Part shown: piece by piece, positions 1 to 64,000 of the stretch
Position numbering within the stretch: position 1 is the first letter of the stretch
Layout of the letters: each line of letters begins with the position of its first letter
Program-made: the position numbers and the translations under genes
NCBI GenBank assembly: GCA_024234875.1
Contig: JACKNM010000016.1
Span: 1-64,000 of the forward strand
Direction of reading: 5' to 3'
DNA from: Ectothiorhodospiraceae bacterium
GTDB taxonomy: Bacteria > Pseudomonadota > Gammaproteobacteria > HK1
DNA: 64,000 bases
The notes under the pieces: model-generated
What the model saw: the letters and a program-made list of their open reading frames with translations, nothing else
Told to the model about the DNA's origin: nothing
Database searches by the model: none

Positions 1-1410
1 TTCACCATCGCCCCGTGTCGCGCGCGCGATCGCGATCTCACCATGCGCAACCTGGTGCGGGTCGAGGGCATGTCGCTGGAGGCGATGCGGGCCGGCATCG
101 ACTGGTCGTTCGAGAGTTTTCCCGAGTACATGGACCGGCTGCAGGCGCGCGGGGTGGGGCCGAACGTGGCGGCCTTCGTCGGCCATTCCTCGCTGCGCAC
201 CTATGTGATGGGCGAGGACGCGCCGCGGCGGGCGGCGCGCGCCGAGGAGGTGGCGGAGATGCGTCGCCTGGTGGTCGAGGCGATGGGCGCCGGGGCCATC
301 GGTTTCGCGACCTCGACCTCGCCGTCGCACAACGGCGCCGGCGGCGAGCCGATGCCCTCGCGGCTCGCCGACGAGCACGAGATGCGCGCGCTGGTCGGCG
401 CATTGGGTGAGGTCGGACGCGGGATCTTCATGCTGACCAAGGGCGGCGAGACCACGATTCCGTTCCTCGAGTCGTTGGCCGCGGACACCGGTCGGCCGGT
501 GATGATCGCGGCGTTGCTGCACAACGCGACACGCCCGGAGGCGGTGTTCGACGACCTCGAGGCGATCGCGGCCGCCCAGGCGCGTGGACGCGCGTTGTGG
601 GGGCAGGTCTCGTGCTGCCCACTGACGCTCGAGTTCACGCTGCGCGCGCCCTATCCACTGGAGGGCATCCGTTCCTGGGCGCCGGCGATGCGGGCCGAGG
701 GCGAGGCACTGCGCGCGCTCTACGCCGATCCGGCGTTTCGCGCTGCGGTGCGCCGCGACCTCGAGGAGCCGATCGCGGTGCGCCTGTTCAACGGCGAGTG
801 GCACAAGCTGCGCGTGGTCGAGGTCGCGCGCGAGGCGAATCGACATCTCGAGGGCAAGAGCCTGGCCGACATCGCCCGTGAGGCGGGGCGCGATCCGCTC
901 GCGTGCATGCTCGATCTCGCGCTCGCCGAGGATCTCGACACCCTGTTCGTGGCCGAGCTGCTGAACTCCGACGAGGACGCGGTCGCCCGGCTCATCCGCC
1001 ACCCCGCGAGCTCGGTGGCGCTGTCCGACGCCGGTGCCCACCTCACCTTCTTCTGCGACGCGGGCTTCGGGCTGCGCCTGCTCGGCTACTGGTCGCGCGA
1101 CCGCGGGGTGCTTCCGCTCGAGGCCGCGGTGCACGCGCTCACCGCGGCCCCGGCCGACATCTTCGGCATCCGCGACCGCGGGCGACTGGTACCCGGCGCC
1201 TGGGCGGATCTGATGCTGTTCGACCCCGACACCGTCGACCGCGGCCCGAACCGCAGAGTCCACGACCTGCCCTCCGGGGCGGCGCGACTGGTGAACGACG
1301 CACGCGGCCTCGTCGGCGTGTGGGTCAACGGGGTGCGGGTCTGCGCGGACGGGCGCGCGGTTCCCGGCGCCGGCACGCCCGGGCAGCTGCTGCGCGGCTT
1401 CTCCACCTGA
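1..1410 (+). CDS. D-aminoacylase-family amidohydrolase (N-acyl-D-amino-acid deacylase-like); 5' end lies upstream of the window
   Basis: The reading frame is open from nt 1 with no upstream stop, and the ORF track lists 43..1410. The C-terminal region (DLMLFDP...VWVNGVRV) and the overall composition resemble amidohydrolase-3 / D-aminoacylase enzymes. Assignment is by eye. Confidence 0.55.
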   Translation, partial: FTIAPCRARDRDLTMRNLVRVEGMSLEAMRAGIDWSFESFPEYMDRLQARGVGPNVAAFVGHSSLRTYVMGEDAPRRAARAEEVAEMRRLVVEAMGAGAIGFATSTSPSHNGAGGEPMPSRLADEHEMRALVGALGEVGRGIFMLTKGGETTIPFLESLAADTGRPVMIAALLHNATRPEAVFDDLEAIAAAQARGRALWGQVSCCPLTLEFTLRAPYPLEGIRSWAPAMRAEGEALRALYADPAFRAAVRRDLEEPIAVRLFNGEWHKLRVVEVAREANRHLEGKSLADIAREAGRDPLACMLDLALAEDLDTLFVAELLNSDEDAVARLIRHPASSVALSDAGAHLTFFCDAGFGLRLLGYWSRDRGVLPLEAAVHALTAAPADIFGIRDRGRLVPGAWADLMLFDPDTVDRGPNRRVHDLPSGAARLVNDARGLVGVWVNGVRVCADGRAVPGAGTPGQLLRGFST

Positions 1411-1425
1411 CCCGGACCGCACGCG

Positions 1426-2217
1426 ATGATCGAGATGCTGCACCGGCCCTCACGTGGGCGCGCGCGCCTGGCGGTACCCATGGTGCTGGTGCACGGTGGC
1501 TACATGGCGGCCTGGGTGTGGGACGAGCATCTGCTCCCTCACCTCGCCACCGCCGGCATCGACGCCTGGGCGCCGAGCCTGCGCGGGCACGGGGGGAGCG
1601 AGGGTCGAGACCGGCTCGACAGCTTCGACCTCGACGACTACGTGGCCGATCTCGGCTCGGTGGTCGCGCGGATGGAGGCGCCGCCACTGCTGGTCGGGCA
1701 CTCGATGGGGGCGCTGGTGGTGCAGCGCTATCTCGCGGGCGGCGGGCGGGCCACCGCCGCGATGCTGCTCGCGCCGGTGCCTCCCTGGGGGCTCGGCGCA
1801 CCGTCGATGGAGCTCGCCCTGCGCGATCCGCTGCTGTGGACCGAGGCTGCGTTCCTCCATGTCGGTGGCCCGCGCATGGCGAGCCTGCCGGTGCTGCGCC
1901 GCGCGCTGTTCGGGGCCGGTGTCGATCCGGTGCTCGCCCGGACCTACCTCTCGCGCCTGCAGCCCGAGTCGACGCTCGCGATCGCGCAGATGTGCGCCAT
2001 GGCGCCACTCGGGTGGTCCCCCGGTGGCGCGGTGCCGGTGGCGGTGACCGGTGGGCGCGAGGACGGGCTGTTCTCGGTGGCGTCGCTGCGCGCCTGCGCG
2101 GCGTGGCACGGCGTGAGCGCGACGGTCCTCGACGGCTTGGGGCACGCGTTGATGCTCGAGCCCGGATGGCGCGGGTTGGCCGAGCACCTGGTGGAGTGGG
2201 CGCGGGCGTCGAGCTGA
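1426..2217 (+). CDS. alpha/beta-fold hydrolase
   Basis: 263 aa. It has a VLVHGG oxyanion-type motif and a GHSMGA nucleophile elbow (GxSxG). Confidence 0.6.
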   Translation: MIEMLHRPSRGRARLAVPMVLVHGGYMAAWVWDEHLLPHLATAGIDAWAPSLRGHGGSEGRDRLDSFDLDDYVADLGSVVARMEAPPLLVGHSMGALVVQRYLAGGGRATAAMLLAPVPPWGLGAPSMELALRDPLLWTEAAFLHVGGPRMASLPVLRRALFGAGVDPVLARTYLSRLQPESTLAIAQMCAMAPLGWSPGGAVPVAVTGGREDGLFSVASLRACAAWHGVSATVLDGLGHALMLEPGWRGLAEHLVEWARASS

Positions 2218-2355
2218 GCCACGGGCTGCGCGTGGGCGGCGCGCCAGGGCGTGGCTCGTCGCCGGCGGCGGGCCGGGCAACGCTCGCCTTCGAGCTGATA
2301 AGCTCGTCGCCGCGACGATGACGACAACGAGAGAACCACCACCGAAGGAGGCGCG

Positions 2356-3483
2356 ATGACCGGCTCCGCGGACGCGACGACGGCGCTCGCCCACACTCCG
2401 TTACACGCCCTGCACGAGGAGCTCGGCGGGCGCATGGTCGCCTTCGCCGGCCACGCCCTGCCGGTGCAGTACCCGTCGGGGATCATGTCGGAGCACCGGC
2501 ACACCCGTGATGCCTGCTCCCTGTTCGACGTGTCCCACATGGGGCAGCTTCGCCTGCCGGTGGCGGCGGCCGGCGCACTCGAGGCACTGGTGCCCACCGA
2601 CGTGCTCGGCCTCGCCAGCGGGCGCCAGCGCTACACGTTCCTCACCACCGACGACGGCGGCATCCTCGACGACCTGATGGTCGCGCGCCTCGACGACGCG
2701 CTGATCATCGTCTGCAACGCCGCCAACAAGGCTGCGGACGTCGCCCACCTCGAGGCGCGCCTCGGCGCGGGAGCGGGCCTGCGCGTGCTCGACGACCGCG
2801 CGCTGCTCGCGCTGCAGGGACCGGGGGCGGAGACGGCGCTCGCCGCGCTCGCCCCGGGGGCGGCGGGAATGCGGTTCATGGACGTGGCGGAGCTCGACGT
2901 CGGCGGCCACACCTGCGTGGTGTCGCGCTCCGGCTATACCGGTGAGGACGGCTACGAGATCTCGGTCGCCGCCGACGCGGCGATCGCTCTCGCGCGTGCC
3001 CTGCTCGCCCGCGAGGGCGTGGCCCCGGCAGGGCTCGGCGCGCGCGACTCGTTGCGTCTGGAGGCGGGGCTCTGTCTCCACGGCCACGACATCGACACCA
3101 CCACCTCGCCGGTCGAGGCCGGTCTCACCTGGGCCATTCCGCGGGTGCGACGCGCCGGCGGCGCGCGCGCCGGTGGCTTCGCCGGGTCGGAGGTGGTCCT
3201 CGGTCAGATTGCCGGCGGCACCAGTCGCCGACGGGTCGGAATCCGGCCCGCGGGCCGGGCCCCGGTGCGTGAGGGCGCGGTCGTGGTCGGGACCGACGGC
3301 GCCGAGATCGGCCGGGTGACCAGCGGCGGCTTCGGGCCGACGGTGCGCGCGCCGGTGGCGATGGGCTACGTCGCCGCCGACCACGCCGCCGACGGTAGCG
3401 AGCTCGGGGCGGTGGTGCGTGGGGAGACGTTGCCGGCGGTGGTGGCACCGCTGCCGTTCGTGGCCCACCGGTATCGCCGCTGA
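2356..3483 (+). CDS. gcvT: glycine cleavage system T protein (aminomethyltransferase)
   Basis: 375 aa. The N-terminus (TPLHALHEELGGRMVAFAGHALPVQY...FDVSHMGQL) is typical of GcvT. It is followed by gcvH and gcvP. The RBS GAAGGAGG lies immediately upstream. Confidence 0.9.
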   Translation: MTGSADATTALAHTPLHALHEELGGRMVAFAGHALPVQYPSGIMSEHRHTRDACSLFDVSHMGQLRLPVAAAGALEALVPTDVLGLASGRQRYTFLTTDDGGILDDLMVARLDDALIIVCNAANKAADVAHLEARLGAGAGLRVLDDRALLALQGPGAETALAALAPGAAGMRFMDVAELDVGGHTCVVSRSGYTGEDGYEISVAADAAIALARALLAREGVAPAGLGARDSLRLEAGLCLHGHDIDTTTSPVEAGLTWAIPRVRRAGGARAGGFAGSEVVLGQIAGGTSRRRVGIRPAGRAPVREGAVVVGTDGAEIGRVTSGGFGPTVRAPVAMGYVAADHAADGSELGAVVRGETLPAVVAPLPFVAHRYRR

Positions 3484-3617
3484 GGCACGATTGGCCGTCG
3501 CAGCGCGGCGTGCACTCGTGGCGGCTTTCCCCTAGGCTTCGTGGTTTCGGTGGCGGGGGCGCAGCGGCGTCACCCGCCTGGTCGGCAGCGGCATCAGGAC
3601 ACCCCCGGGGGGAGCAG

Positions 3618-3995
3618 ATGAGCGAGTGCAAGTTCACCAAGGATCACGAGTGGATTCGCATGGAGGGTGACGAGATCGGGGTGGTCGGCATCACCGATTA
3701 CGCCCAGGACCAGCTCGGTGAGCTGGTGTTCGTGAACCTGCCCGAGGTCGGGACCGAGTACGCCGCCGGGGCCGAGACCGCGGTCGTCGAGTCGGTCAAG
3801 GCGGCGGGTGAGGTCAAGGCACCGGTGACCGGCGTCGTGGTCGAGGTCAATGCCTCGCTCGCCGAGGAGCCCGAGAAGGTCAACAACGACCCGATGGGCG
3901 AGGGCTGGTTCCTCAAGATCCGCGTGAGCGATGCGGCGGAGCTCGACGGGCTGATGGACGAGAACGCGTACCAGGCCTACGTCGCCGATTTGTGA
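3618..3995 (+). CDS. gcvH: glycine cleavage system H protein (lipoyl carrier)
   Basis: The tracked ORF is 3510..3995. The conserved GcvH sequence begins at the internal ATG at 3618 ([45 protein letters not shown]), and GGGGGAG precedes it. The lipoyl-lysine region is ESVKAAGE. Confidence 0.9.
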
Positions 3996-4044
3996 GCCGT
4001 GCGACGCCGTCGGGTGGCGTTCGCAGCAGAGGGTGAGGTCAGAG

Positions 4045-6951
<2,907 letters not shown>

Positions 6952-7176
6952 CCAGGCGACCTGCTCGGTCCGACGTCGCGCGCTGCGGCGCGCGGCACGC
7001 CACGGTGGAGTCGGCGTGACCGCTCGACTCCACGCGACACTCGCGCCCGCGCTACCGGACGGCGCGTGGCACGAAATCTGCTTGATACGGTCAGGCCGAC
7101 CGCGCGACGCGCTCCGGGTGTGCAACGCCCGACCACCGTCGTCGTCGGCCGGCGTCGAGCACTGGAGGCACGTCTG

Positions 7177-8352
7177 ATGGTGAGCGAGACCCTGGCCATC
7201 GTCCTCGCCGGCGACCGCGGCGAGGGCCTGGCGCCGTTGACGAATCGCCGCGCCAAGGCGGCCGTCCCGTTCGGCGGCGAGTACCGCCTCATCGACTTCC
7301 CGCTGACCAACTGCCTGCGCTCGGGGTTGCGACACGTGCTGGTGACGACGGAGAACAAGTCGCATCCGCTGCTGCGTCACTTGCGCGACGGTTGGAGCAT
7401 CTTCAACCCGGCGCTCGGAGAGTACGTGATGCCGGTGCCGGCGGAGTCGACCGGTGACGGCGCGGGTCGGCACGGGGCGACCGAGGCACTGCGGCAGTGC
7501 CGCGACATGGTCGCGCGCAGTGACGCGCGCACCGTGCTGGTGCTGCCGGGGCATCACGTCTACCGGATGGACTACGCGGCACTGGTCGAGTACCACGACG
7601 AGCACGGGTTCGACCTCACCATCGGTTGCCTGGAGGCCTCGCGCCATCGTCTGGACGGTTTCCAGACGGTGGTGGTCGGCGACGATGGGCGGGTGACCAC
7701 GTTGTCGCCGCCGGACTCGGCGCCGGCGGGTCGCGAGCTGCTCTCGATGCGGGTCTACGCCTTCGCGCGCGAGACCTTGCTCGACGCCCTGGCGAGCGCG
7801 ACCGGCGGTGACCTGGATCTGGAGCTCGTCCCGGGCATCGTCGGCGCCCACCGGGTGGGCGCGTACCGTTTCGGCGGCCGCGCGGGCCGGGTGTCACAGG
7901 ACCGGTTCTTCAGCCCTGTCGACACCGTCGACGAGTACTTCGCCGCCAACATGGCACTGCTCGAGCCGGTGCCGCCGCTCGATCTGTACCAGGACTCGTG
8001 GACCATCTGGAGCTCGACCGGCAAGCATCCCCCGGCGCGCACGGTGTCGAGCGCGTCCGGCAACGAGGGCATCTTCGTCAACTCCATCGTCTCCAACGGC
8101 ACCGTGATCACCGGCGGCGTGGTGAGCCGTAGCGTGCTCTGCCCGCAGGTCCGGGTGCAGGACTCGGCCTCGGTGGAGGAGTCGATCCTGTTCGACGGCG
8201 TGGTGGTCGGCGAAGGGGCGCAGCTGCGGCGCTGCATCGTCGACAAGCAGGTCGTGATCGAGCGCGGCGACCGGATCGGTTTCGACGCCCGCGAGGATGC
8301 GCGTCGCTTCCACGTCACCGACACCGGGATCGTGGTGGTGCCGGCGGCCTGA
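7177..8352 (+). CDS. glgC: glucose-1-phosphate adenylyltransferase
   Basis: The tracked ORF is 7066..8352. The conserved GlgC N-terminus (LAIVLAGDRGEGLAPLTNRRAKAAVPFGGEYRLIDFPLTNCLRSG) starts at the ATG at 7177. Confidence 0.8.
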   Translation: MVSETLAIVLAGDRGEGLAPLTNRRAKAAVPFGGEYRLIDFPLTNCLRSGLRHVLVTTENKSHPLLRHLRDGWSIFNPALGEYVMPVPAESTGDGAGRHGATEALRQCRDMVARSDARTVLVLPGHHVYRMDYAALVEYHDEHGFDLTIGCLEASRHRLDGFQTVVVGDDGRVTTLSPPDSAPAGRELLSMRVYAFARETLLDALASATGGDLDLELVPGIVGAHRVGAYRFGGRAGRVSQDRFFSPVDTVDEYFAANMALLEPVPPLDLYQDSWTIWSSTGKHPPARTVSSASGNEGIFVNSIVSNGTVITGGVVSRSVLCPQVRVQDSASVEESILFDGVVVGEGAQLRRCIVDKQVVIERGDRIGFDAREDARRFHVTDTGIVVVPAA

Positions 8353-8356
8353 GAGT

Positions 8357-8415
8357 CGCCGCCGGGGTGCGCAAGCTGCGGCAGTCACTTCAGCAGCTTG
8401 CGCACCCCGGCGGCG
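8357..8415. terminator. bidirectional stem-loop between convergent glgC and malonyl-CoA decarboxylase genes
   Basis: Near-perfect inverted repeat: CGCCGCCGGGGTGCGCAAGCTGC (8357-8379), a 13-nt loop, then GCAGCTTGCGCACCCCGGCGGCG (8393-8415). There is no U-tract, which is common in high-GC genomes. It overlaps the last codons of the minus-strand gene. Confidence 0.4.
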
Positions 8416-9782
8416 GCGGTGACGCGGCCGTCGCCTCGATAGGCCTCGTGGTTGCGCTCGACCTCGTTGAGTCGATAGAGGTAGTTGACCATCAGCGAGG
8501 CCGATTGCTCGATGCCCTTCGGGGAGGTGTCGGCGAGCCAGTTCAGACGCTCGATGCGCGCACCGTTGGTCAGATGGAAGTGCGCCACCCGGTCGCGGGC
8601 GCGGGCGCCGTGGCGTGCCTCGACGAGGTAACGCGCGCAGGCGCGCATCAGCGGCTCGCGCAGCGCCTCGGCCCGCGCCTCGTCCTCCCACCAGGCCGCG
8701 CTCGCGAGCGCGCGGCGCAGATCGCTGGTCTCGAACGCCGCCTCGAGCGACCTCGCCTCCGACTCGGCGACCAGATCGGCGTCGGCGGCGTCGATTCGCT
8801 CGTCGAGCCAGTCCCGGAAGCCGGGGACCGGTGACAGGGTGGCGAAGCGCTTGAGGTTCGGGAGCTGGCGCGCGAGGTCGTCGGCCACGCGCTTGATCAG
8901 GAAGCTGCCGAAGCTGACGCCGGCGAGACCCGCCTGGCAGTTCGAGATCGAGTAGAAGATCGCGCTGTCCGCATCCTCCGAATCACCGAGCGGCGCCCGC
9001 TCGTCGAGCAACGCCTGGACGTTGTCCGCCATTCCGGTCACCAGGGCCACCTGCACGAAGATGAGGGGCTCCTCGGGCATGTTGGGATGGAAGAACGCGT
9101 AGCAGCGTCGATCACCCTCCAGGCGATGCTTCAGGTCGTCCCAGGAGCGGAAGGCGTGGACCGCCTCGTACTCGATGAGCTTCTCGAGCAGGGCTGCCGG
9201 GGTGCGCCAGGTGATGCGCTCGAGAGTCAGGAACCCGACGTCGAACCACGAGGTGAGCAGGGCACGGAGATCGGTCTCGAGCGCGCGCAGGCCGGGGTCG
9301 TCCCCGACCTGGGAGAGCAGCTCCGCGCGGAGGTCGACCAGAAACTTCACCCCCTGGCGCAGGCCGTTGAACTGGCCGAGCAAGCGCACCCGCGGCGCCA
9401 CCAGGACCTCGCGCAGTCGCCGGCGCGCGGTGGCGCGGGCGCGCTCGTCGACCGCCTCGCGGTAGGCCGCGATCGCCTCGTCGAGCGCGTCGGGCGCGGT
9501 GTCGTACTCGCGCGCCAGGATGTCGAGGAAACGGCGCCGGCCGGTGGCGTCGAGAACCAGGTAGGTCTCGCCGAGCTCGGCGGCCCGGGTGCGCGCCGAG
9601 ACCTCGCCGCCCTGGCCGCGCAGGCAGGCGTCGATCTGCTGGCGCAGGCGATCCGCGTCGTCCTCGGGCAGGTCGGCCTGGACGCCGTCCTTCAACGGTC
9701 CACGCGCACCGCCGGCGCGACGCAACGCGCGGCGCATGCCTCGCAGCGTGCGGTTCAGGAATCCTGCCTGCGGCTCACTCAC
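8385..9782 (-). CDS. malonyl-CoA decarboxylase
   Basis: 465 aa with a GTG start. The sequence features (FFHPNMPEEPLIFVQVAL, ATLSPVPGFRDWL) are characteristic of the MCD family. Confidence 0.8.
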   Translation of the reverse strand: MSEPQAGFLNRTLRGMRRALRRAGGARGPLKDGVQADLPEDDADRLRQQIDACLRGQGGEVSARTRAAELGETYLVLDATGRRRFLDILAREYDTAPDALDEAIAAYREAVDERARATARRRLREVLVAPRVRLLGQFNGLRQGVKFLVDLRAELLSQVGDDPGLRALETDLRALLTSWFDVGFLTLERITWRTPAALLEKLIEYEAVHAFRSWDDLKHRLEGDRRCYAFFHPNMPEEPLIFVQVALVTGMADNVQALLDERAPLGDSEDADSAIFYSISNCQAGLAGVSFGSFLIKRVADDLARQLPNLKRFATLSPVPGFRDWLDERIDAADADLVAESEARSLEAAFETSDLRRALASAAWWEDEARAEALREPLMRACARYLVEARHGARARDRVAHFHLTNGARIERLNWLADTSPKGIEQSASLMVNYLYRLNEVERNHEAYRGDGRVTAAAGVRKLLK

Positions 9783-9894
9783 CCGTGCCTCCCCCGCGCG
9801 CCGGCCGGCGCGCTCGTCGGTGCACCACCGGGTATCGGCCGCGCCGATGAAAGGCGCAGCCGTGGCGGTGGTGCGCTGGTCTCGACCTCGGCCG

Positions 9895-10671
9895 TCAGCG
9901 GTGCTGCCAGCGCGGCTCGCGCTTCTCGAGGAAAGCGCGCATGCCCTCCTTCTGGTCGGCGAGTCCGAAGGCGGCCTGGAACAGCCGCCGCTCGTGCAGG
10001 CAGCCCTCGGCCAGCGTGGTCTCGAAGGCGCGGTCCACCGCCTCCTTGACCAGCAAGGTGGCCGGCAGCGACATCGAGGCGATGGTGGTGGCGGCCTCCA
10101 GGACCTCCGCCTCCAGCCGGTCGAGCGGGACCACCCGACTCACCAGACCGGCCTGCACGGCCTCCTCGGCATCCATCAGGCGCGCGGTGAGGCACATGTC
10201 CATCGCACGCGCCTTGCCCACGGCGCGGGCGAGGCGCTGGGTGCCGCCGAAGCCGGGGAGGACGCCGAGCTTGATCTCCGGCTGGCCGAACTTGGCGTTG
10301 TCGGCGGCCACGATGAAGTCACACATCATCGCCAGCTCGCAGCCGCCGCCGAGGGCATAACCGGCCACCGCCGCAATCAGCGGCTTGCGCCGTTGGCCGA
10401 GCTTCGCCGCGTCACCCGAGAGGTGCTCCTCGACCATCATCTCGGCCGGGGTGCGCTCGGCCATCTCGGAGATGTCGGCACCGGCGGCGAACGCGCGCTC
10501 GTTGCCGGTGAGGACGATGCAGCCGACGGTGTCGTCGCTCTCCAGCGCGTCCAGCGCCGCGCGCAGCTCGCGCAAGAGCTCGATGTTCAGCGCGTTCAGG
10601 ACCTTCGGTCGGTTGAGCCGAACGAGGGCGACGCGGCCGTGCCGCTCGACGTGAATATTGACGTAGATCAT
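9895..10671 (-). CDS. enoyl-CoA hydratase/isomerase (crotonase family)
   Basis: The tracked ORF is 9895..10755. The crotonase N-terminus (MIYVNIHVERHGRVALVRLNRPKVLNALN) starts at the ATG at complement 10671, with an AAGGAGA RBS. The oxyanion-hole region AAVAGYALGGGCELAM is present. Confidence 0.8.
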   Translation of the reverse strand: MIYVNIHVERHGRVALVRLNRPKVLNALNIELLRELRAALDALESDDTVGCIVLTGNERAFAAGADISEMAERTPAEMMVEEHLSGDAAKLGQRRKPLIAAVAGYALGGGCELAMMCDFIVAADNAKFGQPEIKLGVLPGFGGTQRLARAVGKARAMDMCLTARLMDAEEAVQAGLVSRVVPLDRLEAEVLEAATTIASMSLPATLLVKEAVDRAFETTLAEGCLHERRLFQAAFGLADQKEGMRAFLEKREPRWQHR

Positions 10672-10742
10672 TGCCGTGCGGTCTCCTTGGAGGTCTTCTC
10701 GGTGCGCCGGACGCACCGGGCGCACCAGCCTGGGGCGTGATG

Positions 10743-10770
10743 TTGCGTCGCACAAACGTCCTGTTATGAT
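10743..10770 (+). promoter_or_regulatory. candidate sigma70-type promoter for the prpE-like gene
   Basis: TTGCGT (10743-10748), a 16-nt spacer, then TATGAT (10765-10770), about 38 nt upstream of the ATG at 10809. It lies in the divergent intergenic region shared with the enoyl-CoA hydratase / MCD operon. Confidence 0.3.
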
Positions 10771-10808
10771 GCCGCGACCGAGGCGGCCTGACCAGGGGGA
10801 GGAGAACG

Positions 10809-12704
10809 ATGGGCGGGCGGTACGAGGAAACCCACCGACGGTCGATCGCGGATCCAGAGGGGTTCTGGGCCGAGGCGGCCGAGGCCATTCACTGGAATCG
10901 CCGCTGGGACCGGGTGCTCGACGACTCCGGCAAGCCGTTCTACCGCTGGTTCACCGGGGGCGAGCTCAACACCTGCTACAACGCGCTCGACTACCACGTC
11001 GAGCGCGGCCGTGCCGACCAGGCCGCTCTCGTCTACGACAGCCCCGTCACCTCGACCAGGCGGACCTACACCTACCGCGAGCTCCGCGACGAGACGGCAC
11101 GATTCGCCGGTGCGCTCGCCGCCGCCGGTGTCGGCAAGGGCGACCGCGTGATCGTCTACATGCCGATGGTGCCCGAGGCGGCGATCGCGATGCTCGCCTG
11201 CGCGCGCCTCGGCGCCATCCACTCGGTGGTGTTCGGAGGATTCGCCGCCAACGAGCTGGCGGTGCGCATCGACGACGCGAAGCCGAAGGTCATCGTCTCC
11301 GCCTCGTGCGGGATCGAGCCCGGGCGCATCGTCCAGTACAAGCCGCTCCTCGACCGCGCGATCGAGCTCGCCAAGCACGCGGTCGAGCGCACCATCGTCC
11401 TCCAGCGCGCCGCGCACCCCTGCGACCTCGTCGCCGGACGCGACCTCGACTGGGCGCAGGCGATGGCGGCCGCGCGGCCGCACGACTGCGTGCCGGTGGC
11501 GGCCACCGACCCGCTCTACGTCCTCTACACCTCCGGCACCACCGGGCAGCCGAAGGGGGTGGTGCGCGACAACGGCGGGCACGCGGTGGCGCTGAAGTGG
11601 ACGATGAAGAACATCTACGGTGTCGAGCCGGGTGAGGTGTTCTGGGCCGCCTCCGACGTCGGCTGGGTCGTCGGCCACTCCTACATCGTCTACGCGCCCC
11701 TGCTCAACGGGAACACGACCATCCTCTACGAGGGAAAGCCGGTCGGGACACCGGATGCCGGTGCCTTCTGGCGCGTGCTCGCCGAGCACCAGGTGAGCGT
11801 GATGTTCACCGCGCCGACCGCGTTCCGGGCGATCAAGAAGGAGGACCCGAAGGGCACGTTGATCGGCGACTACGATCTCTCGCGGTTTCGCACCCTGTTC
11901 CTGGCCGGCGAGCGCACCGACCCCGACACCCTGCACTGGGCCGAGGAGAAGTTGAAGGTCCCGGTGATCGACCACTGGTGGCAGACCGAGACCGGCTGGT
12001 CGATCTGCGCCAACTGCATGGGCATCGAGCAGTTGCCGGTGAAGGCGGGGTCGCCGACCCGCGCCGCGCCGGGCATGGACGTGCAGGTGGTCGACGAGGG
12101 CTGCAACCGGCTCCCCGCCGGGCAGATCGGCGCTCTGGTGGTCAAGCTGCCGCTGCCTCCGGGCTCGCTGCCGACGCTGTGGAACGCCGATCAGCGCTTC
12201 GTCGACGCCTATCTCGCCGAGTTCCCCGGCTACTACAAGACCGCGGACGCCGGCTACATCGACGAGGACGGCTACGTCTTCGTGATGGCGCGCACCGACG
12301 ACATCATCAACGTCGCCGGCCACCGGCTCTCGACCGGCGGCATGGAGGAGGTGCTCGCCTCCCATCCCGACGTCGCCGAATGTGCGGTGATCGGCGTCGC
12401 CGACCAGCTCAAGGGACAGCTCCCACTCGGGTTCCTGGTGCTCAACGCCGGCGTCGAGCGCGGTGACGCGGAGATCGTCTCCGAGTGCGTGAAGCTCGTG
12501 CGCGAGCAGATCGGGCCGGTGGCCGCGTTCAAGACCGCGGTGGTGGTGAAGCGGCTGCCGAAGACGCGGTCTGGCAAGATCCTCCGCGGCACCATGCGCA
12601 GCATCGCGGATCGGGAGAGTTGGAAGATGCCGGCGACGATCGACGACCCGGCGACTCTCGACGAGATCACGGAGAGCTTGCGCGGGGTCGGTTACGCGGG
12701 CTGA
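10809..12704 (+). CDS. prpE: propionate--CoA ligase / short-chain acyl-CoA synthetase (acetyl-CoA synthetase family)
   Basis: 631 aa. The N-terminus SIADPEGFWAEAAEAIHW and the AMP-binding YTSGTTGQPKG motif are present. It sits immediately upstream of the methylmalonyl-CoA pathway genes. Specificity for propionate is inferred from that context only. Confidence 0.7.
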   Translation: MGGRYEETHRRSIADPEGFWAEAAEAIHWNRRWDRVLDDSGKPFYRWFTGGELNTCYNALDYHVERGRADQAALVYDSPVTSTRRTYTYRELRDETARFAGALAAAGVGKGDRVIVYMPMVPEAAIAMLACARLGAIHSVVFGGFAANELAVRIDDAKPKVIVSASCGIEPGRIVQYKPLLDRAIELAKHAVERTIVLQRAAHPCDLVAGRDLDWAQAMAAARPHDCVPVAATDPLYVLYTSGTTGQPKGVVRDNGGHAVALKWTMKNIYGVEPGEVFWAASDVGWVVGHSYIVYAPLLNGNTTILYEGKPVGTPDAGAFWRVLAEHQVSVMFTAPTAFRAIKKEDPKGTLIGDYDLSRFRTLFLAGERTDPDTLHWAEEKLKVPVIDHWWQTETGWSICANCMGIEQLPVKAGSPTRAAPGMDVQVVDEGCNRLPAGQIGALVVKLPLPPGSLPTLWNADQRFVDAYLAEFPGYYKTADAGYIDEDGYVFVMARTDDIINVAGHRLSTGGMEEVLASHPDVAECAVIGVADQLKGQLPLGFLVLNAGVERGDAEIVSECVKLVREQIGPVAAFKTAVVVKRLPKTRSGKILRGTMRSIADRESWKMPATIDDPATLDEITESLRGVGYAG

Positions 12705-12790
12705 GCCGGCGACCGCGGGTGGTCGCGAGAGGGTAACGGCGGCTTCCGGGAAGCGCGGCTATCCCCGGAGGCGGCGACAGGAGACGGTCG

Positions 12791-14944
12791 ATGGCGCGAG
12801 ACGATTCGAGCACGGTTGCGCAGTGGGAGGCGCTGGCGCGGCGCGAGCTGCGCGGTGCGGACCCGGAGGATCTGGTCTGGGAGACGCCGGAGGGAATTCG
12901 GGTCAAGCCGCTCTACACCGCCGCCGATCTCGAGTCGCTCGAGCACGTCGACTCGCTGCCCGGCTTCGCGCCGTTCGTGCGCGGGCCGCGGGCGACGATG
13001 TACGCCGGCCGGCCGTGGACGGTGCGCCAGTACGCCGGCTTCTCCACCGCCGAGGAGACCAACGCGTTCTTCCGGCGCAATCTCGCCGCCGGGCAGACCG
13101 GGTTGTCGGTCGCGTTCGATCTCGCCACCCATCGCGGTTACGACTCCGACCACCCACGGGTGGTCGGTGACGTCGGCAAGGCGGGCGTCGCGATCGACAC
13201 CGTCGAGGACATGCGCATCCTGTTCGACGGCATCCCGCTGGAGCGGATGTCGGTATCGATGACCATGAACGGCGCGGTGCTGCCGGTGCTCGCGATGTTC
13301 GTGGTCGCCGGCGAGGAGCAGGGCGTCGCGCCGGAGCAGCTCTCGGGGACGTTGCAGAACGACATCCTCAAGGAGTTCATGGTCCGCAACACCTACATCT
13401 ATCCGCCAGAGCCCTCGATGCGGATCGTGGCCGACATCATCGCCTACACCTCGCGCCACATGCCGCGATTCAATCCGATCTCGATCTCCGGCTATCACAT
13501 GCAGGAGGCCGGGGCGACCGCGGTGCAGGAGCTCGCCTTCACCCTCGCCGACGGCGTCGAGTACGTGCGCGCGGCGCAGGCCGGCGGGCTCGCGGTGGAT
13601 CAGTTCGCGCCGCGGCTCTCGTTCTTCTTCGGCATCGGCATGAACTTCTTCATGGAGATCGCCAAGCTGCGCGCGGCGCGGCTGCTGTGGGCCGAGCTGA
13701 TGGCCGAGAAGTTCTCACCCTCCGATCCGCGATCGCTGATGTTGCGCACGCACTGCCAGACCTCGGGCGTGAGCCTCACCGTCCAGGACCCGTACAACAA
13801 CGTGGTGCGCACCGCGATCGAGGCCCTGGCCGCGGTCCTCGGCGGGACCCAATCGCTGCACACCAACGCGTTCGACGAGGCGTTGGCGCTACCGACCGAC
13901 TTCTCGGCCCGCATCGCGCGCAACACCCAGCTCATCCTGCGCGACGAGACCGGGGTCACCCGCGTGGTCGATCCGCTCGCCGGCTCCTACTACGTCGAGA
14001 GCCTCACCGCCAGCATCGCGCGCGAGGCGCGGGCGCTGATCGACGAGGTCGAGGCGCTCGGCGGGATGACCCGCGCGGTCGAGTCCGGGATGCCGAAGCT
14101 GCGCATCGAGGAGTCCGCGGCGCGCCGTCAGGCACGAGTCGACCGCGGCGACGAGATCGTCGTCGGCGTCAACCGCTACCAGCCGGAGGAGGAGACGGCG
14201 GTCGACGTGCTCGACATCGACAACGCGGCGGTGCGCGAGGCTCAGGTCGCACGGCTGGCGCGGGTCCGCGCCGAGCGTGACGAGGCTGCCTGCCGGGCGG
14301 CGCTCGAGGCGCTCGCCGCGGCGGCCGACGATCGCGCCGAGAATCTCCTCGAGTGCGCGGTGGCGGCGGCACGAGCGCGGGCGAGCGTCGGTGAGATCTC
14401 CGACGCGCTCGAGGGTCGGTACGGGCGGCACAGCGCGCACGTGCCCTCGATCTCCGGGGTGTACGGCGCTGCCTGCGACGGCGACGCGGACTTCGAGGCA
14501 GTGCGCGCCGAGGTCGGCGCGTTCGCCGAGGAGGAGGGGCGCCGGCCGCGCCTGCTGGTGGTGAAGCTCGGCCAGGACGGACACGACCGCGGCGCGCGCA
14601 TCATCGCCACCGCCTTCGCCGACCTCGGCTTCGACGTCGACATCGGGCCGTTGTTCCAGACCCCCGAGGAGGCCGCCCGGCAGGCGATCGAGAACGACGT
14701 CCACGTGGTCGGGGTGTCGACCCAGGCCGCCGGCCACAAGACGCTGGTCCCGGCCCTGGTCGCGGCGCTGCGGGCCGAGGGCGCCGACGACGTCGTGGTG
14801 GTGTGTGGCGGGGTGATTCCACCGAAGGACCACGAGGCGTTGCGGGCCCAGGGGGTGAGCGCGATCTACGGTCCGGGCACCAACATTCCGCATGCGGCGC
14901 GAGACGTGATCGGGTTGCTGCGCGAGCGTCGCGTCGCCGCCTGA
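12791..14944 (+). CDS. scpA: methylmalonyl-CoA mutase (single-chain, with C-terminal B12-binding domain)
   Basis: 717 aa. It has the mutase N-terminal substrate domain ([33 protein letters not shown]) and a C-terminal cobalamin-binding Rossmann region ([18 protein letters not shown]). Confidence 0.85.
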
Positions 14945-15094
14945 CCGCCGTATCCGCTCACCGCTGGCACGACCTCGCGCGGTCTGCGAACATCCGCGCC
15001 GACCGAGGGTGACCTGCGCGATCGGCAGCGCATCGCCGCGGACGTGACGATCATCGCCCGTCGACCCGACCGGGCGCCGAGAAGGAGCGAGGGC

Positions 15095-16627
15095 TTGCAA
15101 GAGATCATCCGCCAGCTCGACGAGAAGCGCGCCGCCGCCCGGCTCGGCGGCGGCGAGCGCCGTATCCAGTCCCAGCACGCCAAGGGCAAGCTCACCGCGC
15201 GCGAGCGGCTCGAGGTCCTGCTCGACGAGGGCAGCTTCGAGGAATGGGACATGTTCGTCGAGCACCGGTGCCACGATTTCGGGATGGCCGAGCAGTCCAC
15301 TCCCGGCGACGGCGTGATCACCGGCTTCGGCACCATCGACTCGCGGCCGGTGTTCGTGTTCAGCCAGGACTTCACGGTGTTCGGCGGCTCGTTGTCGGAG
15401 GCGCACGCCGAGAAGATCTGCAAGGTGATGGACCAGGCGATGAAGGTCGGTGCCCCGGTCATCGGCCTCAACGACTCCGGCGGCGCGCGCATCCAGGAGG
15501 GGGTGGCCTCGCTGGGTGGTTATGCCGAGGTCTTCCAGCGCAACGTGCTGGCGTCGGGCGTCATCCCGCAGGTCTCGATGATCATGGGCCCGTGCGCCGG
15601 CGGGGCGGTGTACTCGCCGTCGATGACCGACTTCATCTTCATGGTGCGCGACACCTCGTACATGTTCGTGACCGGCCCCGAGGTGGTGAAGACCGTCACC
15701 CACGAGGAGGTGACCCACGAGCAGCTCGGTGGCGCCTCGACCCATTCGACGCGCTCGGGTGTGGCCGATGCCGCGTTCGACAACGACATCGAGGCGCTGC
15801 TGATGTTGCGCCGCTTCGTCGGCTTCCTGCCGTCGAGCAACCGCGAGCGTGCGCCGCTGCGCGCCACCGAGGATCCGGTCGAGCGCGCGGAGATCTCGCT
15901 CGATACCCTGGTGCCGGCGAATCCGAACCGTCCGTACGACATGAAGGAGCTGATCGAGAAGATCGTCGACGAGGGCGAGTTCTTCGAGCTGCAGCCGGAG
16001 TACGCCGGGAACATCGTCATCGGGCTCGCCCGGATGGACGGTCACACCGTCGGCATCGTCGCCAATCAGCCGATGGTGCTGGCGGGATGCCTCGACATCG
16101 CGTCGTCGATCAAGGCCGCGCGCTTCGTCCGCTTCTGCGACTGCTTCAACATCCCGATCGTCACCTTCGTCGACGTCCCGGGCTTCCTGCCGGGCACGGC
16201 GCAGGAGTACGGCGGGATCATCAAGCACGGCGCCAAGCTGCTCTTCGCCTACGCCGAGGCGACGGTGCCGAAGGTCACCGTGATCACGCGCAAGGCCTAC
16301 GGTGGTGCCTACGACGTGATGAGCTCGAAGCACCTGCGCGGTGACGCGAACTTCGCCTGGCCGTCGGCCGAGATCGCGGTGATGGGGCCCAAGGGCGCGG
16401 TCGAGATCATCTTCCGCCAGGACGCGGGCGATCCGGAGAAGATCGCCGCGCGTACCGAGGAGTACCGGCGCAAGTTCGCCAACCCCTTCGTCGCCGCGCA
16501 GCGTGGCTACATCGACGACGTGATCATGCCGCGCCACACCCGCGCCCGGATCTGTCGGTCGCTCGCGATGCTGCGCACGAAGCAGGTGGCCAATCCCTGG
16601 AAGAAACACGGGAACATCCCGCTGTAG
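15095..16627 (+). CDS. pccB: propionyl-CoA carboxylase beta subunit (carboxyltransferase)
   Basis: The tracked ORF is 15044..16627. The conserved start [21 protein letters not shown] maps to a TTG at 15095, preceded by a GAAGGAG RBS. Carboxyltransferase motifs are present throughout. Confidence 0.8.
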
Positions 16628-16668
16628 GTCGGCCGCGCCCGACCCGTCGCACGGAGCCTGACCGCCGA

Positions 16669-18660
16669 ATGTTCGACAAGATCCTGATCGCGAATCGTGG
16701 CGAGATCGCCTGCCGCGTCATTCGCACTGCCCGCCGCATGGGTATCGGCACCGTCGCCGTGTACTCCGACGCCGACCGCGACGCGCTGCACGTGGAGATG
16801 GCCGACGAGGCGGTGTGGGTGGGAGAGGCGCCGTCTGCGCAGAGCTATCTGCGCACCGACCGCATCGTCGAGGCCTGCCTCGCGACCGGCGCCCAGGCGG
16901 TGCACCCGGGCTATGGCTTCCTGTCGGAGAACGCGCAGGCCGCGCGCGCGTTCGCCGCGGCGGGCGTGGTCTTCATCGGCCCGCCGATCGAGGCCATCGC
17001 CGCGATGGGTGACAAGATCACCTCCAAGCGCATCGCCGCCGAGGCCGGTGTGAGCACCATTCCCGGCCACCCCGACGCCGTCGCCGACGCCGACGAGGCG
17101 GTCGAGGTGGCGCGGGCCGTCGGCTACCCGGTGATGATCAAGGCCACCGCTGGCGGCGGCGGCAAGGGCATGCGCATCGCCCACGACGATGCCGAGTGTC
17201 GCGACGGCTTCGAGCGGGCGACCAGCGAGGCGCGATCGAGCTTCGGCGACGACCGCGTGTTCATCGAGCGCTTCATCGAGCGCCCGCGCCACATCGAGAT
17301 CCAGATCCTCGCCGACGGTCACGGTAATGCGCTCTACCTCGGCGAGCGCGAGTGCTCGTTGCAGCGTCGTCACCAGAAGGTGATCGAGGAGGCGCCCTCG
17401 CCGTTGCTCGACGAGGCGACGCGCCGGGCGATGGGCGAGCAGGCGGTCGCGCTGGCGCGCGCGGTCGGGTATCGCTCGGCCGGGACGGTGGAGTTCGTCG
17501 CCGATCCGAATCGCAACTTCTACTTCCTCGAGATGAACACGCGGCTGCAGGTCGAGCATCCGGTCACCGAGCTGATCACCGGCCTCGACCTGGTCGAGCA
17601 GATGATTCGGGTCGCAGCCGGTGAGGCGCTCGCGCTGCGCCAGGAGGAGGTTCGCCTGCGCGGGTGGGCGATGGAGGCGCGCGTCTACGCCGAGGATCCG
17701 GAGCGTGGATTCCTGCCGTCGACCGGTCGCCTGGTGCGCTACCGCCCGCCGATGGAGGCGCCCGACGTGCGTATCGACACCGGGGTCGTCGAGGGCGGCG
17801 AGGTGTCGATGTTCTACGACCCGATGATCGCCAAGGTCATCACCCATGGCGAGGACCGCGACACCGCGCTGCGACGCCTGCAGTGGGCGCTCGACGAGCT
17901 ACAGATTCGCGGGCCGGCGCACAATACCGCCTTCCTCGCCGCGCTGGCGCGTCATCCGCGCTTCGCGCGTGGCGACCTCGGCACCGACTTCATCGCCCAG
18001 GAGTTCGGTGACGCGTTCGAGCCGGGTCTGGTGCCGGACGACGAGTTGCGCGTCCTGGTCGCGGTGGCGGCGACGGTGCATGCGCGTATGGACGCGCGCG
18101 ACCGGCGAAGTGGCGCCGCCAGCGGCGTCGGTCACCGCGCCGCCCTGCGAAACGACTGGGTGGTGGTGCGCGGCCGGGAGGCGCGCTGGACGGTCCGGGT
18201 CCAGCCCGACGACGGACCGTGGCGTGCCATCGTCGACGGGCACAGCCACGAGGTGCTGGCGGTGTGGCGCCCCGGTGACCAGGTGTTCCGCGGCAAGGTC
18301 GACGACCGCGAGGTGTGCGTGGCGGTCGATCGGGTCGGTGTCGGTTACCGGCTGTCGCACGCGGGCTACCGAGTCGACCTCCTGGTGCTGTCGCCGCGCG
18401 CGGCCGAGCTCCACCGCCTGATGCCCGAGCGGCGCCCACCCGATCTGTCGCGCTTCGTGCTGTCCCCGATGCCCGGGCTGCTGGTGCGGGTCTCGGTCGC
18501 CGCCGGTGACACGGTGAAGGCGGGGCAGGAGCTCGCGGTGGTGGAGGCGATGAAGATGGAGAACGTGCTGCGCGCTCCCCAGGACCACGTGGTGAAGGCG
18601 GTGCTGGCGCAGCCGGGGGCGAGTCTCGCGGTCGACCAGCCGATCGTCGAGTTCGAGTGA
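16669..18660 (+). CDS. pccA: propionyl-CoA carboxylase alpha subunit (biotin carboxylase + biotin carboxyl carrier domain)
   Basis: 663 aa. It has the biotin carboxylase N-terminus (MFDKILIANRGEIACRVIRTAR) and a C-terminal biotinyl domain with the EAMKMEN motif. Confidence 0.85.
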   Translation: MFDKILIANRGEIACRVIRTARRMGIGTVAVYSDADRDALHVEMADEAVWVGEAPSAQSYLRTDRIVEACLATGAQAVHPGYGFLSENAQAARAFAAAGVVFIGPPIEAIAAMGDKITSKRIAAEAGVSTIPGHPDAVADADEAVEVARAVGYPVMIKATAGGGGKGMRIAHDDAECRDGFERATSEARSSFGDDRVFIERFIERPRHIEIQILADGHGNALYLGERECSLQRRHQKVIEEAPSPLLDEATRRAMGEQAVALARAVGYRSAGTVEFVADPNRNFYFLEMNTRLQVEHPVTELITGLDLVEQMIRVAAGEALALRQEEVRLRGWAMEARVYAEDPERGFLPSTGRLVRYRPPMEAPDVRIDTGVVEGGEVSMFYDPMIAKVITHGEDRDTALRRLQWALDELQIRGPAHNTAFLAALARHPRFARGDLGTDFIAQEFGDAFEPGLVPDDELRVLVAVAATVHARMDARDRRSGAASGVGHRAALRNDWVVVRGREARWTVRVQPDDGPWRAIVDGHSHEVLAVWRPGDQVFRGKVDDREVCVAVDRVGVGYRLSHAGYRVDLLVLSPRAAELHRLMPERRPPDLSRFVLSPMPGLLVRVSVAAGDTVKAGQELAVVEAMKMENVLRAPQDHVVKAVLAQPGASLAVDQPIVEFE

Positions 18661-18702
18661 GCGGTCGGGACTGCGTCGGGCCGGCCGGGTGGCCGCGCTG
18701 AC

Positions 18703-19761
18703 ATGCCTGCGACTCCGGCAGACCCCATCGCGTTGGCCGAGGCGGTCCGCGGGGGCGACCGGCGCGCGCTGGCGCGCGCGATCACGCTCGTCGAGTCGAC
18801 GCGGCGCGATCATCGCGACCGCGCGAGAGCACTCCTCGCCGCGCTCGCGCCGTACGCGGGTCGCTCTCTGCGCGTCGGCATCTCCGGTGTGCCGGGGGTC
18901 GGCAAGTCGACCTTCATCGAGGCCTTCGGCGTTCATGCCATCGACCAGGGCCGGCGGGTCGCGGTGCTCACCGTCGACCCGTCCTCGGCCCTGTCAGGGG
19001 GCTCGATCCTGGGCGACAAGACGCGGATGCCACGCCTCGCTGCCGAGCGGCGCGCGTTCGTTCGTCCGTCGCCGTCGGGAGGGTCGCTCGGCGGCGTGGC
19101 GCGCCGCACGCGGGAGTCGATCCTGGTCTGCGAGGCGGCGGGGCACGACCTGGTGGTGGTCGAGACCGTCGGCGTCGGGCAGTCGGAGGTCGCCGTCGCG
19201 GGGATGACCGATCTGTTCCTGCTATTGCTGCTCCCCGGTGGCGGTGACGAGCTACAGGGCATCAAGCGCGGGATCATGGAGCTCGCCGACGTGCTGCTGG
19301 TGAACAAGGCCGACGGTGAGCTCGAGCGGACCGCGACCACCACCGCCGCGGAGTACCGCGGCGCCCTGGGATTCTTGCGCCCCCGCGACGCGGACTGGAC
19401 CGCGGTGGTCGCCACCTGCTCGGCCGCCACCGGCGCAGGAATCGCGAGCGCGTTCGACCTCGTTCGGCGCTTCGAGACCGAGATGACGGCGCGCGGCGCC
19501 ATCACACGTCGCCGCGCCGCGCAGGCCCGCGACTGGATGTGGGCCGAGGTCGCCGATGCGCTCACGGTCCGGCTGCGCGCGCACCCGCGCGCCGCGGCGT
19601 TGCTGACCGAGCTCGAGCCGGCGGTGGCGCGCGGCGACCTGCCGGGCTCGGTGGCGGCGGAGCAGGTCGTCGATGCCTTTCTCGGCGAGCCCACGGGCAC
19701 GGCGAGTGCGCCAGGCACGCGCGGGCCTCAATCGCCGCCAACTACTCGGAGATGCCGATGA
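18703..19761 (+). CDS. meaB: methylmalonyl-CoA mutase-associated GTPase MeaB/ArgK
   Basis: 352 aa. It has the P-loop GVPGVGKST and the conserved N-terminus [14 protein letters not shown]. It sits between pccA and the epimerase. Confidence 0.8.
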
Positions 19762-20162
19762 TCGGTCGACTCAATCACGTCGCGATCGTGGTGCCGGACC
19801 TCGACGCCGCGGCCGCACGGTATCGAGACGCGCTCGGGGCCACGGTCTCGGAGCCGCATGCCCTGCCCGAGCACGGGGTGACCACGGTGTTCGTCGAGCT
19901 GCCGAACGCGAAGATCGAGCTGCTGCATCCACTCGGCGACGGCTCACCGATCGCGCCCTTCCTGGAGCGCAATCCGTCCGGCGGAATGCACCATCTCTGC
20001 TACGAGGTGGACGACATCCTCGCGGCACGCGACGCACTGCGTGCCGCCGGCGCCCGCGTGCTCGGCGACGGCGAGCCGCGCCTCGGTGCCCACGGCAAGC
20101 CGGTGCTGTTCCTGCACCCGAAGGATTTCTTCGGCACGTTGGTGGAGCTCGAGCAGGCTTGA
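19752..20162 (+). CDS. mce: methylmalonyl-CoA epimerase (glyoxalase/VOC family)
   Basis: The tracked ORF is 19539..20162. The conserved VOC sequence starts at [24 protein letters not shown] (ATG at 19752, alternative at 19758). It overlaps the meaB 3' end by about 10 nt in a different frame. Confidence 0.75.
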
Positions 20163-20204
20163 GAGCCACGCGTGACGGTCGGGCACTGTGGCCGCCACCC
20201 CCGC

Positions 20205-20226
20205 GGGCCGGCACGAGGGCCGGCCC
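20205..20226. terminator. GC-rich stem-loop downstream of the epimerase gene
   Basis: GGGCCGG, loop CACGAG, then GGCCGGCCC. It sits in the convergent intergenic region between mce and the MATE gene. Confidence 0.3.
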
Positions 20227-20430
20227 CTACAGGCGACGTCTGGTGCGGTCCCCGTAGGCGCGGCCCGCCGTGGCCACCCGCCGTACCGCCACCCTCGGCG
20301 TCGAGCTACACGTCACCGATCGGTTTCCGAGCCCCGTGACCTGACATCATCGCCGACCCTCGACGCGACGATGCCACCAGCTCACGTCACGAGCGCGCCC
20401 GCAGGGCGCGGCCGCCGGTCTCCGGTGCTC

Positions 20431-21765
20431 TCAGACCGGGAAGGGGACCTCTCGCCGATAGCACCAGCCGAGCGTCACTGCTCGCGCGACCATGAACACG
20501 GTCAGCGCCAGCCAGAGCCCGTGGTTGCCGAGCACCGGAGCGGCCAGTGTCGCCGCCAACAGGTAGACCGCGAGCGACAGCACCATGGTGTCGCGCATCT
20601 CGCGTGACCGCGTCAGGCCGATGAACACGCCGTCGAGCATGAAGCTCCACACCGACAGCAACGGCGACGCGATCATCCACGGCAGGTAGTCGAGCGCGGT
20701 GTCACGTACCGCGTCGATGGTGGTCATCAGCGCGATGATCGACGGTCCCGCCAGCCAGTAGACGATCGCGTAGACCGCACCGACCGCCGCCGCCCAGCCG
20801 GTCGCCACGCGCACCGCGGTGCGCAGCGCGCGCGCGTTGCGCGCGCCCCAGGCGTTGCCGGCCAGCGCCTCGACCGCGTGCGCGAAGCCGTCGAGCCCGA
20901 AGGCCATGATGGTCTGCAGGTGGAGCAGGATCGCGTTCGCCGCGAGCACCACGTCACCGAGCCGTGCGCCGGCCGAGGTGAAGTGGGCAATCGCGGACAG
21001 GGCGGCCACGGTGCGCACCATGATGTTGAGGTTGGCGCGGCCGAGGGCGAGGAGCTGCTGGCGGTCGAGCACCGTGCGACGGTCGGGCCACGGGCCCAAT
21101 CGCCGCATGATGCGCAGCACCAGCACCATGCCGAGGATGGCGGCGGCCCACTCCGCGGTCAGCGTCGCCACTGCGACGCCGGTGACCCCGGCGTCGAGGC
21201 CGAGCACCAGCACCAGGTCGAGCACCACGTTGATCACGTTGAGCAGGACCTGGAGCACGAGCGCGGTGCCCATGCGCTGCATGCCGAACAGCACGCCGAG
21301 CACCGCGAAGTTGAGCAGGCCGGCCGGCGCGGCCCAAATCCGGACGTGGTAGTACTCGAGCATTCCGGCCTCGACCGCGGCGCTACCGTCGAGCACTGCC
21401 ACCGCAATCGCCGCCACCGGGGTCTGCAGCACCACCAGGAGGGCACCGAGGACGGTCGCCGCGAGCAAGGCTCGGAGCGCGCTCGCCTGTAACCCGGCGA
21501 CGTCGCCGGCGCCGAGCGCCTGCGCCGCGAAGCCGGTGGTGGCCATGCGCAGGAAGCTGAACATCCAGTACAGGAAGTTGAACACCAGCGCGCCGAGGGC
21601 GACGGCACCGATGTGCGCGGGGTCCGGGAGCCGGCCCACCACCGCGGTGTCGACCGCGCCGGCGAGTGGCACCGACATGTTCGACAGGATGACCGGCCCG
21701 GCCAGGGTCCAGACCCTGACGTGCCAGCGCCCGTCGCCGGTCAGCGCGGCGCGCTCGTCGGACAA
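20431..21765 (-). CDS. MATE-family efflux transporter (DinF/NorM-like)
   Basis: 444 aa. It is highly hydrophobic with about 12 predicted TM helices, and the sequence pattern is typical of the MATE family. Confidence 0.7.
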   Translation of the reverse strand: MSDERAALTGDGRWHVRVWTLAGPVILSNMSVPLAGAVDTAVVGRLPDPAHIGAVALGALVFNFLYWMFSFLRMATTGFAAQALGAGDVAGLQASALRALLAATVLGALLVVLQTPVAAIAVAVLDGSAAVEAGMLEYYHVRIWAAPAGLLNFAVLGVLFGMQRMGTALVLQVLLNVINVVLDLVLVLGLDAGVTGVAVATLTAEWAAAILGMVLVLRIMRRLGPWPDRRTVLDRQQLLALGRANLNIMVRTVAALSAIAHFTSAGARLGDVVLAANAILLHLQTIMAFGLDGFAHAVEALAGNAWGARNARALRTAVRVATGWAAAVGAVYAIVYWLAGPSIIALMTTIDAVRDTALDYLPWMIASPLLSVWSFMLDGVFIGLTRSREMRDTMVLSLAVYLLAATLAAPVLGNHGLWLALTVFMVARAVTLGWCYRREVPFPV

Positions 21766-21816
21766 CGTGGAGGCCGGTGTCGGATACCGCCGGGCGGCGT
21801 GCGCGCTCGCATCGAG

Positions 21817-23475
21817 TCAGCCGCGAGGGCCGACGAAGTGCCGGTAGATCGAGCTCAGCTCCTCGGGTGAGAAGCTGACGATGACGATTTCCTGTCCCGG
21901 GTAGACGCGATTGGGGTTCTGACCCATGCGCCCGTTGCGGTAGTTGTAGACCCAGCTCTCGCGTGCCTTGTCGTGGATGAGCAGGCCGAGGAACGAGCTC
22001 GACCGGTCCGCGAGGCGCTCGTCCGCGTCCCGGGGAATCTCGACCTGGTAGGTGTCGATCTGCTCGCCGCGTCGAATGGCGATACCGCGGGCGAAGTTCT
22101 CGATGATGCCGTCGTGGATGATGCCCCAGATCCCCTGCTCGTCGTTCGGCTGCACCGTGCGCACGTAGAAGATGGCATCCGGGTCGACGTCGCCGAGCTT
22201 CGCGCGCAGGAGGTCGGCGATCGTCGCCGACTCCAGCCGATAGGGCGCGCGGATGATGCTCAGCTCCTCGTCCGGACTCGTCTCCGGCCGCATCTGCAGG
22301 GCGGCCGGCGTGGTCACCTCGAAGTAGCGCACGTTGCGCACGACCTCGAGTGGGCGCTTCGGCGCGCCGGCGTAGCGCTCGAGCACCTGGCGCAACGTGA
22401 ACTGCCGGACCGAGTCCTGCTCGAGGAGTCGCACCGGTTGCTCCAGGTTGCCGGCGGCACCGGCGATCAGCTTCTCCGGCGACGTGATCTCGATCTGCTC
22501 CACCTCGCGCACGACGGTGATCGGCGAGTTCGCGGCCAGCGCGGGATCGCGCGCGAGCTCACCCCGCGTGACCACCTCGGCCGACACCTCCGGCAGCAGA
22601 GAGATGATCTGGTCCCGGGTGACGAAGTGGTCTGCGCGATCGGCCTCGACCGGACGCGGGCCGGGGCTCGAGATGTCGGAGACGTAGGCGCGGGCCTCGG
22701 AGTCGATACTCGGCGGGCTCGTCGGTGTGGTCGGGGCTGCCCCGCCCACGGCCGGCAATGCGGTGGCCGGTAGCGCGGGTGCGGGTGGTGCGGGCGGTGC
22801 GGGACCGAGGGCGAGAGTCGGCGCCGGCACATCGCGGGCGGGCGTGGTGGGCGCGGATGGCGAGGTGGTCGAGCGCCCCGGGTCGGCGCCCGCTCCCGGG
22901 CTCAGCGCGCCGACCCCACTCGGGGCGTCGACGCCAGGCAGCGCGCGGACCGTGATTCCGGCGCCCGCGCCCGGTAGCGGTGCCGCGCTGACCCCGGGGC
23001 GAGGTGAGAGGGCGGCGGTGGGGGTCGCCGGCGGCTGCGGGGCCTGCGACGCGGTGTCGCTCGGGCTGGCCGTCGCGGTGCCGGCCCCGGCTCCGGCCGG
23101 GGCCGCGGTCGGCGCTTGCGCCGAGGTCGCGGTCGGAGGCGCCGTCGCCACCGGCGTCGGATTCTCCGTCACCGGGACGATCGCCGACGGGATGGACGGC
23201 GCCGGTGCTCCGGCCGTGCTCGCGGTCGAAGGAACGGTCGAAGGAACGGTGGCCGGCGCGGCAGGGGCACGCGCCGGCGCGGGCGATTGCGCTCGCGTGC
23301 TCGGCGCGCGGGCGCTCGGCGACGCGCCGCCCAGCGAGCCTGGGCCGAGGGAGGCGTTCCCGGGCATCGGGAAGCCGCCCTCGCGCCACAGCAGCACGGC
23401 GGCGACGACGATGCCGACGATCAGCACGACGGACAGAAAGCGGCGCAATGGCGGCCTCGACTGACTGGTGCCCAT
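21817..23475 (-). CDS. membrane-anchored hypothetical protein with long Pro/Ala/Thr/Ser-rich low-complexity region and C-terminal globular domain
   Basis: The tracked ORF is 21817..23769. A plausible start is the ATG at complement 23475 (MGTSQSRPPLRRFLSVVLIVGIVVAAVLLW), which gives a single N-terminal TM helix. That is followed by about 250 aa of PAPT-rich repeats, then a roughly 250-aa non-repetitive C-terminus. No family was recognised. Confidence 0.5.
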   Translation of the reverse strand: MGTSQSRPPLRRFLSVVLIVGIVVAAVLLWREGGFPMPGNASLGPGSLGGASPSARAPSTRAQSPAPARAPAAPATVPSTVPSTASTAGAPAPSIPSAIVPVTENPTPVATAPPTATSAQAPTAAPAGAGAGTATASPSDTASQAPQPPATPTAALSPRPGVSAAPLPGAGAGITVRALPGVDAPSGVGALSPGAGADPGRSTTSPSAPTTPARDVPAPTLALGPAPPAPPAPALPATALPAVGGAAPTTPTSPPSIDSEARAYVSDISSPGPRPVEADRADHFVTRDQIISLLPEVSAEVVTRGELARDPALAANSPITVVREVEQIEITSPEKLIAGAAGNLEQPVRLLEQDSVRQFTLRQVLERYAGAPKRPLEVVRNVRYFEVTTPAALQMRPETSPDEELSIIRAPYRLESATIADLLRAKLGDVDPDAIFYVRTVQPNDEQGIWGIIHDGIIENFARGIAIRRGEQIDTYQVEIPRDADERLADRSSSFLGLLIHDKARESWVYNYRNGRMGQNPNRVYPGQEIVIVSFSPEELSSIYRHFVGPRG

Positions 23476-23767
23476 CCCGCGCCGCGTCGGTCTGGGTGCC
23501 CGCGGCTCGTGACGACGAAACGATGCCCAGATGATAACAGCGATCCGCGGCTCGGCCGCGCCGGATTCGGTCGGCCGCAGGCGGATTCGAGGCCCCTTGG
23601 ACACCCCGTGTCGCGCCTGCGAATCCCGGCCCGAGGGCACACCGCTCGGCCTCAAGACCCGACAGGAACGGCCGTTGTTATGATCCCGCGCCGCGCCGTC
23701 GCGCGCGCGAACCTCGGCCATCGGGCGCCGGTGGTCGCAGGCCGACCACCGACAGGGAGACGAACTC

Positions 23768-25474
23768 ATGGTCTACATCGCCACCGCCATCGCGCTGATC
23801 ATCGCCGGCATCGTGCTGCGCGAGGTCGCGCGCTCACGGGGCAAGCCCGCCCTCGGCATGCTGTCCTACCTGACCTGGGCGGGTGCGGTGCTCGCGGTCG
23901 GGGCGACCTCGTTCACCATCGTCGAGCAGGAGTCGATCGGCCACCTCAAGCGCATCTATCTGGCCGACGACATGGCGCCCGGCCAGATCATCGCGCGCGA
24001 CGGCGAGAAGGGCCCGCAGGCGCGGGTGCTCGGCCCGGGATTCCACGTCGTGCCGTTCGTGCGCATCCTCTACCAGGTCGAGCAGTACCCGGTGGTCGAG
24101 ATCCCGCAGGGCCAGTACGGGTTGTTGGTCGCGCGCGACGGCGCGCCCCTGGCCCCCGGGCAGTACATCTCGCGAGGCTGGCCGGCGGGCGAGTTCAACC
24201 AGATGCTCGACGCCGAGCACTTCCTGGCCAACGGCGGCCAGAAGGGCCCCCAGCTCGAGGTGCTGCGACCCGGCAAGTACCGGTTCAACCGCTATCTGTT
24301 CGACGTCAAGCTCGGGCGGGCGTTGAACGTGGACACCGGCGAGGTCGCGGTGGTGAAGTCGAACGTCCAGGAACGCGACGACTGCCCGGACCCGCAGAGC
24401 CTGTTGCGCGGCGCCAGTGGCTCCGGTCAGGCGCTGTCGGTGCCGCTGGTGCCACGGGGCTGTGTCGGGGTGTGGGACGAGGTGCTGCTGCCCGGGCGGT
24501 ACTACCTCAATCAGGAGGCCTACACCACGACGCTCATTCCGACCCGCGCTCAGACCTGGAACTACATCGGCGGCTACGAGAAGCGGCGCATCGACCTCAC
24601 CGTCGGCGACGACGGCAAGATCCAGCAGGCGGCCAAGGCCGAGCAGATGGCGAAGCCCGACGGGGCGGCCGACGAGGCCATCGTGGTCACGGTCGAGGGT
24701 TGGCGCGTGCCGCTCGACGTCAGGGTCGTGGTGCAGGTCGACCCGGCCAGCGCGTCACGGGTGGTGGCCTCGGTCGGCACCCTGGAGCAGGTGGAGGATC
24801 GCATCGTCACCCCGGCGTTGCGCTCGATCACCCGCAACGTCGCCGGGGCCGAGGACCGGCAGGTGCTCGACCTCATCAACAAGCGCGACGAGCTCGAGTC
24901 CCTGGTCGAGGCCGCGCTCTACCCGGAGGGCGTGAAGGCCGGGGTGACCATCAAGGAGGTCCGCTTCGGCGACCCCGCGATACCCCCCGAGCTGCTGGTC
25001 GCCCGCCAGCGGCAGCAGCTCGCGGACCAGCTGGAGTCGACCTACGAGCGTGAGCGCGAGGCGCAGGAGAAGCGCGTGGCGGTCGAGCGCAGCCGATCGA
25101 CCGCGGACCTGCAGAAGGAGCTGGTGCGGGCTCAGATCGCGGTCCAGGTCGCGGAGCAGCAGCGCGAGCAGCTGCGGCTCCAGGGCGAGGGCGAGAAGCT
25201 GCGCCTGGTCGAGATCGCGAAGGGGCAGCGCGAGCAGACGGCGGTGCTCGGCGAGGACCGCGTCTATCAGCTCGCGGTCCTCGACAAGGTGCTGGAGGCC
25301 GCGGTCACCAATCCCGAGATCGTCAAGATCCCGCAGGTCTACGTGCAGGGGGAGAGCAACGGATTCGAGGGGCCGGCGGCCATCCTCGGTGCCAGCACCC
25401 TGATGCGTTCCATCGCCGGCGGATCGGCCGCAGACAGGCCGGCGGCGCAGCCCGCACCCGCGCCGCGGCAGTAG
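23768..25474 (+). CDS. SPFH/band-7 (flotillin-like) protein
   Basis: 568 aa. It has an N-terminal hydrophobic hairpin (MVYIATAIALIIAGIVL), a central SPFH-like region, and a long coiled-coil-like EQ/EA/R-rich C-terminal region (ERSRSTADLQKELVRAQIAVQVAEQQREQLRLQGEGEKLRL). Confidence 0.7.
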   Translation: MVYIATAIALIIAGIVLREVARSRGKPALGMLSYLTWAGAVLAVGATSFTIVEQESIGHLKRIYLADDMAPGQIIARDGEKGPQARVLGPGFHVVPFVRILYQVEQYPVVEIPQGQYGLLVARDGAPLAPGQYISRGWPAGEFNQMLDAEHFLANGGQKGPQLEVLRPGKYRFNRYLFDVKLGRALNVDTGEVAVVKSNVQERDDCPDPQSLLRGASGSGQALSVPLVPRGCVGVWDEVLLPGRYYLNQEAYTTTLIPTRAQTWNYIGGYEKRRIDLTVGDDGKIQQAAKAEQMAKPDGAADEAIVVTVEGWRVPLDVRVVVQVDPASASRVVASVGTLEQVEDRIVTPALRSITRNVAGAEDRQVLDLINKRDELESLVEAALYPEGVKAGVTIKEVRFGDPAIPPELLVARQRQQLADQLESTYEREREAQEKRVAVERSRSTADLQKELVRAQIAVQVAEQQREQLRLQGEGEKLRLVEIAKGQREQTAVLGEDRVYQLAVLDKVLEAAVTNPEIVKIPQVYVQGESNGFEGPAAILGASTLMRSIAGGSAADRPAAQPAPAPRQ

Positions 25475-25531
25475 GGCCGGTGCCCCGGCGCGGCGGCGGG
25501 CATCGCGCTCCGCCGCCCGCCGGGCGCGCGA

Positions 25532-26938
25532 TCAGGCGCTCACCGCCCCGCGACGGAGCTCGCCCTCGGCCTTGAGCATGCGACAGGCCTGGCGGAAGGC
25601 CTCCACCGTCTGCGCCACCTCGGCCTCACCGTGGGTGGCGGAGACGATACCGCCCGGCTTGCCGGACATGTCGACGCCGTGCACCAGCAGCGCCAACCGG
25701 AAGCGATTGGCGGCACGGTGCTTGCCCGAGCGCTTGAGCGCGTCGTGGCTCTCGCCGTAGGCATCGAAGGCGAGCGGATCGATGTCACGGTTGTCGGGGT
25801 TGGTGTAGACGTAGACGGCGGAGTGCTCGCCGTAGGCGGCCCACGGCACGTCCTCCTCGCCGAACACCCGGTTCACGCCCTGGCGAATCTGCTCCGCGGT
25901 GCGGCTGGCGCGCGCACACGGGTCGGTCGGACCGCCGATGATCTCCAGGGTCACGATTCCTGCCGCGGCCGAGACCGGGTTGGCGTTGAAGGTGCCCTGG
26001 TGCTGGATCTTCTCCTTGCCCTGGCGCTGCATCTCGTCGAAGTCGAGCAGGTCGAGGATCGCCTTCGGCCCCGCCACGCACCCGCCCGGCAGGCCGCCGG
26101 CGAGGATCTTGGCGAAGGTCGCGAGATCCGGGGTGATGCCGTAGTGGCCCTGGGCGCCGCCGGGCGACACCCGGAAGCCGGTCACCACCTCGTCGAACAT
26201 CAAGAGGATCCCGAGCTCGCGGGTGACCTCGCGCAGCCGCGACACGAAGTCGCGCCCCATCGGCAGCACGCCGAAGCTGCCGCCGGTCGGCTCCAGCATC
26301 ACCACCGCGATGTCGTCGGCGTGGGCGCGGAGCAGCGCGCAGGTGGCCTCGATGTCGTCGGGCGGGGCGAGGAGGACGCTCTCGGCGATGCCGGTGAGGA
26401 GCCCCGGCGTCGCGGTGCCGTCGAAGTGGTTGTCGTATCCGAACGCCGCGTGGTCCTGCCAGCCGTGGAAGTGGCCCTTGAAGCGCACCACCTTGTCGCG
26501 ACCGGTGAAGCCGCGCGCGAGGCGCAGCGCCATCATGTTGGCCTCGCTGCCGGAGGAGAAGAAGCGGACCCGCTCGGCGCAGGGCACGAGCTTGCGCACC
26601 AGCTCGCCCCAGCGGATCTCGAGCTCGTGACAGGCGCCGAAGTGGGTGCCGAGATCGAGGCGCTGGTGCACTGCCTTCATCACCTCGGGGTGGCAGTGTC
26701 CGAGCAGCAGCGCGCCGTGACCGCCGTAGTAGTCGACGTACTCGTTGCCGTCGATGTCCCACTTGCGCGGACCGGCGGCGCGCTCGACGTAGATCGGGTA
26801 GGGGTCGAGACGACGGGCATCGTGAACCAGCCCGCTCGGGAACACGCCCCGGGCGCGCTCGGCGAGGGCGGCCGATCCCTTGGTGCGGGCGCGGTAGGCG
26901 GCCACGGTCGGGGAATTGGTGAGGCTCGGGTCGCTCAT
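25532..26938 (-). CDS. class III (PLP-dependent) aminotransferase, glutamate-1-semialdehyde aminomutase-like
   Basis: 468 aa. The aminotransferase-III fold features are present (YYGGHGALLLGH, MFDEVVTGFRV, TFAKILAGGLP with the PLP lysine). Confidence 0.75.
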   Translation of the reverse strand: MSDPSLTNSPTVAAYRARTKGSAALAERARGVFPSGLVHDARRLDPYPIYVERAAGPRKWDIDGNEYVDYYGGHGALLLGHCHPEVMKAVHQRLDLGTHFGACHELEIRWGELVRKLVPCAERVRFFSSGSEANMMALRLARGFTGRDKVVRFKGHFHGWQDHAAFGYDNHFDGTATPGLLTGIAESVLLAPPDDIEATCALLRAHADDIAVVMLEPTGGSFGVLPMGRDFVSRLREVTRELGILLMFDEVVTGFRVSPGGAQGHYGITPDLATFAKILAGGLPGGCVAGPKAILDLLDFDEMQRQGKEKIQHQGTFNANPVSAAAGIVTLEIIGGPTDPCARASRTAEQIRQGVNRVFGEEDVPWAAYGEHSAVYVYTNPDNRDIDPLAFDAYGESHDALKRSGKHRAANRFRLALLVHGVDMSGKPGGIVSATHGEAEVAQTVEAFRQACRMLKAEGELRRGAVSA

Positions 26939-27141
26939 CGACGTCTCCTGGAGTGGGACCCGACCGCGGGCGCTGGTCGGGCGGCGTGTGGAAGACGCCG
27001 ACGTTAGACCAGCCGCTGCGCCGGGTCCAGCGTCGGCGAGGGGGCTCGACCCCGCTGGCGCGCCGCGTTGCCGGAGGTACCATTGCGCGTCACCGAGAGC
27101 GCGCCGCGTGCGCGGGTGATCCGTTCAACGAGGAGAGAGAC

Positions 27142-28065
27142 ATGCTCGCCGAGGAAATCCGCTCCCGCATCGACAGCCTCATCGGCTCCGACCGCGTGGT
27201 GCTGTTCATGAAGGGTACGCGCCAGATGCCGCAGTGCGGCTTCTCCGCCGCCACCGTCGGCATTCTCGACTCGCTGCTACCCGATTACGTCACCTTCAAC
27301 GTGCTCGAGGACCAGAGTATCCGCGAGGGCATCAAGGAGTTCTCGAGCTGGCCGACCATCCCGCAGCTCTACATCGACAGGGAGTTCGTCGGCGGCTGTG
27401 ACATCGTCAAGCAGATGTTCAACAGCGGGGACCTGCACGCCGCGCTCGGCCTTCCCGAGCCCGACCGCACGCCGCCGGAGATCCACATGAGCGACGCTGC
27501 GGCCGCGCTCATCCGCGACGCGGTCGAGGGCCATCCAGGGGTCTCGGTGCATCTCCAGATCGACCAGCGCTGGCAGCACGGCTTCCAGCTCGGCCCGGCC
27601 GAGGGGCACGAGGTGCGGGCCGACGCCAACGGCATCGAGATCCTGATGGACGTGGCGACGGCGCAGCGCGCGCGCGGGCTGGTGATCGACGTGCGCGAGT
27701 CTATCGAGGGTCGCAGCCTCTCGATCGAGAACCCCAACGCGCCGCCGCCGGTGCGCCAGCTCGAGGCGAGGGAGCTCGCGCGGCGGATGGAGGCGGGCGA
27801 GTCGATCGTGCTGGTCGACGTGCGCCCGCCGGCGGAACGCGCGCGCGCCGCCATCGCTGGCTCGCGGCATCTCGACGACGGTGGTCAGGCGCTGCTGGCC
27901 GATGCGCCGCGCGATGCCACCATCGTGTTCTACTGCCACACCGGGCAGCGCAGCCAGAGCGCGGCCGAGCACTTCCGGCTCCAGGGCTTCACCGACGTGT
28001 CGAACCTCGTCGGCGGCATCGAGGCCTGGTCGCGGGACGTCGACCCGTCGGTACCGCGGTACTGA
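27142..28065 (+). CDS. tri-domain fusion: monothiol (CGFS) glutaredoxin + cysteine-less A-type (IscA/HesB-like) domain + rhodanese
   Basis: The tracked ORF is 26953..28065. The Grx4-type start (MLAEEIRSRIDSLIGSDRVVLFMKGTRQMPQCGFS) is at the ATG at 27142, with an AGGAGAGAG RBS. The middle region (IHMSDAAAALI...NPNAPP) aligns by eye to IscA but lacks the three ligand Cys. The C-terminus is a rhodanese with a CHTGQRS active-site loop. Confidence 0.65.
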   Translation: MLAEEIRSRIDSLIGSDRVVLFMKGTRQMPQCGFSAATVGILDSLLPDYVTFNVLEDQSIREGIKEFSSWPTIPQLYIDREFVGGCDIVKQMFNSGDLHAALGLPEPDRTPPEIHMSDAAAALIRDAVEGHPGVSVHLQIDQRWQHGFQLGPAEGHEVRADANGIEILMDVATAQRARGLVIDVRESIEGRSLSIENPNAPPPVRQLEARELARRMEAGESIVLVDVRPPAERARAAIAGSRHLDDGGQALLADAPRDATIVFYCHTGQRSQSAAEHFRLQGFTDVSNLVGGIEAWSRDVDPSVPRY

Positions 28066-28070
28066 CCACC

Positions 28071-28095
28071 GCCGCCGGTCGCGCGGGCCGGCGGC
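28071..28095. terminator. stem-loop between convergent glutaredoxin-fusion and SIMPL genes
   Basis: GCCGCCGG, loop TCGCGCGGG, then CCGGCGGC. It lies 6 nt after the stop at 28065. Confidence 0.3.
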
Positions 28096-28102
28096 TACCC
28101 GC

Positions 28103-28837
28103 TCAGCGCGCGCGCACCAGCTCGATCTCGCCGCTCGCGGTGGCGGTCAGGCGCCGCGTGCCAGCCTCCATCACCGGCTCGGCCACCGCCATCGATTTCA
28201 TGGCGGTGGCCCGCACCAGCATCTCCGGGCGCGGGGGCACGCCGGCGTCGGTGCCGATGTCGATCCGCACCAGCCGATACTCGGTGCGACCGAGCGACTT
28301 CGCCACCAGCTCGGCGCGCGTCTGGAAGGCCGCCAGGGCCTGCTCGATCAGCGCGCCCTCGGCGGCGCGCCGGGTCTCCAACGCGACGTCTTGCTCCAGC
28401 CCCTCCAGCGCGAGCTGCTCCTGCAGGGTGGAGACGAGGCCGGCGAGGGCGCTCGCATCCCGGCTCTCGAGGCGGAGCTGCTGACGCACTCGCCAGGCGA
28501 CGATCGCCTGGTTCCGATAGACGGGGATGGTGCGGTAGCCGGTGGTCCGCGTCTCCACCCCCTGCACCTCGCGCGCGCGGTCGAGTGCCCAGCGCATCGC
28601 CCGGTTGACCTGGTCCGCCGCGGCGGACTGCTGCCCCGCCTCGCGCTCCGCCGCGAGTGTCGCCAGCGCCAGGTCCGGCTCGACCTCGCGGTCGGCGACG
28701 ACCTGGAACTGCACCCGGTCGTAGGTCGGCACCTCCTGCGCGAGCGCGCCGGTCAGGCCGGTGGCCAGCACCGCGGCCACGAGCAGGCGCGCGAGCCGAG
28801 GTGGGCGAACAGGGGGGCGACGGGTCGGGATGCTCAT
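28103..28837 (-). CDS. SIMPL-domain (DUF541/YggE-like) periplasmic protein
   Basis: The tracked ORF is 28103..28912. A signal-peptide-containing start (MSIPTRRPPVRPPRLARLLVAAVLATGLTGALAQ) is at complement 28837, preceded by GAGGAG. The sequence pattern matches SIMPL/YggE. Confidence 0.6.
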   Translation of the reverse strand: MSIPTRRPPVRPPRLARLLVAAVLATGLTGALAQEVPTYDRVQFQVVADREVEPDLALATLAAEREAGQQSAAADQVNRAMRWALDRAREVQGVETRTTGYRTIPVYRNQAIVAWRVRQQLRLESRDASALAGLVSTLQEQLALEGLEQDVALETRRAAEGALIEQALAAFQTRAELVAKSLGRTEYRLVRIDIGTDAGVPPRPEMLVRATAMKSMAVAEPVMEAGTRRLTATASGEIELVRAR

Positions 28838-28894
28838 CGAAGCGCTCCTCGGGCGGTGCTCCGGAATCGGGAGGCGGGCGGCAGCGGTCCGGCG

Positions 28895-29686
28895 ATGCGA
28901 AGAGGCTACCATAGGCGGTCACGGCCGGCCGGGGCGGGCGCGGCGGAGGCATCTCCGGCGGTGAGACGATTCTGCGTGGTCAGCGCGACGCGCTCGGGGT
29001 CGAGCGCATTGATGGCCGCGATCGCCGCGGTCCCGGGGGTCTCGCTGCCCAGTCGTCTCGCCCCCGGGTGGGCCGAGGAGCTGCTGAACCCACGATTCGC
29101 CGCCACCTACGCGCGGGCCATCGGCCAGCGCCTCGGCCGGGTGCCGCGCCTTCAGGACTCGCTGGTCGAGGCGTTCTGGGCCGCGAGCGCCGGGGCATCG
29201 GTGGCCGGGTTCAAGCTGATCCTCGGCCAACACCACGACGTCGAGGCGTTTCTGGCCGAGCCCGGCCTCGCGGTCGTCGCGCTGTTGCGCACGGACCTGG
29301 AATCGGCGGTGGCCAGCGCGCTCTGCGCCGAGGTGCGCCAGCACTGGCCGCGAGAGGGTGGACCACAGACGCCCTGGCGGTACGAGGAGCGGATGGCGCC
29401 GCGCGTGCACGCACGCGTGCGCGAGCACCTGTACGCTCGACGCTTGCTCGAGCGGGTCGACGCCGCGGTACGGCTCGAGTACGAGCGCATGGTCACACCC
29501 GACTTCGAGTGCCCCGGGCTCGACACGCTGATCGGTGGCCCGGTGCGCATCGCGCGGCCGCGACCCCCGATTCGCGCCGCCGACTACGTCGAGAACCTGG
29601 ATGCACTGCGTGCGTGCATCGCCGCGGCGCTGGTGGCGGCGGACGTGCCGGCCATCACCGCTGGTCAGTCGGGCCCGGATCGGTGA
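28895..29686 (+). CDS. Stf0-like sulfotransferase family protein
   Basis: This is the in-frame 3' part of tracked ORF 27881..29686. The conserved core begins at FCVVSATRSGSS, which resembles the Stf0 family's N-terminal P-loop-like PAPS-binding motif (cited from memory) used for the family call. The start is either the ATG at 28895 or the GTG at 28953. Confidence 0.5.
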   Translation: MRRGYHRRSRPAGAGAAEASPAVRRFCVVSATRSGSSALMAAIAAVPGVSLPSRLAPGWAEELLNPRFAATYARAIGQRLGRVPRLQDSLVEAFWAASAGASVAGFKLILGQHHDVEAFLAEPGLAVVALLRTDLESAVASALCAEVRQHWPREGGPQTPWRYEERMAPRVHARVREHLYARRLLERVDAAVRLEYERMVTPDFECPGLDTLIGGPVRIARPRPPIRAADYVENLDALRACIAAALVAADVPAITAGQSGPDR

Positions 29687-29746
29687 AGCTCGCGTGATGC
29701 AGCGCCGATGCCCGTTCCCGATACCCGCCACCCGCGGCCCGGTCCG

Positions 29747-30946
29747 ATGAGCCGCATTCTCGTCGGCTGGGAGCTCGGGGCAGGTACCGGTCACCTGCAG
29801 ATGGTCGGGGCGGTGGCCCACGCGCTACGCGAGCGCGGGCACGAGCCGGTGTTCGCGGTGCGCGACGTGGCGACCGCTCAGGGTGTGCTCGGTCACCTCG
29901 GCTGCCCGGTGCTGGCCGCACCCGTATGGCTCGGGCACGTGAGTGGGCTGCCACCGGCGGCGAGCTACGCCGAGGTGCTCATGCGCTGCGGCTACCTCGA
30001 CGCCGAGGTCGTGCGCGGCGTGGTCCGCGCCTGGCTCGCGCTCATCGACCTGGTGCGCCCGGACGCCGTGGTGCTCGAGCACGCGCCGACCGCGCTGCTC
30101 GCCGCGCGATTGACCGAGTTGCCCTGTCACGTGATCGGCACCGGCTTCTCGGTCCCGCCCAAGGTCGCGCCGATGCCGGACCTGCAGCCCTGGCAGCCGC
30201 TCGACCCGGGGCGGGTGGCGGCCGCCGAGGCGCAGGTGGTCGAGGTGATCAACGCCGCGCTGGCACCCCTCGGTGGGCTGCCCCTGCGGTGCCTCGCCGA
30301 CCTCCTCGAGGTCGAGGACACCCATCTCTGCACCTTCGCCGAGCTCGACCACTATCCGCACCGCCCGGGTCGCCCCGACTACCACGGGCCGCTGATGGTG
30401 CCGCGCGGGCAGCCGCGACCGCCCTGGCCGGAGGCCGAGGGAGACCGCGTCTACCTCTACCTCCACCACGGCTATCGGAACTTCCAGGAGGTCGTGCGCC
30501 AGCTCCAGAGCCTCGAGCTGCCGTTGTTGGTGGTCGCTCCCGGCATCATGGCGGACGCGGCGGCGGCGCTGGAGACCCCGCGCTGCCGAGTCGTCGCCCA
30601 CGGAGTGGACCTGCAGGTGGTCGGTCGCGAGGCGGCGGTCGCCGTGTCCCACGCCGCCCACGGCACGGTGGGCGAGCTGATGCGAGCCGGTTGCCCACAG
30701 GTCCTGGTTCCGCACTTCGTCGAGCAGGCGGTGCTCGGCTGGCATTTCTCGCGCCACGGCGCCGCCGCGATGACCAGCGGCGAGGGCCCTGGAACGTTCG
30801 CCGATTGCGTGGACCGGGTCGTCGGCGAGCCGAGCTTTCGCCGTCACGCACAGGCCATCGCCGAGCGCTATCGGAGCTTCGATGCCGCGGCGGCGCTCGC
30901 CCGCCTCGGCGACCGCCTGGATCAGAGCCTTCGCCAGCCGCGGTAG
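29747..30946 (+). CDS. GT1-family (GT-B fold, MGT/UDP-glycosyltransferase-like) glycosyltransferase
   Basis: The tracked ORF is 29708..30946. The N-terminus ILVGWELGAGTGHL (start at ATG 29747 or 29708) is typical of GT-B acceptor domains. The C-terminal donor-binding region is HAAHGTVGELMRAGCPQVLVPHFVEQ. Confidence 0.6.
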   Translation: MSRILVGWELGAGTGHLQMVGAVAHALRERGHEPVFAVRDVATAQGVLGHLGCPVLAAPVWLGHVSGLPPAASYAEVLMRCGYLDAEVVRGVVRAWLALIDLVRPDAVVLEHAPTALLAARLTELPCHVIGTGFSVPPKVAPMPDLQPWQPLDPGRVAAAEAQVVEVINAALAPLGGLPLRCLADLLEVEDTHLCTFAELDHYPHRPGRPDYHGPLMVPRGQPRPPWPEAEGDRVYLYLHHGYRNFQEVVRQLQSLELPLLVVAPGIMADAAAALETPRCRVVAHGVDLQVVGREAAVAVSHAAHGTVGELMRAGCPQVLVPHFVEQAVLGWHFSRHGAAAMTSGEGPGTFADCVDRVVGEPSFRRHAQAIAERYRSFDAAAALARLGDRLDQSLRQPR

Positions 30947-31016
30947 GGCCGGTGTTCGATCGCATCGGCAGCGGCGACGAGTGGTCTTTGGCGACCGGCC
31001 CGGGGTTCGCCTGCAG

Positions 31017-31034
31017 CTGAAGAATCTTCTTCAG
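31017..31034. promoter_or_regulatory. perfect 18-bp palindrome CTGAAGAATCTTCTTCAG plus a CTGAAGAATC half-site repeat (31051-31060) upstream of tpsB
   Basis: Read directly from the sequence. The stretch is AT-richer than its surroundings. It lies about 130 nt upstream of the tpsB start and is a candidate operator. Confidence 0.35.
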
Positions 31035-31164
31035 AACGCGCGCTAACCGACTGAAGAATCGCTCACTCTGGTTGCAAGAGTCGGGAGCGGATGACTATCA
31101 TTCGGGTCAGTTTCCCCCACCGCGCCCGCGCCAGAGGGCGCTCCGCGTGCGTAAGGAGCCGAGA

Positions 31165-32826
31165 ATGACGAGCGGGACGAGGTGCGGCGCGCTCGCAGCG
31201 TTGGTGCTCGTGCTGTCCGCCGCCGGGTCGTCGAGCGCCCTGGCCCAGGTGGGCGGCGCGGTCCGCTCGACGCTACCCGAGCCGGCGCGCGAGGCACCCC
31301 CGGCAGCTCCGCCGGCCGAGGTCACGCCACCCGCGCAGCCGGCCGCGCCGAGCGGTGGCCCGACCATTCGAATCGTGCGCTTCGAGGTCGAGGGCAACAC
31401 CGTTCTGAGCGACGAGGAGCTGCAGGCCGCGGTCGCCGAGTACGTGGGGCGCGACCTGACCCTGCTCCAGATTTACGACGTCGCCGACCGACTCACCAAC
31501 CTCTACCGGGACCGGGGCTACACCGTGGCCAGCGTCACGGTGCCGGCGCAGAAGGTCGCCGGCGGGGTGATCCGGCTCGAGGCGGTGGAGGGACGCATCG
31601 GCAAGATCGCGGTCGAGGGCAACGATCGCTACCGCCGCGACGTGCTGGCGGCCTATGTGGATTCGCTCGGACCGGGTGACATCCTGGTCGGTGAACGGCT
31701 CGAGCGCGATCTCCTGCTCCTCAACGACCTGCCCGGACTGCGCGGGCGGTCGATCGTCCAACCGGGCGAGGACTACGGCACCACCGACGTCCTGGTGCGG
31801 GTCGAGGAGGATCCGTTCTCGATCACCGCGCGGGCCGACAACTACGGCCGCGAGACCATCGGCGAGTTCCGTCTCTCGTCCGACGTCTTCATCAACAACA
31901 TCACCGGCGTCGGCGACCAGGCGGTGCTGTCGGTGCTGCAGTCGGAAGGCAACGGGCTGTCCTACGGCCGCGGCGAGTACAGCCTCCCGATCGGGACGAG
32001 CGGCACACGGGCCGCGGTGTCGGCCAGCCGGTACGTGTTCCGTGTCGAGCCCGACAAGGCGAACCTCGTCGGCGGCGAGCTCAAGGGCGACGGCCAGAGC
32101 CTGCGCGCTCAGGTGACACACCCGCTGATCCGGACGCGGACGCGCAATCTCGCGGTCGGCGCCGCCGTCTCGAGCGACGACTCCGACGAGCTGGCGGTGT
32201 TCGCCGGGCTCGCCAACCCGACCGAGCAGCACCTGAACTCGGCCCAGCTGTTCGCCAGCGCGAGCCAGATCCACGCCGACAGCTCGGTGACCCAGGCCGC
32301 GGTGACGTTCTCGACCAATCTGCGCGACAACCCCGACGGCACCAGGAACAACGCCCAGAAGGGGAAGTTCGAGCTCGAGCTGAGCCATGCCCGGCGCCTG
32401 CTCGAGGAGTGGACCCTGTTCGCGCGCGCCGCCGGCGTGCTCGCGCTCGACCCCCTCATGGACATCGACCGCTACCGCATCGGCGGGCCGGGGAGCGTGC
32501 GCGGCTTCCCGTCGGCCGAGGTCGCGGGGGACGACGGCTTCGTGCTCACGGTGCAGGCCAGCCGACGGGTGAAGATCGCCGACGGCGTGCCCGGCGCGGT
32601 GCGGGTGTTCTGGGACGGCGGCGTCGTGCATCGCAAGGCCGAGGCCCGAGCCGTCAGCGGCGAGACCGCCCGTGAGTCGCTGACCAGCGTGGGTGTCGGA
32701 TTCAACCTGAGCTACGCCGAGCACTACACGCTGGACGTCGAGGTGGCGCGTCCGCTGAACAGTCTCGAGCCGAGCGACGGGCAAGACAGCGGTCGCATCT
32801 GGGGCGTATTCTCGGCGCGATTCTGA
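31165..32826 (+). CDS. two-partner secretion outer-membrane transporter TpsB (ShlB/FhaC/HecB family)
   Basis: The tracked ORF is 31072..32826. A signal peptide start (MTSGTRCGALAALVLVLSAAGSSSALAQ) is at the ATG at 31165, with an AAGGAG RBS. The POTRA region (IRIVRFEVEGNTVLSDEELQAAVAEYVGRDLTLLQIYDVADRLTNLYRDRGY) and a C-terminal beta-barrel ending in a terminal F are present. Confidence 0.85.
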   Translation: MTSGTRCGALAALVLVLSAAGSSSALAQVGGAVRSTLPEPAREAPPAAPPAEVTPPAQPAAPSGGPTIRIVRFEVEGNTVLSDEELQAAVAEYVGRDLTLLQIYDVADRLTNLYRDRGYTVASVTVPAQKVAGGVIRLEAVEGRIGKIAVEGNDRYRRDVLAAYVDSLGPGDILVGERLERDLLLLNDLPGLRGRSIVQPGEDYGTTDVLVRVEEDPFSITARADNYGRETIGEFRLSSDVFINNITGVGDQAVLSVLQSEGNGLSYGRGEYSLPIGTSGTRAAVSASRYVFRVEPDKANLVGGELKGDGQSLRAQVTHPLIRTRTRNLAVGAAVSSDDSDELAVFAGLANPTEQHLNSAQLFASASQIHADSSVTQAAVTFSTNLRDNPDGTRNNAQKGKFELELSHARRLLEEWTLFARAAGVLALDPLMDIDRYRIGGPGSVRGFPSAEVAGDDGFVLTVQASRRVKIADGVPGAVRVFWDGGVVHRKAEARAVSGETARESLTSVGVGFNLSYAEHYTLDVEVARPLNSLEPSDGQDSGRIWGVFSARF

Positions 32827-32998
32827 GCGTCGTGGGCGGGGTTGGCGCGGCCGATTCCGCGAAACGGAGACGACCGTGCCCACAATCTTCGAACGCCCGC
32901 GCGTCGGGCGTTTTGGCGTTGTGAAATCTGTCACTTACAGACGGCTCGGGCTGAGGGATCAGTTGGAGCCAGCGTTCGACCGCCGGGGGAAGACAGGC

Positions 32999-35900
32999 AT
33001 GACGAGGCTGACACGGGCACCGTTGCGGGTGCGGCTGGCCGCGGTGGCGCAGGCGGTCGGTGAGGCGCTCGCCGCGCGGCGGGGCGCGGTCTCGACCCTC
33101 GCCCTGGCGCTCCCCGGCGTCGCGTTGGCGGGCCCGACCGGCGAGCAGGTCGTCGCCGGCAGCGCGGCGGTCAGTCGCCCGGACGCCCACGGCACCGTCA
33201 TCGACCAGGCCAGCAACCGCGCCGTCATCAACTGGCAGACGTTCTCCGTCGGCGGCAACGAGTACGTCCGCTTCAATCAGCCGGGAACCGCCTCGGTCGC
33301 GCTCAATCGTGTCACCGGTGTCGACGCGTCGCGCATCCTCGGGCGCATGGACGCCAACGGGCGCGTATTCCTGGTCAACCCGCGCGGGGTCTATTTCGGC
33401 CCGGGTGCGCAGGTGGACGTCGGGGCGCTGGTGGCCAGCGCGCACGAGATCAGCAACGAGGACTTCCTCGCCGGACGCTACGTCTTCACCCGCGCCGGTG
33501 ACGGCGCCGATGCCGCCACCGTGGTCAACGCGGGCACCATCACCGCCGCCGACGGCGGCTTCGTGGTGCTGGCGGGCGACTACGTCGAGAACAGTGGCGT
33601 GGTCAGTGCCCGGCTCGGCACGGTGGCGCTCGCCGCCGGTGGGCGCGTGAGCCTCGACGTCGGCGACACCGGGCTCGTCAGCTACGCGGTCGACGAGGCG
33701 ACGGTCAGCGAGCTCGCTGGTGTGCGCAACAGCGGCGAGATCACCGCCGACGGCGGCCGCGTCGTGATGACCGCCAAGGTCGCCGGCGACCTCGTGAGCA
33801 CTGCGGTCAACAACCAGGGGCTGGTGCGGGCGCAAGGCATCGTCGAGCGCAACGGCGAGGTCTGGCTCACCGGGTCCGGTGGCGACGTCGCGCACGGCGG
33901 CACCATCGACGTCTCGGGCCAGGCGGGGCAGGGCGGCGGTGACGTGCGCATCGTCGGCGACCGCAACATCACGCTGGCGCCGGACAGCCGCATCGAGGCG
34001 CGCGGTGACGGCGCTGCGAGCGGCGGTGATGTCCGCGTGGTGGCCGCCCGGACCACCGAGTTCAAGCGCCAGGCGCGGATCGACGTCCAGGGCGGCAACG
34101 ACGGCGGCGCCGGTGGCTTCGTCGAGCTGAGCGGCGAGCACGTGCGCATGCGCGGCGAGCTCGCGCTCGGCAAGGGCGGCACGCTGCTCATCGACCCCGC
34201 CGACATCGTGATTCGCGACGGCGCTTACGGCGGATTCTACGGCGGCGGGCTCGGCGGCTACGGTGGCGACATCTTCTTCGAGCAGGACCTCGAGGCCTTC
34301 GTCGCCGCCGGCAACAACATCGAGCTGGTGGCGACCAACAGCATCACCCTCGAGAACCTGACCGACGACGTGCTCGACCTCACCGGCGCGGGCTCCGGCG
34401 GCAGCATCGCGATGGGCATCGGCATCGGCAGCTTCGCGAGCGCCACCTTCGTGCCGTCCTCGGTCGGCGGCACGATTTCCTTCGCCGACGTCAACGACTC
34501 GCTGCTCGCCGACGCAGCGGTGCGGATGGTGGCCGGCTCCGATGGCCTGAACGGCGCGGGGACGATCCTCATCGGCGACGTCGAGGCGCGCCAGATCTTC
34601 GTCGGCGTCACACCGGGCGGTGCAGCCGGCGCGGCGGCCGTCAGCGCCGGGAACCTCCGCGCGACCAATCCGATCGGCCCGGCCCGGGTGCACGTGTTCG
34701 GCGACGGTGCGGTGACCACCGGCACGCTGACCTCGCTGGGTGCCTCGAGCCTCATCGGCGACGTCGACGTGCAGGTGCACGCCGACAACGGCACCGCGAC
34801 GGTGGGCGACATCAGCGCCACCGTCACCGGTGGGGTGGCCACCGTCGACCTCGTCACCGACGGCGATCTGTCGTTCGGCCGACTCGATGCGAGTGGCACC
34901 GGCGGGGTCTTCGTCATCGGCAGCGTGGTCGGCGGCAACATCAACGGCGGCGCGGTGGACCTCGTGGTGCCGGCTCTGAACGCCGGCAACGTGTCGCTCG
35001 ACCTGTTCAGTGGTGGTGTGACGACGCTGTCGACGATCGGCGCGAGCACGCCCTCGGGCGACATCTCGCTCACCAACCTGTCCGACGGCACGGTGACCCG
35101 GGGCGATCTCTCCGCGACCACCGGCGCGGGCGCCGTCAGCGTGACCGACGACGGTCTGGCCGGGGTGTCGGTGGGGCTCACCGGCGTGGCCGGGGCGGGC
35201 GGCCTGGTCGACGTGCAGTTGCTGAGCGGGCTCGGCAGCATCTCGGCCGGGCGCCAGACCCTGAGCAACGAGGGCGGCGGCACGACCAACCTCACCGCCG
35301 ACGCGCAGGCGATCGGCGCCAGCGTCGACATCGACGGTATCGACGTCACCGATGGCGGATCGGGCGGCTTCACCTTCGACGTCTTCGCCGAGGGCGACGT
35401 CACCATCGCGGTGTCGACGCTGTCGAGCGTCGGCGGCCCGGTCTCCGGCAGCCTCGACTCCGGTCAGGCCACGCTCCAGCTCACCGGCCCGTTCTCGCTC
35501 AGCGGCGAGAGCGTGGGTGTCTCCCTCGGCGGCGCAACGGTCGACGTCGGCGACCTCACCGCGACCGCGAGCGCCGGCGGGGCGAACGTCAGCGCCGGTG
35601 CCGAGGGCAACCTCACCGCCGGCAACGTCACCGCGTCCGGCCAGACCAGCGTGTTCGCGTCGGTGGCCGGTGGATTGACGGTGGCCGGCGATACCGTCGT
35701 CGGGACTGTCGACGTCTCGACGATCGGCGACGACACCCTGACCACCTTCGCCAGCGCCTCCGCCAACGTGTCCGGCGACACGGTGACCATGGGCACGGCG
35801 AGCGTGTTCGCGAGCATGGTGTCCGCGAGCGCCTTCTTCGGCGATGCGAGCGCGACCCTGAACGTCGACGCGGCGACCGCGATCACCGCCGGCAACGTGC

Positions 35901-38900
35901 TGGTCGAGGCCGAGGCGAACCTCTCGAGCGGCAGCGCTGGCGCATTCGCCCTCAGCCACTTCGAGGGGGTCGAAGGCACGACCGACGTCGGCGACGTCAC
36001 CGTGCGCGCCGACGCGATCGGGACCGACGCGAGCGCCATCGCGCGCAATCGCCTGGGTGCACCGTTCGTGCTGCCGCCGGCCGGGCCGACCACGATCCTG
36101 ACCGGCGCGCTGGTCGCCAACGCCGACGCGGTGGCGATCGGCGACGGCTCGATCGGAAACGCCGAGGCGCGTGCGGTGATCGACGTGATGGCGGTCAACG
36201 ACACACCGACGACCATCGATCTCGGTGGCAACACCTCCGCGAGCGCGAACGCGAGCGTCACCCCCGGTGCGCTGCTCCCGACGGCGATGTCGTTCGCCGA
36301 CGCGCTGATCACCATCGGTGCGCCGTCACTCGACGGCCTCGAGGGCGGACTCCCGGCCGCCGATGTCTCCGCCGTCGGTCCGGTCGAGGCCGCCGCGTCG
36401 ACGACGGTCACGAACGCGACGAGTGTCACCGAGGACAGCAGCGCCCAGATCCTGATCCGCGCCGGCGACTCGCCCGGCGGTGGCACCATCGATCTGCAGG
36501 GCGCGGTGACCGCGACCGGCGGCGAGGCCCACATCGAAATCCGCAACGAGACCTCGCTGAACGGCGTCGTGACCCTCGGCGGCGACGTCGTCGCGACCGA
36601 TACCAAGCCCGGCCCGGACGGCCGCGGCGGGCCGGTCGCCCCGAACGTGGACATCAATGCCGGCTTCGGCACGCTGACCACCGGACCGCTGGCGGCGATC
36701 AGCGACACCGACGCCGACGGCGGGCACGTCCGTCTGTTCTCGACCGGTGACATGACGCTGGCCGGCCCGGTCTCCGCGCTCGGCGACGGGACGTCGCTGC
36801 TCGAGGTCATCTCCGGCGGGAACCTCGACTTCGCCGATCTGCTGGCCGAGGGCCTGACCGGCGCGACCCTGGACGTCGATGCGAGCGCCCTCATGTCCGG
36901 GGGACGTGGCGAGGCCAAGGTGCCGACCGGTGGTGTCGGCAACGCCATGTACGACTTCTTCGGCCTCGGCGACATCGCCATCGGGGACCTCTTCGTCAGC
37001 ACACCGTCCGGCAACGCCACCGGCCAGGTGATCGGCGGGGCGGGTGTCGCCCGTGGCGCGGCGAACGCCAGCACCGGGACCGGCCTGGTCATGGTGGTCG
37101 ACGACGCGGTCACGGACCTCGTGGTCGGCACCACCGACGCGAGCTCGACCGGCGGGGTCATGGTCACCGAGACCAGCTCCACCGGCGGGGCGAGCGTGGG
37201 CCGCATGACGCTCTCCGAGGGCGGCGGTGGCGCCATCGACGTCGTGGTGTCGGGAATCGGCGGCCCTTCGGTCGTCGACGGTGTCGACGTGAGCCACACC
37301 GGCACCGGACCGGTGACGGTCGACGTCGGTGGCGACGGGGCCGCGCTCGGCGCGAGCACCATGACGGTCGCGGGTGGGCCCCTCGCGGTGACCGTCGCCG
37401 GTCTGTCCGGGGCGGGTGAGCTCACCGGCAACTTCACCGGCTCGGCGTTCGCGAGCACCCTCGATCTGAGCGGCGCGACCATCGCCTTCGCCGACGTCAC
37501 CCTGACCGGCACCGCGACCACCGCGACCTTCGACGCCTTCGCCGTCGACGCCATCAGCGGCGGCGCGGTGGACGTGGACGGCAAGACGCTCGCCTCGGTG
37601 GCACTGCTCACCACGCCGCCGGGCTCGGTCGGCGACGTCACTGTCGGCGATGTCGCAATCCACGCGAATTCCGACGGCGCCAGGGCCCCGCTCGCGCGCG
37701 CCGACCTCTCGGTCGATGCACCGACGGTGACCCTCGGCACCGTGGTTCTCGATGCGCTGTACGCGTCCCCGATCCCCGGTGAGGCGGTGGCCGACCTGAG
37801 CGTGCAGGCCCTCGACGGGATCACCACCGCCGACGTGACCGTCAACGCGGTCGCGAGCACGCCGGACGCGAATGCCATCGCGCGCGCCCTGAGCGCGATC
37901 GGCTCCGAGGCGGGGGTGACCAAGACCGGCGCGGTCAGCACCACCGCCGACGCCGACGGTGCCTTCGCGCTCGCCGAGGCGGACAACCGCATCGGTAACA
38001 CCGCCGGCAGCGGACCGTTCGGTCCGGCCGAGATCAATACCGGTGGATTGCTCGCTCTCGCGACGGCCGATGCCACCGGTGACGGTGCGAGCGGCGTCGC
38101 CGACGCGACCGCCTCGGTCGAGGTCCTCGGGGTCGACGGGACGCCGATCGCGATCGACCTCGGGGCGGACCCGGCTGCCATCGCGCAGGCGAACGTCGAC
38201 CCGGGCGTGGGGTCGCTCTCGACCGGGGACGCGACCGCCGATGCCACGGTGACGGTCGCCGCGCCCGGGCTGACCAGCGGTCTCGGCGGACGCCCGGATG
38301 CCGACCTGCTCATCCGTGATCTCACCGAGGCGCGGGCCGAGACGTCGGTGAGCGGCGCGGCGGCGGCAACCGAGACCAGTCGGGCCGACGTGCTGTTGCG
38401 TGCGGGCCGCGAGCAGCTCGGCACGGCCATGCAGCTCGACGGCGACGTGCTCGCGACCGGTGGGGACGCGTCGATCACGATCGTCAACGAGTCGGCCTCC
38501 GGCGGCCTGGTGAGTCTCGGCGGCGACGTGCGCGTGACCGACACCCGCCCCGGTGGGCTGGTCGTCGGCGGCGTCGAGATCGATGCCGGGCTCGGTGGAT
38601 TGACGCAGGCGCTCGGCAAGCTCGTCGTCGACGACGATGCCGACGGCGGTCGGGTGCTCCTGCGCGGCGACCAGGACATCGCGCTTCTCGGCGACGTGAC
38701 GGCGATCGGCGGCCCGGCGTTGTTGAGCATCGTCGGCGGCGCGAACGTCGACTTCACGAATCTGACCGCGGATGGCGTCGACGGCGCGACGATCGACGTC
38801 GACGGCGCCGCGACCGTGACCGGTGGCAACATCGCCACCACCGTGGCCAGCGCCGGCCTGGCCGACTATCGAGTTCTCGGTGGCACCGGGCTGCTGATCG

Positions 38901-41900
38901 GTGACGTGCTCGCGACGACGCCGAGTGGGGACGTCAACGGCAGCCTCGGCACCACTGCCGGCACGCTGAATCGTGGTCTGCTGGTGGCGAGCACCGGCGC
39001 CGGGGCCGTGAATCTCACCGAGAGCGGCGACGGCCTGACCGTCGGCAACACCGACGCCACCGCGGCCGGCGGGCTGCTTTCCGTGGACATGGACGCCCGC
39101 GGTCTCGACGCGACGGTCGGTGCGCTGACCCTGGCCAATTCCGGCGCGGTGAACACGCTGGTGGGGATCCGCTCCCTGGGTGGGAACCTCGACGTCGACA
39201 CCGCCACCATCGGCGTGGTCGGCGCCGGCGGCGTGCTCATGGAGCTCGACGTCGGCGCCGCCGGCGGCAGCGTCGCGCTGGCCTCGGCCGATCTCTCGAG
39301 CACCGCCGGAGGCCTCGATCTGCGTCTCGTCGGTGGCAGCGTGGACGGCGGCCCGACCAACCTCACCGCGGACGGTGGCACCATCCACGTGCTGGCCGAC
39401 GCCAGCACCGGTGACGCCATCATCGGCGCGATGAGCGTGCTCGAGAACGGTGGCTCGCTGGTGGACGTGCGCGTCCTCGCGGCCGGCGCGGGTGTCGCCT
39501 CGCACGGTGGTGGCTCGCTCACGAGCGTCGGCGGTGACGCCCAGCTCCTGGTCAGCGGCACCGGTGGCGCGGTGATCGCGTCGCCGCTGTCGATGGACGG
39601 AGAGAACGTGAATCTCCAGATCGACGGCTCGACCGTCGACTTCGGCGATCTCACGCTCACCGGCCTGCAGGCCGTCGACCTCGTGGGCACCGCGGTCGCC
39701 GGGCTTACCGGCGCGACCATCGGCCTGAACGGCGGTCCGGTCGCCCGCGTCGACCTCAACGCCGGCGGGGCGCTGACGGTCGGTGACGTGACGGTCTTCA
39801 GCACCGGTCCGCGTAACGCCGTCGCGTCCGCGGTGGCGCGCGCCCAGCTGATGGGCGACACCGTGGACGCGGGCGTGGTCACGGTGTCGGCGAGCTACGC
39901 CGGCAGTGATCCGAGCGGCGGCGCGACCGCCGAGGCGGACGTCGCGGCGGCGCAGGGCATCACCGTCGGCCACATCACGGTCGACGCGACGGCCGACACC
40001 GCGGGTGGCCTCGCGGTGGCCGACGCCCACAGCTTCGTGCATTCGGCCGGCGGCAACACCACTACCGGTGACATCGGCGTGGCCGCGACCGCCAGCGGCG
40101 CGAATGCGACTGCGATCGCCGACAACCGCGTCGGCGAGACCGGCGGCGCGGTGAGCGGGCCGGTCGTCATTCACACCGGCTCGCTCGGCGCCGACGCGAA
40201 CGCCAGCGCCGAGGGTGACGGCTCCAGCGCCACCGCCATCGGCAACGCCCTGGTCGAGGTCACCCACCTCGACGGCGGCGCGGGCAGCCTGATCGTGAAT
40301 GGCAGCCCGAGCGCGGTCGCGGTGACCAGCGCGGCACCTCCGGTCGGGACACTGACCAGCGCGACCGCCGACTCCGATGCGCGTGTCGTCATCGGTGCAG
40401 GTCCGACCACCCCGGGAACCGACGTGCACGTGGTCGGCGATGCCACTGCCGACGCCATCGCCTCGGCCGGCGGCGCGACGACGCTCGTCGAGACCGGCTT
40501 CGCGCAGGTCTCGGTCCGGACCGGCGGCGAGGCGGGCGGCGTCGCCGCCCGGCTCGACGGCGCCGTGCTGGCGACCGGCCTCGACGCCTCGATCGACATC
40601 CGCAACGACGGCCCACCCGGCGGGGACATCCGCCTCGGCGGCGACGTTCGCGCCACCGACACCCGGGGCGGGGACGGTAGCACCGGCCTGGTGCAGATCG
40701 CCGGCAACGCCGGCGGCATCCATCTCGCGGCCGGAACGTCCATCGTCGACGACGACCCGGACGGTGGACAGGTGTTCATCCAGGCGCTCGGCCCGGTGAA
40801 GCTCGACGGCGCGGTGCAGGCGCTCGGCGGCGGTGCGTCCGCGGTGAACGTGCAGGGTGCCGACGTCGACTTCGCGAGCCTGCTGGCCGAGGGCGGCACC
40901 GGCGCGTCGGTTCACGTCGACGCCACCACCGGCGCGGTGCTCGGTGGGTCGGTCGACGTCCTGGTTCCCGGCGGTGGCAGCGGCCCGGTCGACTATCGGG
41001 TCGACGGCGCCACCGGCGTCAGCATCGGTGACGTCAATGCGCTCACCCCGAGCGGCGACGTTCTCGGTGGCATCGGTGCGTCCGGCGGCAGCGTGAGCCG
41101 CGGCGCGCTATTCGCCGAGACTGGTTCCGGTCAGGTCGACGTGAACGAGAGTGGGGCCGGGATGACGGTCGGGCCGACCGACCTGACCGCGGTCGACGGC
41201 TCACTGCGGCTCGCCATGGTGAGTAGCGGTGGTGACGTCACCGCCGGCCCGATCACCCTGCGCCGCTCCGGTTTCGGCAACACCGACGCGCGGATCACCG
41301 ACGCCGTCGGTCCCGGGGCGGTCGACGTCGCCGGCGTGGACATCTTGGACACCGGCGGCGACGTGGTGCTCGACGTCGACGCCGATGCCGGGCCCGCCAC
41401 CCTCGGTGCGAGCCAGGTCTCGGCCCTCGGCGCGCTCGACGTGATCCTCGGTGGCTTCACCATCGATACCGGGGTGCTGACGTTGTCGACCGACTCCGCC
41501 ACCGGCCGCCTGTCGGCGGCGGGCCGTGGCGGCGACGTCACCATCGCCGGGGTGGACGCCACCTCGGCGGGTGACTTCGACCTCTTCGTCGACGCCACCG
41601 CCGGCGGCTCGGCATCGCTCGGTGCGACCACGTTGAACGCGGTCGGGGCCGATCCGACGGTGGTGGTGGCGGGGTTGGCCGACGCCACGCTGTCCGGTCC
41701 GTTCTCCGGTACCGGCGGGATCTTCTCCCTCGACCTCGACGCCGGTGGTGCCGCGAGCGCCGGCAGCGTCGACCTCTCGGCGCCGACCGCGACCTTCCGT
41801 GCGCGCGGTGACACGGTGGCGCTCGGTGACGTGGCCCTCGACGGCGGCGTCGGTGGTGGGACGCTGACATACGACATCGACGGGGTGAACGCGGTCGCCG

Positions 41901-44900
41901 TCGGCTCGCTGGCCGCGATGACCGCGACTGGTGACATTCTCGGCAGAATCGCCTCGTCGAGCGCAGGTATGAGCCGCGGCGCGCTATTCGCCGAGACTGG
42001 CTCCGGCCAGGTCGACATCGACGAGAGCGGTGCCGGGATCACGGTCGGGGCGACCGATCTGACCGCAGTGGGCGGTCTGCTGCGGCTGTCGATGGTGAGC
42101 AGTGGCGGTGACGTGTCCACCGGGGCGCTGACGCTGCGTCGCTCGGGCGCGGGCACCACCGACGTCCGAGTCACCGACGCGGTCGGTCCCGGGTCAGTCG
42201 ACGTCGCCAGCGTCGACATCGCGGACACCGGCGGCGACGTGCTGCTCCGCCTCGACGCCGACGCCGGGTCTGCCATCCTCGGTGCGAGCCAGGTCTCTGC
42301 GTTCGGGGCGCTCGACGTCGATCTCGACGGCTTCAACATCGACACCGGCGTGCTGACGTTGTCGACCGACTCGGCCACCGGCCTCCTGTCGGCGGTGGGC
42401 GGTGGTGGAGACGTCACCGTCGCCGGGGTGGACGCCACCTCGGCGGGTGACTTCGACCTCTTCGTCGATGCCACGCTGGATGGCTCGGCAGCGCTCGGTG
42501 CGACCACGGTGAGCGCGGTCGGGGCCGATCCGACGGTGGTGGTGGCGGGGTTTGCCGATGCCACGCTGGCCGGCCCGTTCTCGGGCAGCGGCGGCATCTT
42601 CTTCCTCGACCTCGACGCCGGTGGCGCCGCGAGCGCCGGCAGCGTCGACCTCTCGGCGCCGACCGCGACCTTCCGCGCGCGCGGTGGCACCGTGGCGCTC
42701 GGCGACGTCGTGCTCGACGGTGTCGATCGGGTGGAGCTCCGTGGTACCGCGCTCTCGGGACTGACCGCGGGCAACGTGATCGCCTCCGCGCTCACCGACG
42801 CCCGGGTGGAGCTCGACGCCGGCCGCGCCAGCGGCGGGGTGCTCGGCGTCGGTGACCTCACCGTCGTCGCCGAGACCCTGGTCGGTGGCACCCCAGCGGC
42901 CGTGGCGCTGGTGCAGCTCCAGGGTCTGCGCGTCGTCACCGGCGACGCCTTCGTCTCCGCGCACTACGAGACCGGCGCCACCGGCTCGGGTGCGGACGCC
43001 ATCTTCCGCATCGGCGCCGACGACGGCATCACCGTCGGCGACGTGGTGGTGGACGCGTTCTCGCGGGCGTCCGGCAGCATCGCCGATGCCACCGCCGAGA
43101 GTGTCCTCGCCTCGGTCGCCGGGGACACCAAGACCGGCGACATCACGGTGCTCGCCGACGCCTCGGGCCCGGATGCATTCGCCTTCGCCGCGAACGTGAT
43201 TGGTGAGGCGGTCGGCGCCGCGCCGCCCGGTGGCATCAGCATCGTCACCGGGCTGCTGAGCGCGGACGCCGTCGCCACCGCCTTCGGTAACGGCACCAAC
43301 GCCACCGCGCAGGCGGAGTCGCGGGTCGACATCCTCGGCGTCGACGGCGCCGTGATGGACGTCGACCTCGGGTTGGATCCGGCCAGCACCGCGACCGCCA
43401 TCGTGGACCCGGGCGCCGACGTGCTGTCGTCCGGCGACGCCAGCGCCGACGCGACCATCACCATCGCCGCGCCCTCCGTCGCCACCGACGAAGGCGGGCT
43501 GCCGGCCGCGGTGGTGCGGATCCGTGACGCCACCGTGGCCACCGCCGACGCGTCGGTGGTCGGGGCGAGCAGCGCGGTCGAGTCGAGCACCGCCGGCATC
43601 CTGATTCGTGCCGGGCGCGCCGTCGGCGGGGTGTCGCTGCGGATCGACGGCGACGTGCTCGCGACCGCCGACGAGGCGGCCATCGGCATCCTCAACGACA
43701 CCCCGTCGGCCGCCACCGTGCGCCTCCTCGGGGACGTGATCGCGACCGGTGACGAGGCCGGTGTCCGCATCCTCCCCGGGCGGGTCGCGATCCCCGGCTT
43801 CCCGGCGAGCACCGGAGTCGGCGGCAATCTCGACATCCGGGGCACCATCAGCGCGGTGGACCTCGCCTCCGGGGTCGGCACTCTCGGCATCGAGAACATC
43901 GAGGTCGACGCCGGCGTCGGTGGGATCACCGTCGGCGCGGGTGCCAGCATAGTGGACGTCGACCCCGACGGGGCGAGCGTCACCCTGCGCGCAGAAGGCG
44001 ACATCGTGAATGCGGGCGTCGTCAGCGCCAGTGGCGGTGTCGCGCCGAACGACATCGACATCGTCCTCGCCGGTGCCGGAAACAGCCTCTCGGGCGCCGG
44101 CGCCTGGCAGTCGGATCGCATGCGCATCGTCGGCACCGGCGGCAACGACGTGGTGGCCACCACCTCGGTCGAGACGCTGGTGCTCGGCGATCTCCGCGAC
44201 GCGACCCTCGACAACCAGAGCTTCACCGGCCCGTCGCAGTTCGACCTCTTCGGCACCTTCCGCGACGTCGGTATCACCTTCGGCGGCGATGCGACCTGGA
44301 CCACGGCCGCGGCCGGGACCACTCGCCTCGGATCCGGTGGTGGCGCCCCGGGCGCGCGATCGATCATCGCCAACAGCCTGGTGCTCGGCACCGACGGTGC
44401 GCTGGTGATGGAGGGTGTGCAGGTCGACGCCGCCGGGCGCGTCAACCTGCTGTCGGGTGACGCGCTCAAGCTCGCCGACGCGCAGCTGCGCGGGGTGCCG
44501 ATCGATCTGATCGCCGGCGGGGTGCTCGACCTCGACCGCGCGGCGGTGCAGTCCACCGGCGTGGTGACGCTACGTGGCGGCGGCGGCATCCTCGCCGACA
44601 CCGCGAGCATCGACGCCGCGGCAGGCGTCGATGCGTTCACCACCCAGGACGTCGACCTGACCGGCCTGCAGCTCAACGTCACCGGTGCGTTCGTGCTGCA
44701 GACCAACGGCGCGATCACCCTCGACGGCGCGACCATCGCCGCCGATGGTCCGCTCGATCTCCGTGGTGGAACCGGCATCTCGTTCAGCGGCACCGAGCTC
44801 GCGACCACCGGGGCGATGGTGCTGGTCTCGGGCGCCGGGATCTCCGGGGCCGGCTCCGAGCTGCTGGCGACGACCGGCATCGACGTCTTCGCCGCCGGTC

Positions 44901-46057
44901 CGCTGGACCTCGGCGGTGGCAGCGTCGCCACCACGAGCGGGACGACCTCGCTGCGCTCGAACTCCGGCGTGGATCTGGCCGGTGCCTCGGTCGATGCGCC
45001 CGGCGCCCTCGACATCCTCTCCGGTGCGGCGCTGGACCTGAGCGGGGCGACCCTGTCCGCGGGCGATCTGGTGCGGATGCAGTCGGGCGGCCAGGTCTCG
45101 GCCGCCGGCGTCCAGCTGCGCGGTCCCAACGGCATCGACGTCCTCTCCAGCTCCGGCATCGATCTCACCGGAGGCGACATCGACGGCGGGTTCTTCGTCC
45201 GCCTGCAGGCATCGGGCCCGGTGTCACTGGTCAACAGCCGCGTGCGGGCGAATCCGCTGGCGGTGATCACCCCCGGCACCATCTCGATCTCCGGCGCGAC
45301 GATGCAGCTCAACGGTGGCTTGTTGCAGGGTGGCAGCGTCACCAACGGGCCGGCCTCGATCACCCTCGGTGGCGGGACGGTGGCGACGGTGGCAGGGGAC
45401 GGCCCTCTGGTCGACGCCCTGGCCGCGAACGACATTCCCGTGGCCAGCGGCTCGCCGAACTTCGCGGTGGTGTCGCAGGGGGCGGTGAACCTGTCCGAGA
45501 CCACGCTCAATCTCGGCAACGCGGCGAGCTACCTGTGGTTCCAGGGCAGCTCGATCCAGTCCCTGGGCTCGGTGATCAATGCGCCCTCGGCGCTGCTGGT
45601 GCAGTTCGCTCCGAGCGGCGGTGGCAGCACCATCTCGCTGGAGCAGACCGTCGGGGTCGGCGGTGACGTCAACTTCGGCGTGCTCGAGCACATCGACGCG
45701 CTGCCCGACACCCCGGGCACCACCGTGGCCTTCGGCTTCGGCACCGACCCACTCGGCGTCGCCACGCCGTTCGCCGGTGACCTCTTCGTCAGCCAGGACG
45801 GGGCGCTCGACCTCGGGAGCCGCAACCTGGTGCTGCTGAGCGCGGGAGAGGTGTTCGGCGCCGGCGGTGGCACCGGGATCGAGAGCCTCGACATCGCGAG
45901 CAGCGGCCTGGTGCTCTATGTCAACGGGGGCGTGGCGACCGCCTTCGGAGCGGCCGAGGAGTTCGAGACCCCGACCAACGACGAGCTGAACGAGGCTCCG
46001 CCGAGCATCGCGGAACCGGGCACCGGCACGTCCGAAGAAATCCTGAGCTGCAACTGA
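32999..46057 (+). CDS. giant two-partner-secretion exoprotein TpsA (about 4352 aa) with N-terminal TPS/haemagglutination-activity domain and non-FHA Gly/Asp/Thr/Ala/Val-rich repeat body
   Basis: The tracked ORF is 32876..46057. The start is the ATG at 32999 (MTRLTRAPLRVRLAAVAQAV...), which gives an extended TpsA-type signal peptide. The TPS domain is clear (AVINWQTFSVGGNEYVRFNQP...ALNRVTGVDASRILG...GRVFLVNPRGVYFGPGAQVDVGALVAS). The frame stays open for 13 kb, whereas the opposite strand is fragmented. Confidence 0.85.
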   Translation: MTRLTRAPLRVRLAAVAQAVGEALAARRGAVSTLALALPGVALAGPTGEQVVAGSAAVSRPDAHGTVIDQASNRAVINWQTFSVGGNEYVRFNQPGTASVALNRVTGVDASRILGRMDANGRVFLVNPRGVYFGPGAQVDVGALVASAHEISNEDFLAGRYVFTRAGDGADAATVVNAGTITAADGGFVVLAGDYVENSGVVSARLGTVALAAGGRVSLDVGDTGLVSYAVDEATVSELAGVRNSGEITADGGRVVMTAKVAGDLVSTAVNNQGLVRAQGIVERNGEVWLTGSGGDVAHGGTIDVSGQAGQGGGDVRIVGDRNITLAPDSRIEARGDGAASGGDVRVVAARTTEFKRQARIDVQGGNDGGAGGFVELSGEHVRMRGELALGKGGTLLIDPADIVIRDGAYGGFYGGGLGGYGGDIFFEQDLEAFVAAGNNIELVATNSITLENLTDDVLDLTGAGSGGSIAMGIGIGSFASATFVPSSVGGTISFADVNDSLLADAAVRMVAGSDGLNGAGTILIGDVEARQIFVGVTPGGAAGAAAVSAGNLRATNPIGPARVHVFGDGAVTTGTLTSLGASSLIGDVDVQVHADNGTATVGDISATVTGGVATVDLVTDGDLSFGRLDASGTGGVFVIGSVVGGNINGGAVDLVVPALNAGNVSLDLFSGGVTTLSTIGASTPSGDISLTNLSDGTVTRGDLSATTGAGAVSVTDDGLAGVSVGLTGVAGAGGLVDVQLLSGLGSISAGRQTLSNEGGGTTNLTADAQAIGASVDIDGIDVTDGGSGGFTFDVFAEGDVTIAVSTLSSVGGPVSGSLDSGQATLQLTGPFSLSGESVGVSLGGATVDVGDLTATASAGGANVSAGAEGNLTAGNVTASGQTSVFASVAGGLTVAGDTVVGTVDVSTIGDDTLTTFASASANVSGDTVTMGTASVFASMVSASAFFGDASATLNVDAATAITAGNVLVEAEANLSSGSAGAFALSHFEGVEGTTDVGDVTVRADAIGTDASAIARNRLGAPFVLPPAGPTTILTGALVANADAVAIGDGSIGNAEARAVIDVMAVNDTPTTIDLGGNTSASANASVTPGALLPTAMSFADALITIGAPSLDGLEGGLPAADVSAVGPVEAAASTTVTNATSVTEDSSAQILIRAGDSPGGGTIDLQGAVTATGGEAHIEIRNETSLNGVVTLGGDVVATDTKPGPDGRGGPVAPNVDINAGFGTLTTGPLAAISDTDADGGHVRLFSTGDMTLAGPVSALGDGTSLLEVISGGNLDFADLLAEGLTGATLDVDASALMSGGRGEAKVPTGGVGNAMYDFFGLGDIAIGDLFVSTPSGNATGQVIGGAGVARGAANASTGTGLVMVVDDAVTDLVVGTTDASSTGGVMVTETSSTGGASVGRMTLSEGGGGAIDVVVSGIGGPSVVDGVDVSHTGTGPVTVDVGGDGAALGASTMTVAGGPLAVTVAGLSGAGELTGNFTGSAFASTLDLSGATIAFADVTLTGTATTATFDAFAVDAISGGAVDVDGKTLASVALLTTPPGSVGDVTVGDVAIHANSDGARAPLARADLSVDAPTVTLGTVVLDALYASPIPGEAVADLSVQALDGITTADVTVNAVASTPDANAIARALSAIGSEAGVTKTGAVSTTADADGAFALAEADNRIGNTAGSGPFGPAEINTGGLLALATADATGDGASGVADATASVEVLGVDGTPIAIDLGADPAAIAQANVDPGVGSLSTGDATADATVTVAAPGLTSGLGGRPDADLLIRDLTEARAETSVSGAAAATETSRADVLLRAGREQLGTAMQLDGDVLATGGDASITIVNESASGGLVSLGGDVRVTDTRPGGLVVGGVEIDAGLGGLTQALGKLVVDDDADGGRVLLRGDQDIALLGDVTAIGGPALLSIVGGANVDFTNLTADGVDGATIDVDGAATVTGGNIATTVASAGLADYRVLGGTGLLIGDVLATTPSGDVNGSLGTTAGTLNRGLLVASTGAGAVNLTESGDGLTVGNTDATAAGGLLSVDMDARGLDATVGALTLANSGAVNTLVGIRSLGGNLDVDTATIGVVGAGGVLMELDVGAAGGSVALASADLSSTAGGLDLRLVGGSVDGGPTNLTADGGTIHVLADASTGDAIIGAMSVLENGGSLVDVRVLAAGAGVASHGGGSLTSVGGDAQLLVSGTGGAVIASPLSMDGENVNLQIDGSTVDFGDLTLTGLQAVDLVGTAVAGLTGATIGLNGGPVARVDLNAGGALTVGDVTVFSTGPRNAVASAVARAQLMGDTVDAGVVTVSASYAGSDPSGGATAEADVAAAQGITVGHITVDATADTAGGLAVADAHSFVHSAGGNTTTGDIGVAATASGANATAIADNRVGETGGAVSGPVVIHTGSLGADANASAEGDGSSATAIGNALVEVTHLDGGAGSLIVNGSPSAVAVTSAAPPVGTLTSATADSDARVVIGAGPTTPGTDVHVVGDATADAIASAGGATTLVETGFAQVSVRTGGEAGGVAARLDGAVLATGLDASIDIRNDGPPGGDIRLGGDVRATDTRGGDGSTGLVQIAGNAGGIHLAAGTSIVDDDPDGGQVFIQALGPVKLDGAVQALGGGASAVNVQGADVDFASLLAEGGTGASVHVDATTGAVLGGSVDVLVPGGGSGPVDYRVDGATGVSIGDVNALTPSGDVLGGIGASGGSVSRGALFAETGSGQVDVNESGAGMTVGPTDLTAVDGSLRLAMVSSGGDVTAGPITLRRSGFGNTDARITDAVGPGAVDVAGVDILDTGGDVVLDVDADAGPATLGASQVSALGALDVILGGFTIDTGVLTLSTDSATGRLSAAGRGGDVTIAGVDATSAGDFDLFVDATAGGSASLGATTLNAVGADPTVVVAGLADATLSGPFSGTGGIFSLDLDAGGAASAGSVDLSAPTATFRARGDTVALGDVALDGGVGGGTLTYDIDGVNAVAVGSLAAMTATGDILGRIASSSAGMSRGALFAETGSGQVDIDESGAGITVGATDLTAVGGLLRLSMVSSGGDVSTGALTLRRSGAGTTDVRVTDAVGPGSVDVASVDIADTGGDVLLRLDADAGSAILGASQVSAFGALDVDLDGFNIDTGVLTLSTDSATGLLSAVGGGGDVTVAGVDATSAGDFDLFVDATLDGSAALGATTVSAVGADPTVVVAGFADATLAGPFSGSGGIFFLDLDAGGAASAGSVDLSAPTATFRARGGTVALGDVVLDGVDRVELRGTALSGLTAGNVIASALTDARVELDAGRASGGVLGVGDLTVVAETLVGGTPAAVALVQLQGLRVVTGDAFVSAHYETGATGSGADAIFRIGADDGITVGDVVVDAFSRASGSIADATAESVLASVAGDTKTGDITVLADASGPDAFAFAANVIGEAVGAAPPGGISIVTGLLSADAVATAFGNGTNATAQAESRVDILGVDGAVMDVDLGLDPASTATAIVDPGADVLSSGDASADATITIAAPSVATDEGGLPAAVVRIRDATVATADASVVGASSAVESSTAGILIRAGRAVGGVSLRIDGDVLATADEAAIGILNDTPSAATVRLLGDVIATGDEAGVRILPGRVAIPGFPASTGVGGNLDIRGTISAVDLASGVGTLGIENIEVDAGVGGITVGAGASIVDVDPDGASVTLRAEGDIVNAGVVSASGGVAPNDIDIVLAGAGNSLSGAGAWQSDRMRIVGTGGNDVVATTSVETLVLGDLRDATLDNQSFTGPSQFDLFGTFRDVGITFGGDATWTTAAAGTTRLGSGGGAPGARSIIANSLVLGTDGALVMEGVQVDAAGRVNLLSGDALKLADAQLRGVPIDLIAGGVLDLDRAAVQSTGVVTLRGGGGILADTASIDAAAGVDAFTTQDVDLTGLQLNVTGAFVLQTNGAITLDGATIAADGPLDLRGGTGISFSGTELATTGAMVLVSGAGISGAGSELLATTGIDVFAAGPLDLGGGSVATTSGTTSLRSNSGVDLAGASVDAPGALDILSGAALDLSGATLSAGDLVRMQSGGQVSAAGVQLRGPNGIDVLSSSGIDLTGGDIDGGFFVRLQASGPVSLVNSRVRANPLAVITPGTISISGATMQLNGGLLQGGSVTNGPASITLGGGTVATVAGDGPLVDALAANDIPVASGSPNFAVVSQGAVNLSETTLNLGNAASYLWFQGSSIQSLGSVINAPSALLVQFAPSGGGSTISLEQTVGVGGDVNFGVLEHIDALPDTPGTTVAFGFGTDPLGVATPFAGDLFVSQDGALDLGSRNLVLLSAGEVFGAGGGTGIESLDIASSGLVLYVNGGVATAFGAAEEFETPTNDELNEAPPSIAEPGTGTSEEILSCN
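41096..41860 (+). repeat. internal tandem duplication in tpsA, copy 1
   Basis: About 765 nt are nearly identical to 41975-42739 at the nucleotide level. The encoded peptide runs from SRGALFAETGSGQVD to TATFRARGxTVALGDV. The period is about 879 nt. Confidence 0.6.
41975..42739 (+). repeat. internal tandem duplication in tpsA, copy 2
   Basis: See copy 1. Only a few substitutions separate the copies, for example GTTCCGGTCAGGTCGACGT versus GCTCCGGCCAGGTCGACAT. Confidence 0.6.
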
Positions 46058-46746
46058 TGAAGGCCGAGACAATGCAACGAACGGGACGCGTCGCGGTGCT
46101 GGCGCTGGCTCTGGGGCTGCTCGGCGCCGCCGGCGCGGCGCAGGCCCAGGGCGCGGCCGGGACGGTCAATCAGGCGCGCGGGCAGGTCGTGGCGGCGACC
46201 GCGGACGGCCAGTTCCGAGCCCTCGCGCAGGGCTCGACGGTCCATTCGGGCGACACCATCAACACCGGGCCGGGCAGCTATGTGAAGGTCGGGTTCTCCG
46301 ACGGGAGCTCGGTGTACCTGCGCCCCGGCACCCGCTTCCGGGTCGACGAGTTCGCCGACGGCGGTGAGAAGGAGAAGGAGAAGGACCGCAGCTTCTTCAG
46401 CCTGCTGAAGGGTGGGCTGCGATACGTCACCGGGCTCATCGGGCGGCGCAATCGCGATGCCTTCCGGCTCTCCTCGCCGGTCGCCACCATCGGTATCCGT
46501 GGCACCGACTTCGTCGCCCGCCTGTGCCTCGGAGACTGCCTCGGACCGGACGGGCTCTACACCCAGACCAACGAGGGGGTCATTCTGGTGAGCGGCGGCG
46601 GGGCCGAGATCACCTCCCCGGCCGGGCAGTTCTCCTACGTGTGCCCGGGCTGCGTTCCCGAGCCCATCCAGGCGCAGCCGGCCGAGTTCCAGATCGAGAC
46701 CTATCCGGGTGGCGACACCCAGGAAGAGCCGGAGTGTCCGGGCTGA
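46057..46746 (+). CDS. secreted FecR-domain protein
   Basis: 229 aa. Its ATG overlaps the tpsA stop (TGATG). It has a signal peptide (RVAVLALALGLLGAAGAAQA) and a FecR-like core (GTVNQARGQVVA...GSTVHSGDTINTGPGSYVKVGFSDGSSVYLRPGTRFRV). The C-terminus is Cys-containing (CPGCVPEP...ECPG). Confidence 0.6.
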   Translation: MKAETMQRTGRVAVLALALGLLGAAGAAQAQGAAGTVNQARGQVVAATADGQFRALAQGSTVHSGDTINTGPGSYVKVGFSDGSSVYLRPGTRFRVDEFADGGEKEKEKDRSFFSLLKGGLRYVTGLIGRRNRDAFRLSSPVATIGIRGTDFVARLCLGDCLGPDGLYTQTNEGVILVSGGGAEITSPAGQFSYVCPGCVPEPIQAQPAEFQIETYPGGDTQEEPECPG

Positions 46747-47536
46747 CCGGGCGCGAGCGCGTCGGGCCGGGGTCGGAAGGGTCGCGCTCGCCGGCGGCGG
46801 GTTGAGCGCGACTGTCGCGAACGCGCGGAACCCCCTCGGCTACGGCCGACTGGTGCCGTTCGAGCGTGAGCGGCACGGGGCGCTCGGGCTCGACCCGGGT
46901 GCGCCGGCGCGATTCGCCCGGCGTTTGCACGCCATCGTCATCACCGTGGACGAGTTCCTCGTCGCCGCGCGCCAGTACGCCATCATGTTCACGCGCGATC
47001 CCGATACCGCGGCGTACGTGCCGGTCGCGGTCACCGGCCTCGTGCCCGGGGAGAATCGCATCCTCACCGCCGATGGTGCCTGGCCGGCCGCCGCCTACGT
47101 CCCCGCCTACGTGCGCCGTTATCCCTTCTACGCGGTGCCGCGCAGCGGCGCCCGCGCGCCCGACGTGCTGGTGTGCGTGGACGAGGAGGCGCTGTGCCTG
47201 GGCGAGGCGCCGTTGCTCGAGGCCGACGGGCGCCCGGGTGGAGCGTGGGCCGAGCGCGAGTCGCTGGTGCGCGAGTTCGAGCGCGCCTGGCGTCACACCC
47301 GAGCCTTCGTCGATGCCGTCGCCCGGCTCGACGTGATCCGCCCGGTGGAGGCCCACGCCCACCCCGCGGACGGATCCGTGCATCGACTGCGCAATCTCTA
47401 CCGCGTCGACGAGGCCCGACTCAACGCGCTCGAGGGAAGGGCGCTCAAGGCACTGATGCAGGTCGGGGCGCTGTCGCGGGTCTACGCGCACCTGATGTCG
47501 ATGGACAACCTCGCCCGCCTGCTCGAGCCGCGCTGA
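46709..47536 (+). CDS. SapC-family protein
   Basis: The ORF track starts at 46709. The conserved SapC-like N-terminus (RLVPFERERHGALGLDPGAPARFARRLHAIVITVDEFLVAARQYAIMF) suggests the real start is a downstream in-frame TTG around 46802. The start is uncertain. Confidence 0.55.
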   Translation: MATPRKSRSVRADRARARRAGVGRVALAGGGLSATVANARNPLGYGRLVPFERERHGALGLDPGAPARFARRLHAIVITVDEFLVAARQYAIMFTRDPDTAAYVPVAVTGLVPGENRILTADGAWPAAAYVPAYVRRYPFYAVPRSGARAPDVLVCVDEEALCLGEAPLLEADGRPGGAWAERESLVREFERAWRHTRAFVDAVARLDVIRPVEAHAHPADGSVHRLRNLYRVDEARLNALEGRALKALMQVGALSRVYAHLMSMDNLARLLEPR

Positions 47537-47548
47537 ACCCGACATCCG

Positions 47549-48963
47549 GTGCCCGATTCCAGCGCCACCTCCGGCCGTCTCCCCACCCGCCCGGTGTCGC
47601 TGCTCGGGCTCGACCTGGTGCCGAGGGCGTCGGTCCCGGGCGCACGCTGGCCGGCGCTTCCGGACTTCCCGGGGGCGCTGATGCTCGCGCTGCAGTTCCA
47701 GCTCGAGCGCACCGAGCGGTGGTCTCCCGAGGCGCTGCGCGCGGCGCAGCTCCGAGAGCTCGGGGACCTGTTGCGCCACGCGGTCGAGACGGTGCCCCAC
47801 TACCGCGCGCGCAAGGCGCTGTACGCGCCGGAGGGTGACGGCGCGCTCGCCGAGGCCCAGCTCGCCCGGCTCCCCGTCCTGCAGCGCGCCGAGGTCCAGG
47901 CCCTCGGGGCGGCGCTGCACAGCGCGCGGGTCCCGGCCGAGCACGGCCCGAGCGCGACCCTGCGCACCTCGGGCTCGACCGGGGCGCCGGTCGAGGTCCT
48001 GGTGACCCACCTGGCGACCGCGTTCAACGCCGCCGTGGTGCTCCGCGACCACCTCTGGCACCGACGCGACCCGACCGGGAAGCTCGCCACGATGCTCAAC
48101 CGGATCGCGCCGCCGGCGCCGAGCTGGGGGGCGCCGTTCGACACCCTGCTCGACACCGGGCCGCTGGTCTCCTACGACGTGCGGCTCCCGATCGACGACC
48201 AGGCGCGGTGGCTCGCTCGCGAGAATCCGACCTACCTGCTGACCTACGCGAGCAACGCCCGAGCCCTCGCCCGCCACTGCATCGAGCACCAGATCGCGGT
48301 GCCCGCGCTGCGCCAGGTCCGGAGCATGGGCGAGGTGGCGCGCGAGGATCTCCCCGCGCTCGCGCTGCACGCCTGGGGCGCGAGCGTGGTCGACGCCTAC
48401 AGTGCGCAGGAGGTCGGCGTGCTGGCCCTGCAATGCCCCGAGCACGGGACCTACCACCTGCAATGCGAGCAGTCGCTGGTCGAGGTGCTGGCCCCGGATG
48501 GCCGGCCCTGCCGGCCGGGCGAGGTCGGGCGGGTGGTGGTGACCCCGTTGCGCAACTGGGCGATGCCGCTGGTGCGCTACGCGCTGCTCGACCACGCCGA
48601 GGTGGCGCCGCCATGCCCCTGCGGCCGAGGTCTGCCCGGTCTTCGGCGCATTGTCGGGCGGCGGCGCAACATGTTGCGGTTCCCCGACGGGCGCAGCGCC
48701 TGGCCGAGCTTTCCCGAGTCGGTCTGGGAGGGGATCGAGGGCTACGGCCGTGTCCAGATCGTGCAGCTGGCGGCGGACACCCTGCGCGTTCGGCTCGAGC
48801 GCGATCGGCCGCTCGAGCCGGCACAGATGGCGGCCCTGACGCGGCGACTGACCGCGCGCATGGGGTATCCGTTTCGCGTCGAGGTCGAGGTGGTGCGGGA
48901 GCTGCCGCTGCCGGGCGGCGGCAAGTTCGAGGACTTCGTCGGCCTCGACGACGAGGGTGAGCG

Positions 48964-48967
<4 letters not shown>
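47549..48967 (+). CDS. PaaK/CapK-like adenylate-forming ligase (phenylacetate-CoA ligase / coenzyme F390 synthetase superfamily)
   Basis: 472 aa. It has the TSGSTGAP AMP-binding motif. The overall layout is typical of PaaK-like acyl-AMP ligases, which lack the long ANL C-terminal domain. Confidence 0.6.
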
Positions 48968-51929
<2,962 letters not shown>

Positions 51930-51996
51930 TTCGCCTCCGCCGAGGCGGCGGCGGGCCGTCGGCGAGCCCGCCGCTCGCCGTGCCCTGCTCGAGTGC

Positions 51997-52635
51997 ATGC
52001 GACGGATGGACGCCCGGGGCCTGAACCGGGGAACCTCCGGCAATGCGAGCGTTCGGCTCGGTGACGAGGTGCTGATCACCCCGAGTGGCGTCGGCCTCGA
52101 TGCGCTGGACGCCGGGTCGATGGTGCGCATGTCGATCGACGGCGTGCCGCGGGACGCCGGCGCCGTGCCCTCGAGCGAGTGGCCGTTGCACACCGCGGTG
52201 CTGCGCGCGCGCGCCGACGCGGTGGCCGTCGTCCACGCTCACCCCCCCTATGCCACCGCGCTCGCCTGTGCCCGACGCGGCATCGCGCCGCTGCACTACA
52301 TGGTGGCCGTCGCCGGCGGTGCCGACGTGCGTTGCGCGCCGTACGCCACCTTCGGCAGCGACGCGCTCGGCGAGCACACCGTCAGCGCCCTCGAGGGCCG
52401 ACAGGCCTGCCTGCTCGCGAACCACGGACTGGTGGCCATCGGACCGAGTCTCGACCGCGCACTGTGGGTCGCGGAGGAGGTCGAGTTCCTGGCCCGGCTG
52501 CAGCTTCTCGCCAGCGCCGCCGGGGGCGCGGTGCTGCTCACCGAGGCCGAGATCGCCGATGCCGCCGAGCGCTTCCGAACCTACGGCCCGCGTCGGGGCG
52601 GCCCGCCTCGGGGTCGGACCAACTCATCTATCTGA
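51997..52635 (+). CDS. class II aldolase/adducin-family protein (FucA-like)
   Basis: It has the GTSGNASVRL motif and HAHPPYATA metal-ligand histidines. The region upstream of the ATG at 51997 is in frame (…EPAARRALLEC) and aligns with the conserved N-terminal helix, but it has no start codon. The last ~15 codons are encoded by the repeat element at 52591 onwards. Confidence 0.5.
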   Translation: MRRMDARGLNRGTSGNASVRLGDEVLITPSGVGLDALDAGSMVRMSIDGVPRDAGAVPSSEWPLHTAVLRARADAVAVVHAHPPYATALACARRGIAPLHYMVAVAGGADVRCAPYATFGSDALGEHTVSALEGRQACLLANHGLVAIGPSLDRALWVAEEVEFLARLQLLASAAGGAVLLTEAEIADAAERFRTYGPRRGGPPRGRTNSSI

Positions 52636-53010
52636 TTCGGAAAAGATTTCCGCGACTACTGGCCATCTCGGCGTCTGGACCGCGCACCGCGAGCTGGGGT
52701 GCCGCCGACCGCGAGCACCTCGACCCGCGGGGTCGCGGTAATCGAGTGGCCGCGTCGGCGCGTCGGGGTCGGACCAAGTCATCTATCGGATTCCAAAAGA
52801 AAATTTCCCCGACCACCGGTCGTCTCGGTGCCCGGCCCGCGCACGGCGAGCTGAGGTGCCGCCGAGACCGTGTGCACCTCGACCCGCGGGGTCGCGGGGA
52901 TCGACTGGTCCGCCCCGTTCGTGGTCGGACAACGGCCGACCAGGTTGGTCCGGCCCAGACCTGAGGGCCAGAAGATAGGAAAATCAAAGGCTTGAGTTGG
53001 TCCGACCCCG
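52591..53010. repeat. intergenic repeat array: two direct ~150-bp copies (52591-52738, 52753-52897) plus an inverted terminal fragment (52975-53010); MITE-like
   Basis: The copies start with CGTCGGGGTCGGACCAA(C/G)TCATCTATC and end with GCACCTCGACCCGCGGGGTCGCGG. Each has an AT-rich core (AAAAGATTTCC and CAAAAGAAAATTTCCCC). GAGTTGGTCCGACCCCG at 52993-53009 is the reverse complement of the repeat start. Confidence 0.5.
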
Positions 53011-53027
53011 GTCGTGCCAGTCGTGGC

Positions 53028-54128
53028 TCAGTGCAGCGGCGCTGACTTGAGCAAGGCCTGACGGTCGACCGTCTCCACGCGGGCGGTGACCGCGTCGCCG
53101 TCTCGCAGCACGGTGATCGGGATTCGTACGCCGGCGGGGCCCTGGCGCCAGATCAGTCGAAACAGGTCGGCGAGGCTCTGGACCGGCACGCCGTCGACCT
53201 CGAGCACGACGTCACCGAGCTTGATGCCGCCGCGGTCGGCCGGACAGCCGGAGTAGACGCCGGCGACGATCAGGCGATCCTCGTCGTCGTGGACGAGCCA
53301 CCCCATCCAGGGGCGAGGCGGGCTCTGGCGGCGCCCATAGAGGCGGAGATCGTCGAGGATGGGCTCCAGGAGGTCGATCGGCACGATCATGTTCGCGCCG
53401 GTACCCTGGCCGTCGGCGCCGACCTGCTGCACCAGGAGCGAGCCGATGCCGAGCAGCTCGCCCTCGGCGCCGATGAGGGCGGCACCGCCCCAATTCGGAT
53501 GGGCGGGTGAGGTGAACACCGCCGAATCCAGCACGTACTCCCAGTAGCCCGCGAACTCGCGCTTCGCGGTGACCCGCGCCTCGACCGCGTGCTCGAGCCC
53601 GCCGTGGCCGGCGACCACCACCCGGCTGCCGGTGAGCAGCGACGCGCAGCGCCCGCGGGGGAGGGGAGGCACATCCAGCCGGCCGAGCGCCTGGACCAGC
53701 CCGAACCCGCTTTCCTGGTCGTAACCGACGACGTGCCCCGGGAGCCCGTGGCCTCGATGGTCGACCACCCACACGCTCTGCGCCTCGGTGACCAGGTAGC
53801 CGATGGTGAGGATCAGCCCCTGCTCGTCGATCACCACACCGTGTCCGGCGCGCTCGGTTCCCAGCACACCGGCGGTCAGCGCGTCCTCCGGGATCTGCGT
53901 GCGGAGCGCGACGATCGAGTTGAGCGTGCTCTCGAGGTCGAACTTGTACTGGCTTGGATCGGGCTGCACGGTCTGGCTCGTCTCCGACTGGCTCGTTTCC
54001 GGGGTGCTCGGGTCGGAAGGCTCGGTCCGGGGCCGAGCACGGGGGCGCCACCGCCCTTGCCGACCTGGTCCCGAGGCCGCGCGTGCCGGTGGTCGGCTCC
54101 CCGCGCGGCCAGCCGCGTCGAGGGCCAC
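53028..54128 (-). CDS. trypsin-fold (HtrA/S1C-like) + PDZ domain protein, probably catalytically inactive
   Basis: 366 aa. It has the HtrA-like layout and a C-terminal PDZ domain (GIKLGDVVLEVDGVPVQSLADLF). By eye, the catalytic-triad positions read TIGYLV (His to Tyr), GFGLVQ (Asp to Gly) and PNWGGAAL (Ser to Trp). There is no signal peptide; the N-terminus is disordered and Pro/Ser/Thr-rich. Confidence 0.5.
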   Translation of the reverse strand: MALDAAGRAGSRPPARAASGPGRQGRWRPRARPRTEPSDPSTPETSQSETSQTVQPDPSQYKFDLESTLNSIVALRTQIPEDALTAGVLGTERAGHGVVIDEQGLILTIGYLVTEAQSVWVVDHRGHGLPGHVVGYDQESGFGLVQALGRLDVPPLPRGRCASLLTGSRVVVAGHGGLEHAVEARVTAKREFAGYWEYVLDSAVFTSPAHPNWGGAALIGAEGELLGIGSLLVQQVGADGQGTGANMIVPIDLLEPILDDLRLYGRRQSPPRPWMGWLVHDDEDRLIVAGVYSGCPADRGGIKLGDVVLEVDGVPVQSLADLFRLIWRQGPAGVRIPITVLRDGDAVTARVETVDRQALLKSAPLH

Positions 54129-54299
54129 GATGGTCCACCGCCGACGCGACGCCGAGCACGCGGGTATGATACCGGGCCCGGCCGGTGACTGAAACTCGGC
54201 CGGCGGTGGCGGTGGACAATGGCCGCCGGTTCGCTATCCTTGGCCGCCCGCGGGCGGTGACGCCCTCGGCACGGCACGCAGCCAGCAGGTGACGACGCG

Positions 54300-55268
54300 G
54301 TGGCGAGAGAGGCGCTCGGCAGGGCGGCGGAGGACGGGCCGGTACCGAACGGGACCCGTCGCACGGTCGACGACAAGGAGTGCGTCTACTACGACGGCTA
54401 CTGGATCCGGCACTACGCACCGCCACGCGAGACGCTGGCGGCGAAGAAGCGGCTGATCGAGCACCTCTCGCGGCGGCTCTTCCATCACACCGAAGTCGGC
54501 ATCAATACGCCCGGCGAGAATCTCGAGCGGGCCCGCAAGGCCTACGAGCGGGAGCAGGACCCGGCGCGCAAGCGGGTGGCCGGTGCGATGCTCGCGGGTG
54601 CGCTTTTCAACCGCGCGACCGACATCTTCACCACCCTCGTCGACCTGCAGCAGAAGGGGGTCGAGATCAGCCCGAGCAACGAGCTGATGCGCCAGTGCGA
54701 GCAGTACTTCCAGGAGGCGCTCGCGCTCGGCAAGTCGGTCAAGCACTACAGCGGGCACGAAGGTATCGACGAGCTCTGGGGCGAGCCGTTGAAGGCGTTC
54801 GTCATGCCGCTGAAGGACTTCTACGAGAGTCGATACATCAAGATCGCGCAGACCATGCGCGACATCGACCGTGTCGCCGGACGTCTGCGTGCCCTGCTCG
54901 CATCCGAGCGCGGGTTCGCCGGAATCGACCCGCTGATTCGCGAGTTCGCCGATGCCGCGAAGCTCGAGAGCGAGACGATGCGCAGCGACCCGGTGATCTT
55001 CGTGGTGTGGCCGCGCTTCGTGGCCGCCGGCGAGGCCCTGGTGGCTTTCCGACCGTCCCTCGCACCCGGCGCCCCGGAGCACCTGCGCCGGCGCGCCGAG
55101 GGGATGCTGGCGCTGCTGCGCGACGGCAAGGACTTGCTGACCTACCTGTCGGGGGCGCGGGTGCCGATGCCGAAGAGCACGCGCGAGTACCTGGAGCGGT
55201 GCGACGCACAGGCGCGCGCGGTCTATCCTCAGGCGGCGAGCCTGCCGCCGGCGGATCCCGGCGGGTGA
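54300..55268 (+). CDS. conserved hypothetical protein
   Basis: 322 aa. It is non-repetitive and lower in GC than its neighbours. Its stop overlaps the GTG start of the next gene (GTGA). Confidence 0.45.
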   Translation: MAREALGRAAEDGPVPNGTRRTVDDKECVYYDGYWIRHYAPPRETLAAKKRLIEHLSRRLFHHTEVGINTPGENLERARKAYEREQDPARKRVAGAMLAGALFNRATDIFTTLVDLQQKGVEISPSNELMRQCEQYFQEALALGKSVKHYSGHEGIDELWGEPLKAFVMPLKDFYESRYIKIAQTMRDIDRVAGRLRALLASERGFAGIDPLIREFADAAKLESETMRSDPVIFVVWPRFVAAGEALVAFRPSLAPGAPEHLRRRAEGMLALLRDGKDLLTYLSGARVPMPKSTREYLERCDAQARAVYPQAASLPPADPGG

Positions 55269-56008
55269 GCGCCACCGCCGCGGATGTCGCGGCGGCGGAG
55301 CGAGCCGTCCGCGTCGACCTCGCGGCGTGTTACCGGCTGGTCGACCTGAACCGCCTCGGAGACCTCACCGCGACCCACATCTCGGCCCGCGTCCCGGGTG
55401 AGGACGCATTCCTGCTCAATCCCCACGGCCTGTTGTTCGACGAGATCACTGCCTCGTCGCTGGTGAAGGTCGGTTTCGACGGCGAGGTGCGTGGTGCGGG
55501 CCCACGGGCCTTCAACCCGGCCGGCTTCAACATCCACAGCGCGGTGCTCGCCGCGCGCCCGGACGTCGCCTGCGTCATCCACACCCACACCCGGGCGGGA
55601 ATGGCGGTGGCGGCGATGCGCTGCGGTCTGCTGCCGATCAGCCAGCACGCCATGCGGTTCCATCGCCGCATCGGCGTGCACGAGTACGAGGGGATGGTGC
55701 TGGACCGCGACGAGCGTGCGCGCCTCGCCGCGGACCTCGGACCGCATCACGCCATGCTGCTGCGCAATCACGGGCTGCTGGTCGCGGGGCGCTCGGTGGC
55801 CGAGGCGTTCCGGCTGATGCACATGCTCGAGCGAGCCTGCCAGGTGCAGGTCGACGCGATGGCGGCGGGCGCCGATCTCGCGCTTCCGTCGGAGTCGGTC
55901 TGCGAGACGACCGCGCGTCAGTACGAGAGCTTCGGGACGATGGGCGGCCGCGACTGGCGGGCCCAACTGCGCCGCCTCGACCGTCTCGATCCGTCCTACC
56001 GGGACTGA
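55265..56008 (+). CDS. class II aldolase/adducin-domain protein
   Basis: The GTG at 55265 lies within the 54380..56008 frame. The metal-ligand histidine cluster is CVIHTHTRAGMAVAA, with HGLLVAGRSVAEA following. Confidence 0.6.
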   Translation: MSATAADVAAAERAVRVDLAACYRLVDLNRLGDLTATHISARVPGEDAFLLNPHGLLFDEITASSLVKVGFDGEVRGAGPRAFNPAGFNIHSAVLAARPDVACVIHTHTRAGMAVAAMRCGLLPISQHAMRFHRRIGVHEYEGMVLDRDERARLAADLGPHHAMLLRNHGLLVAGRSVAEAFRLMHMLERACQVQVDAMAAGADLALPSESVCETTARQYESFGTMGGRDWRAQLRRLDRLDPSYRD

Positions 56009-56084
56009 GCGCGGCCTCGATGGGCTCGGCGGGCCGCCGAGCCCCTGGATGCGGGCGCCGCGCCCACGCCGGTGGTCGGTTCGA

Positions 56085-57062
56085 TCACGCGCACCCGGCG
56101 CCGCCGCCAGCGCGGTCGGCGACGAGGGCGGCGAGGCCGACCAGTGCCGGCTGCGCCGCCGTCACCAGCCAGACCGGTATCCCTTCCAGATAGGCCCGCA
56201 ACCGGCCCTTGGCCAGGAAGCTCGCCCGGAAGCGCTCGCGGTCGAAGCGCGCGCCCCAGGCCGGGACGATGCCGCCGGCGAGGTAGACGCCGCCGCGGGC
56301 GCCGACGGTGAGCGCCAGGTTGCCGGCCACCCCGCCGAGCCAGCTCGTGAACAGCGCGACCGCCTCGCCGGCGAGTCGGTCACCGCCGTCGGCAGCCGCG
56401 ACGACTGCCTCGGGCGTGTCGAGGGTGGCGGCGGTCTCGCCCGCGACGACGGCGAGTGCGGCGGCGAGGGCCACCAGGCCGGGGCCGGAGAGCGCGCGCT
56501 CCGCCGACGCGTGACCGAATCGGCGCGTGAGCTCGCGCACCACCGCCTGCTCGCGGGCAGTCGTCGCCGGCAGCGTGACGTGGCCGCCCTCGCCGTCGAC
56601 CACCATCCAGCCGCGTGGGCCACGGGCGAGGGTGGCGACGCCGAGCCCGGTCCCGGGCCCGATCACCGCGCGCGTCCCCGCGCCCTCGCCGGGGCCGCCG
56701 AGGTGGTCGAGGTCGTCCGCCCCGAGGTGCGGCAGGGACCAGGCGAGGGCGGTGAAATCGTTGACGACGACGACGTCGGCGGCCCCGGTCGCGGTGCGCA
56801 GGGCAGTGGCGTCGACCACCCAGGGCAGGTTGGTCATGCGGACGACGCCGTCGTGTGCCGGCCCGGCCGCGCACACCGCCACCGCATCCGGAGGCGCGGT
56901 GAGGCCGAGGCGCCGCGCCGCGCGCGCGAGCACCGCCTCGAACGAGCCCGCGTCGCTGGCGCGCTCGACCACCGCCGGCCCCGGCCTGCCATCTGCCCCG
57001 GTCACCGCGACTCGGACGTTGGTGCCCCCGACGTCGGCGAGCAGGGCGCGCCTGCTGCTCAC
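56085..57062 (-). CDS. glk: glucokinase
   Basis: The tracked ORF is 56085..57116. A GTG at complement 57062 (VSSRRALLADVGGTNVRVAV) overlaps the otsA stop by 4 nt. It has the ROK/Glk ATPase N-terminal DVGGTN motif. Confidence 0.7.
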   Translation of the reverse strand: MSSRRALLADVGGTNVRVAVTGADGRPGPAVVERASDAGSFEAVLARAARRLGLTAPPDAVAVCAAGPAHDGVVRMTNLPWVVDATALRTATGAADVVVVNDFTALAWSLPHLGADDLDHLGGPGEGAGTRAVIGPGTGLGVATLARGPRGWMVVDGEGGHVTLPATTAREQAVVRELTRRFGHASAERALSGPGLVALAAALAVVAGETAATLDTPEAVVAAADGGDRLAGEAVALFTSWLGGVAGNLALTVGARGGVYLAGGIVPAWGARFDRERFRASFLAKGRLRAYLEGIPVWLVTAAQPALVGLAALVADRAGGGAGCA

Positions 57063-58468
57063 CGCGGGCGCCTCGCGTCGACCTCGCGCAACACCGCGAG
57101 GAACGCGTCGCGCCACGCGTTCACGTCGTTGGTCATGACCTCGTCGCGGAGCGCGCGCCAGCGCTCACGTCGCTCGTCGAGTGGCATCACCAGCGCCTTC
57201 TGCATGGCGTCCGCCACGCCCTGGATGTCGTACGGGTTGACGATGAGTGCGCCATCGGCGCGGTGCGCCGCGCCGGCGAAGCGGGACAGCACCAGCACCC
57301 CGGGATTGTGCCCCGACTGCGCCGCCACGTACTCCTTCGCGACCAGGTTCATGCCGTCGCGCAAGGGTGTCACCAGGCCGATGCGCGCGATGCGATACAG
57401 GCCCGCCAGCGCCTGGCGTGAGAAGCCGCGAGTGATGTAGCGCAATGGCGTCCAGTCGAACTCGGAGTGCTCGCCGTTGATGCTGCCGGACAACCCCTCC
57501 AGCTCCTGGCGGATGTCCTTGTACTCCGGCACGTCGGTCCGCGACGGTGGCGCGATCTGCAGGAACGAGATCCGCCCCCGATTCTCCGGATAACGCCGCA
57601 GCAGTGCGTCGAAGGCGCGAAAGCGCTCGGGCAGGCCCTTGCTGTAGTCGAGTCGGTCGACACCGATGATCGCGAGCCTGCCGGCGAGCACGCGCTCCAT
57701 GCGCGCGCCGTGCGTGTGGGCGTCGCGTGAGCGCGCGAACCGGCGGATGTTCTCGGCGTCGACCCCGATCGGGTAGACGCCGGCACGCACCACTCGGCCG
57801 TATGCCTCCAGGCGCCCGTCCTCGAGCACCCTGCCGCCCGCCTCGCTGGTCACGTAGTCGGTGAACGAGCGCAGATCGCTCTCGGTCTGGAAGCCGATGA
57901 GGTCGTAGGCGAACAGCGCGCGCACCAGCACCTCGTGCACCGGTAGCGTGGTGATCACCTCCGGTGCGGGAAACGGGATGTGCAGAAAGAACCCGAGGGT
58001 GTGGTGGACACCCATGCGGCGCAGCTCCTCACCGAAGGCGATGAGGTGGTAGTCGTGGACCCAGACCAGGTCGTCGTCGCCGAGCAGGGGCGCCACCGCG
58101 TGCGCGAAGCGCTGATTGACGCGCAGGTAGCCCTGGTAGTGGTCGCGGTCGAAGTTGGTGAGGTCGATGCGGTAGTGGAACAACGGCCACAGCGTGCGAT
58201 TGGCGAACCCGTTGTAGTACTCCTCGTACTCGGCCTGGGACAGATCGAGCGTCGCGAACGAGAGGTCGCCCTGGGCGGACATGCGGGGCTTTCCGAGCGC
58301 GCCGTCCTGCACGTTGCCGCTCCAGCCCGCCCACAGCCCGCCGGAGCGTTTCAGCACGTCCAGCAGTGCCACCGCCAGTCCACCGGCTCGGGCCGCATTG
58401 CCGCCACGAGCCACTCGATTGGAGACCACGACCAGTCGCTCGCGTCGCGTCGCGCGTGCTCGGCTCAT
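57059..58468 (-). CDS. otsA: alpha,alpha-trehalose-phosphate synthase (UDP-forming)
   Basis: 469 aa. It has canonical OtsA sequence throughout (LWPLFHYRIDL, VHDYHL, GVDRLDYSKG). Confidence 0.85.
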   Translation of the reverse strand: MSRARATRRERLVVVSNRVARGGNAARAGGLAVALLDVLKRSGGLWAGWSGNVQDGALGKPRMSAQGDLSFATLDLSQAEYEEYYNGFANRTLWPLFHYRIDLTNFDRDHYQGYLRVNQRFAHAVAPLLGDDDLVWVHDYHLIAFGEELRRMGVHHTLGFFLHIPFPAPEVITTLPVHEVLVRALFAYDLIGFQTESDLRSFTDYVTSEAGGRVLEDGRLEAYGRVVRAGVYPIGVDAENIRRFARSRDAHTHGARMERVLAGRLAIIGVDRLDYSKGLPERFRAFDALLRRYPENRGRISFLQIAPPSRTDVPEYKDIRQELEGLSGSINGEHSEFDWTPLRYITRGFSRQALAGLYRIARIGLVTPLRDGMNLVAKEYVAAQSGHNPGVLVLSRFAGAAHRADGALIVNPYDIQGVADAMQKALVMPLDERRERWRALRDEVMTNDVNAWRDAFLAVLREVDARRPR

Positions 58469-58630
58469 GTCGATCCGTCCCTCGTGCCACGCGCGGTCGG
58501 GGAGGCGACCGCGCAGCGCGTGCGGGCACCGTGGCCGACACGTCTCGCACGAGCCGGCTCGGGTCTGCCGTGAGTGCGCGTGGAGTCGAAGCTGCCGCGC
58601 GGGAACCTGCGCGGGCTCACGGACCTTCCC

Positions 58631-60457
58631 TCATTCCCACGGACCGCTCAGCCGCATCGCGGCGTTGATGATTCCGACCAGCGAGTACGTCTGCGGATAG
58701 TTGCCCCACAGCTCCCCGGTGGCGGGATCGGTGTCCTCGGACAGCAGTCCGAGATGATTTCGGCACGCCAGCATCGACTCGAACGTGTCCCGCGCCTCGG
58801 CGGTGCGTCCGGTGCGCGCCAGTGCGTCGATGTACCAGAAGGTGCAGATGTTGAATGCGTTGTGCGGGACGCCGAAGTCGTCGGCGGCCACATAGCGGAA
58901 CAGATGCTTGCCGCGCTTGAGCTTGGCCTCGATGGCGACCACCGTGGCGCGGAACCGCTCGTCGCTCGGCGGCAGGAACCCGACCTCCGCCATCAGCAGC
59001 AGGCTGGCGTCGAGGCCGTCGCCGCCGAAGCTCTCGGCGAAGGCGCCGAGGCTCGGGTTCCATGCGCTCTCGCAGATCCGGGTGCGCACCGTTCGCGCGC
59101 GCTCTCGCCAGTGAGCGGCGCGGTCGGGGAGACCGAGGTGGGTGGTGATGCGTGCCAGCCGGTCACAGGCCGCCCAGCACATCAGGCTCGACGAGGTGTG
59201 CACCCGGGAGCGGGTGCGCAGCTCCCACATCCCGGCGTCCGGCTGGTCGTGCATGGCGAACGCGCGCTCACCGACGGCCTCCAGGAGTGCGAGGTCGTGG
59301 TCGTCGGGCCGTGACAGCAGACGTCGATCGTAGAACGCCTGCGCCGCGGCGAGCACGACGTTGCCGTAGACGTCGTGCTGGAAGTGCTCGTAGGCCTGGT
59401 TGCCGACCCGCACCGGCCCCATCCCCCGGTAACCGGGGAGCGACTCGACCCGCGACTCGGTGAGCTGCTGCTCGAGGCCGATGCCGTAGACCGGCTGCAG
59501 GTGCGCGCCACCGAGGTCCCCACCGGCCTGCCGGATGACGTTGCGCAGGTAGCGGAGATAGAGCTCCATCGTCTCCACCTCCGACAGGCTGTTCAGCGCG
59601 CGGACGACGAAGAAGGCGTCGCGCAGCCAGCAGTATCGGTAGTCCCAGTTGCGCTCGGTGCCGGCGGCCTCGGGAATGCTGGTGGTCATCGCCGCGACGA
59701 TCGCGCCGGTTTCCTCGTAGGTGCAGAGCTTGAGCGTGATGGCGGCGCGAATCACCGCGTCCTGCCACTCGAGCGGCAACGCCAGCCGCCGCACCCATCG
59801 ACGCCACTCCTCGACGGTGCGCTCCTCGAACGATCGCGCGACCTCCTCCACCGCGCCGGACAGCGTCTCGTCCGGCCCGAGCACCATGCTCAGCGCGCGG
59901 TCGAGCACGAACGGCGTCTCGTCGAGGACGTAGGTGATCGGTGCGTTGGTGGTGAGGCGCAGCGTCAGTCGTGGCCCGACGTATCGAACGTGGTTCGAGC
60001 CGCGGGTGATCTCGGGCGTCGAGGCGCCGTAGTCGAAGCGCGGGCGCAGCCGGATCCGAATCCGCGCCGAGCCGGTGACGGGCTGGATCCGGCGCACGAT
60101 GGTCATCGGACGGAAGCTCCGCCCGTGCAGCGTGTAGCGCGGTGCGAAGTCGCGGATCTCGACGCAGGCACCATGGGCGTCGTGCAGGCGAGTCACCAGC
60201 ACCGCGGTGTTCTCGAGGTACCACTGCTCCGTTCGTACTTGCTCCTCGAGACGGAGCTCGAACTCGCCGTCGCCGTCCCACTGCCCGTTGGCGAGCAGCC
60301 CGCAGAACACCGGGTCGGAGTCGAAGCGGGGCAGGCAGCACCACACGATGCGGGCCTCGCGGTCGACGAGTGCGCCGTAGGTGCAGTTACCGATGACGCC
60401 GAGGTCGAGATTCTGGCGGCGGTCGCCGGGCGTCGCAGCCGTTTCCTGGCTCGTCAT
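58631..60457 (-). CDS. glycoside hydrolase family 15 (glucoamylase/trehalase-like)
   Basis: 608 aa. The GH15 (alpha/alpha)6 sequence pattern is present. It sits between otsB and otsA, as is common in proteobacterial trehalose loci. Confidence 0.75.
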   Translation of the reverse strand: MTSQETAATPGDRRQNLDLGVIGNCTYGALVDREARIVWCCLPRFDSDPVFCGLLANGQWDGDGEFELRLEEQVRTEQWYLENTAVLVTRLHDAHGACVEIRDFAPRYTLHGRSFRPMTIVRRIQPVTGSARIRIRLRPRFDYGASTPEITRGSNHVRYVGPRLTLRLTTNAPITYVLDETPFVLDRALSMVLGPDETLSGAVEEVARSFEERTVEEWRRWVRRLALPLEWQDAVIRAAITLKLCTYEETGAIVAAMTTSIPEAAGTERNWDYRYCWLRDAFFVVRALNSLSEVETMELYLRYLRNVIRQAGGDLGGAHLQPVYGIGLEQQLTESRVESLPGYRGMGPVRVGNQAYEHFQHDVYGNVVLAAAQAFYDRRLLSRPDDHDLALLEAVGERAFAMHDQPDAGMWELRTRSRVHTSSSLMCWAACDRLARITTHLGLPDRAAHWRERARTVRTRICESAWNPSLGAFAESFGGDGLDASLLLMAEVGFLPPSDERFRATVVAIEAKLKRGKHLFRYVAADDFGVPHNAFNICTFWYIDALARTGRTAEARDTFESMLACRNHLGLLSEDTDPATGELWGNYPQTYSLVGIINAAMRLSGPWE

Positions 60458-61230
60458 TGATCAGACTCCTTCGAGCACGCGGGTGGGTGCTGCGCGAGCA
60501 CGGCTCGCAGCCACCGATGCAGGGCGGCCACGGAGCCGCAGCGCGCATCGGCCCGGGTGTCCCCGTCGCCGACCTTGATGGCGAGACCTCCGAGTCGTTG
60601 GACGACGGCGAACGCATCCTCGTCGGTGACGTCGTCGCCCGCGAAGACCGCGCGTCGCCCGGCGAACGGCGGCTCGCGCATGTAGGCGTCGACGGCATGC
60701 CCCTTGTCGGCGGCCGCAGGTTTCGCCTCGAGCATCATCTTGCCGGCGAGCAGGTGATAGCCGTCCAGGGTCCGCATCTCCGCCTCGACCAGTCGCAGTA
60801 GCGCGTCGGCGCGGTGCGGCGCGCGCCGGTAGTGCAGCACCACCGAGCGGCCCTTGTCCTCGACCAGCAACGCCGGATCCTCCGCGGCGAGGGCGTGCAG
60901 CCGCCGGCGCAGCCCGTCGAGCCCCGCGGGCAACTCGCCGACGGTGTAGAGCTCGCCCACGCCGTCGCGTCGCTCGAGGCCGTGGACGCCGGCGACCGGC
61001 AGCCGGGCCGGCGCGAGCAGCTGGTCGATGTCGGTGATGGTGCGTCCGGAGACCACTGCCAGAGCGCCGCCGAGGCGGGTGTGCAGCGCGCGCAGCAGGC
61101 TCGGCAACTCGGGCGCGACATGCACCGCGTCCGGCGTCGGCGCGATCTCGGCCAACGTGCCGTCGAAGTCGAGGAACAGCGCCCAGGCGTCCCCGGGCGC
61201 GGGTAGGGGAAGGTCGGCCGGTCGGATCAC
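60454..61230 (-). CDS. otsB: trehalose-6-phosphate phosphatase
   Basis: 258 aa. It has the HAD motif I FLDFDGTL. Its stop overlaps the GH15 start (ATGA). Confidence 0.8.
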   Translation of the reverse strand: MIRPADLPLPAPGDAWALFLDFDGTLAEIAPTPDAVHVAPELPSLLRALHTRLGGALAVVSGRTITDIDQLLAPARLPVAGVHGLERRDGVGELYTVGELPAGLDGLRRRLHALAAEDPALLVEDKGRSVVLHYRRAPHRADALLRLVEAEMRTLDGYHLLAGKMMLEAKPAAADKGHAVDAYMREPPFAGRRAVFAGDDVTDEDAFAVVQRLGGLAIKVGDGDTRADARCGSVAALHRWLRAVLAQHPPACSKESDQ

Positions 61231-61303
61231 TGGTCGGCGGGGAACCTCTGGGGTTGCGGGGCGCCCGACCGCACGCGACGGCCGGGCGACGTCACCGGTG
61301 CCA

Positions 61304-62584
61304 TCACGACCGGCCGGCGGCGGCGAGTGCCTGGTCGAGGTCGGCCAGCAGATCGTCGACGTGCTCGAGCCCGATCGAGAGGCGGACGAGGTCCGGGCTC
61401 ACGCCCGCGCTCGCCATCTCCTGCGCACTGAGCTGGCGATGGGTGGTCGAGGCCGGGTGGCAGGCGAGCGACTTCGCGTCGCCGATGTTGACCAGACGCG
61501 TGAACAACCCGAGTGCGTCGATGAACCGGGTACCGCCCTCGACGCCGCCGCGGATTCCGAAGCTGAGGATGCCGGAGGCACGCCCACCCATGTAGCGGCG
61601 CACCAGCGCGTGGTCCGGGCTCGACTCGAGCCCGGCGTAACGAACCCAGGCGACGCCGGGGTGCTGCTCGAGGTAGCGGGCGACGGCGAGCGTGTTGTCG
61701 CAGATTCGATCCATGCGCACGGGCAGGGTCTCGATTCCCTGTAGCACCAGGAAGCTGTTGAACGGCGAGATCGCGGCGCCCATGTTGCGCAGCGGCACCA
61801 CGCGCGCGCGCCCGATGAATGCGGCGGCCCCGAGGGCCTCGGTGTAGACCACCCCGTGGTAGCTCACGTCGGGCTCGTTGAGCCGGCGGAAACGGCCCTT
61901 GTTCGCCACCCAGTCGAACTTCCCCGAGTCGACGATGATGCCGCCGATCACCGTGCCATGGCCGCCCAGATACTTGGTCAGCGAGTGCACCACGATGTCG
62001 GCGCCGTGCTCGATCGGCCGGCACAGATACGGTGAGGGCACGGTGTTGTCGACGATCAGGGGAACGCCGTGCGCATGCGCCATGTCGGCGAGCGCGGCGA
62101 TGTCGACCACGTTACCGGCCGGGTTGCCGATGGCCTCGCAGTACACCGCCTTGGTGCGGTCGTCGATGTGCGCGGCGAGCGCGTCGACGTCGGTCGGCGG
62201 CGCGAACCGGGCCTCGATCCCGACCTGCGGCAAGGTGTGTGCGAACAGATTGTAGGTGCCGCCGTAGAGGGTGGAGGCGCTGACGATGTTGTCGCCGGCC
62301 TCGGCGATGGTGAGCACCGCGTAGGTCGTCGCCGCCTGACCCGAGGCGAGCGCGAGGCCGCCGATGCCGCCCTCCATCGCCGCCACCCGCTGCTCGAGCA
62401 CCGCGGTGGTCGGGTTCATGATGCGGGTGTAGATGTTGCCCTCGACCTTCAGGTCGAACAGGTCGGCACCATGCTGGGTGCTGTCGAAGGCATACGACGA
62501 GGTCTGGTAGATGGGCACCGCGACCGCCTTGGTCGTGGGCTCCGGCGCATAGCCTGCGTGCACCGCCATCGTCTCGAGCTTCAT
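61304..62584 (-). CDS. metY: O-acetylhomoserine aminocarboxypropyltransferase (O-acetylhomoserine sulfhydrylase)
   Basis: 426 aa. It has the Cys/Met-metabolism PLP-enzyme motifs (HSLTKYLGGHG) and a MetY-like N-terminus (TMAVHAGYAPEPTTKAVAVPIYQTSSYAF). Confidence 0.8.
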   Translation of the reverse strand: MKLETMAVHAGYAPEPTTKAVAVPIYQTSSYAFDSTQHGADLFDLKVEGNIYTRIMNPTTAVLEQRVAAMEGGIGGLALASGQAATTYAVLTIAEAGDNIVSASTLYGGTYNLFAHTLPQVGIEARFAPPTDVDALAAHIDDRTKAVYCEAIGNPAGNVVDIAALADMAHAHGVPLIVDNTVPSPYLCRPIEHGADIVVHSLTKYLGGHGTVIGGIIVDSGKFDWVANKGRFRRLNEPDVSYHGVVYTEALGAAAFIGRARVVPLRNMGAAISPFNSFLVLQGIETLPVRMDRICDNTLAVARYLEQHPGVAWVRYAGLESSPDHALVRRYMGGRASGILSFGIRGGVEGGTRFIDALGLFTRLVNIGDAKSLACHPASTTHRQLSAQEMASAGVSPDLVRLSIGLEHVDDLLADLDQALAAAGRS

Positions 62585-62717
62585 CGCGAGCCTCCCCGTC
62601 GGTGGCGGCTCCGGAGTCGGGGCCGCGTGTTGGTGTGTCGTCGAGGCAACCCTGCCCTCGACGGATTGTCAGAGCATACCCCATCGGCCATCGCACGCCG
62701 CCGGCGGGTGGCCGCGA

Positions 62718-64000
62718 TCAGGCGGCGCGCTGCGATCGCCCGAGCATCCATGCCGGCAACAGCGCCAGCACGAAGACGGTGGTGATGATCATGAATCCGT
62801 CCTGGAACGCCATGGTGCGCGCCTGGGCGACGATCATCGAGCCGAGGTGATCGAGGGCCAGTGCCTGGCGGAGATCCGGGCCGAGCCCGGTGTCACCGAG
62901 GAGCTGGCCGACGCGGGCGATGAGCTCACGGGTCGCGGTGTTGCCGGCGCTCTGGGTGGCGGTGAGCGCGTCGCCGTGGAACTGGGTTCGCAGCTCGAGG
63001 CAGGCCACCAGCACGTTGATCCCCATCGCACCGCCGAGCTGACGACAGAAGTTGATGGTGCCCGAGCCGTGGTTGAGCTGCTCCGGGGGCAGCGCACGCA
63101 ACGCCGAGGCCACCAGCGGCGGGGTGATGAAGCCCATCCCGAAGCGCGAGATCACCGCGAACCAGGCCATGGTCCAGAACGTCGTGTTCACATCCGTGGT
63201 CGAGAGCAACGCGGCGCCGAGCGCGAACAACACCAGGCCGCCCATCACCGGTACCTGTGGCGCGGTCCGGTCCGACAGCCGGCCGATGATCGGGAACACG
63301 GTGAGCGCGGCGAGCGCGGCGGGAAGTAGCAGGAACCCGGCCACCGTCGGCGTGTAGCCCTGCACGAGCTGGCCGTAGACCGGCACCAGGTAGTTCATCG
63401 CGAAATTGCCGATGCCGAACACGAAGGTGACGAGCGCGGCGGCGGCGAAGCGCGGGTTCACGAACAGCGTGAGGTCCAGCAGCGCGGCGCTCGCACGCAG
63501 CTGCGAGCGCACGAAGCCGATGCTCGCTGCCGCACCGATCGCGAACTGCGCCACGATGCGGTCCGACGCCCAGCCCTCGCGCTGGCCGTTCGCGATCGCC
63601 GACATCAGGCAGAAGAGCCCGACGCAGAGCAGCCCGTAGCCGACCCAGTCGAATGCGCGCCGCGCGCCCTCGCGGCGTCCGGCGGGGATGAACACCACCC
63701 CGAGCGCGAAGGCGAGGGTCACCAGGGGGATCGGCACCATGAAGATGTAGCGCCAGCCGAGGAGGTCGACGGTGATTCCCCCGACCACCGGGCCGAGCCC
63801 GAGCGCGAGCACCAGGCCCATCGAGTAGATCCCCATCGCGAGCCCGCGCTCCTCCTTGGGGAAGACCTGGAAGATCACCACCATCACCAGCGGTTGCACC
63901 ACGCCGGCGGCGAAGCCCTGCATCACGCGGCCGAGAATGACCACGTCGATGTCGGGGCTGGTGGCGCAGATCACCGAGCCGAGGACGAACACCACCAGCA
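62718..64000 (-). CDS. MFS transporter (DHA2/EmrB-like); 5' end beyond window
   Basis: It has many TM helices and MFS motifs. The minus-strand ORF is still open at the window end. Confidence 0.65.
   Translation of the reverse strand, partial: LVVFVLGSVICATSPDIDVVILGRVMQGFAAGVVQPLVMVVIFQVFPKEERGLAMGIYSMGLVLALGLGPVVGGITVDLLGWRYIFMVPIPLVTLAFALGVVFIPAGRREGARRAFDWVGYGLLCVGLFCLMSAIANGQREGWASDRIVAQFAIGAAASIGFVRSQLRASAALLDLTLFVNPRFAAAALVTFVFGIGNFAMNYLVPVYGQLVQGYTPTVAGFLLLPAALAALTVFPIIGRLSDRTAPQVPVMGGLVLFALGAALLSTTDVNTTFWTMAWFAVISRFGMGFITPPLVASALRALPPEQLNHGSGTINFCRQLGGAMGINVLVACLELRTQFHGDALTATQSAGNTATRELIARVGQLLGDTGLGPDLRQALALDHLGSMIVAQARTMAFQDGFMIITTVFVLALLPAWMLGRSQRAA

Follow-up and report, generated by a model that had tools for sequence, protein, structure and literature searches.

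The window analysed here, a stretch of 64,000 nucleotides, contains the gene tpsA, which on the forward strand extends from an ATG at position 32999 to a stop codon at 46055-46057 (32999..46057) and encodes an exoprotein of 4352 residues, with the longest open frame already beginning upstream at a GTG (32876). On the same strand, 172 nt upstream, lies tpsB (31165..32826), coding for a predicted outer-membrane transporter of 553 residues that runs from MTSGTRCGALAALVLVLSAAGSSSALA, a start picked from the translation, and that is recognized by the Pfam families POTRA_2 (E 3.7e-21) and ShlB (E 5.6e-21). A homologous TpsB gene is found directly upstream of TpsA in six relatives (L001, L002, L003, L007, L012 and L016). 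The region 5' of tpsB harbours a σ70-like promoter match (TTGCAA-18-TATCAT, 31072..31101, forward strand), which is a match to the consensus only and which constitutes a single site compared to 0.1 expected in shuffled sequences. Downstream of tpsA, the same strand encodes a secreted FecR-domain protein of 224 residues (46072..46746, MCP5156726.1) with a signal peptide and a Pfam FecR match of E 9.9e-12, and a SapC-family protein of 244 residues (46802..47536, Pfam SapC E 1e-53), which contains no signal peptide and whose gene call was taken from a second MAG. An Rfam scan of the window yielded 0 matches.

As read from the translation, the N-terminus of TpsA starts with a putative Sec-type signal sequence of about 44 residues (32999..33130, forward strand), composed of an Arg-rich n-region and the hydrophobic stretch AVSTLALALPGVALA and ending with ALA followed by GP; a signal-peptide family of the ESPR type was not detected in a Pfam search at E <= 0.01, which reported TPS as the sole family. 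The TPS secretion domain itself encompasses residues 47-304 (33137..33910, forward strand) and matches PF05860 with an E-value of 3.7e-36 (125.8 bits at a cut-off of 33.5) and TIGR01901 with 3.2e-21 (75 bits at a cut-off of 29.1), with both the LNRV and the NPRG motif being present. The textbook TPS domain described in an initial annotation of the sequence is thus borne out, with the TpsB gene located upstream. A conserved extension, which contains the sequence GGFVELSG...LLIDPADIVI, continues to about residue 450 (33911..34348, forward strand) at the limit of the alignment to relatives, each of which aligns with TpsA just up to about residues 405-500. A sequence search of the PDB found matches in the N-terminus alone, with EtpA (1.7e-51), HMW1 (4.3e-33) and HxuA (1.4e-30) as best solved relatives, the latter two belonging to the same TPS-domain subfamily as the window protein. 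The N-terminal ~400 residues share 36-42% identity with plasmid-encoded EtpA-like proteins, including the one of ETEC H10407, and for EtpA of enterotoxigenic E. coli (PDB 8cpk, 8vba), where tpsB also resides upstream of tpsA, identity amounts to ~36% over ~370 residues. Judged by these sequence matches, the first ~450 residues are an EtpA/HMW1-type TPS region and tpsB-tpsA is a predicted type Vb (two-partner) secretion pair.

Upstream of tpsB, a gene at 29708-30946 encodes a GT1-type glycosyltransferase with matches to 3wad, 4rie, CalG4 and EryCIII-like_C. Glycosylation of TpsA by this enzyme in the manner of HMW1C or EtpC was considered and rejected, since the enzyme is of the GT1-type only and does not reside next to the TPS genes of relatives. 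EtpA differs in this respect, being N-glycosylated by the operon-encoded EtpC, which is of the HMW1C-type. NxS/T sequons are enriched in TpsA (36 vs 21.4 +/- 4.1).

Beyond its N-terminal part, the body of TpsA is organized into four super-repeats of ~650-970 residues with 37-39% identity, which were delineated by self-comparison and a four-way alignment and which comprise residues 600-1249 (34796..36745), 1250-1960 (36746..38878; the copy used for structure modelling), 1961-2664 (38879..40990) and 2665-3634 (40991..43900), all on the forward strand. The fourth is longer through an internal tandem duplication of 292 residues, the segments of which, at residues 2701-2949 (41099..41845, forward strand) and 2993-3241 (41975..42721, forward strand), are 83% identical in protein and 86% in DNA sequence. 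Copy 1 of this duplicated segment lies in the stretch (residues 2675-2833) that is most divergent between the two available MAG versions of the protein. The initial annotation had described the body as consisting of loosely periodic units. The motifs do exist, but they are landmarks of the larger organization, with TPSGD...RG...TG.G.V appearing once per ~650-710-residue super-repeat (at residues 684, 1335, 1974, 2683 and 2975) and DATSAGDFDLFVDAT flagging both copies of the 292-residue duplication (at residues 2853 and 3145). A short period is clear near the C-terminus only: autocorrelation shows a distinct lag of 21 at residues 3640-4100 and weak lags of ~23-25 and 47-51 in the rest of the body. 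The corresponding region of regular 21-residue coils (residues ~3795-4110; 44381..45328, forward strand) follows an FHA-2-like β-helix pattern and is 26% identical to one protein that carries PF13332 (Fil_haemagg_2). The C-terminal ~240 residues (45329..46054, forward strand) end in an acidic tail rich in Pro, Glu and Thr. Pfam scans of body windows and homologue searches detected no relatives of these ~240 residues, the last ~150 of which have a pLDDT below 50 in a single-sequence model. Besides the super-repeats, the initial annotation had overlooked the FecR-like and SapC partner genes and the meaning of the terminal cysteine.

Given the repetitive nature of the gene, the 13-kb open reading frame could in principle be an assembly artefact of collapsed, expanded or chimeric repeats. 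Such a reading is favoured by the origin of the sequence from a short-read MAG and by a comparison with the second MAG (GCA_024234915.1), whose TpsA differs at 30 residues. In this comparison, 58 of roughly 70 nucleotide differences crowd into one stretch of 500 nt (bin 41000-41500) within the duplicated segment and 28 of the 30 amino acid differences fall on residues 2675-2833, with 13 of these 28, about half, being the residue of the paralogous copy, a pattern that local mis-phasing could generate. Against an artefact speaks that TpsA of the second MAG likewise counts 4352 residues, that both versions reside on contigs of 139 kb and 245 kb and that a DNA comparison covering the final 10 kb of the gene found them colinear with 0 indels, although, as both MAGs probably originate from one study, the assemblies are not fully independent. 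Also, the super-repeats share just 37-39% protein identity, even the most similar DNA repeats reach no more than 86% identity and match exactly over at most 50 nt, and tandem-repeat and DNA-repeat finders identified neither long near-identical DNA repeats nor tandem arrays. The frame stays open over all 13 kb with a GC content per codon position of 0.71/0.56/0.91, which is a strong coding signal, and NCBI entry MCP5156725.1 from an Ectothiorhodospiraceae MAG is identical to the window protein from the first to the last residue. We thus consider an artefact extremely improbable; the tpsA reading frame is real and encodes 4352 residues.

In searches for relatives of the body, Pfam and NCBIfam scans of the whole protein (Pfam E <= 0.01) returned the TPS domain alone, and Pfam scans of ten overlapping 450-residue windows of the body found no family at E <= 5. 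The FHA repeat families Fil_haemagg (PF05594) and Fil_haemagg_2 (PF13332) were absent at either threshold, in agreement with the initial annotation, which had set the body apart from FHA-1/FHA-2 repeats. The strong negative comes from an exhaustive HMMER search, in which a profile of the four-copy module alignment retrieved from 1.84e9 protein representatives nothing but the window protein. A word-indexed homologue search found no match for the super-repeat, one weak match for the last 723 residues and none for the last 243, but these negatives are weak because the query protein, though contained in the collection, was never returned. A scan of JGI metagenomes with the module alignment gave 485 pattern matches, of which 0 were confirmed. 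By its sequence, the body is thus without detectable relative and appears to consist of orphan, lineage-specific super-repeats.

Despite this isolation in sequence, the ~3000-residue body folds in silico to a familiar solenoid. A model of the super-repeat module, which was built on the four-row alignment of internal copies, is all-β with a pLDDT of 90.3, and each super-repeat is predicted to contain about a dozen three-stranded coils followed by longer strands over Ala-x-Ala-rich sequence. The predicted fold of the body is a right-handed β-helix, as in EtpA, HMW1 and HxuA. The previous description as unlike β-helix repeats therefore applies to the sequence and not to the predicted fold. An extended surface fibre, as had been suggested, is the best structural reading. 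The architecture resembles that of EtpA, where the secretion region is followed by large tandem modules that continue a single three-sided β-helix (PMC11463764), although EtpA contains about 1534 residues and its four modules are unrelated in sequence to the four ~650-970-residue modules of the 4352-residue TpsA. As a kind of protein, TpsA adds little beyond one more very large β-helical member, but its body offers a clean example of how the shafts of TpsA proteins may be quickly reinvented by the duplication of large modules.

The unusual composition that had been noted for TpsA is confirmed by residue counts, with G (17.2%), A (15.3%), V (11.2%), T (9.4%), L (8.9%), D (8.6%) and S (7.9%) being abundant and K (0.25%), W (0.11%), Y (0.39%), H (0.53%) and M (0.78%) being rare. 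Low K is a genome-wide trait, with 1.4% over the other genes of the window. The composition of the body is mostly not special: the bodies of TPS-domain relatives contain 13-17% G, are rich in G, T, S and A and have near-zero K, R and E, and the sum of N and D is constant, with 11.7% in the window TpsA within a range of 10.5-16.5% across relatives. The body has 8.9% D in a genome of 72% GC, and low-GC relatives have N in its place. The extreme composition is thus largely what would be expected from the usual passenger of the TpsA clade in a 72% GC genome, where D replaces N. With a net charge of -7.5 per 100 residues and a pI of 4.1, TpsA is far more acidic than other genes of the window. An acidic proteome of the halophile type was considered and dropped, as the products of other window genes have a pI of 5-11. 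The acidity had led to the proposal of a Ca2+-binding filament or an S-layer-like coat, in which the abundant Asp residues would serve as Ca2+ ligands over the length of the fibre or the chains would assemble into a lattice, and the SapC family is named after the S-layer sap locus of Campylobacter fetus, which provides a nominal link. Yet the GGxGxD motif is found once in TpsA, compared to 1.96 +/- 1.33 in shuffled sequences, without any array of RTX motifs, no Pfam family is recognized in body windows, and the excess of Asp mirrors the Asn of low-GC relatives. The proposal finds no support in these results and we regard it as very unlikely.

The large size of TpsA, together with a tail that lacks detectable relatives in its last ~240 residues and that is beyond confident modelling, might also be expected of a CdiA-like protein delivering a novel C-terminal toxin domain. 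TpsA indeed shares with FHA (FhaB) and CdiA the type Vb route, a TPS domain and a β-helical shaft, with the coils at residues ~3795-4110 being FHA-2-like, but its TPS domain is of the EtpA/HMW1-type and thus of another subfamily than that of FHA and CdiA, and Fil_haemagg or Fil_haemagg_2 matches are missing. We detected no VENN, V.NN or ELYN motif in TpsA, no pretoxin family in Pfam scans of the whole protein and of windows, and no similarity to an FhaB-type prodomain. Its tail is acidic and of low complexity, and the next gene encodes the 224-residue FecR-domain protein with signal peptide instead of a small cytoplasmic immunity protein. In line with the initial annotation, which had pointed to the lack of VENN/pretoxin motifs and of an immunity-like gene, we judge a toxin carrier to be very unlikely.

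Collectively, sequence and models suggest that TpsA is quite probably a two-partner-secreted β-helical surface-fibre protein, of a known kind and with an orphan body. By analogy to its family, TpsA would leave the cytoplasm by Sec with its long signal sequence and be threaded through the barrel of TpsB to fold outside of the cell into one continuous right-handed β-helix. With EtpA as a yardstick, in which ~1470 residues span ~25 nm, the fibre would be roughly 70 nm long. It might serve as a surface fibre or adhesin in attachment or as part of a biofilm matrix, and not as a toxin carrier.

A potential mode of attachment to the cell is suggested by the C-terminus, where TpsA carries its sole cysteine. 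Counting in the translation agrees with the previously reported single residue near the end and places it at position 4351 (...ILSCN; codon 46049..46051, forward strand). In the β-helical or fibrillar adhesins HMW1, HxuA and CdrA, a Cys-containing C-terminal element remains in the periplasm or the TpsB pore and thereby keeps the protein on the surface (PMC5422565, PMC7616799), with the C-terminal Cys anchor of HMW1 and HxuA being kept periplasmic (PMC5422565) and that of CdrA being described as a 'cysteine hook' (PMC7616799). These proteins contain a two-Cys disulfide loop, and paired C-terminal cysteines are also present in members of the related clade (L004, L006, TpsA1 of L008 and Caballeronia). 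In contrast, the window TpsA has one Cys in the whole chain and therefore no intramolecular cysteine loop, together with a Cys-bearing, predicted periplasmic protein encoded next door. This FecR-like protein contains five cysteines in its mature part, the last at position -3 (...PECPG). A lone Cys within four residues of the end is found in all three TpsA proteins with a downstream FecR-like gene, the small set of loci on which the idea of a tether is based, namely in the window (...SCN), in TpsA2 of L008 (...VCSR) and on a Variovorax plasmid (...YCN), and in 0 of 10 complete TpsA proteins without such a neighbour, which have either none or a pair. FecR-like proteins linked to TpsA have an odd number of mature cysteines (five), the last at -2 or -3, and those unlinked to TpsA have 0; the Variovorax locus encodes a separate secreted protein of 108 residues with one Cys at -4. 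For EtpA, the analysis turned up no equivalent of the terminal cysteine, nor of the FecR-like and SapC genes.

The FecR-like neighbour shows some resemblance to the retention modules of giant RTX adhesins. It scores with 41.8 bits (E 1.2e-10) against the LapA retention module NF033682, below the cut-off of 50, and a two-sequence FecR-like profile matches region I of MpIBP (5ix9_A) with an E-value of 8e-7 over ~73 residues. This likeness may just reflect the general FecR fold. In LapA and MpIBP, a small folded periplasmic domain, which is blocked at the outer-membrane pore, anchors the giant adhesin (bioRxiv 10.1101/198937). LapA differs in its type I secretion and in carrying the module at the N-terminus of the same chain, unlike the type Vb system of the window with its separate module-like protein.

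Based on these features, we tentatively propose a three-component variant of type Vb secretion, which we regard as possible rather than probable. The tail of TpsA would remain in the TpsB pore and the periplasm, and an intermolecular disulfide bridge would join Cys 4351 to the FecR/retention-module-like protein, which is encoded alongside, would be periplasmic and would contribute a C-terminal cysteine left unpaired in its own chain. This protein would act in trans as stopper below the TpsB pore, thus holding the fibre on the cell in a two-chain version of the 'cysteine hook' of HMW1, HxuA and CdrA. In loci with a CHASE2 cyclase, it might also couple the fibre to signalling, and the cytoplasmic SapC-family protein could be a further, conserved accessory of giant TpsA proteins. 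Alternatively, TpsA might be a released exoprotein or matrix fibre, with the FecR-like protein being a periplasmic sensor or adaptor instead of an anchor and the terminal Cys serving, for example, in dimerization or quality control. Among solved proteins, EtpA comes closest, and the literature presents it as an adhesin that is secreted (PMC11463764); FecR-CHASE2 kinase operons have been described (PMC5192318). Homologues of the FecR-like protein adjoin CHASE2 adenylate/guanylate cyclases in L008, where the cyclase gene lies between TpsA and the FecR-like gene, and in L022, L023, Methyloprofundus and Paraburkholderia. As CHASE2 cyclases are the more frequent companions of this family of FecR-like proteins, the partner may be a signalling component and not a plug. 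Conversely, the 64-kb window contains no CHASE2 gene, the FecR-like proteins have cysteines only where TpsA adjoins, and the lone terminal Cys separates linked from unlinked TpsA proteins (3/3 vs 0/10). We regard this alternative, too, as possible rather than probable. We found nothing relevant in the literature to an arrangement of TpsA with FecR or of FecR with CHASE2 and a hemagglutinin. A tether, if true, would be a mechanism so far undescribed by which type Vb fibres stay attached to the cell, and would give FecR-domain proteins, whose role is unknown, a part in the retention of adhesins; the co-occurrence of a lone terminal Cys with a Cys-bearing secreted FecR-like partner extends over gamma- and betaproteobacteria.

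The second downstream gene places the locus alongside two other giants. On plasmids of Azospirillum argentinense Az39 and Thalassospira marina, an ShlB-type TpsB precedes a TpsA of 5784 and 4669 residues, respectively, which is followed by SapC. Over the first ~450 residues, both proteins are 34-36% identical to the window TpsA and their bodies are similarly rich in G, T, S and A; a Pfam scan recognized no family in either of them, not even TPS, a negative that is not to be trusted. Between the two plasmid-encoded proteins, homology extends into the bodies (38% over ~3500 residues), but it does not include the body of the window TpsA, as neither BLAST nor profile-profile comparison with the module profile (hhalign) performed better than a reversed-sequence control. 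They also differ in containing 0 Cys and in having no FecR-like gene. Our literature search on the SapC family found nothing relevant to this arrangement. The order of TpsB, giant TpsA and SapC, which is found in three taxa in all, thus provides a first functional context for this uncharacterized family, beside giant secreted fibres.

The tpsA gene occupies an open frame on the forward strand that extends from a GTG at 32876 to the stop codon at 46055-46057 and that, when read from the ATG at 32999, encodes a protein of 4352 aa. Its GC content by codon position (0.71/0.56/0.91, in a sequence of 72% GC) is the signature of a true gene. The translation is identical across all 4352 residues to NCBI entry MCP5156725.1, annotated as filamentous hemagglutinin N-terminal domain-containing protein of an Ectothiorhodospiraceae MAG, and equal in length to MCP5150893.1 of a Chromatiales bacterium MAG (GCA_024234915.1), from which it differs in 30 residues. 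An assembly artefact, which the initial annotation had named as a potential source of the 13-kb frame, is unlikely. The large internal modules of the protein (super-repeats) are old, sharing just 37-39% identity, the closest pair of DNA segments within the gene reaches 86% identity and contains no exact match longer than 50 nt, and tandem-repeat and direct-repeat searches found no long near-identical repeats in its DNA. Moreover, the contig of this second MAG runs parallel to the window along the final 10 kb of tpsA with zero indels. Within these 10 kb, 58 of the approximately 70 nucleotide differences between both versions fall into positions 41000-41500 (aa ~2675-2833), which leaves about 12 for the remaining 9.5 kb. 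This hot spot is located in copy 1 of a recent 292-aa duplication, and 13 of its 28 amino acid changes introduce the residue of the paralogous copy, a pattern for which gene conversion, variation between strains or a local phasing error of the assembly could each account; the length of the gene is not affected.

At the N-terminus, a signal sequence of about 44 residues, as read from the translation, is followed by the canonical TPS domain proposed initially, which Pfam detects at aa 47-304 (E 3.7e-36) and TIGR01901 at aa 77-151, whereas an ESPR motif was not detected, since Pfam returned the TPS family only. Among proteins of known structure, EtpA (E 1.7e-51), HMW1 and HxuA rank best, and the first ~370 residues share 36-42% identity with EtpA-like proteins on annotated plasmids, including that of ETEC H10407. 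The closest relatives in 185,579 species genomes were found in MAGs of Gammaproteobacteria and Nevskiales (44-56% identity), with the alignment confined to the first ~450-500 residues. The cognate tpsB (31165-32826), located upstream and preceded by a promoter-like site matching the consensus (31072-31101), encodes POTRA_2 and ShlB domains. With its TPS domain, adjacent tpsB and predicted β-helical passenger, the protein belongs to the TpsA family. A GT1-type glycosyltransferase gene on the same strand as tpsB (29708-30946; EryCIII-like_C/MGT-like, related to PDB 3wad and 4rie) ends 218 nt upstream of its start at 31165. The enzyme is not of the HMW1C/EtpC type, and it is missing beside the TPS genes of relatives.

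Beyond the N-terminal region, self-comparison and alignment reveal four tandem super-repeats encompassing aa 600-1249, 1250-1960, 1961-2664 and 2665-3634, the last of which includes the 292-aa tandem duplication (aa 2701-2949 and 2993-3241, 83% identical). The loosely periodic units described initially do exist, but they are landmarks of these much larger modules. Since the body matches nothing in Pfam even with the threshold relaxed to E ≤ 5, a HMMER profile of the four copies retrieved the protein itself as sole match among 1.84 billion cluster representatives, and a scan of JGI metagenomes for the module found nothing, the body is a sequence orphan. The view that it does not consist of ordinary FHA-type repeats is thus upheld by the profile search, but its proposed dissimilarity to β-helix repeats applies to the sequence only, as by structure prediction the body is not an orphan in its fold. 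An AlphaFold2 model based on the four-copy alignment is all-β (pLDDT 90.3, pTM 0.87), with three short strands per ~24-residue coil across the first ~300 residues of the super-repeat and, by DSSP, longer strands over Ala-x-Ala-rich sequence in its later part. The final ~150 residues yielded no usable model. A word-indexed homologue search found no relatives of the last ~240 residues, a weak negative because it never returned the query protein itself, despite this being the representative of its cluster.

Residue counts (G 17.2, A 15.3, V 11.2, T 9.4, L 8.9, D 8.6, S 7.9, K 0.25 and C 0.02%) agree with the composition reported initially, including a sole cysteine near the C-terminus (residue 4351, ...ILSCN*), but this composition is for the most part not special. 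The bodies of TPS-domain relatives contain 13-17% Gly, are rich in Thr, Ser and Ala and nearly devoid of Lys, Arg and Glu, and lysine is scarce in all genes of the window (1.4% Lys and 9.7% Arg when pooled). The sum of Asn and Asp amounts to 10.5-16.5% in all relatives' bodies and to 11.7% in the window protein, while their ratio shifts with GC content: low-GC relatives contain 9-14% Asn and 1.4-4.7% Asp, two relatives of 67% GC (L002 and L017) 5-6% and 6-7%, and the window protein 2.8% and 8.9%. The acidity (pI 4.1, net charge of -7.5 per 100 aa) is therefore largely due to Asp taking the place of Asn as GC pressure acts on a scaffold that already avoids basic residues. This speaks against the proposal of a Ca2+-binding filament or S-layer protein, for which the acidic body had been the argument, as does the lack of RTX motifs, with GGxGxD occurring once compared to about two expected. 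A CdiA-like toxin is likewise improbable: having neither the VENN motif nor the repeat families, the protein belongs to neither FHA nor CdiA. The 64-kb window also contains no immunity-like gene, as had been noted initially.

tpsB and tpsA hence constitute a TPS pair, with a passenger predicted to be continuously β-helical, consisting of four large modules, a region of regular coils and a flexible acidic tail. From knowledge of the family (PMC5422565; PMC11463764), the protein would be exported by Sec, dock to the POTRA domains, be threaded through TpsB and fold outside the cell into a fibre of roughly 70 nm, as scaled from EtpA (~25 nm per ~1470 residues), with a putative adhesive or matrix role. 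It shares its TPS subfamily with the HMW1/EtpA group, of which EtpA, likewise composed of a TPS region and large repeat modules that form a single helix, is the closest analogue, but it has neither the two-Cys hook nor the HMW1C-type glycosyltransferase known from this group. NxS/T sequons are enriched (36 compared to 21.4 ± 4.1 in shuffled sequences). The protein per se would not surprise a specialist; novel are its shaft, an orphan built from modules, and possibly a third component that tethers the fibre in trans.

The hint of such a component comes from the terminal cysteine. Fourteen bases past the tpsA stop codon starts a gene for a FecR-domain protein of 224 aa with signal peptide (46072-46746). 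FecR-like genes were found downstream of three TpsAs, those of the window, of L008 (TpsA2, from a 41% GC gammaproteobacterial MAG, where a CHASE2 cyclase gene intervenes) and of Variovorax sp. SRS16 plasmid 4 (sharing 37% identity with the window TpsA over aa 9-405). All three carry a lone unpaired cysteine within four residues of the end (...SCN*, ...VCSR* and ...YCN*), compared to none of ten complete members of this TpsA clade without FecR-like neighbour, which contain either no terminal cysteine or a pair (one-sided Fisher probability 1/286, by hand arithmetic). Paired terminal cysteines form the hook of HMW1, HxuA and CdrA (PMC5422565; PMC7616799). The cysteine pattern of the partner proteins mirrors that of the TpsAs. 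The FecR-like proteins of the window and L008 contain five mature cysteines, the last at -3 or -2. The Variovorax FecR protein lacks cysteines, but its downstream neighbour, a secreted protein of 108 aa, carries a single one at -4. A profile of two FecR-like sequences hits MpIBP, an adhesin of Marinomonas, in its region I (5ix9_A, E 8e-7), and the LapA retention-module model detects the FecR-like protein of the window with E 1.2e-10, under the model cut-off. This pattern would be consistent with a tail that does not leave the pore and periplasm and forms a disulfide with the FecR-like protein, the latter acting as stopper in trans, which we consider possible rather than probable. Alternatively, the FecR-like protein might be a signalling partner, as FecR-like proteins also reside beside CHASE2 cyclases without TpsA; these FecR-like proteins, however, have no mature cysteines, and the 64-kb window contains no CHASE2 gene.

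The L008 locus (435-17622, on a contig shared with L012 and L020) encodes, in this order, TpsB, TpsA1, TpsA2, a CHASE2 adenylate/guanylate cyclase and the FecR-like protein, a cluster that may link the fibre to cyclic-nucleotide signalling. Its giant TpsA1 (over 3900 aa) ends with a two-Cys loop, while TpsA2, with the lone cysteine, counts 1544 aa, and a SulP transporter with a cNMP-binding domain is found nearby. In L022 (8497-12966) and L023 (8533-13084), Cys-less FecR-like proteins have a TPR plus SlipAM-like outer-membrane barrel protein on one side and a CHASE2 cyclase on the other, a recurrent three-gene module without TpsA. In the Variovorax locus (L026, 12234-15725), a TpsA of 886 aa precedes the Cys-free FecR protein and the 108-aa protein. 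Its Pro-rich C-terminal part contains four cysteine pairs with 9-residue spacing (716/725, 735/744, 754/763, 784/793), besides the unpaired cysteine at -2. This strain can be cultured and might thus be used for tests.

A second association concerns a cytoplasmic SapC-family protein, whose gene (46802-47536) follows that of the FecR-like protein. The order TpsB, giant TpsA, SapC recurs on Thalassospira marina pCSC3H3 (TpsA of 4669 aa) and Azospirillum argentinense Az39 p2 (5784 aa), with SapC at L030 27841-28608 and L031 33176-end; on these plasmids it directly follows TpsA, whereas in the window the FecR-like gene intervenes. The window and Thalassospira SapC proteins share 32% identity, and we found no solved structure related to SapC by sequence. 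The two plasmid TpsA bodies share 38% identity along ~3500 aa, with no relation to the window body detected by BLAST or hhalign; a Pfam scan of these two proteins gave no family, not even TPS, and is thus a weak negative. Both the cysteine/FecR-like and the SapC associations are new leads, currently resting on few loci and cheap to test. The remaining genes of the window, of equal GC content, belong to housekeeping metabolism and include a propionate/methylmalonyl-CoA cluster (10770-19761; acyl-CoA synthetase, methylmalonyl-CoA mutase, carboxyltransferase, MeaB) and a trehalose cluster (56085-61398; glucokinase, GT20 OtsA-like, GH15/trehalase-like, trehalose phosphatase).

Follow-up and report, generated by a model that had tools for sequence, protein, structure and literature searches.

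A TpsB-TpsA-FecR locus with paired C-terminal cysteines: a possible three-partner variant of two-partner secretion

Gene content and boundaries of the locus

The window, a stretch of 64,000 nucleotides from an Ectothiorhodospiraceae bacterium, contains a plus-strand run of genes for a TpsB transporter, a giant TpsA exoprotein, a small FecR-like protein, a SapC family protein and a PaaK/CapK-like ligase, preceded by a gene for a GT1-like glycosyltransferase (Table 1). The TPS domain of TpsA (residues 88–345), together with the POTRA_2 and ShlB matches of TpsB, bears out the initial assignment of a giant TPS exoprotein downstream of tpsB. The likely true start of tpsB is the ATG at 31165, where the signal peptide begins, and that of tpsA is the ATG at 32999; the longest tpsA ORF, from 32876, encodes 4393 residues. 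TpsA contains internal repeats and a high proportion of G, A, V, T and D.

Table 1 Features of the locus (window coordinates)
Feature	Position	Strand	Description
Sulfotransferase-like ORF	28961..29686	+	Left end of block; weak, membership uncertain
GT1-like (GT-B fold) glycosyltransferase	29708..30946	+	EryCIII-like_C 4e-5, below Pfam cut-off
Promoter-like site TTGCAA-18-TATCAT	31072..31101	+	Lower-GC spacer 5′ of tpsB; consensus match only
tpsB	31165..32826	+	Omp85-type transporter; POTRA_2 4e-21, ShlB 6e-21
tpsA	32999..46057	+	Giant beta-helical exoprotein; TPS domain 4e-36
TpsA sole Cys codon	46049..46051	+	Position -2, tail ...EEILSCN(stop)
fecR-like	46057..46746	+	Small secreted FecR-domain protein, retention-module-like; proposed periplasmic stopper
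FecR-like C-terminal Cys codon	46735..46737	+	Tail ...EEPECPG(stop)
sapC	46802..47536	+	Cytoplasmic SapC family, optional accessory; PF07277 7e-54
Ligase	47549..48967	+	PaaK/CapK-like adenylate-forming, cytoplasmic, optional accessory
ORF6	48964..50127	+	Right boundary marker of inserted block; backbone gene

The first-pass annotation had grouped the four tightly spaced genes 3′ of tpsA (fecR-like, sapC, ligase and ORF6) into one accessory module. The genes and their spacing hold, but the four-gene unit does not, as ORF6 belongs to the chromosomal backbone. The tpsA stop (46055–46057) and the fecR-like ATG (46057–46059) overlap as TGATG, 12 nt separate the SapC stop from the annotated ligase GTG at 47549, and the stop of the ligase gene (TGA) shares GTGA (48964–48967) with the ORF6 start (GTG). 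By contrast, the described overlap of sapC with the fecR-like gene is an artefact of the longest ORF, which would start at a GTG at 46709; the deposited SapC, of 244 residues, starts at the TTG at 46802. Because SapC homologues begin at a conserved P-x-GY motif, we place a gap of ~55 nt between fecR and sapC, and a comparable gap is present in two related loci, L090 and L091. The FecR-domain and SapC identities were both upheld, as was the presence of signal peptides in two of the four proteins, the FecR-like protein and ORF6.

The boundaries of the block are marked by a syntenic locus without TPS genes, L007, which follows the window collinearly on either flank and lacks the segment from 28.9 to 49.0 kb. 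An ORF6 homologue precedes leuA in this locus, ORF6 homologues (~50% identity) stand alone in many genomes, and ORF6 is absent from all 160 loci seeded with the ligase or FecR. We thus rejected ORF6 as a module member and regard it as an unrelated neighbor; it adjoins the ligase gene and is possibly co-transcribed with the block. No terminator-like sites were found within 45.5–52.5 kb, and the promoter-like site 5′ of tpsB is the sole one of its kind in 28–47.9 kb.

Every gene of the island (28.9–49 kb) is accounted for. The GT1-like protein has a homologue with 51% identity in L090, likewise encoded upstream of tpsB, and further homologues in L080 (between fecR and ligase), L092 and L156. The GT1-like gene is therefore a recurrent accessory, and the functional block reaches upstream to it. 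The ORF at the left end shows the codon-position GC pattern of plus-strand coding, lies within the segment missing from L007 and encodes an N-terminal RSGSS motif with a marginal Sulfotransfer_3 match (E = 0.08); no homologue was found in related loci, and the functional block perhaps includes it. The unit as redrawn, in place of the four-gene module, consists of the GT1-like gene, tpsB, tpsA, fecR-like, sapC and ligase. On balance, we read this ~20 kb inserted block as encoding a form of two-partner (type Vb) secretion with three partners.

An invariant core with optional accessory genes

Independent loci carry the same set of genes, indicating an association beyond chance. The metagenomic locus L090 keeps the gene order of the window (GT1-TpsB-TpsA-FecR-SapC-ligase, 47–55% identity) between rplT and uvrB, while L091 carries ligase-TpsB-TpsA-FecR-SapC between dnaE and accA. 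Chromosomal contexts thus differ among related versions of the block. Recurrence with other TPS genes was found for fecR-sapC-ligase (L089/L090 and L091) but not for ORF6.

TpsB, TpsA and the small FecR protein make up the invariant core. The FecR gene directly follows tpsA in dozens of loci, and a metagenome scan seeded only with small FecR proteins returned TpsB-TpsA-FecR wherever upstream sequence sufficed. In the FecR-seeded scan TpsA and TpsB were each detected in 17 of 80 loci; many of the contigs are short. A full-database search returned 15,621 FecR relatives at E ≤ 1e-3. We found no description of the TpsB-TpsA-FecR arrangement in the searchable literature and, in agreement with the earlier statement that classical TPS systems carry neither gene, zero occurrences of FecR or SapC in a 2017 TPS review.

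SapC and the ligase are recurrent yet optional. The sapC gene lies directly 3′ of fecR in L089/90, L091, L093, L096, L103, L166 and L174. Where FecR-seeded TPS-type loci offered 5 kb or more of downstream sequence (~17 loci), SapC was present in only 2 and the ligase in 3–4. The AlphaFold model of SapC (pLDDT 93) has no structural neighbors in the PDB. The PaaK-like identity of the ligase is confirmed by its family profile, which matches PaaK-like PDB entries across the whole enzyme (1e-23 to 5e-29), although the AMP-binding match falls just under the Pfam cut-off. Its catalytic motifs are intact, with the TSGSTG P-loop and the C-terminal Lys conserved. TPS/FecR genes adjoin the ligase gene (<10 kb) in ~12–14 of 80 ligase-seeded loci, and the family also occurs in Slam-like and housekeeping-looking contexts.

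These data bear on a maturation model, raised in outline in the first-pass annotation. In this model the ligase, with SapC, would activate a carboxylate and, ahead of export, couple it to either TpsA or the FecR-like protein, which would itself serve as a helper. The recurrence of both genes with TPS/FecR genes, the intact catalytic motifs, the linkage of the ligase to FecR-domain lipoproteins in Slam-like loci and the interleaving of TPS-linked and Slam-linked ligases in a neighbor-joining tree all favor it, as do the other cytoplasmic tailoring enzymes of such islands (GT1, GT4, sulfotransferase, APS kinase) and the precedent of cytoplasmic HMW1 glycosylation by HMW1C (PMC3983070). However, most long-flank FecR-seeded TpsB-TpsA-FecR loci have neither ligase nor SapC, so both are dispensable for core function. 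In ~19 loci, moreover, the ligase family sits between Lys/Orn decarboxylase and OCD-like genes, suggesting small-molecule metabolism, the closest solved relatives (NatL2-type, AjiA1 and PaaK) use small aromatic acids, and the locus offers no carrier protein, transferase or nameable target residue. We consider the maturation model doubtful as an account of the locus.

Terminal cysteines and the FecR-like protein

The strongest signal in the data, absent from the first-pass annotation, is a pair of C-terminal cysteines. The window TpsA contains exactly one Cys among its 4393 residues, at the penultimate position, and the FecR-like protein also ends in a Cys-bearing tail. A Cys lies within the last five residues of all 36 of 36 TpsAs with a FecR gene directly 3′ and of 62 of 64 small FecR proteins, compared to a background of 36/520 (6.9%). 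The corresponding binomial p values (~1e-42 for TpsA and ~1e-69 for small FecR) ignore relatedness and are inflated by the shared ancestry of the loci. Among independent cluster representatives, 11 of 12 single-FecR-domain proteins (217–335 residues) end likewise in Cys, as do 4 of 5 proteins with two or three FecR domains (439–706 residues); a sixth protein, P0408 (1082 residues, different architecture), does not.

The two partners also show a regular Cys parity and matching tails. Total Cys counts, for which gene starts and signal peptides were approximated, are odd in 26 of 33 TpsAs (even in 7) and in 56 of 64 small FecR proteins (even in 8), and the TpsA cysteines other than the terminal one occur in close pairs. 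As the totals are mostly odd, one thiol would remain unpaired. The tail types match consistently: TpsA ...YCN occurs with FecR ...DCEVR, ...AQC[ST] with ...ECKM and ...GVCH with ...KTCN. The FecR proteins associated with Slam are lipoprotein-like and mostly without a terminal Cys, which fits a role of this residue specific to TPS loci. The locus type with a Cys-ended exoprotein and a Cys-ended FecR-like protein is widespread and apparently undescribed.

The terminal cysteines could instead serve lipidation, metal binding or homodimerization. LuxE, a PaaK-related enzyme, acylates a near-C-terminal Cys, and a shared tag of this kind (S-lipidation, an envelope link or a homodimer disulfide) would be in keeping with the similar tails of both proteins, in which Cys is followed by 0–4 residues, and with the Cys tails of multi-domain FecR proteins. 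Such a tag nevertheless seems very unlikely: no candidate modifying enzyme is present in every locus, a hydrophobic stretch, usual in known C-terminal sorting signals, is absent from the tails, and the strict gene pairing and odd Cys counts are most simply satisfied by a heterodimer.

The FecR-like protein (229 residues; PF04773, 1e-11) carries a cleavable signal peptide, and neither an anti-sigma N-domain nor a membrane helix was found in it. In FecR-type anti-sigma factors, PF04773 forms the periplasmic sensor, and the protein might accordingly sense how secretion stands, or some other signal, and pass this on, for example to a sigma factor or CHASE2 cyclase; a regulatory alternative had been raised for this operon. 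CHASE2-adenylate/guanylate cyclase genes do flank TpsB-TpsA-FecR in L094, L098, L108, L146 and L159, and GGDEF-EAL and MCP genes lie near other loci. Yet genes for an ECF sigma factor, a TonB-dependent transducer or a CHASE2 protein are absent from the window island, and regulation leaves the unpaired terminal Cys of both TpsA and FecR unexplained. Given also the domain content of the protein, regulation fits poorly and we judge it improbable.

The FecR-like protein also matches the NCBIfam model retention_LapA (NF033682; 1.2e-10, 41.8 bits against an NCBI cut-off of 50), as do 7 of 7 small FecR orthologues (best 1.2e-10), and its family profile matches PDB 5ix9, the RIN plug of MpIBP, over residues 33–93 (E = 2e-6). 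The latter is a periplasmic plug too large for passage through TolC (PMC5550230; 10.1101/198937). In sequence the N-terminal domain thus resembles the retention module by which LapA/MpIBP adhesins are plugged in the periplasm, although the likeness may reflect just a beta fold that all FecR domains share. The single-sequence AlphaFold model of the FecR-like protein reached a pLDDT of 39.6, too low to confirm the fold. This likeness was likewise missing from the previous description.

We therefore favor, with some caution, a mechanism in which TpsB would export the giant TpsA, while the gene translationally coupled to tpsA would supply a small Sec-exported FecR-like protein. TpsA and the FecR-like protein would each present a flexible tail with one unpaired Cys at its end, and the two cysteines would join in the periplasm as an intermolecular disulfide. 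Because its folded domain is proposed to be too big for the TpsB pore, the FecR-like protein would act as a stopper, and we think it somewhat probable from the sequences that it pins TpsA to the cell surface through this bond. The GT1-like enzyme, SapC and the ligase, all cytoplasmic and optional, would by analogy to HMW1C most likely tailor TpsA or supply its ligand before export; elsewhere sulfotransferases, APS kinase and other enzymes take the accessory role in core-bearing loci. Gene content and recurrence, the paired terminal cysteines, the odd Cys counts and the likeness to the retention module are direct observations, from which we infer the stopper and tailoring roles and, on the grounds of Cys conservation and parity, the disulfide; as a whole we hold this reading to be somewhat more probable than not.

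Relation to known secretion systems

In the proposed mechanism, the C-terminal disulfide anchor that HMW1, HxuA and CdrA form within one chain would be made in trans. Haemophilus influenzae HMW1A/B/C shares with the window a TpsB, a TpsA and a cytoplasmic tailoring enzyme encoded in the locus. In HMW1 and HxuA the C-terminus remains within the periplasm or pore, relying on near-end cysteines, which form an anchoring disulfide (Cys1518-Cys1528 in HMW1; PMC3983070; PMC5422565). However, this is an intramolecular Cys pair, whereas the window TpsA has one terminal Cys and its globular periplasmic part would come from a separate protein, in trans. The accessories also differ, being a GT1-like enzyme, SapC and a PaaK-like ligase in the window, while HMW1C is a GT41 enzyme. 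In Pseudomonas aeruginosa CdrA/CdrB, the TpsA is similarly held in the TpsB barrel via C-terminal Cys chemistry, but the “cysteine hook” is a disulfide inside CdrA, which is released by LapG. Genes for LapG and LapD are absent from the window; LapG-like and LapD-like genes adjoin ligase genes in L015 and L018.

The similarity to LapA/MpIBP-type RTX adhesins extends over ~60 residues (5ix9, NF033682). Their module is a periplasmic beta-sandwich that exceeds the outer-membrane pore and so retains the giant adhesin, but it is the adhesin's own N-terminus, exported by a type I system via a TolC-like pore. By contrast, the retention-like protein of the window is separate, Sec-exported and encoded in a type Vb locus, and scores under the family cut-off. 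With FecR/PupR anti-sigma factors it shares PF04773 but not the N-terminal anti-sigma domain, the transmembrane helix or the ECF/TonB-dependent partners; instead it carries a signal peptide, and its tail is Cys-ended.

The accessory proteins also have known relatives. Campylobacter fetus sapC precedes sapDEF, the type I secretion genes for the S-layer protein; the likeness consists of the SapC family itself and of a link to the export of large surface proteins, and in L173 SapC adjoins type I system genes for the ABC and MFP components. Unlike in C. fetus, SapC follows the TPS/FecR gene pair in the window and in at least 8 other loci. PaaK-like ANL relatives of the ligase include PaaK, NatL2-type 6siw, AjiA1 6wuq, Bacteroides 4r1l and Pfam CapK_C. 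The window ligase falls far under the PaaK equivalog cut-off (35.9 versus 646 bits), four invariant cysteines are specific to its clade, and its context is that of outer-membrane export loci, while PaaK belongs to phenylacetate catabolism.

Layout of the locus and extent of the inserted block

The tpsB-tpsA pair lies in a region of 72% G + C and has the features of type Vb secretion. The products of the ligase gene and ORF6 have exact counterparts in a MAG labelled Ectothiorhodospiraceae bacterium. TpsB contains POTRA_2 (3.7e-21) and ShlB (5.6e-21) matches, both above their cut-offs, giving it POTRA domains and a ShlB/FhaC-type barrel, and the gene for TpsA, with its TPS domain (PF05860, 3.8e-36), is immediately 3' of tpsB. 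The tight junctions described in the first-pass annotation are present: the tpsA stop and the fecR start overlap as TGATG, 12 nt separate sapC from the ligase gene, and the ligase stop and the ORF6 start overlap as GTGA. The overlap of sapC with fecR is not real; the deposited SapC (244 aa) starts at a TTG, its homologues start at a conserved PxGY motif, and the ~55-nt gap to fecR is like the 31-59-nt gaps of L090 and L091, two loci from our genome and metagenome scans. A consensus-level promoter scan found one promoter-like site, upstream of tpsB, and a terminator scan found no terminator-like sites 3' of tpsA, both being weak evidence. Within tpsA, internal repeats (36489-43748 and 41039-42214; a 300-nt pair that is 78% identical and 876 nt apart, and a 111-nt unit present four times at intervals of 2-3 kb) indicate a modular beta-helix grown by duplication.

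Features of the tpsBA locus and its flank
Feature	Coordinates	Strand	Remarks
GT1-like gene	29708-30946	+	within inserted block
tpsB	ORF 31072-32826, signal peptide from ATG 31165	+	POTRA_2 + ShlB
tpsA	ORF 32876-46057, probable ATG 32999	+	TPS domain, residues 88-345
FecR-domain protein	46057-46746	+	229 aa, signal peptide, PF04773 at 1e-11
SapC	46802-47536	+	PF07277 at 7e-54
PaaK/CapK-like ligase	47549-48967	+	PaaK-like structure matches by profile
ORF6	48964-50127	+	387 aa, signal peptide; no family match
leuA			directly 3' of ORF6

The four genes behind tpsA had been drawn as one module that included ORF6, a unit that is rejected by synteny and by the absence of ORF6 from all related loci. 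L007, a relative that does not have the block, is collinear with the window over MeaB, glyoxalase, Aminotran_3, Grx-rhodanese, SIMPL, ORF6, leuA, a Trypsin_2 protease and more genes. Only a small 57-residue ORF lies between SIMPL and ORF6 in L007, where the window instead has ~20 kb (28.9-49.0 kb). ORF6 homologues of ~50% identity stand alone in many genomes, and none was found among the 160 loci obtained from the ligase and FecR seeds. The ORF6 family comprises ~390-aa secreted or lipoprotein-like proteins, widely conserved and ~50% identical across many complete genomes, for which there is no Pfam or NCBIfam model; ORF6 adjoins leuA in both the window and L007. At the other end of the block is a sulfotransferase-like ORF, which matches Sulfotransfer_3 at only E = 0.08, is absent from related loci and is an uncertain member of the block.

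Recurrence of the core and its variable cassette

The ligase family is large (>1,500 matches at 40-50% identity). Scanning genomes with a profile of the ligase yielded 80 loci, all from MAGs, which were analysed by ORF-level phmmer and family clustering. TPS genes were located within 10 kb of the ligase in about 12-14 of these 80 and a small FecR gene directly 3' of tpsA in L019, L031, L045, L080 and L085; SapC homologues were found in none of them. Among loci seeded with SapC, the closest homologues have the window's architecture. L089/L090 read GT1-TpsB-TpsA-FecR-SapC-ligase-AMP-binding enzyme, their six shared genes being 47-55% identical to those of the window with the order kept. In L091 a ligase-TpsB-TpsA-FecR-SapC-u362 set, where u362 is a 361-362-aa protein, is flanked by dnaE and accA, and L174 has TpsB-TpsA-FecR-SapC-u362 with a SapC 36% identical. 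L092 carries SapC-u362-GT1 on the strand opposite to TpsA and TpsB, and in L173 a more distant SapC adjoins type I secretion genes (ABC and MFP). The block is found in different chromosomal settings, as would be expected if it is a functional unit.

A metagenome scan seeded with small FecR proteins only, and hence unbiased for accessory genes, gave 80 further loci, which show the order TpsB-TpsA-FecR wherever upstream sequence exists. The translational coupling of tpsA to fecR recurs as overlaps of 4-13 nt in L080, L091 and L174. About 17 non-Slam loci of this set have at least 5 kb downstream; there we counted the CHASE2-cyclase in five, a sulfotransferase in 4-5 (often with APS kinase, AhpD-like and DLH genes), the ligase in 3-4, SapC in two and GT1 in one. 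These neighbour counts are lower bounds, because in short contigs tblastn and phmmer miss some members of the divergent Slam, GT41 and FecR families. The core is TpsB-TpsA-FecR, and the other genes form a cassette that varies between loci and encodes mainly cytoplasmic enzymes. The initial observation was largely correct. Its interpretation was partly right, in that the accessory genes exist and recur, but the unit was drawn wrongly and the key feature, the paired terminal cysteines, was missed.

Several neighbourhoods of the core and of the ligase stand out. In L094, L098, L108, L146 and L159 the TpsB-TpsA-FecR core has a CHASE2-adenylate/guanylate cyclase gene (~750 aa) at its flank, which hints that these systems are tied to cyclic-nucleotide signalling. 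Rhodocyclales-type TPS-FecR loci (L016, L019, L051, L086, L105, L111, L123 and L150) have a fixed cassette 5' of the ligase, composed of sulfotransferase, APS kinase, AhpD-like and dienelactone-hydrolase-like genes, often with methyltransferase, GT4 and BKACE/GNAT genes, suggesting sulfated or glycosylated products. In about 19 Burkholderiales MAG loci (L024-L061), two or three tandem ligase paralogues lie between a Lys/Orn decarboxylase gene and an ornithine-cyclodeaminase-family gene (metG, mrp, Lys/Orn decarboxylase, ligase, ligase, OCD-like), a context that looks like small-molecule metabolism.

The ligase also belongs to a second conserved system, in which a Slam-like (TPR + SlipAM) gene, a FecR-domain lipoprotein of 470-2315 aa and a ligase-family gene are followed by TPR/GT41. 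MAGs of Gallionella, Nitrosomonadales and Burkholderiales carry this system (L001 7115-14996, L003 6979-13508, L005 7178-14285). The PaaK/CapK-like ligase clade tracks FecR-domain proteins over two outer-membrane export routes. In L015 and L018, genes labelled by eye as LapG-like (transglutaminase-like cysteine protease) and LapD-like (HD-GYP) are directly 5' of two tandem ligases that lie at ~10 kb in these loci, and this set adjoins a Slam-like gene.

SapC, u362 and the ligase

SapC of the window matches PF07277 over essentially its full length (183 bits against a cut-off of 28.9, profile positions 2-220 of 220) and has a confident structural model with no solved relative. It is repeatedly associated with exporters of giant surface proteins. 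The ligase's place after SapC is usually taken in other loci by u362 (L091 10812-11900, L092 5342-6427, L174 7743-8831, and also L093, L103 and L166). This protein has an invariant G-x-PR-x-GGSYLT motif that resembles, in sequence, the PAPS-binding loop of sulfotransferases; it has no Pfam or PDB match, and it was set aside as an ORF6 relative when phmmer gave no match between the two.

The ligase profile matches PaaK-like structures at 5e-29 to 8e-23, and the adenylation motifs are intact: in the P-loop TSGSTG the SGS does not vary and the T and G residues on either side of it are ~90% conserved, P147 is likewise invariant, and conservation of the C-terminal catalytic Lys, K459, is at least 90%. 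Pfam CapK_C is present in its homologues. These features place the enzyme, by sequence, in the PaaK-like/CapK-like clade of adenylate-forming (ANL) enzymes. Phenylacetate-CoA ligase PaaK itself (TIGR02155) was rejected, the score being 35.9 bits against an equivalog cut-off of 646. The nearest solved relatives are PaaK-like enzymes whose substrates are small aromatic acids, and no neighbouring gene was diagnostic of the substrate or acceptor. Residues C296, C321, C356 and C358, which include a C-P-C-GRGLP motif, are invariant and clade-specific among 20 homologues and may form a metal site; we know of no description of such a site in PaaK. A neighbour-joining tree of the ligases was star-like with contexts interleaved, too weak for dating or counting transfers.

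Neither SapC nor the ligase has a signal peptide, and their presence is recurrent but optional, beside glycosyltransferases, sulfotransferases and APS kinase. The pair would fit cytoplasmic tailoring of the exoprotein, by analogy with HMW1C, or synthesis of a ligand. Of the maturation module first proposed for these genes, the recurrence of accessory genes with TPS loci is borne out; SapC and the ligase are only optional members.

The FecR-like protein and a proposed anchoring of TpsA

The FecR-like protein contains the PF04773 periplasmic domain (45.6 bits against a cut-off of 24), and a periplasmic sensing and regulatory module had been the alternative reading of the locus. This alternative fits poorly. 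Unlike a FecR-type anti-sigma factor, the protein (229 aa) has a cleavable signal peptide at its N-terminus and neither a cytoplasmic domain nor a membrane helix, and the island (sulfotransferase-like ORF, GT1, tpsB, tpsA, fecR, sapC and ligase only) contains no ECF sigma factor or TonB-dependent transducer gene. Its resemblance, in sequence, is to retention modules: NCBIfam retention_LapA (NF033682) matches at E = 1.2e-10 and 41.8 bits, below the cut-off of 50, and matched all seven small FecR orthologues examined, while the small-FecR profile matches PDB 5ix9 at 2e-6 over residues 33-93. This structure shows RIN, the domain at the N-terminus of the adhesin MpIBP from Marinomonas; RIN is a beta-sandwich in the periplasm and has been proposed to exceed the TolC-like pore in size and hence to retain the adhesin (PMC5550230). 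The same structure served as template for the LapA retention module (10.1101/198937). An AlphaFold model of the FecR-like protein with a single sequence as input had a pLDDT of 39.6, too low to confirm the fold. LapA-type modules form the N-terminus of RTX adhesins that are secreted by type I systems and have a LapG site, whereas the window protein is stand-alone, Sec-exported and encoded in a TPS locus.

The window TpsA has a single cysteine in 4393 residues, at position -2 (EEILSCN at the C-terminus), and the FecR-like protein ends in EEPECPG. Over all loci, a cysteine lies within the last five residues of 36/36 TpsAs with fecR directly 3' and of 62 of the 64 small FecR proteins, against 36/520 other called proteins (p about 1e-42 and 1e-69, respectively, shared ancestry ignored; the sequences are only 30-55% identical). 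In an independent sample from a search among 1.84 billion cluster representatives, 11/12 single-FecR-domain proteins (217-335 aa) and four of five with two or three FecR repeats have a terminal cysteine; P0408, of different architecture (1082 aa), lacks it. The tandem-domain proteins P0362, P0365, P0366 and P0375 (two or three FecR domains, 470-706 aa) end in cysteine plus 2-4 residues, and therefore the cysteine tail is not restricted to the single-domain form. Slam-associated FecR proteins are lipoprotein-like and mostly without it. The mature cysteine count is odd in 26/33 TpsAs, the other cysteines forming close pairs distant from the terminal one, and is 1, 3 or 5 in 56/64 small FecR proteins. 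Tail classes of the two partners match consistently, for example YCN in TpsA with DCEVR in the FecR protein, and AQC[ST] with ECKM.

What is observed is the three-gene core, the tpsA-fecR coupling, a single, unpaired cysteine near the end of each of the two exported proteins, and the retention-module-like sequence. From these we infer a tail-to-tail disulfide, a pore-spanning tail and a stopper role. DsbA-type oxidation would join the two cysteine tails, the disordered TpsA tail would thread through the TpsB pore, and the folded FecR-like domain would act as a periplasmic stopper, possibly docked on the POTRA domains. We lean, with some reserve, towards this model in which the FecR-like protein holds TpsA. 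Far more speculative, and in our estimate improbable, is the full proposal of an unrecognised, widespread "three-partner" type V class, in which TpsA is disulfide-tethered C-terminus to C-terminus to a dedicated periplasmic stopper of FecR/retention-module fold and the SapC and ligase cassette places a novel post-translational mark on the cysteine tails or the exoprotein, controlling anchoring or release.

Full-text searches of open-access papers found no link of FecR-domain or SapC genes with TPS loci, and a 2017 TPS review mentions neither FecR nor SapC (PMC5422565). Among known secretion types it fits best as a new type Vb variant that has a third, periplasmic partner. If the model is true, a stopper made as a separate protein and linked to TpsA in trans would be a novel way of anchoring. 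It would connect type Vb secretion with the retention-plug principle known from adhesins of type I, and thousands of "FecR domain-containing" proteins that now lack an annotation, with their adjoining "filamentous haemagglutinin" genes, would acquire a function; most of these belong to uncultured Proteobacteria.

To our knowledge, surface retention of a TpsA is understood in only a few cases (HMW1, HxuA and CdrA), all by way of an intramolecular disulfide. In HMW1 and HxuA this bond closes a small element at the C-terminus, which lies in the periplasm and holds the protein at the surface (PMC3983070; PMC5422565), and the cysteine hook of CdrA, likewise with an intramolecular disulfide, is an anchor of the same type. 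Unlike these proteins with their two-cysteine C-terminal loop, the window TpsA has a single cysteine and related TpsAs one terminal cysteine, and the proposed tether would be the trans counterpart of the known cysteine anchors.

What the first reader, a model, noticed from the sequence alone, without database searches (positions are those of the whole stretch)
52591..53010. MITE-like tandem element with AT-rich cores inserted at the 3' end of a class II aldolase gene
Two direct copies of a ~150-bp unit (52591-52738 and 52753-52897) share conserved ends (CGTCGGGGTCGGACCAAsTCATCTATC … GCACCTCGACCCGCGGGGTCGCGG). Their AT-rich centres are very unusual for this genome.

An inverted copy of the first ~18 nt (GAGTTGGTCCGACCCCG, 52993-53009) closes the region, giving terminal inverted-repeat geometry.

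The first copy supplies the last ~15 codons of the aldolase ORF (…GPRRGGPPRGRTNSSI*), so it landed on the native stop and terminator.

The element could be a non-autonomous transposable element (MITE/REP-like), or it could encode small RNAs. The AT-rich core is flanked by GC-rich hairpin-forming arms.
Basis: seen in the sequence. Interest (0 to 1): 0.55.

Follow-up and report, generated by a model that had tools for sequence, protein, structure and literature searches.

The report
Gene-less transposon remnant cluster between genes
The repeat is real and is a cluster of small, gene-less mobile-element copies whose ends match those of a known class of tyrosine-transposase elements ("TIRtrons"); it is an ordinary new member of a known kind, with one odd duplication signature at its ends.

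Summary
Window 52604-52913 is a 157-bp unit repeated 2.0 times at 82% identity. An inverted copy of its first ~28 nt closes the region at 53009. The AT-rich cores are the three lowest-GC 40-mers of the 64-kb window.

The shared end, GGGGTCGGACCAA-N-TCA-N7-GATT, is the terminal inverted repeat (TIR) of a widespread element family. An exact-pattern scan found 39 loci in many phyla. In 4 of 4 independent loci, a ~263-aa Y1/HUH transposase gene (Pfam Y1_Tnp, close to REP-associated tyrosine transposases) lies between two such TIRs in a 941-986 bp element. Gene-less TIR pairs of 67-409 bp occur in other genomes, without target-site duplications.

This matches the published "TIRtron/TIRYT" class, whose TIR consensus is GGGGWSAS (Di Nocera 2013; RAYT Group 1, subclass 2.1).

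The window most likely holds one ~245-bp TIR element (52765-53009) between convergent aldolase and protease genes. A local duplication of flank plus ~140 nt of element produced "copy 1". Duplication and element together supply the last ~10-12 aldolase codons and the stop.

Nothing supports an sRNA reading, and copy number in the host genome could not be tested.

Side finding: 20 of 76 element ends carry tandem duplications spanning the flank/element boundary, against ~0.5% in controls.

The parts
51997..52635 (+). Class II aldolase ORF. Its last ~10-12 codons and its stop codon come from the boundary duplication and the element.
   Evidence: Pfam Aldolase_II E=5e-54. Homologues end at YGQQxx, or YGPRRGDS in Thioalkalivibrio.
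52584..52613 (+). 15-nt x2 tandem duplication (CGGCCCGC[G/C]TCGGGG) spanning the flank/element boundary. It adds 5 codons (GPPRG) to the aldolase.
   Evidence: TRF period 15, 2.0 copies, 93%; boundary-duplication test.
52604..52913 (+). 157-bp unit repeated 2.0 times. The unit comprises ~25 nt of aldolase 3' flank plus the first ~140 nt of the TIR element.
52610..52637 (+). Left-type TIR, copy 1 (GGGGTCGGACCAACTCATCTATCTGATT). It contains the aldolase stop codon TGA at 52633-52635.
52751..52766 (+). 8-nt x2 tandem duplication (CGCGTCGG CGCGTCGG) spanning the boundary of copy 2.
52765..53009 (.). Complete 245-bp gene-less TIR element: left TIR 52765-52792, right TIR 52982-53009.
   Evidence: As ssDNA the ends pair, dG -61.8 kcal/mol, z -3.35. 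The right TIR is 93% identical over 30 nt to the TIR in L001/L027, E=3e-7.
52715..52738 (+). GC-rich 24-mer with the hairpin CGACCCGCGGGGTCG, identical in both units. The second copy is at 52874-52897.
52921..52957 (.). Degenerate inverted mini-pair of TIR starts (GtGGTCGGAC-AAC ... TTGGTCCGgCCCa).
   Evidence: read from the sequence.
52982..53009 (-). Right TIR (reverse complement GGGGTCGGACCAACTCAAGCCTTTGATT). It keeps the small TCAA/TTGA subterminal hairpin.
53008..53025 (+). 9-nt x2 tandem duplication (CCGGTCGTG CCAGTCGTG, 1 mismatch) spanning the right boundary.
   Evidence: Read from the sequence. It falls just below the strict threshold.
53028..54128 (-). Convergent trypsin-like/PDZ protease ORF. 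Its stop codon lies 18 nt from the element end.

Best explanation
The region is a cluster of 'TIR repeats'. These are non-autonomous, gene-less derivatives of a TIRtron, a ~0.95-1 kb element in which a RAYT-like Y1/HUH tyrosine transposase gene (TIRYT; RAYT Group 1, TnpA-Y1 subclass 2.1) sits between long inverted repeats that begin GGGGTCGGACCAA.

One ~245-bp TIR element landed between the convergent aldolase and protease genes, on or next to the aldolase stop codon. Local tandem duplications that span the flank/element boundary then followed: 15 nt, 8 nt and 9 nt, plus one of 157 nt that created 'copy 1'.

**Shown.**
- The TIR is homologous to TIRtron ends.
- The TIR is associated with Y1 genes elsewhere.
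- Gene-less TIR pairs exist elsewhere.
- There are no target-site duplications.
- The aldolase tail is extended.

**Inferred.**
- A TIRYT encoded elsewhere in the genome mobilised the element in trans.
- The mechanism is single-strand cleavage and rejoining, as in IS200/IS605 and TnpA-REP.
- The order of events is as described above.
- The copy is probably now inert, because the left TIR hairpins are degenerate and the two units differ by 18%.
For: **The TIR motif is widespread.**
- The exact pattern GGGGTCGGACCAANTCAN{5,9}GATT hits 39 stretches in species-representative genomes. My estimate of the chance expectation is about 1.4.
- Hits come from Gammaproteobacteria, Desulfobacterota, Acidobacteriota, Aminicenantes and other groups, and several genomes hold multiple copies.
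- Sequence similarity extends beyond the pattern.

**The TIR flanks a Y1 transposase gene.**
- Four proteins homologous to the L001 Y1 protein were looked up (P0143, P0161, P0124, P0128). All 7 contigs, representing 4 independent loci, show the 13-mer with 0 mismatches 120-165 nt from the ATG.
- Its inverted copy lies 29-74 nt after the stop. The elements are 941-986 bp.
- TIR similarity runs for ~110 nt and overlaps the 3' end of the gene.

**The protein is RAYT-like.**
- Pfam Y1_Tnp E=1.5e-9. NCBIfam REP_Tyr_transpos E=5.8e-21, 74.9 bits against a cut-off of 80.
- A profile of 12 homologues finds E. coli TnpA-REP (4ER8) as best solved structure, E=0.028, with the HUH and Y motifs aligned.

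**Gene-less copies exist elsewhere.**
- TIR pairs of 67-409 bp occur in other genomes.
- These include a 187-bp family seen three times in one locus and again in a locus from another MAG.

**No target-site duplication.** Flanks share only 0-3 nt in 21 elements, as expected for HUH/Y1 elements.

**Literature.**
- RAYT-like genes flanked by long TIRs are called TIRtrons/TIRYT. Many of their TIRs share GGGGWSAS, and TIR repeats occur singly, as dimers or in clusters (PMC3733652).
- These correspond to subclass 2.1 and RAYT Group 1, the taxonomically widest group (PMC6006769, PMC5581495).

**Local duplication.** Units 1 and 2 share the flank GGCC(C)GCGTCGG upstream of the TIR.
Against: - No Y1 gene lies in the 64-kb window (tblastn), and there is no other TIR copy in it.
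- The internal sequence of the unit has no match elsewhere. A subfamily-specific scan of metagenome contigs gave only one chance hit.
- The window's TIR fits GGGGWSAS at 7 of 8 positions. Sibling variants GGGGTCAG fit 8 of 8.
- The TIR-Y1 association was shown in Desulfobacterota-type genomes and metagenomes, not in a close relative of this high-GC host.
- According to the papers read, no TIRYT has been shown experimentally to cut or move its TIRs. The dissemination mechanism of REP/RAYT systems was still unresolved in 2021.
Confidence: 0.85

Rival explanations
1. The two units are tandem small-RNA genes, or one structured cis-acting RNA, for example a 3'-end stabiliser or bidirectional terminator for the convergent genes. 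Any mobile origin would be secondary.
For: - The region has GC-rich hairpins, and the minus strand of unit 2 folds better than shuffles (z -2.97).
- REP and MITE repeats downstream of genes are often transcribed and can affect mRNA stability (PMC3733652).
- This reading is not mutually exclusive with the best explanation.
Against: - No Rfam family matches at gathering threshold, and relaxed hits have E>7.
- There is no sigma-70-like promoter and no intrinsic-terminator-like site.
- Plus-strand fold z-scores are -1.06 and -1.83.
- The part conserved across genomes is the TIR, not the GC-rich body.
Confidence: 0.07
2. It is a Tn3-family-derived miniature element (TIME) mobilised by a DDE transposase, because the inverted repeats start with GGGG.
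For: The GGGG start of the TIR is typical of Tn3-family ends. This rests on my recollection and was not tested against a database.
Against: - Target-site duplication is 0-3 nt with no consistent length; a fixed 5-bp one would be expected.
- Positions 35-38 of the end read AGAT, not TAAG.
- The gene between the TIRs is a Y1/HUH protein, not a DDE Tn3 transposase.
- The large ORFs translated next to TIRs look like ordinary cellular genes plus one reverse transcriptase, not transposases; they were not scanned against Pfam.
- No plasmid matches were found.
Confidence: 0.02
3. It is a purely local tandem duplication of ordinary intergenic DNA with no mobile-element origin, and the inverted 18-mer is a coincidence.
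For: Only one locus exists in the 64 kb, and the unit body is unique.
Against: - The 28-nt end recurs in 39 loci of unrelated genomes and flanks Y1 transposase genes.
- The right TIR is 93% identical over 30 nt to a Desulfobulbus copy.
- The GC content of the cores is the lowest in the window.
Confidence: 0.03
4. It is a classical REP/REPIN of a Group 2/3 RAYT, meaning a GTAG-tagged 20-40 nt palindrome doublet.
For: The associated transposase is RAYT-like. A small inverted doublet lies at 52921-52957.
Against: - There is no GTAG tag, and the ends begin GGGG.
- The TIRs are long, ~28 to ~110 nt, rather than short palindromes.
- The literature separates TIRYT/TIRtrons from REPtrons.
Confidence: 0.03

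Closest known systems
TIR repeats of TIRtrons / TIRYT (Di Nocera et al. 2013, PMC3733652); RAYT Group 1 (Bertels et al. 2017); TnpA-Y1 subclass 2.1 (Quentin et al. 2018)
   Same: - Inverted repeats start with GGGG(W)(S)..
- The same repeats flank a RAYT-like Y1 gene that carries a C-terminal extension (~263 aa).
- Gene-less copies occur singly, as dimers or in clusters.
- The family has a broad taxonomic spread.
   Different: - Position 7 of the motif is G here; the consensus has A.
- The host genome's TIRYT gene and its copy number are unknown.
- The 13-mer is identical across phyla.
- The papers read do not mention tandem duplications that span the element boundary.
REPIN/RAYT systems (Bertels & Rainey 2011, PMC3116915) and REP/BIME clusters
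   Same: They are non-autonomous inverted doublets thought to be mobilised in trans by a single Y1/HUH protein. They lie in extragenic space, often between convergent genes, and often form clusters.
   Different: This element has no GTAG tag. It is much longer (245 bp with a non-palindromic body), and the TIRs are long and overlap the transposase gene in the autonomous form.
IS200/IS605 family and its miniature derivatives (PATEs)
   Same: They share the Y1/HUH catalytic domain (Pfam PF01797), lack target-site duplications, and have small subterminal hairpins.
   Different: As I recall, IS200/IS605 ends are not inverted repeats. NCBIfam scores the protein far better as a REP-associated transposase (74.9 bits) than as IS200 (23.3 bits).
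Classical bacterial MITEs (for example Correia/NEMIS, RUP, ERIC)
   Same: They are small, have TIRs, have no coding capacity, lie in intergenic regions, and can extend or alter neighbouring ORFs.
   Different: Those derive from DDE insertion sequences and have fixed target-site duplications. None is present here.

Membership tests
TIRtron-derived TIR repeats (TIRYT / RAYT Group 1) | Inverted repeats whose outer end fits GGGGWSAS | tested here: met
   The window ends read GGGGTCGG, 7 of 8 positions, with G for A at position 7. Sibling ends in L004 and L012 read GGGGTCAG, 8 of 8. Consensus from PMC3733652.
TIRtron-derived TIR repeats (TIRYT / RAYT Group 1) | The same TIR flanks a RAYT-like Y1/HUH gene in inverted orientation | tested here: met
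   4 of 4 independent loci (7 contigs) have the 13-mer on both sides with 0 mismatches. This was shown in other genomes only; no Y1 gene lies in this window.
TIRtron-derived TIR repeats (TIRYT / RAYT Group 1) | The protein has the HUH motif and the class-2 Y motif (Y---NP) plus a C-terminal extension | tested here: inconclusive
   In the 5 sequences read, HVH is present and the Y motif reads YIDLNM, so NP is replaced by NM; across 12 aligned homologues the H..H, Y, N and M columns are invariant. The proteins are ~263 aa against 165 aa for E. coli TnpA-REP. NCBIfam REP_Tyr_transpos scores 74.9 bits, just under the cut-off of 80.
TIRtron-derived TIR repeats (TIRYT / RAYT Group 1) | Repeats are moderately abundant in the same genome | not testable with these tools
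   Only 64 kb of the host is available. The sole other public copy is a 1374-nt Logan contig of the same locus.
Classical MITE (DDE-derived) | Fixed-length target-site duplication flanking the TIRs | tested here: not met
   0-3 nt shared in 21 elements and 0 in the window.
Classical MITE (DDE-derived) | Short (<~400 bp), TIR-bounded, non-coding | tested here: met
   245 bp with TIRs of 18-29 nt. The two units differ by 2-nt indels, so no reading frame is shared.
REP/REPIN (RAYT Groups 2/3) | 20-40 nt palindromic unit tagged by GTAG at its 5' end | tested here: not met
   The ends begin GGGGTC and there is no GTAG tag.
Tn3-derived miniature elements (TIMEs) | ~38-bp IR running GGGG...TAAG, a 5-bp TSD, and a cognate DDE Tn3 transposase | tested here: not met
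   Positions 35-38 read AGAT, there is no TSD, and the cognate gene is Y1/HUH.
Small RNA gene | Own promoter and terminator, or a match to a described RNA family | tested here: not met
   No promoter-like or terminator-like sites and no Rfam match. Expression itself cannot be tested here.

The most novel reading that the evidence does not exclude
The tandem duplications that span the flank/element boundary may be a footprint of the TIRYT reaction itself. One example would be cleavage inside the terminal GGGG followed by rejoining to a different 3' end at a replication fork. The footprint is seen at 20 of 76 ends across genomes, and here as duplications of 8, 9, 15 and 157 nt. If this is right, it would show how Y1-associated repeats grow into dimers and clusters, a step that the REP/RAYT literature still calls unresolved.
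Probability: 0.2. Interest if true: 0.6.

Novelty: new member of a known kind. Interest (0 to 1): 0.3.

Why it matters
For this genome the finding is mostly annotation. The 390-bp spacer between two convergent genes is a mobile-element remnant, and it has rewritten the last ~10 codons and the stop of a class II aldolase.

More generally, a 13-nt transposon end is kept identical from Gammaproteobacteria to Desulfobacterota and Acidobacteriota. That argues for a tightly constrained recognition site and for horizontal spread of the TIRYT group.

The boundary-spanning duplications could be a usable clue to how Y1-associated repeats multiply. By the papers read, that mechanism was still unresolved in 2021.

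Tried and rejected
- **Rfam.** The window, the region at relaxed threshold, and 19 related loci gave nothing meaningful.
- **Tn3/IS1071-like long IR.** I first suspected this because of the GGGG start and a ...TAAG near 105 nt in some loci. I dropped it after translating neighbouring ORFs (ABC permease, GGDEF protein, caspase-like protein, a reverse transcriptase, no Tn3 transposase), finding no TSD and finding the Y1 gene between the TIRs.
- **A hairpin with apparent covariation ~70-110 nt inside the end.** I first read it as a structured RNA. It is part of the long TIR, and on the right side it overlaps the conserved C-terminal codons (...ADFxPEN...) of the transposase.
- **blastn of a 113-nt end against PLSDB plasmids.** Only two chance hits.
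- **Full-text search for the literal sequence GGGGTCGGACC.** Only irrelevant primers and constructs.
- **Metagenome scan for the window-specific end GGTCGGACCAASTCATCTATC.** One chance hit inside a coding region.
- **Viral contigs.** One hit in 2.9 million contigs, so there is no phage link.
- **Empty-site comparison.** Impossible, because the nearest aldolase relative is only 61% identical.
- **Single-sequence PDB search with P0143.** No hit; a profile was needed.
- **Simple replication slippage as the cause of the boundary duplications.** The microhomology it would need upstream of the first copy is present in only some cases (by inspection), so this stays open.

Full report

Yes.
- Tandem Repeats Finder reports one array at 52604-52913: period 157, 2.0 copies, 82% matches, score 423. 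The repeat finder splits the same pair into three in-register blocks of 82-88% identity.
- The 24-mer GCACCTCGACCCGCGGGGTCGCGG is identical in both units and occurs nowhere else in the window. The chance expectation is 0.00.
- The inverted closing copy is present: 18 nt at 94% complementarity and 29 nt at 83%. The 16-mer CGGGGTCGGACCAAST occurs exactly three times in 64 kb, at 52609(+), 52764(+) and 53010(-).
- The AT-rich cores are the three lowest-GC 40-nt windows of the whole window: 0.40, 0.40 and 0.45 against a mean of 0.715.
- A third, degenerate left-type start and a degenerate right-type end form a mini inverted pair at 52921-52957. The layout is therefore three left-type ends followed by two right-type ends.

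**2. What the shared end is**

All three good ends begin GGGGTCGGACCAA-N-TCA-N7-GATT.
- An exact-pattern scan of one genome per species found 39 stretches of DNA. My estimate for random sequence is about 1.4 (596 Gb x 2 strands x 5 gap lengths / 4^21).
- The hits come from Gammaproteobacteria MAGs (including Woeseiaceae), Desulfobacterota, Acidobacteriota, Aminicenantes, a Bacteroidota MAG and even an Asgard MAG contig.
- Several genomes hold multiple copies. OZ244981.1 gave five loci and MAG PLM2.Bin7 gave four.
- Many hits sit at contig ends, as repeats do.
- A position matrix of 77 non-redundant ends shows conservation through about nt 28. It includes a small TCAA/TTGA hairpin.
- Mapping the 13-mer on both strands showed many inverted pairs 67-409 bp apart with no gene inside. 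One 187-bp family occurs three times in one locus (L010) and once in L024, from another MAG; a further 187-bp element in L023 shares only the TIRs.
- These pairs share only 0-3 nt between their two flanks, so there is no target-site duplication.

**3. The autonomous partner**

- Next to the motif in L001 (Desulfobulbus alkaliphilus) lies a 205-aa ORF. It matches Pfam Y1_Tnp (E=1.5e-9) and NCBIfam REP-associated tyrosine transposase (E=5.8e-21, 74.9 bits, cut-off 80), and it matches IS200 far less well at 23.3 bits.
- N-terminal fragments of the same gene follow the motif in L032 and L035.
They are typically ~263 aa.
- I fetched the contigs for four of them: P0143, P0161, P0124 and P0128.
  - In all 7 contigs, representing 4 independent loci, the outer end of the 13-mer (0 mismatches) lies 120-165 nt upstream of the ATG.
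  - The outer end of its inverted copy (0 mismatches) lies 29-74 nt after the stop. The units are 941-986 bp.
- Left and right ends remain alignable for ~110 nt, and the right repeat overlaps the last codons of the gene.
- A profile of 12 of these proteins finds E. coli TnpA-REP (PDB 4ER8) as its best solved relative (E=0.028). The HUH and catalytic-tyrosine motifs are aligned: HVHLL/HMHCI and YIDLNMVRAG/YIYINPVKHG.

**4. Comparison with the literature**

- Di Nocera et al. 2013 (PMC3733652) described RAYT-like genes flanked by long terminal inverted repeats rather than by REPs.
  - They named the units TIRtrons and the proteins TIRYTs.
  - They noted that many TIRs share GGGGWSAS.
  - They noted that TIR repeats form moderately abundant families, found singly, as dimers or in clusters.
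- Quentin et al. 2018 (PMC6006769) place most TIRYTs in TnpA-Y1 subclass 2.1. These are long proteins with a C-terminal extension and the widest taxonomic spread. The subclass equals RAYT Group 1 of Bertels et al. 2017.
- The ends found here read GGGGTCGG, 7 of 8 consensus positions. Sibling copies read GGGGTCAG, 8 of 8.
- The window therefore holds a new member of a described kind.
- None of the papers I read reports experimental proof that a TIRYT moves its TIRs. The dissemination mechanism of REP/RAYT systems was still called unresolved in 2021.

**5. Reconstruction of this locus**

- The aldolase (Pfam Aldolase_II, E=5e-54) and a trypsin-like/PDZ protease converge on the region. The protease stop codon is 18 nt from the right TIR.
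- Sixteen aldolase homologues end 2-6 residues after a conserved YG. The Thioalkalivibrio protein ends YGPRRGDS.
- The window protein continues YGPRRG-GPPRG-RTNSSI*.
  - GPPRG comes from a 15-nt tandem duplication, CGGCCCGC[G/C]TCGGGG x2 at 52584-52613.
  - The codons from about GGT CGG ACC onward, plus the TGA, lie in the TIR.
- Units 1 and 2 share not only the element sequence but also the preceding flank GGCC(C)GCGTCGG.
  - 'Copy 1' is therefore best explained as a 157-bp local duplication of flank plus ~140 nt of element.
  - The intact element is then 52765-53009 (245 bp). As single-stranded DNA its ends pair (z -3.35).
- A 1374-nt Logan contig from SRR12358675 carries the same junction and breaks off inside the repeat.
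- No closer relative than 61% identity exists in the protein database, so no empty site could be examined.

**6. Rival readings**

- **Small RNAs.** There is no Rfam match, no promoter-like or terminator-like site, and fold z-scores on the plus strand are only -1.06 and -1.83. A passive role as a transcribed 3' structure cannot be excluded.
- **Tn3-derived element.** This is contradicted by the absence of a target-site duplication, the absence of the TAAG inner end, and the Y1 partner gene.
- **Coding sequence.** The long overlapping ORFs in this 72%-GC region are not conserved between the two units, which differ by 2-nt indels.

**7. An unexplained signature**

- Directly outside many ends, a short stretch of flank is repeated in tandem together with the first 2-4 nt of the element (occasionally 12-21 nt). 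An example is CCCTTTATTGG CCCTTTATT|GG GGTCGG in L023.
- A fixed test found this at 20 of 76 non-redundant ends. It occurred at 62 of 14100 random positions and at 13 of 2041 other GGGG sites in the same DNA.
- All three good ends in the window show it: 15 nt, 8 nt, and a 9-nt case with one mismatch.
- The 157-bp duplication here, a 126-bp duplication of a TIRtron right end in L045, and 27-53-nt periodic partial ends in L002, L010, L015 and L034 look like larger versions of the same event.
- Simple slippage would need microhomology upstream of the first copy. That is present only in some cases.
- Other candidates are polymerase stalling at the foot of the TIR hairpin, or aberrant rejoining by the transposase. 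I could not discriminate between them.

**8. Verdict**

This is a cluster of TIRtron-type TIR repeats of the RAYT Group 1/TIRYT class, probably an inert remnant, which rewrote the 3' end of the aldolase gene.
- It is a new member of a known kind. Interest is modest, and the boundary-duplication signature is the only feature that might repay further work.

Noticed in passing
Ends of TIR elements in L002, L005, L006, L008, L010, L015, L017, L023, L024, L034, L037, L039, L041; window 52584-52613, 52751-52766, 53008-53025: Tandem duplications span the flank/element boundary, covering flank plus the first 2-21 nt of the element. They occur at 20 of 76 ends, against ~0.4-0.6% at control positions. 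The mechanism is unknown.
   Followed up: partly
window 51907-51999: The aldolase ORF has no ATG/GTG/TTG upstream of 51997. Yet the in-frame translation upstream (...AARRALLEC) still aligns with the N-terminal helix of homologues, which are ~20-26 residues longer. Possible causes are a non-canonical start (CTG at 51985), a lost start codon or a sequencing error.
   Followed up: partly
window 55280-56005 (+): A second class II aldolase paralogue (Pfam Aldolase_II, E=6e-49) lies 2.6 kb downstream. Between the two lie the protease gene and a 322-aa ORF with no Pfam match at 54300-55265.
   Followed up: no
L045 3790-3947; L001 (reverse-complement orientation, 6088-7907): Autonomous copies are also rearranged. 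L045 has a 126-bp tandem duplication of the right end that includes the last codons of the transposase gene. L001 has two ends in direct orientation 983 bp apart and a Y1 gene cut short at 205 aa.
   Followed up: partly
L005, L011, L026, L028, L034 (Gammaproteobacteria MAG OZ244981.1): At least four near-identical 256-bp TIR elements occur in one chromosome. In the one locus examined (L011) the element overlaps a short ORF with an RHS-type core end (DPxGL...), read by eye and not checked against a family library.
   Followed up: no
L037 (Promethearchaeota MAG contig, 5263-5326); L021 (Cytophagia MAG contig start): The same bacterial TIR appears at the ends of contigs binned as an Asgard archaeon and as a Bacteroidota MAG. 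This could be binning contamination or real horizontal spread.
   Followed up: no
L002 about 4070-5320: A reverse-transcriptase-like ORF with a YADD motif lies ~1 kb from a triple partial TIR array. The family assignment is by eye, and no link to the TIR was established.
   Followed up: no
all ends, position -1 relative to GGGG: The base just outside the element is a pyrimidine in 63 of 77 ends (C 33, T 30, A 11, G 3). It may be part of the cleavage or target context. E. coli TnpA-REP, as I recall, cuts at CT.
   Followed up: no
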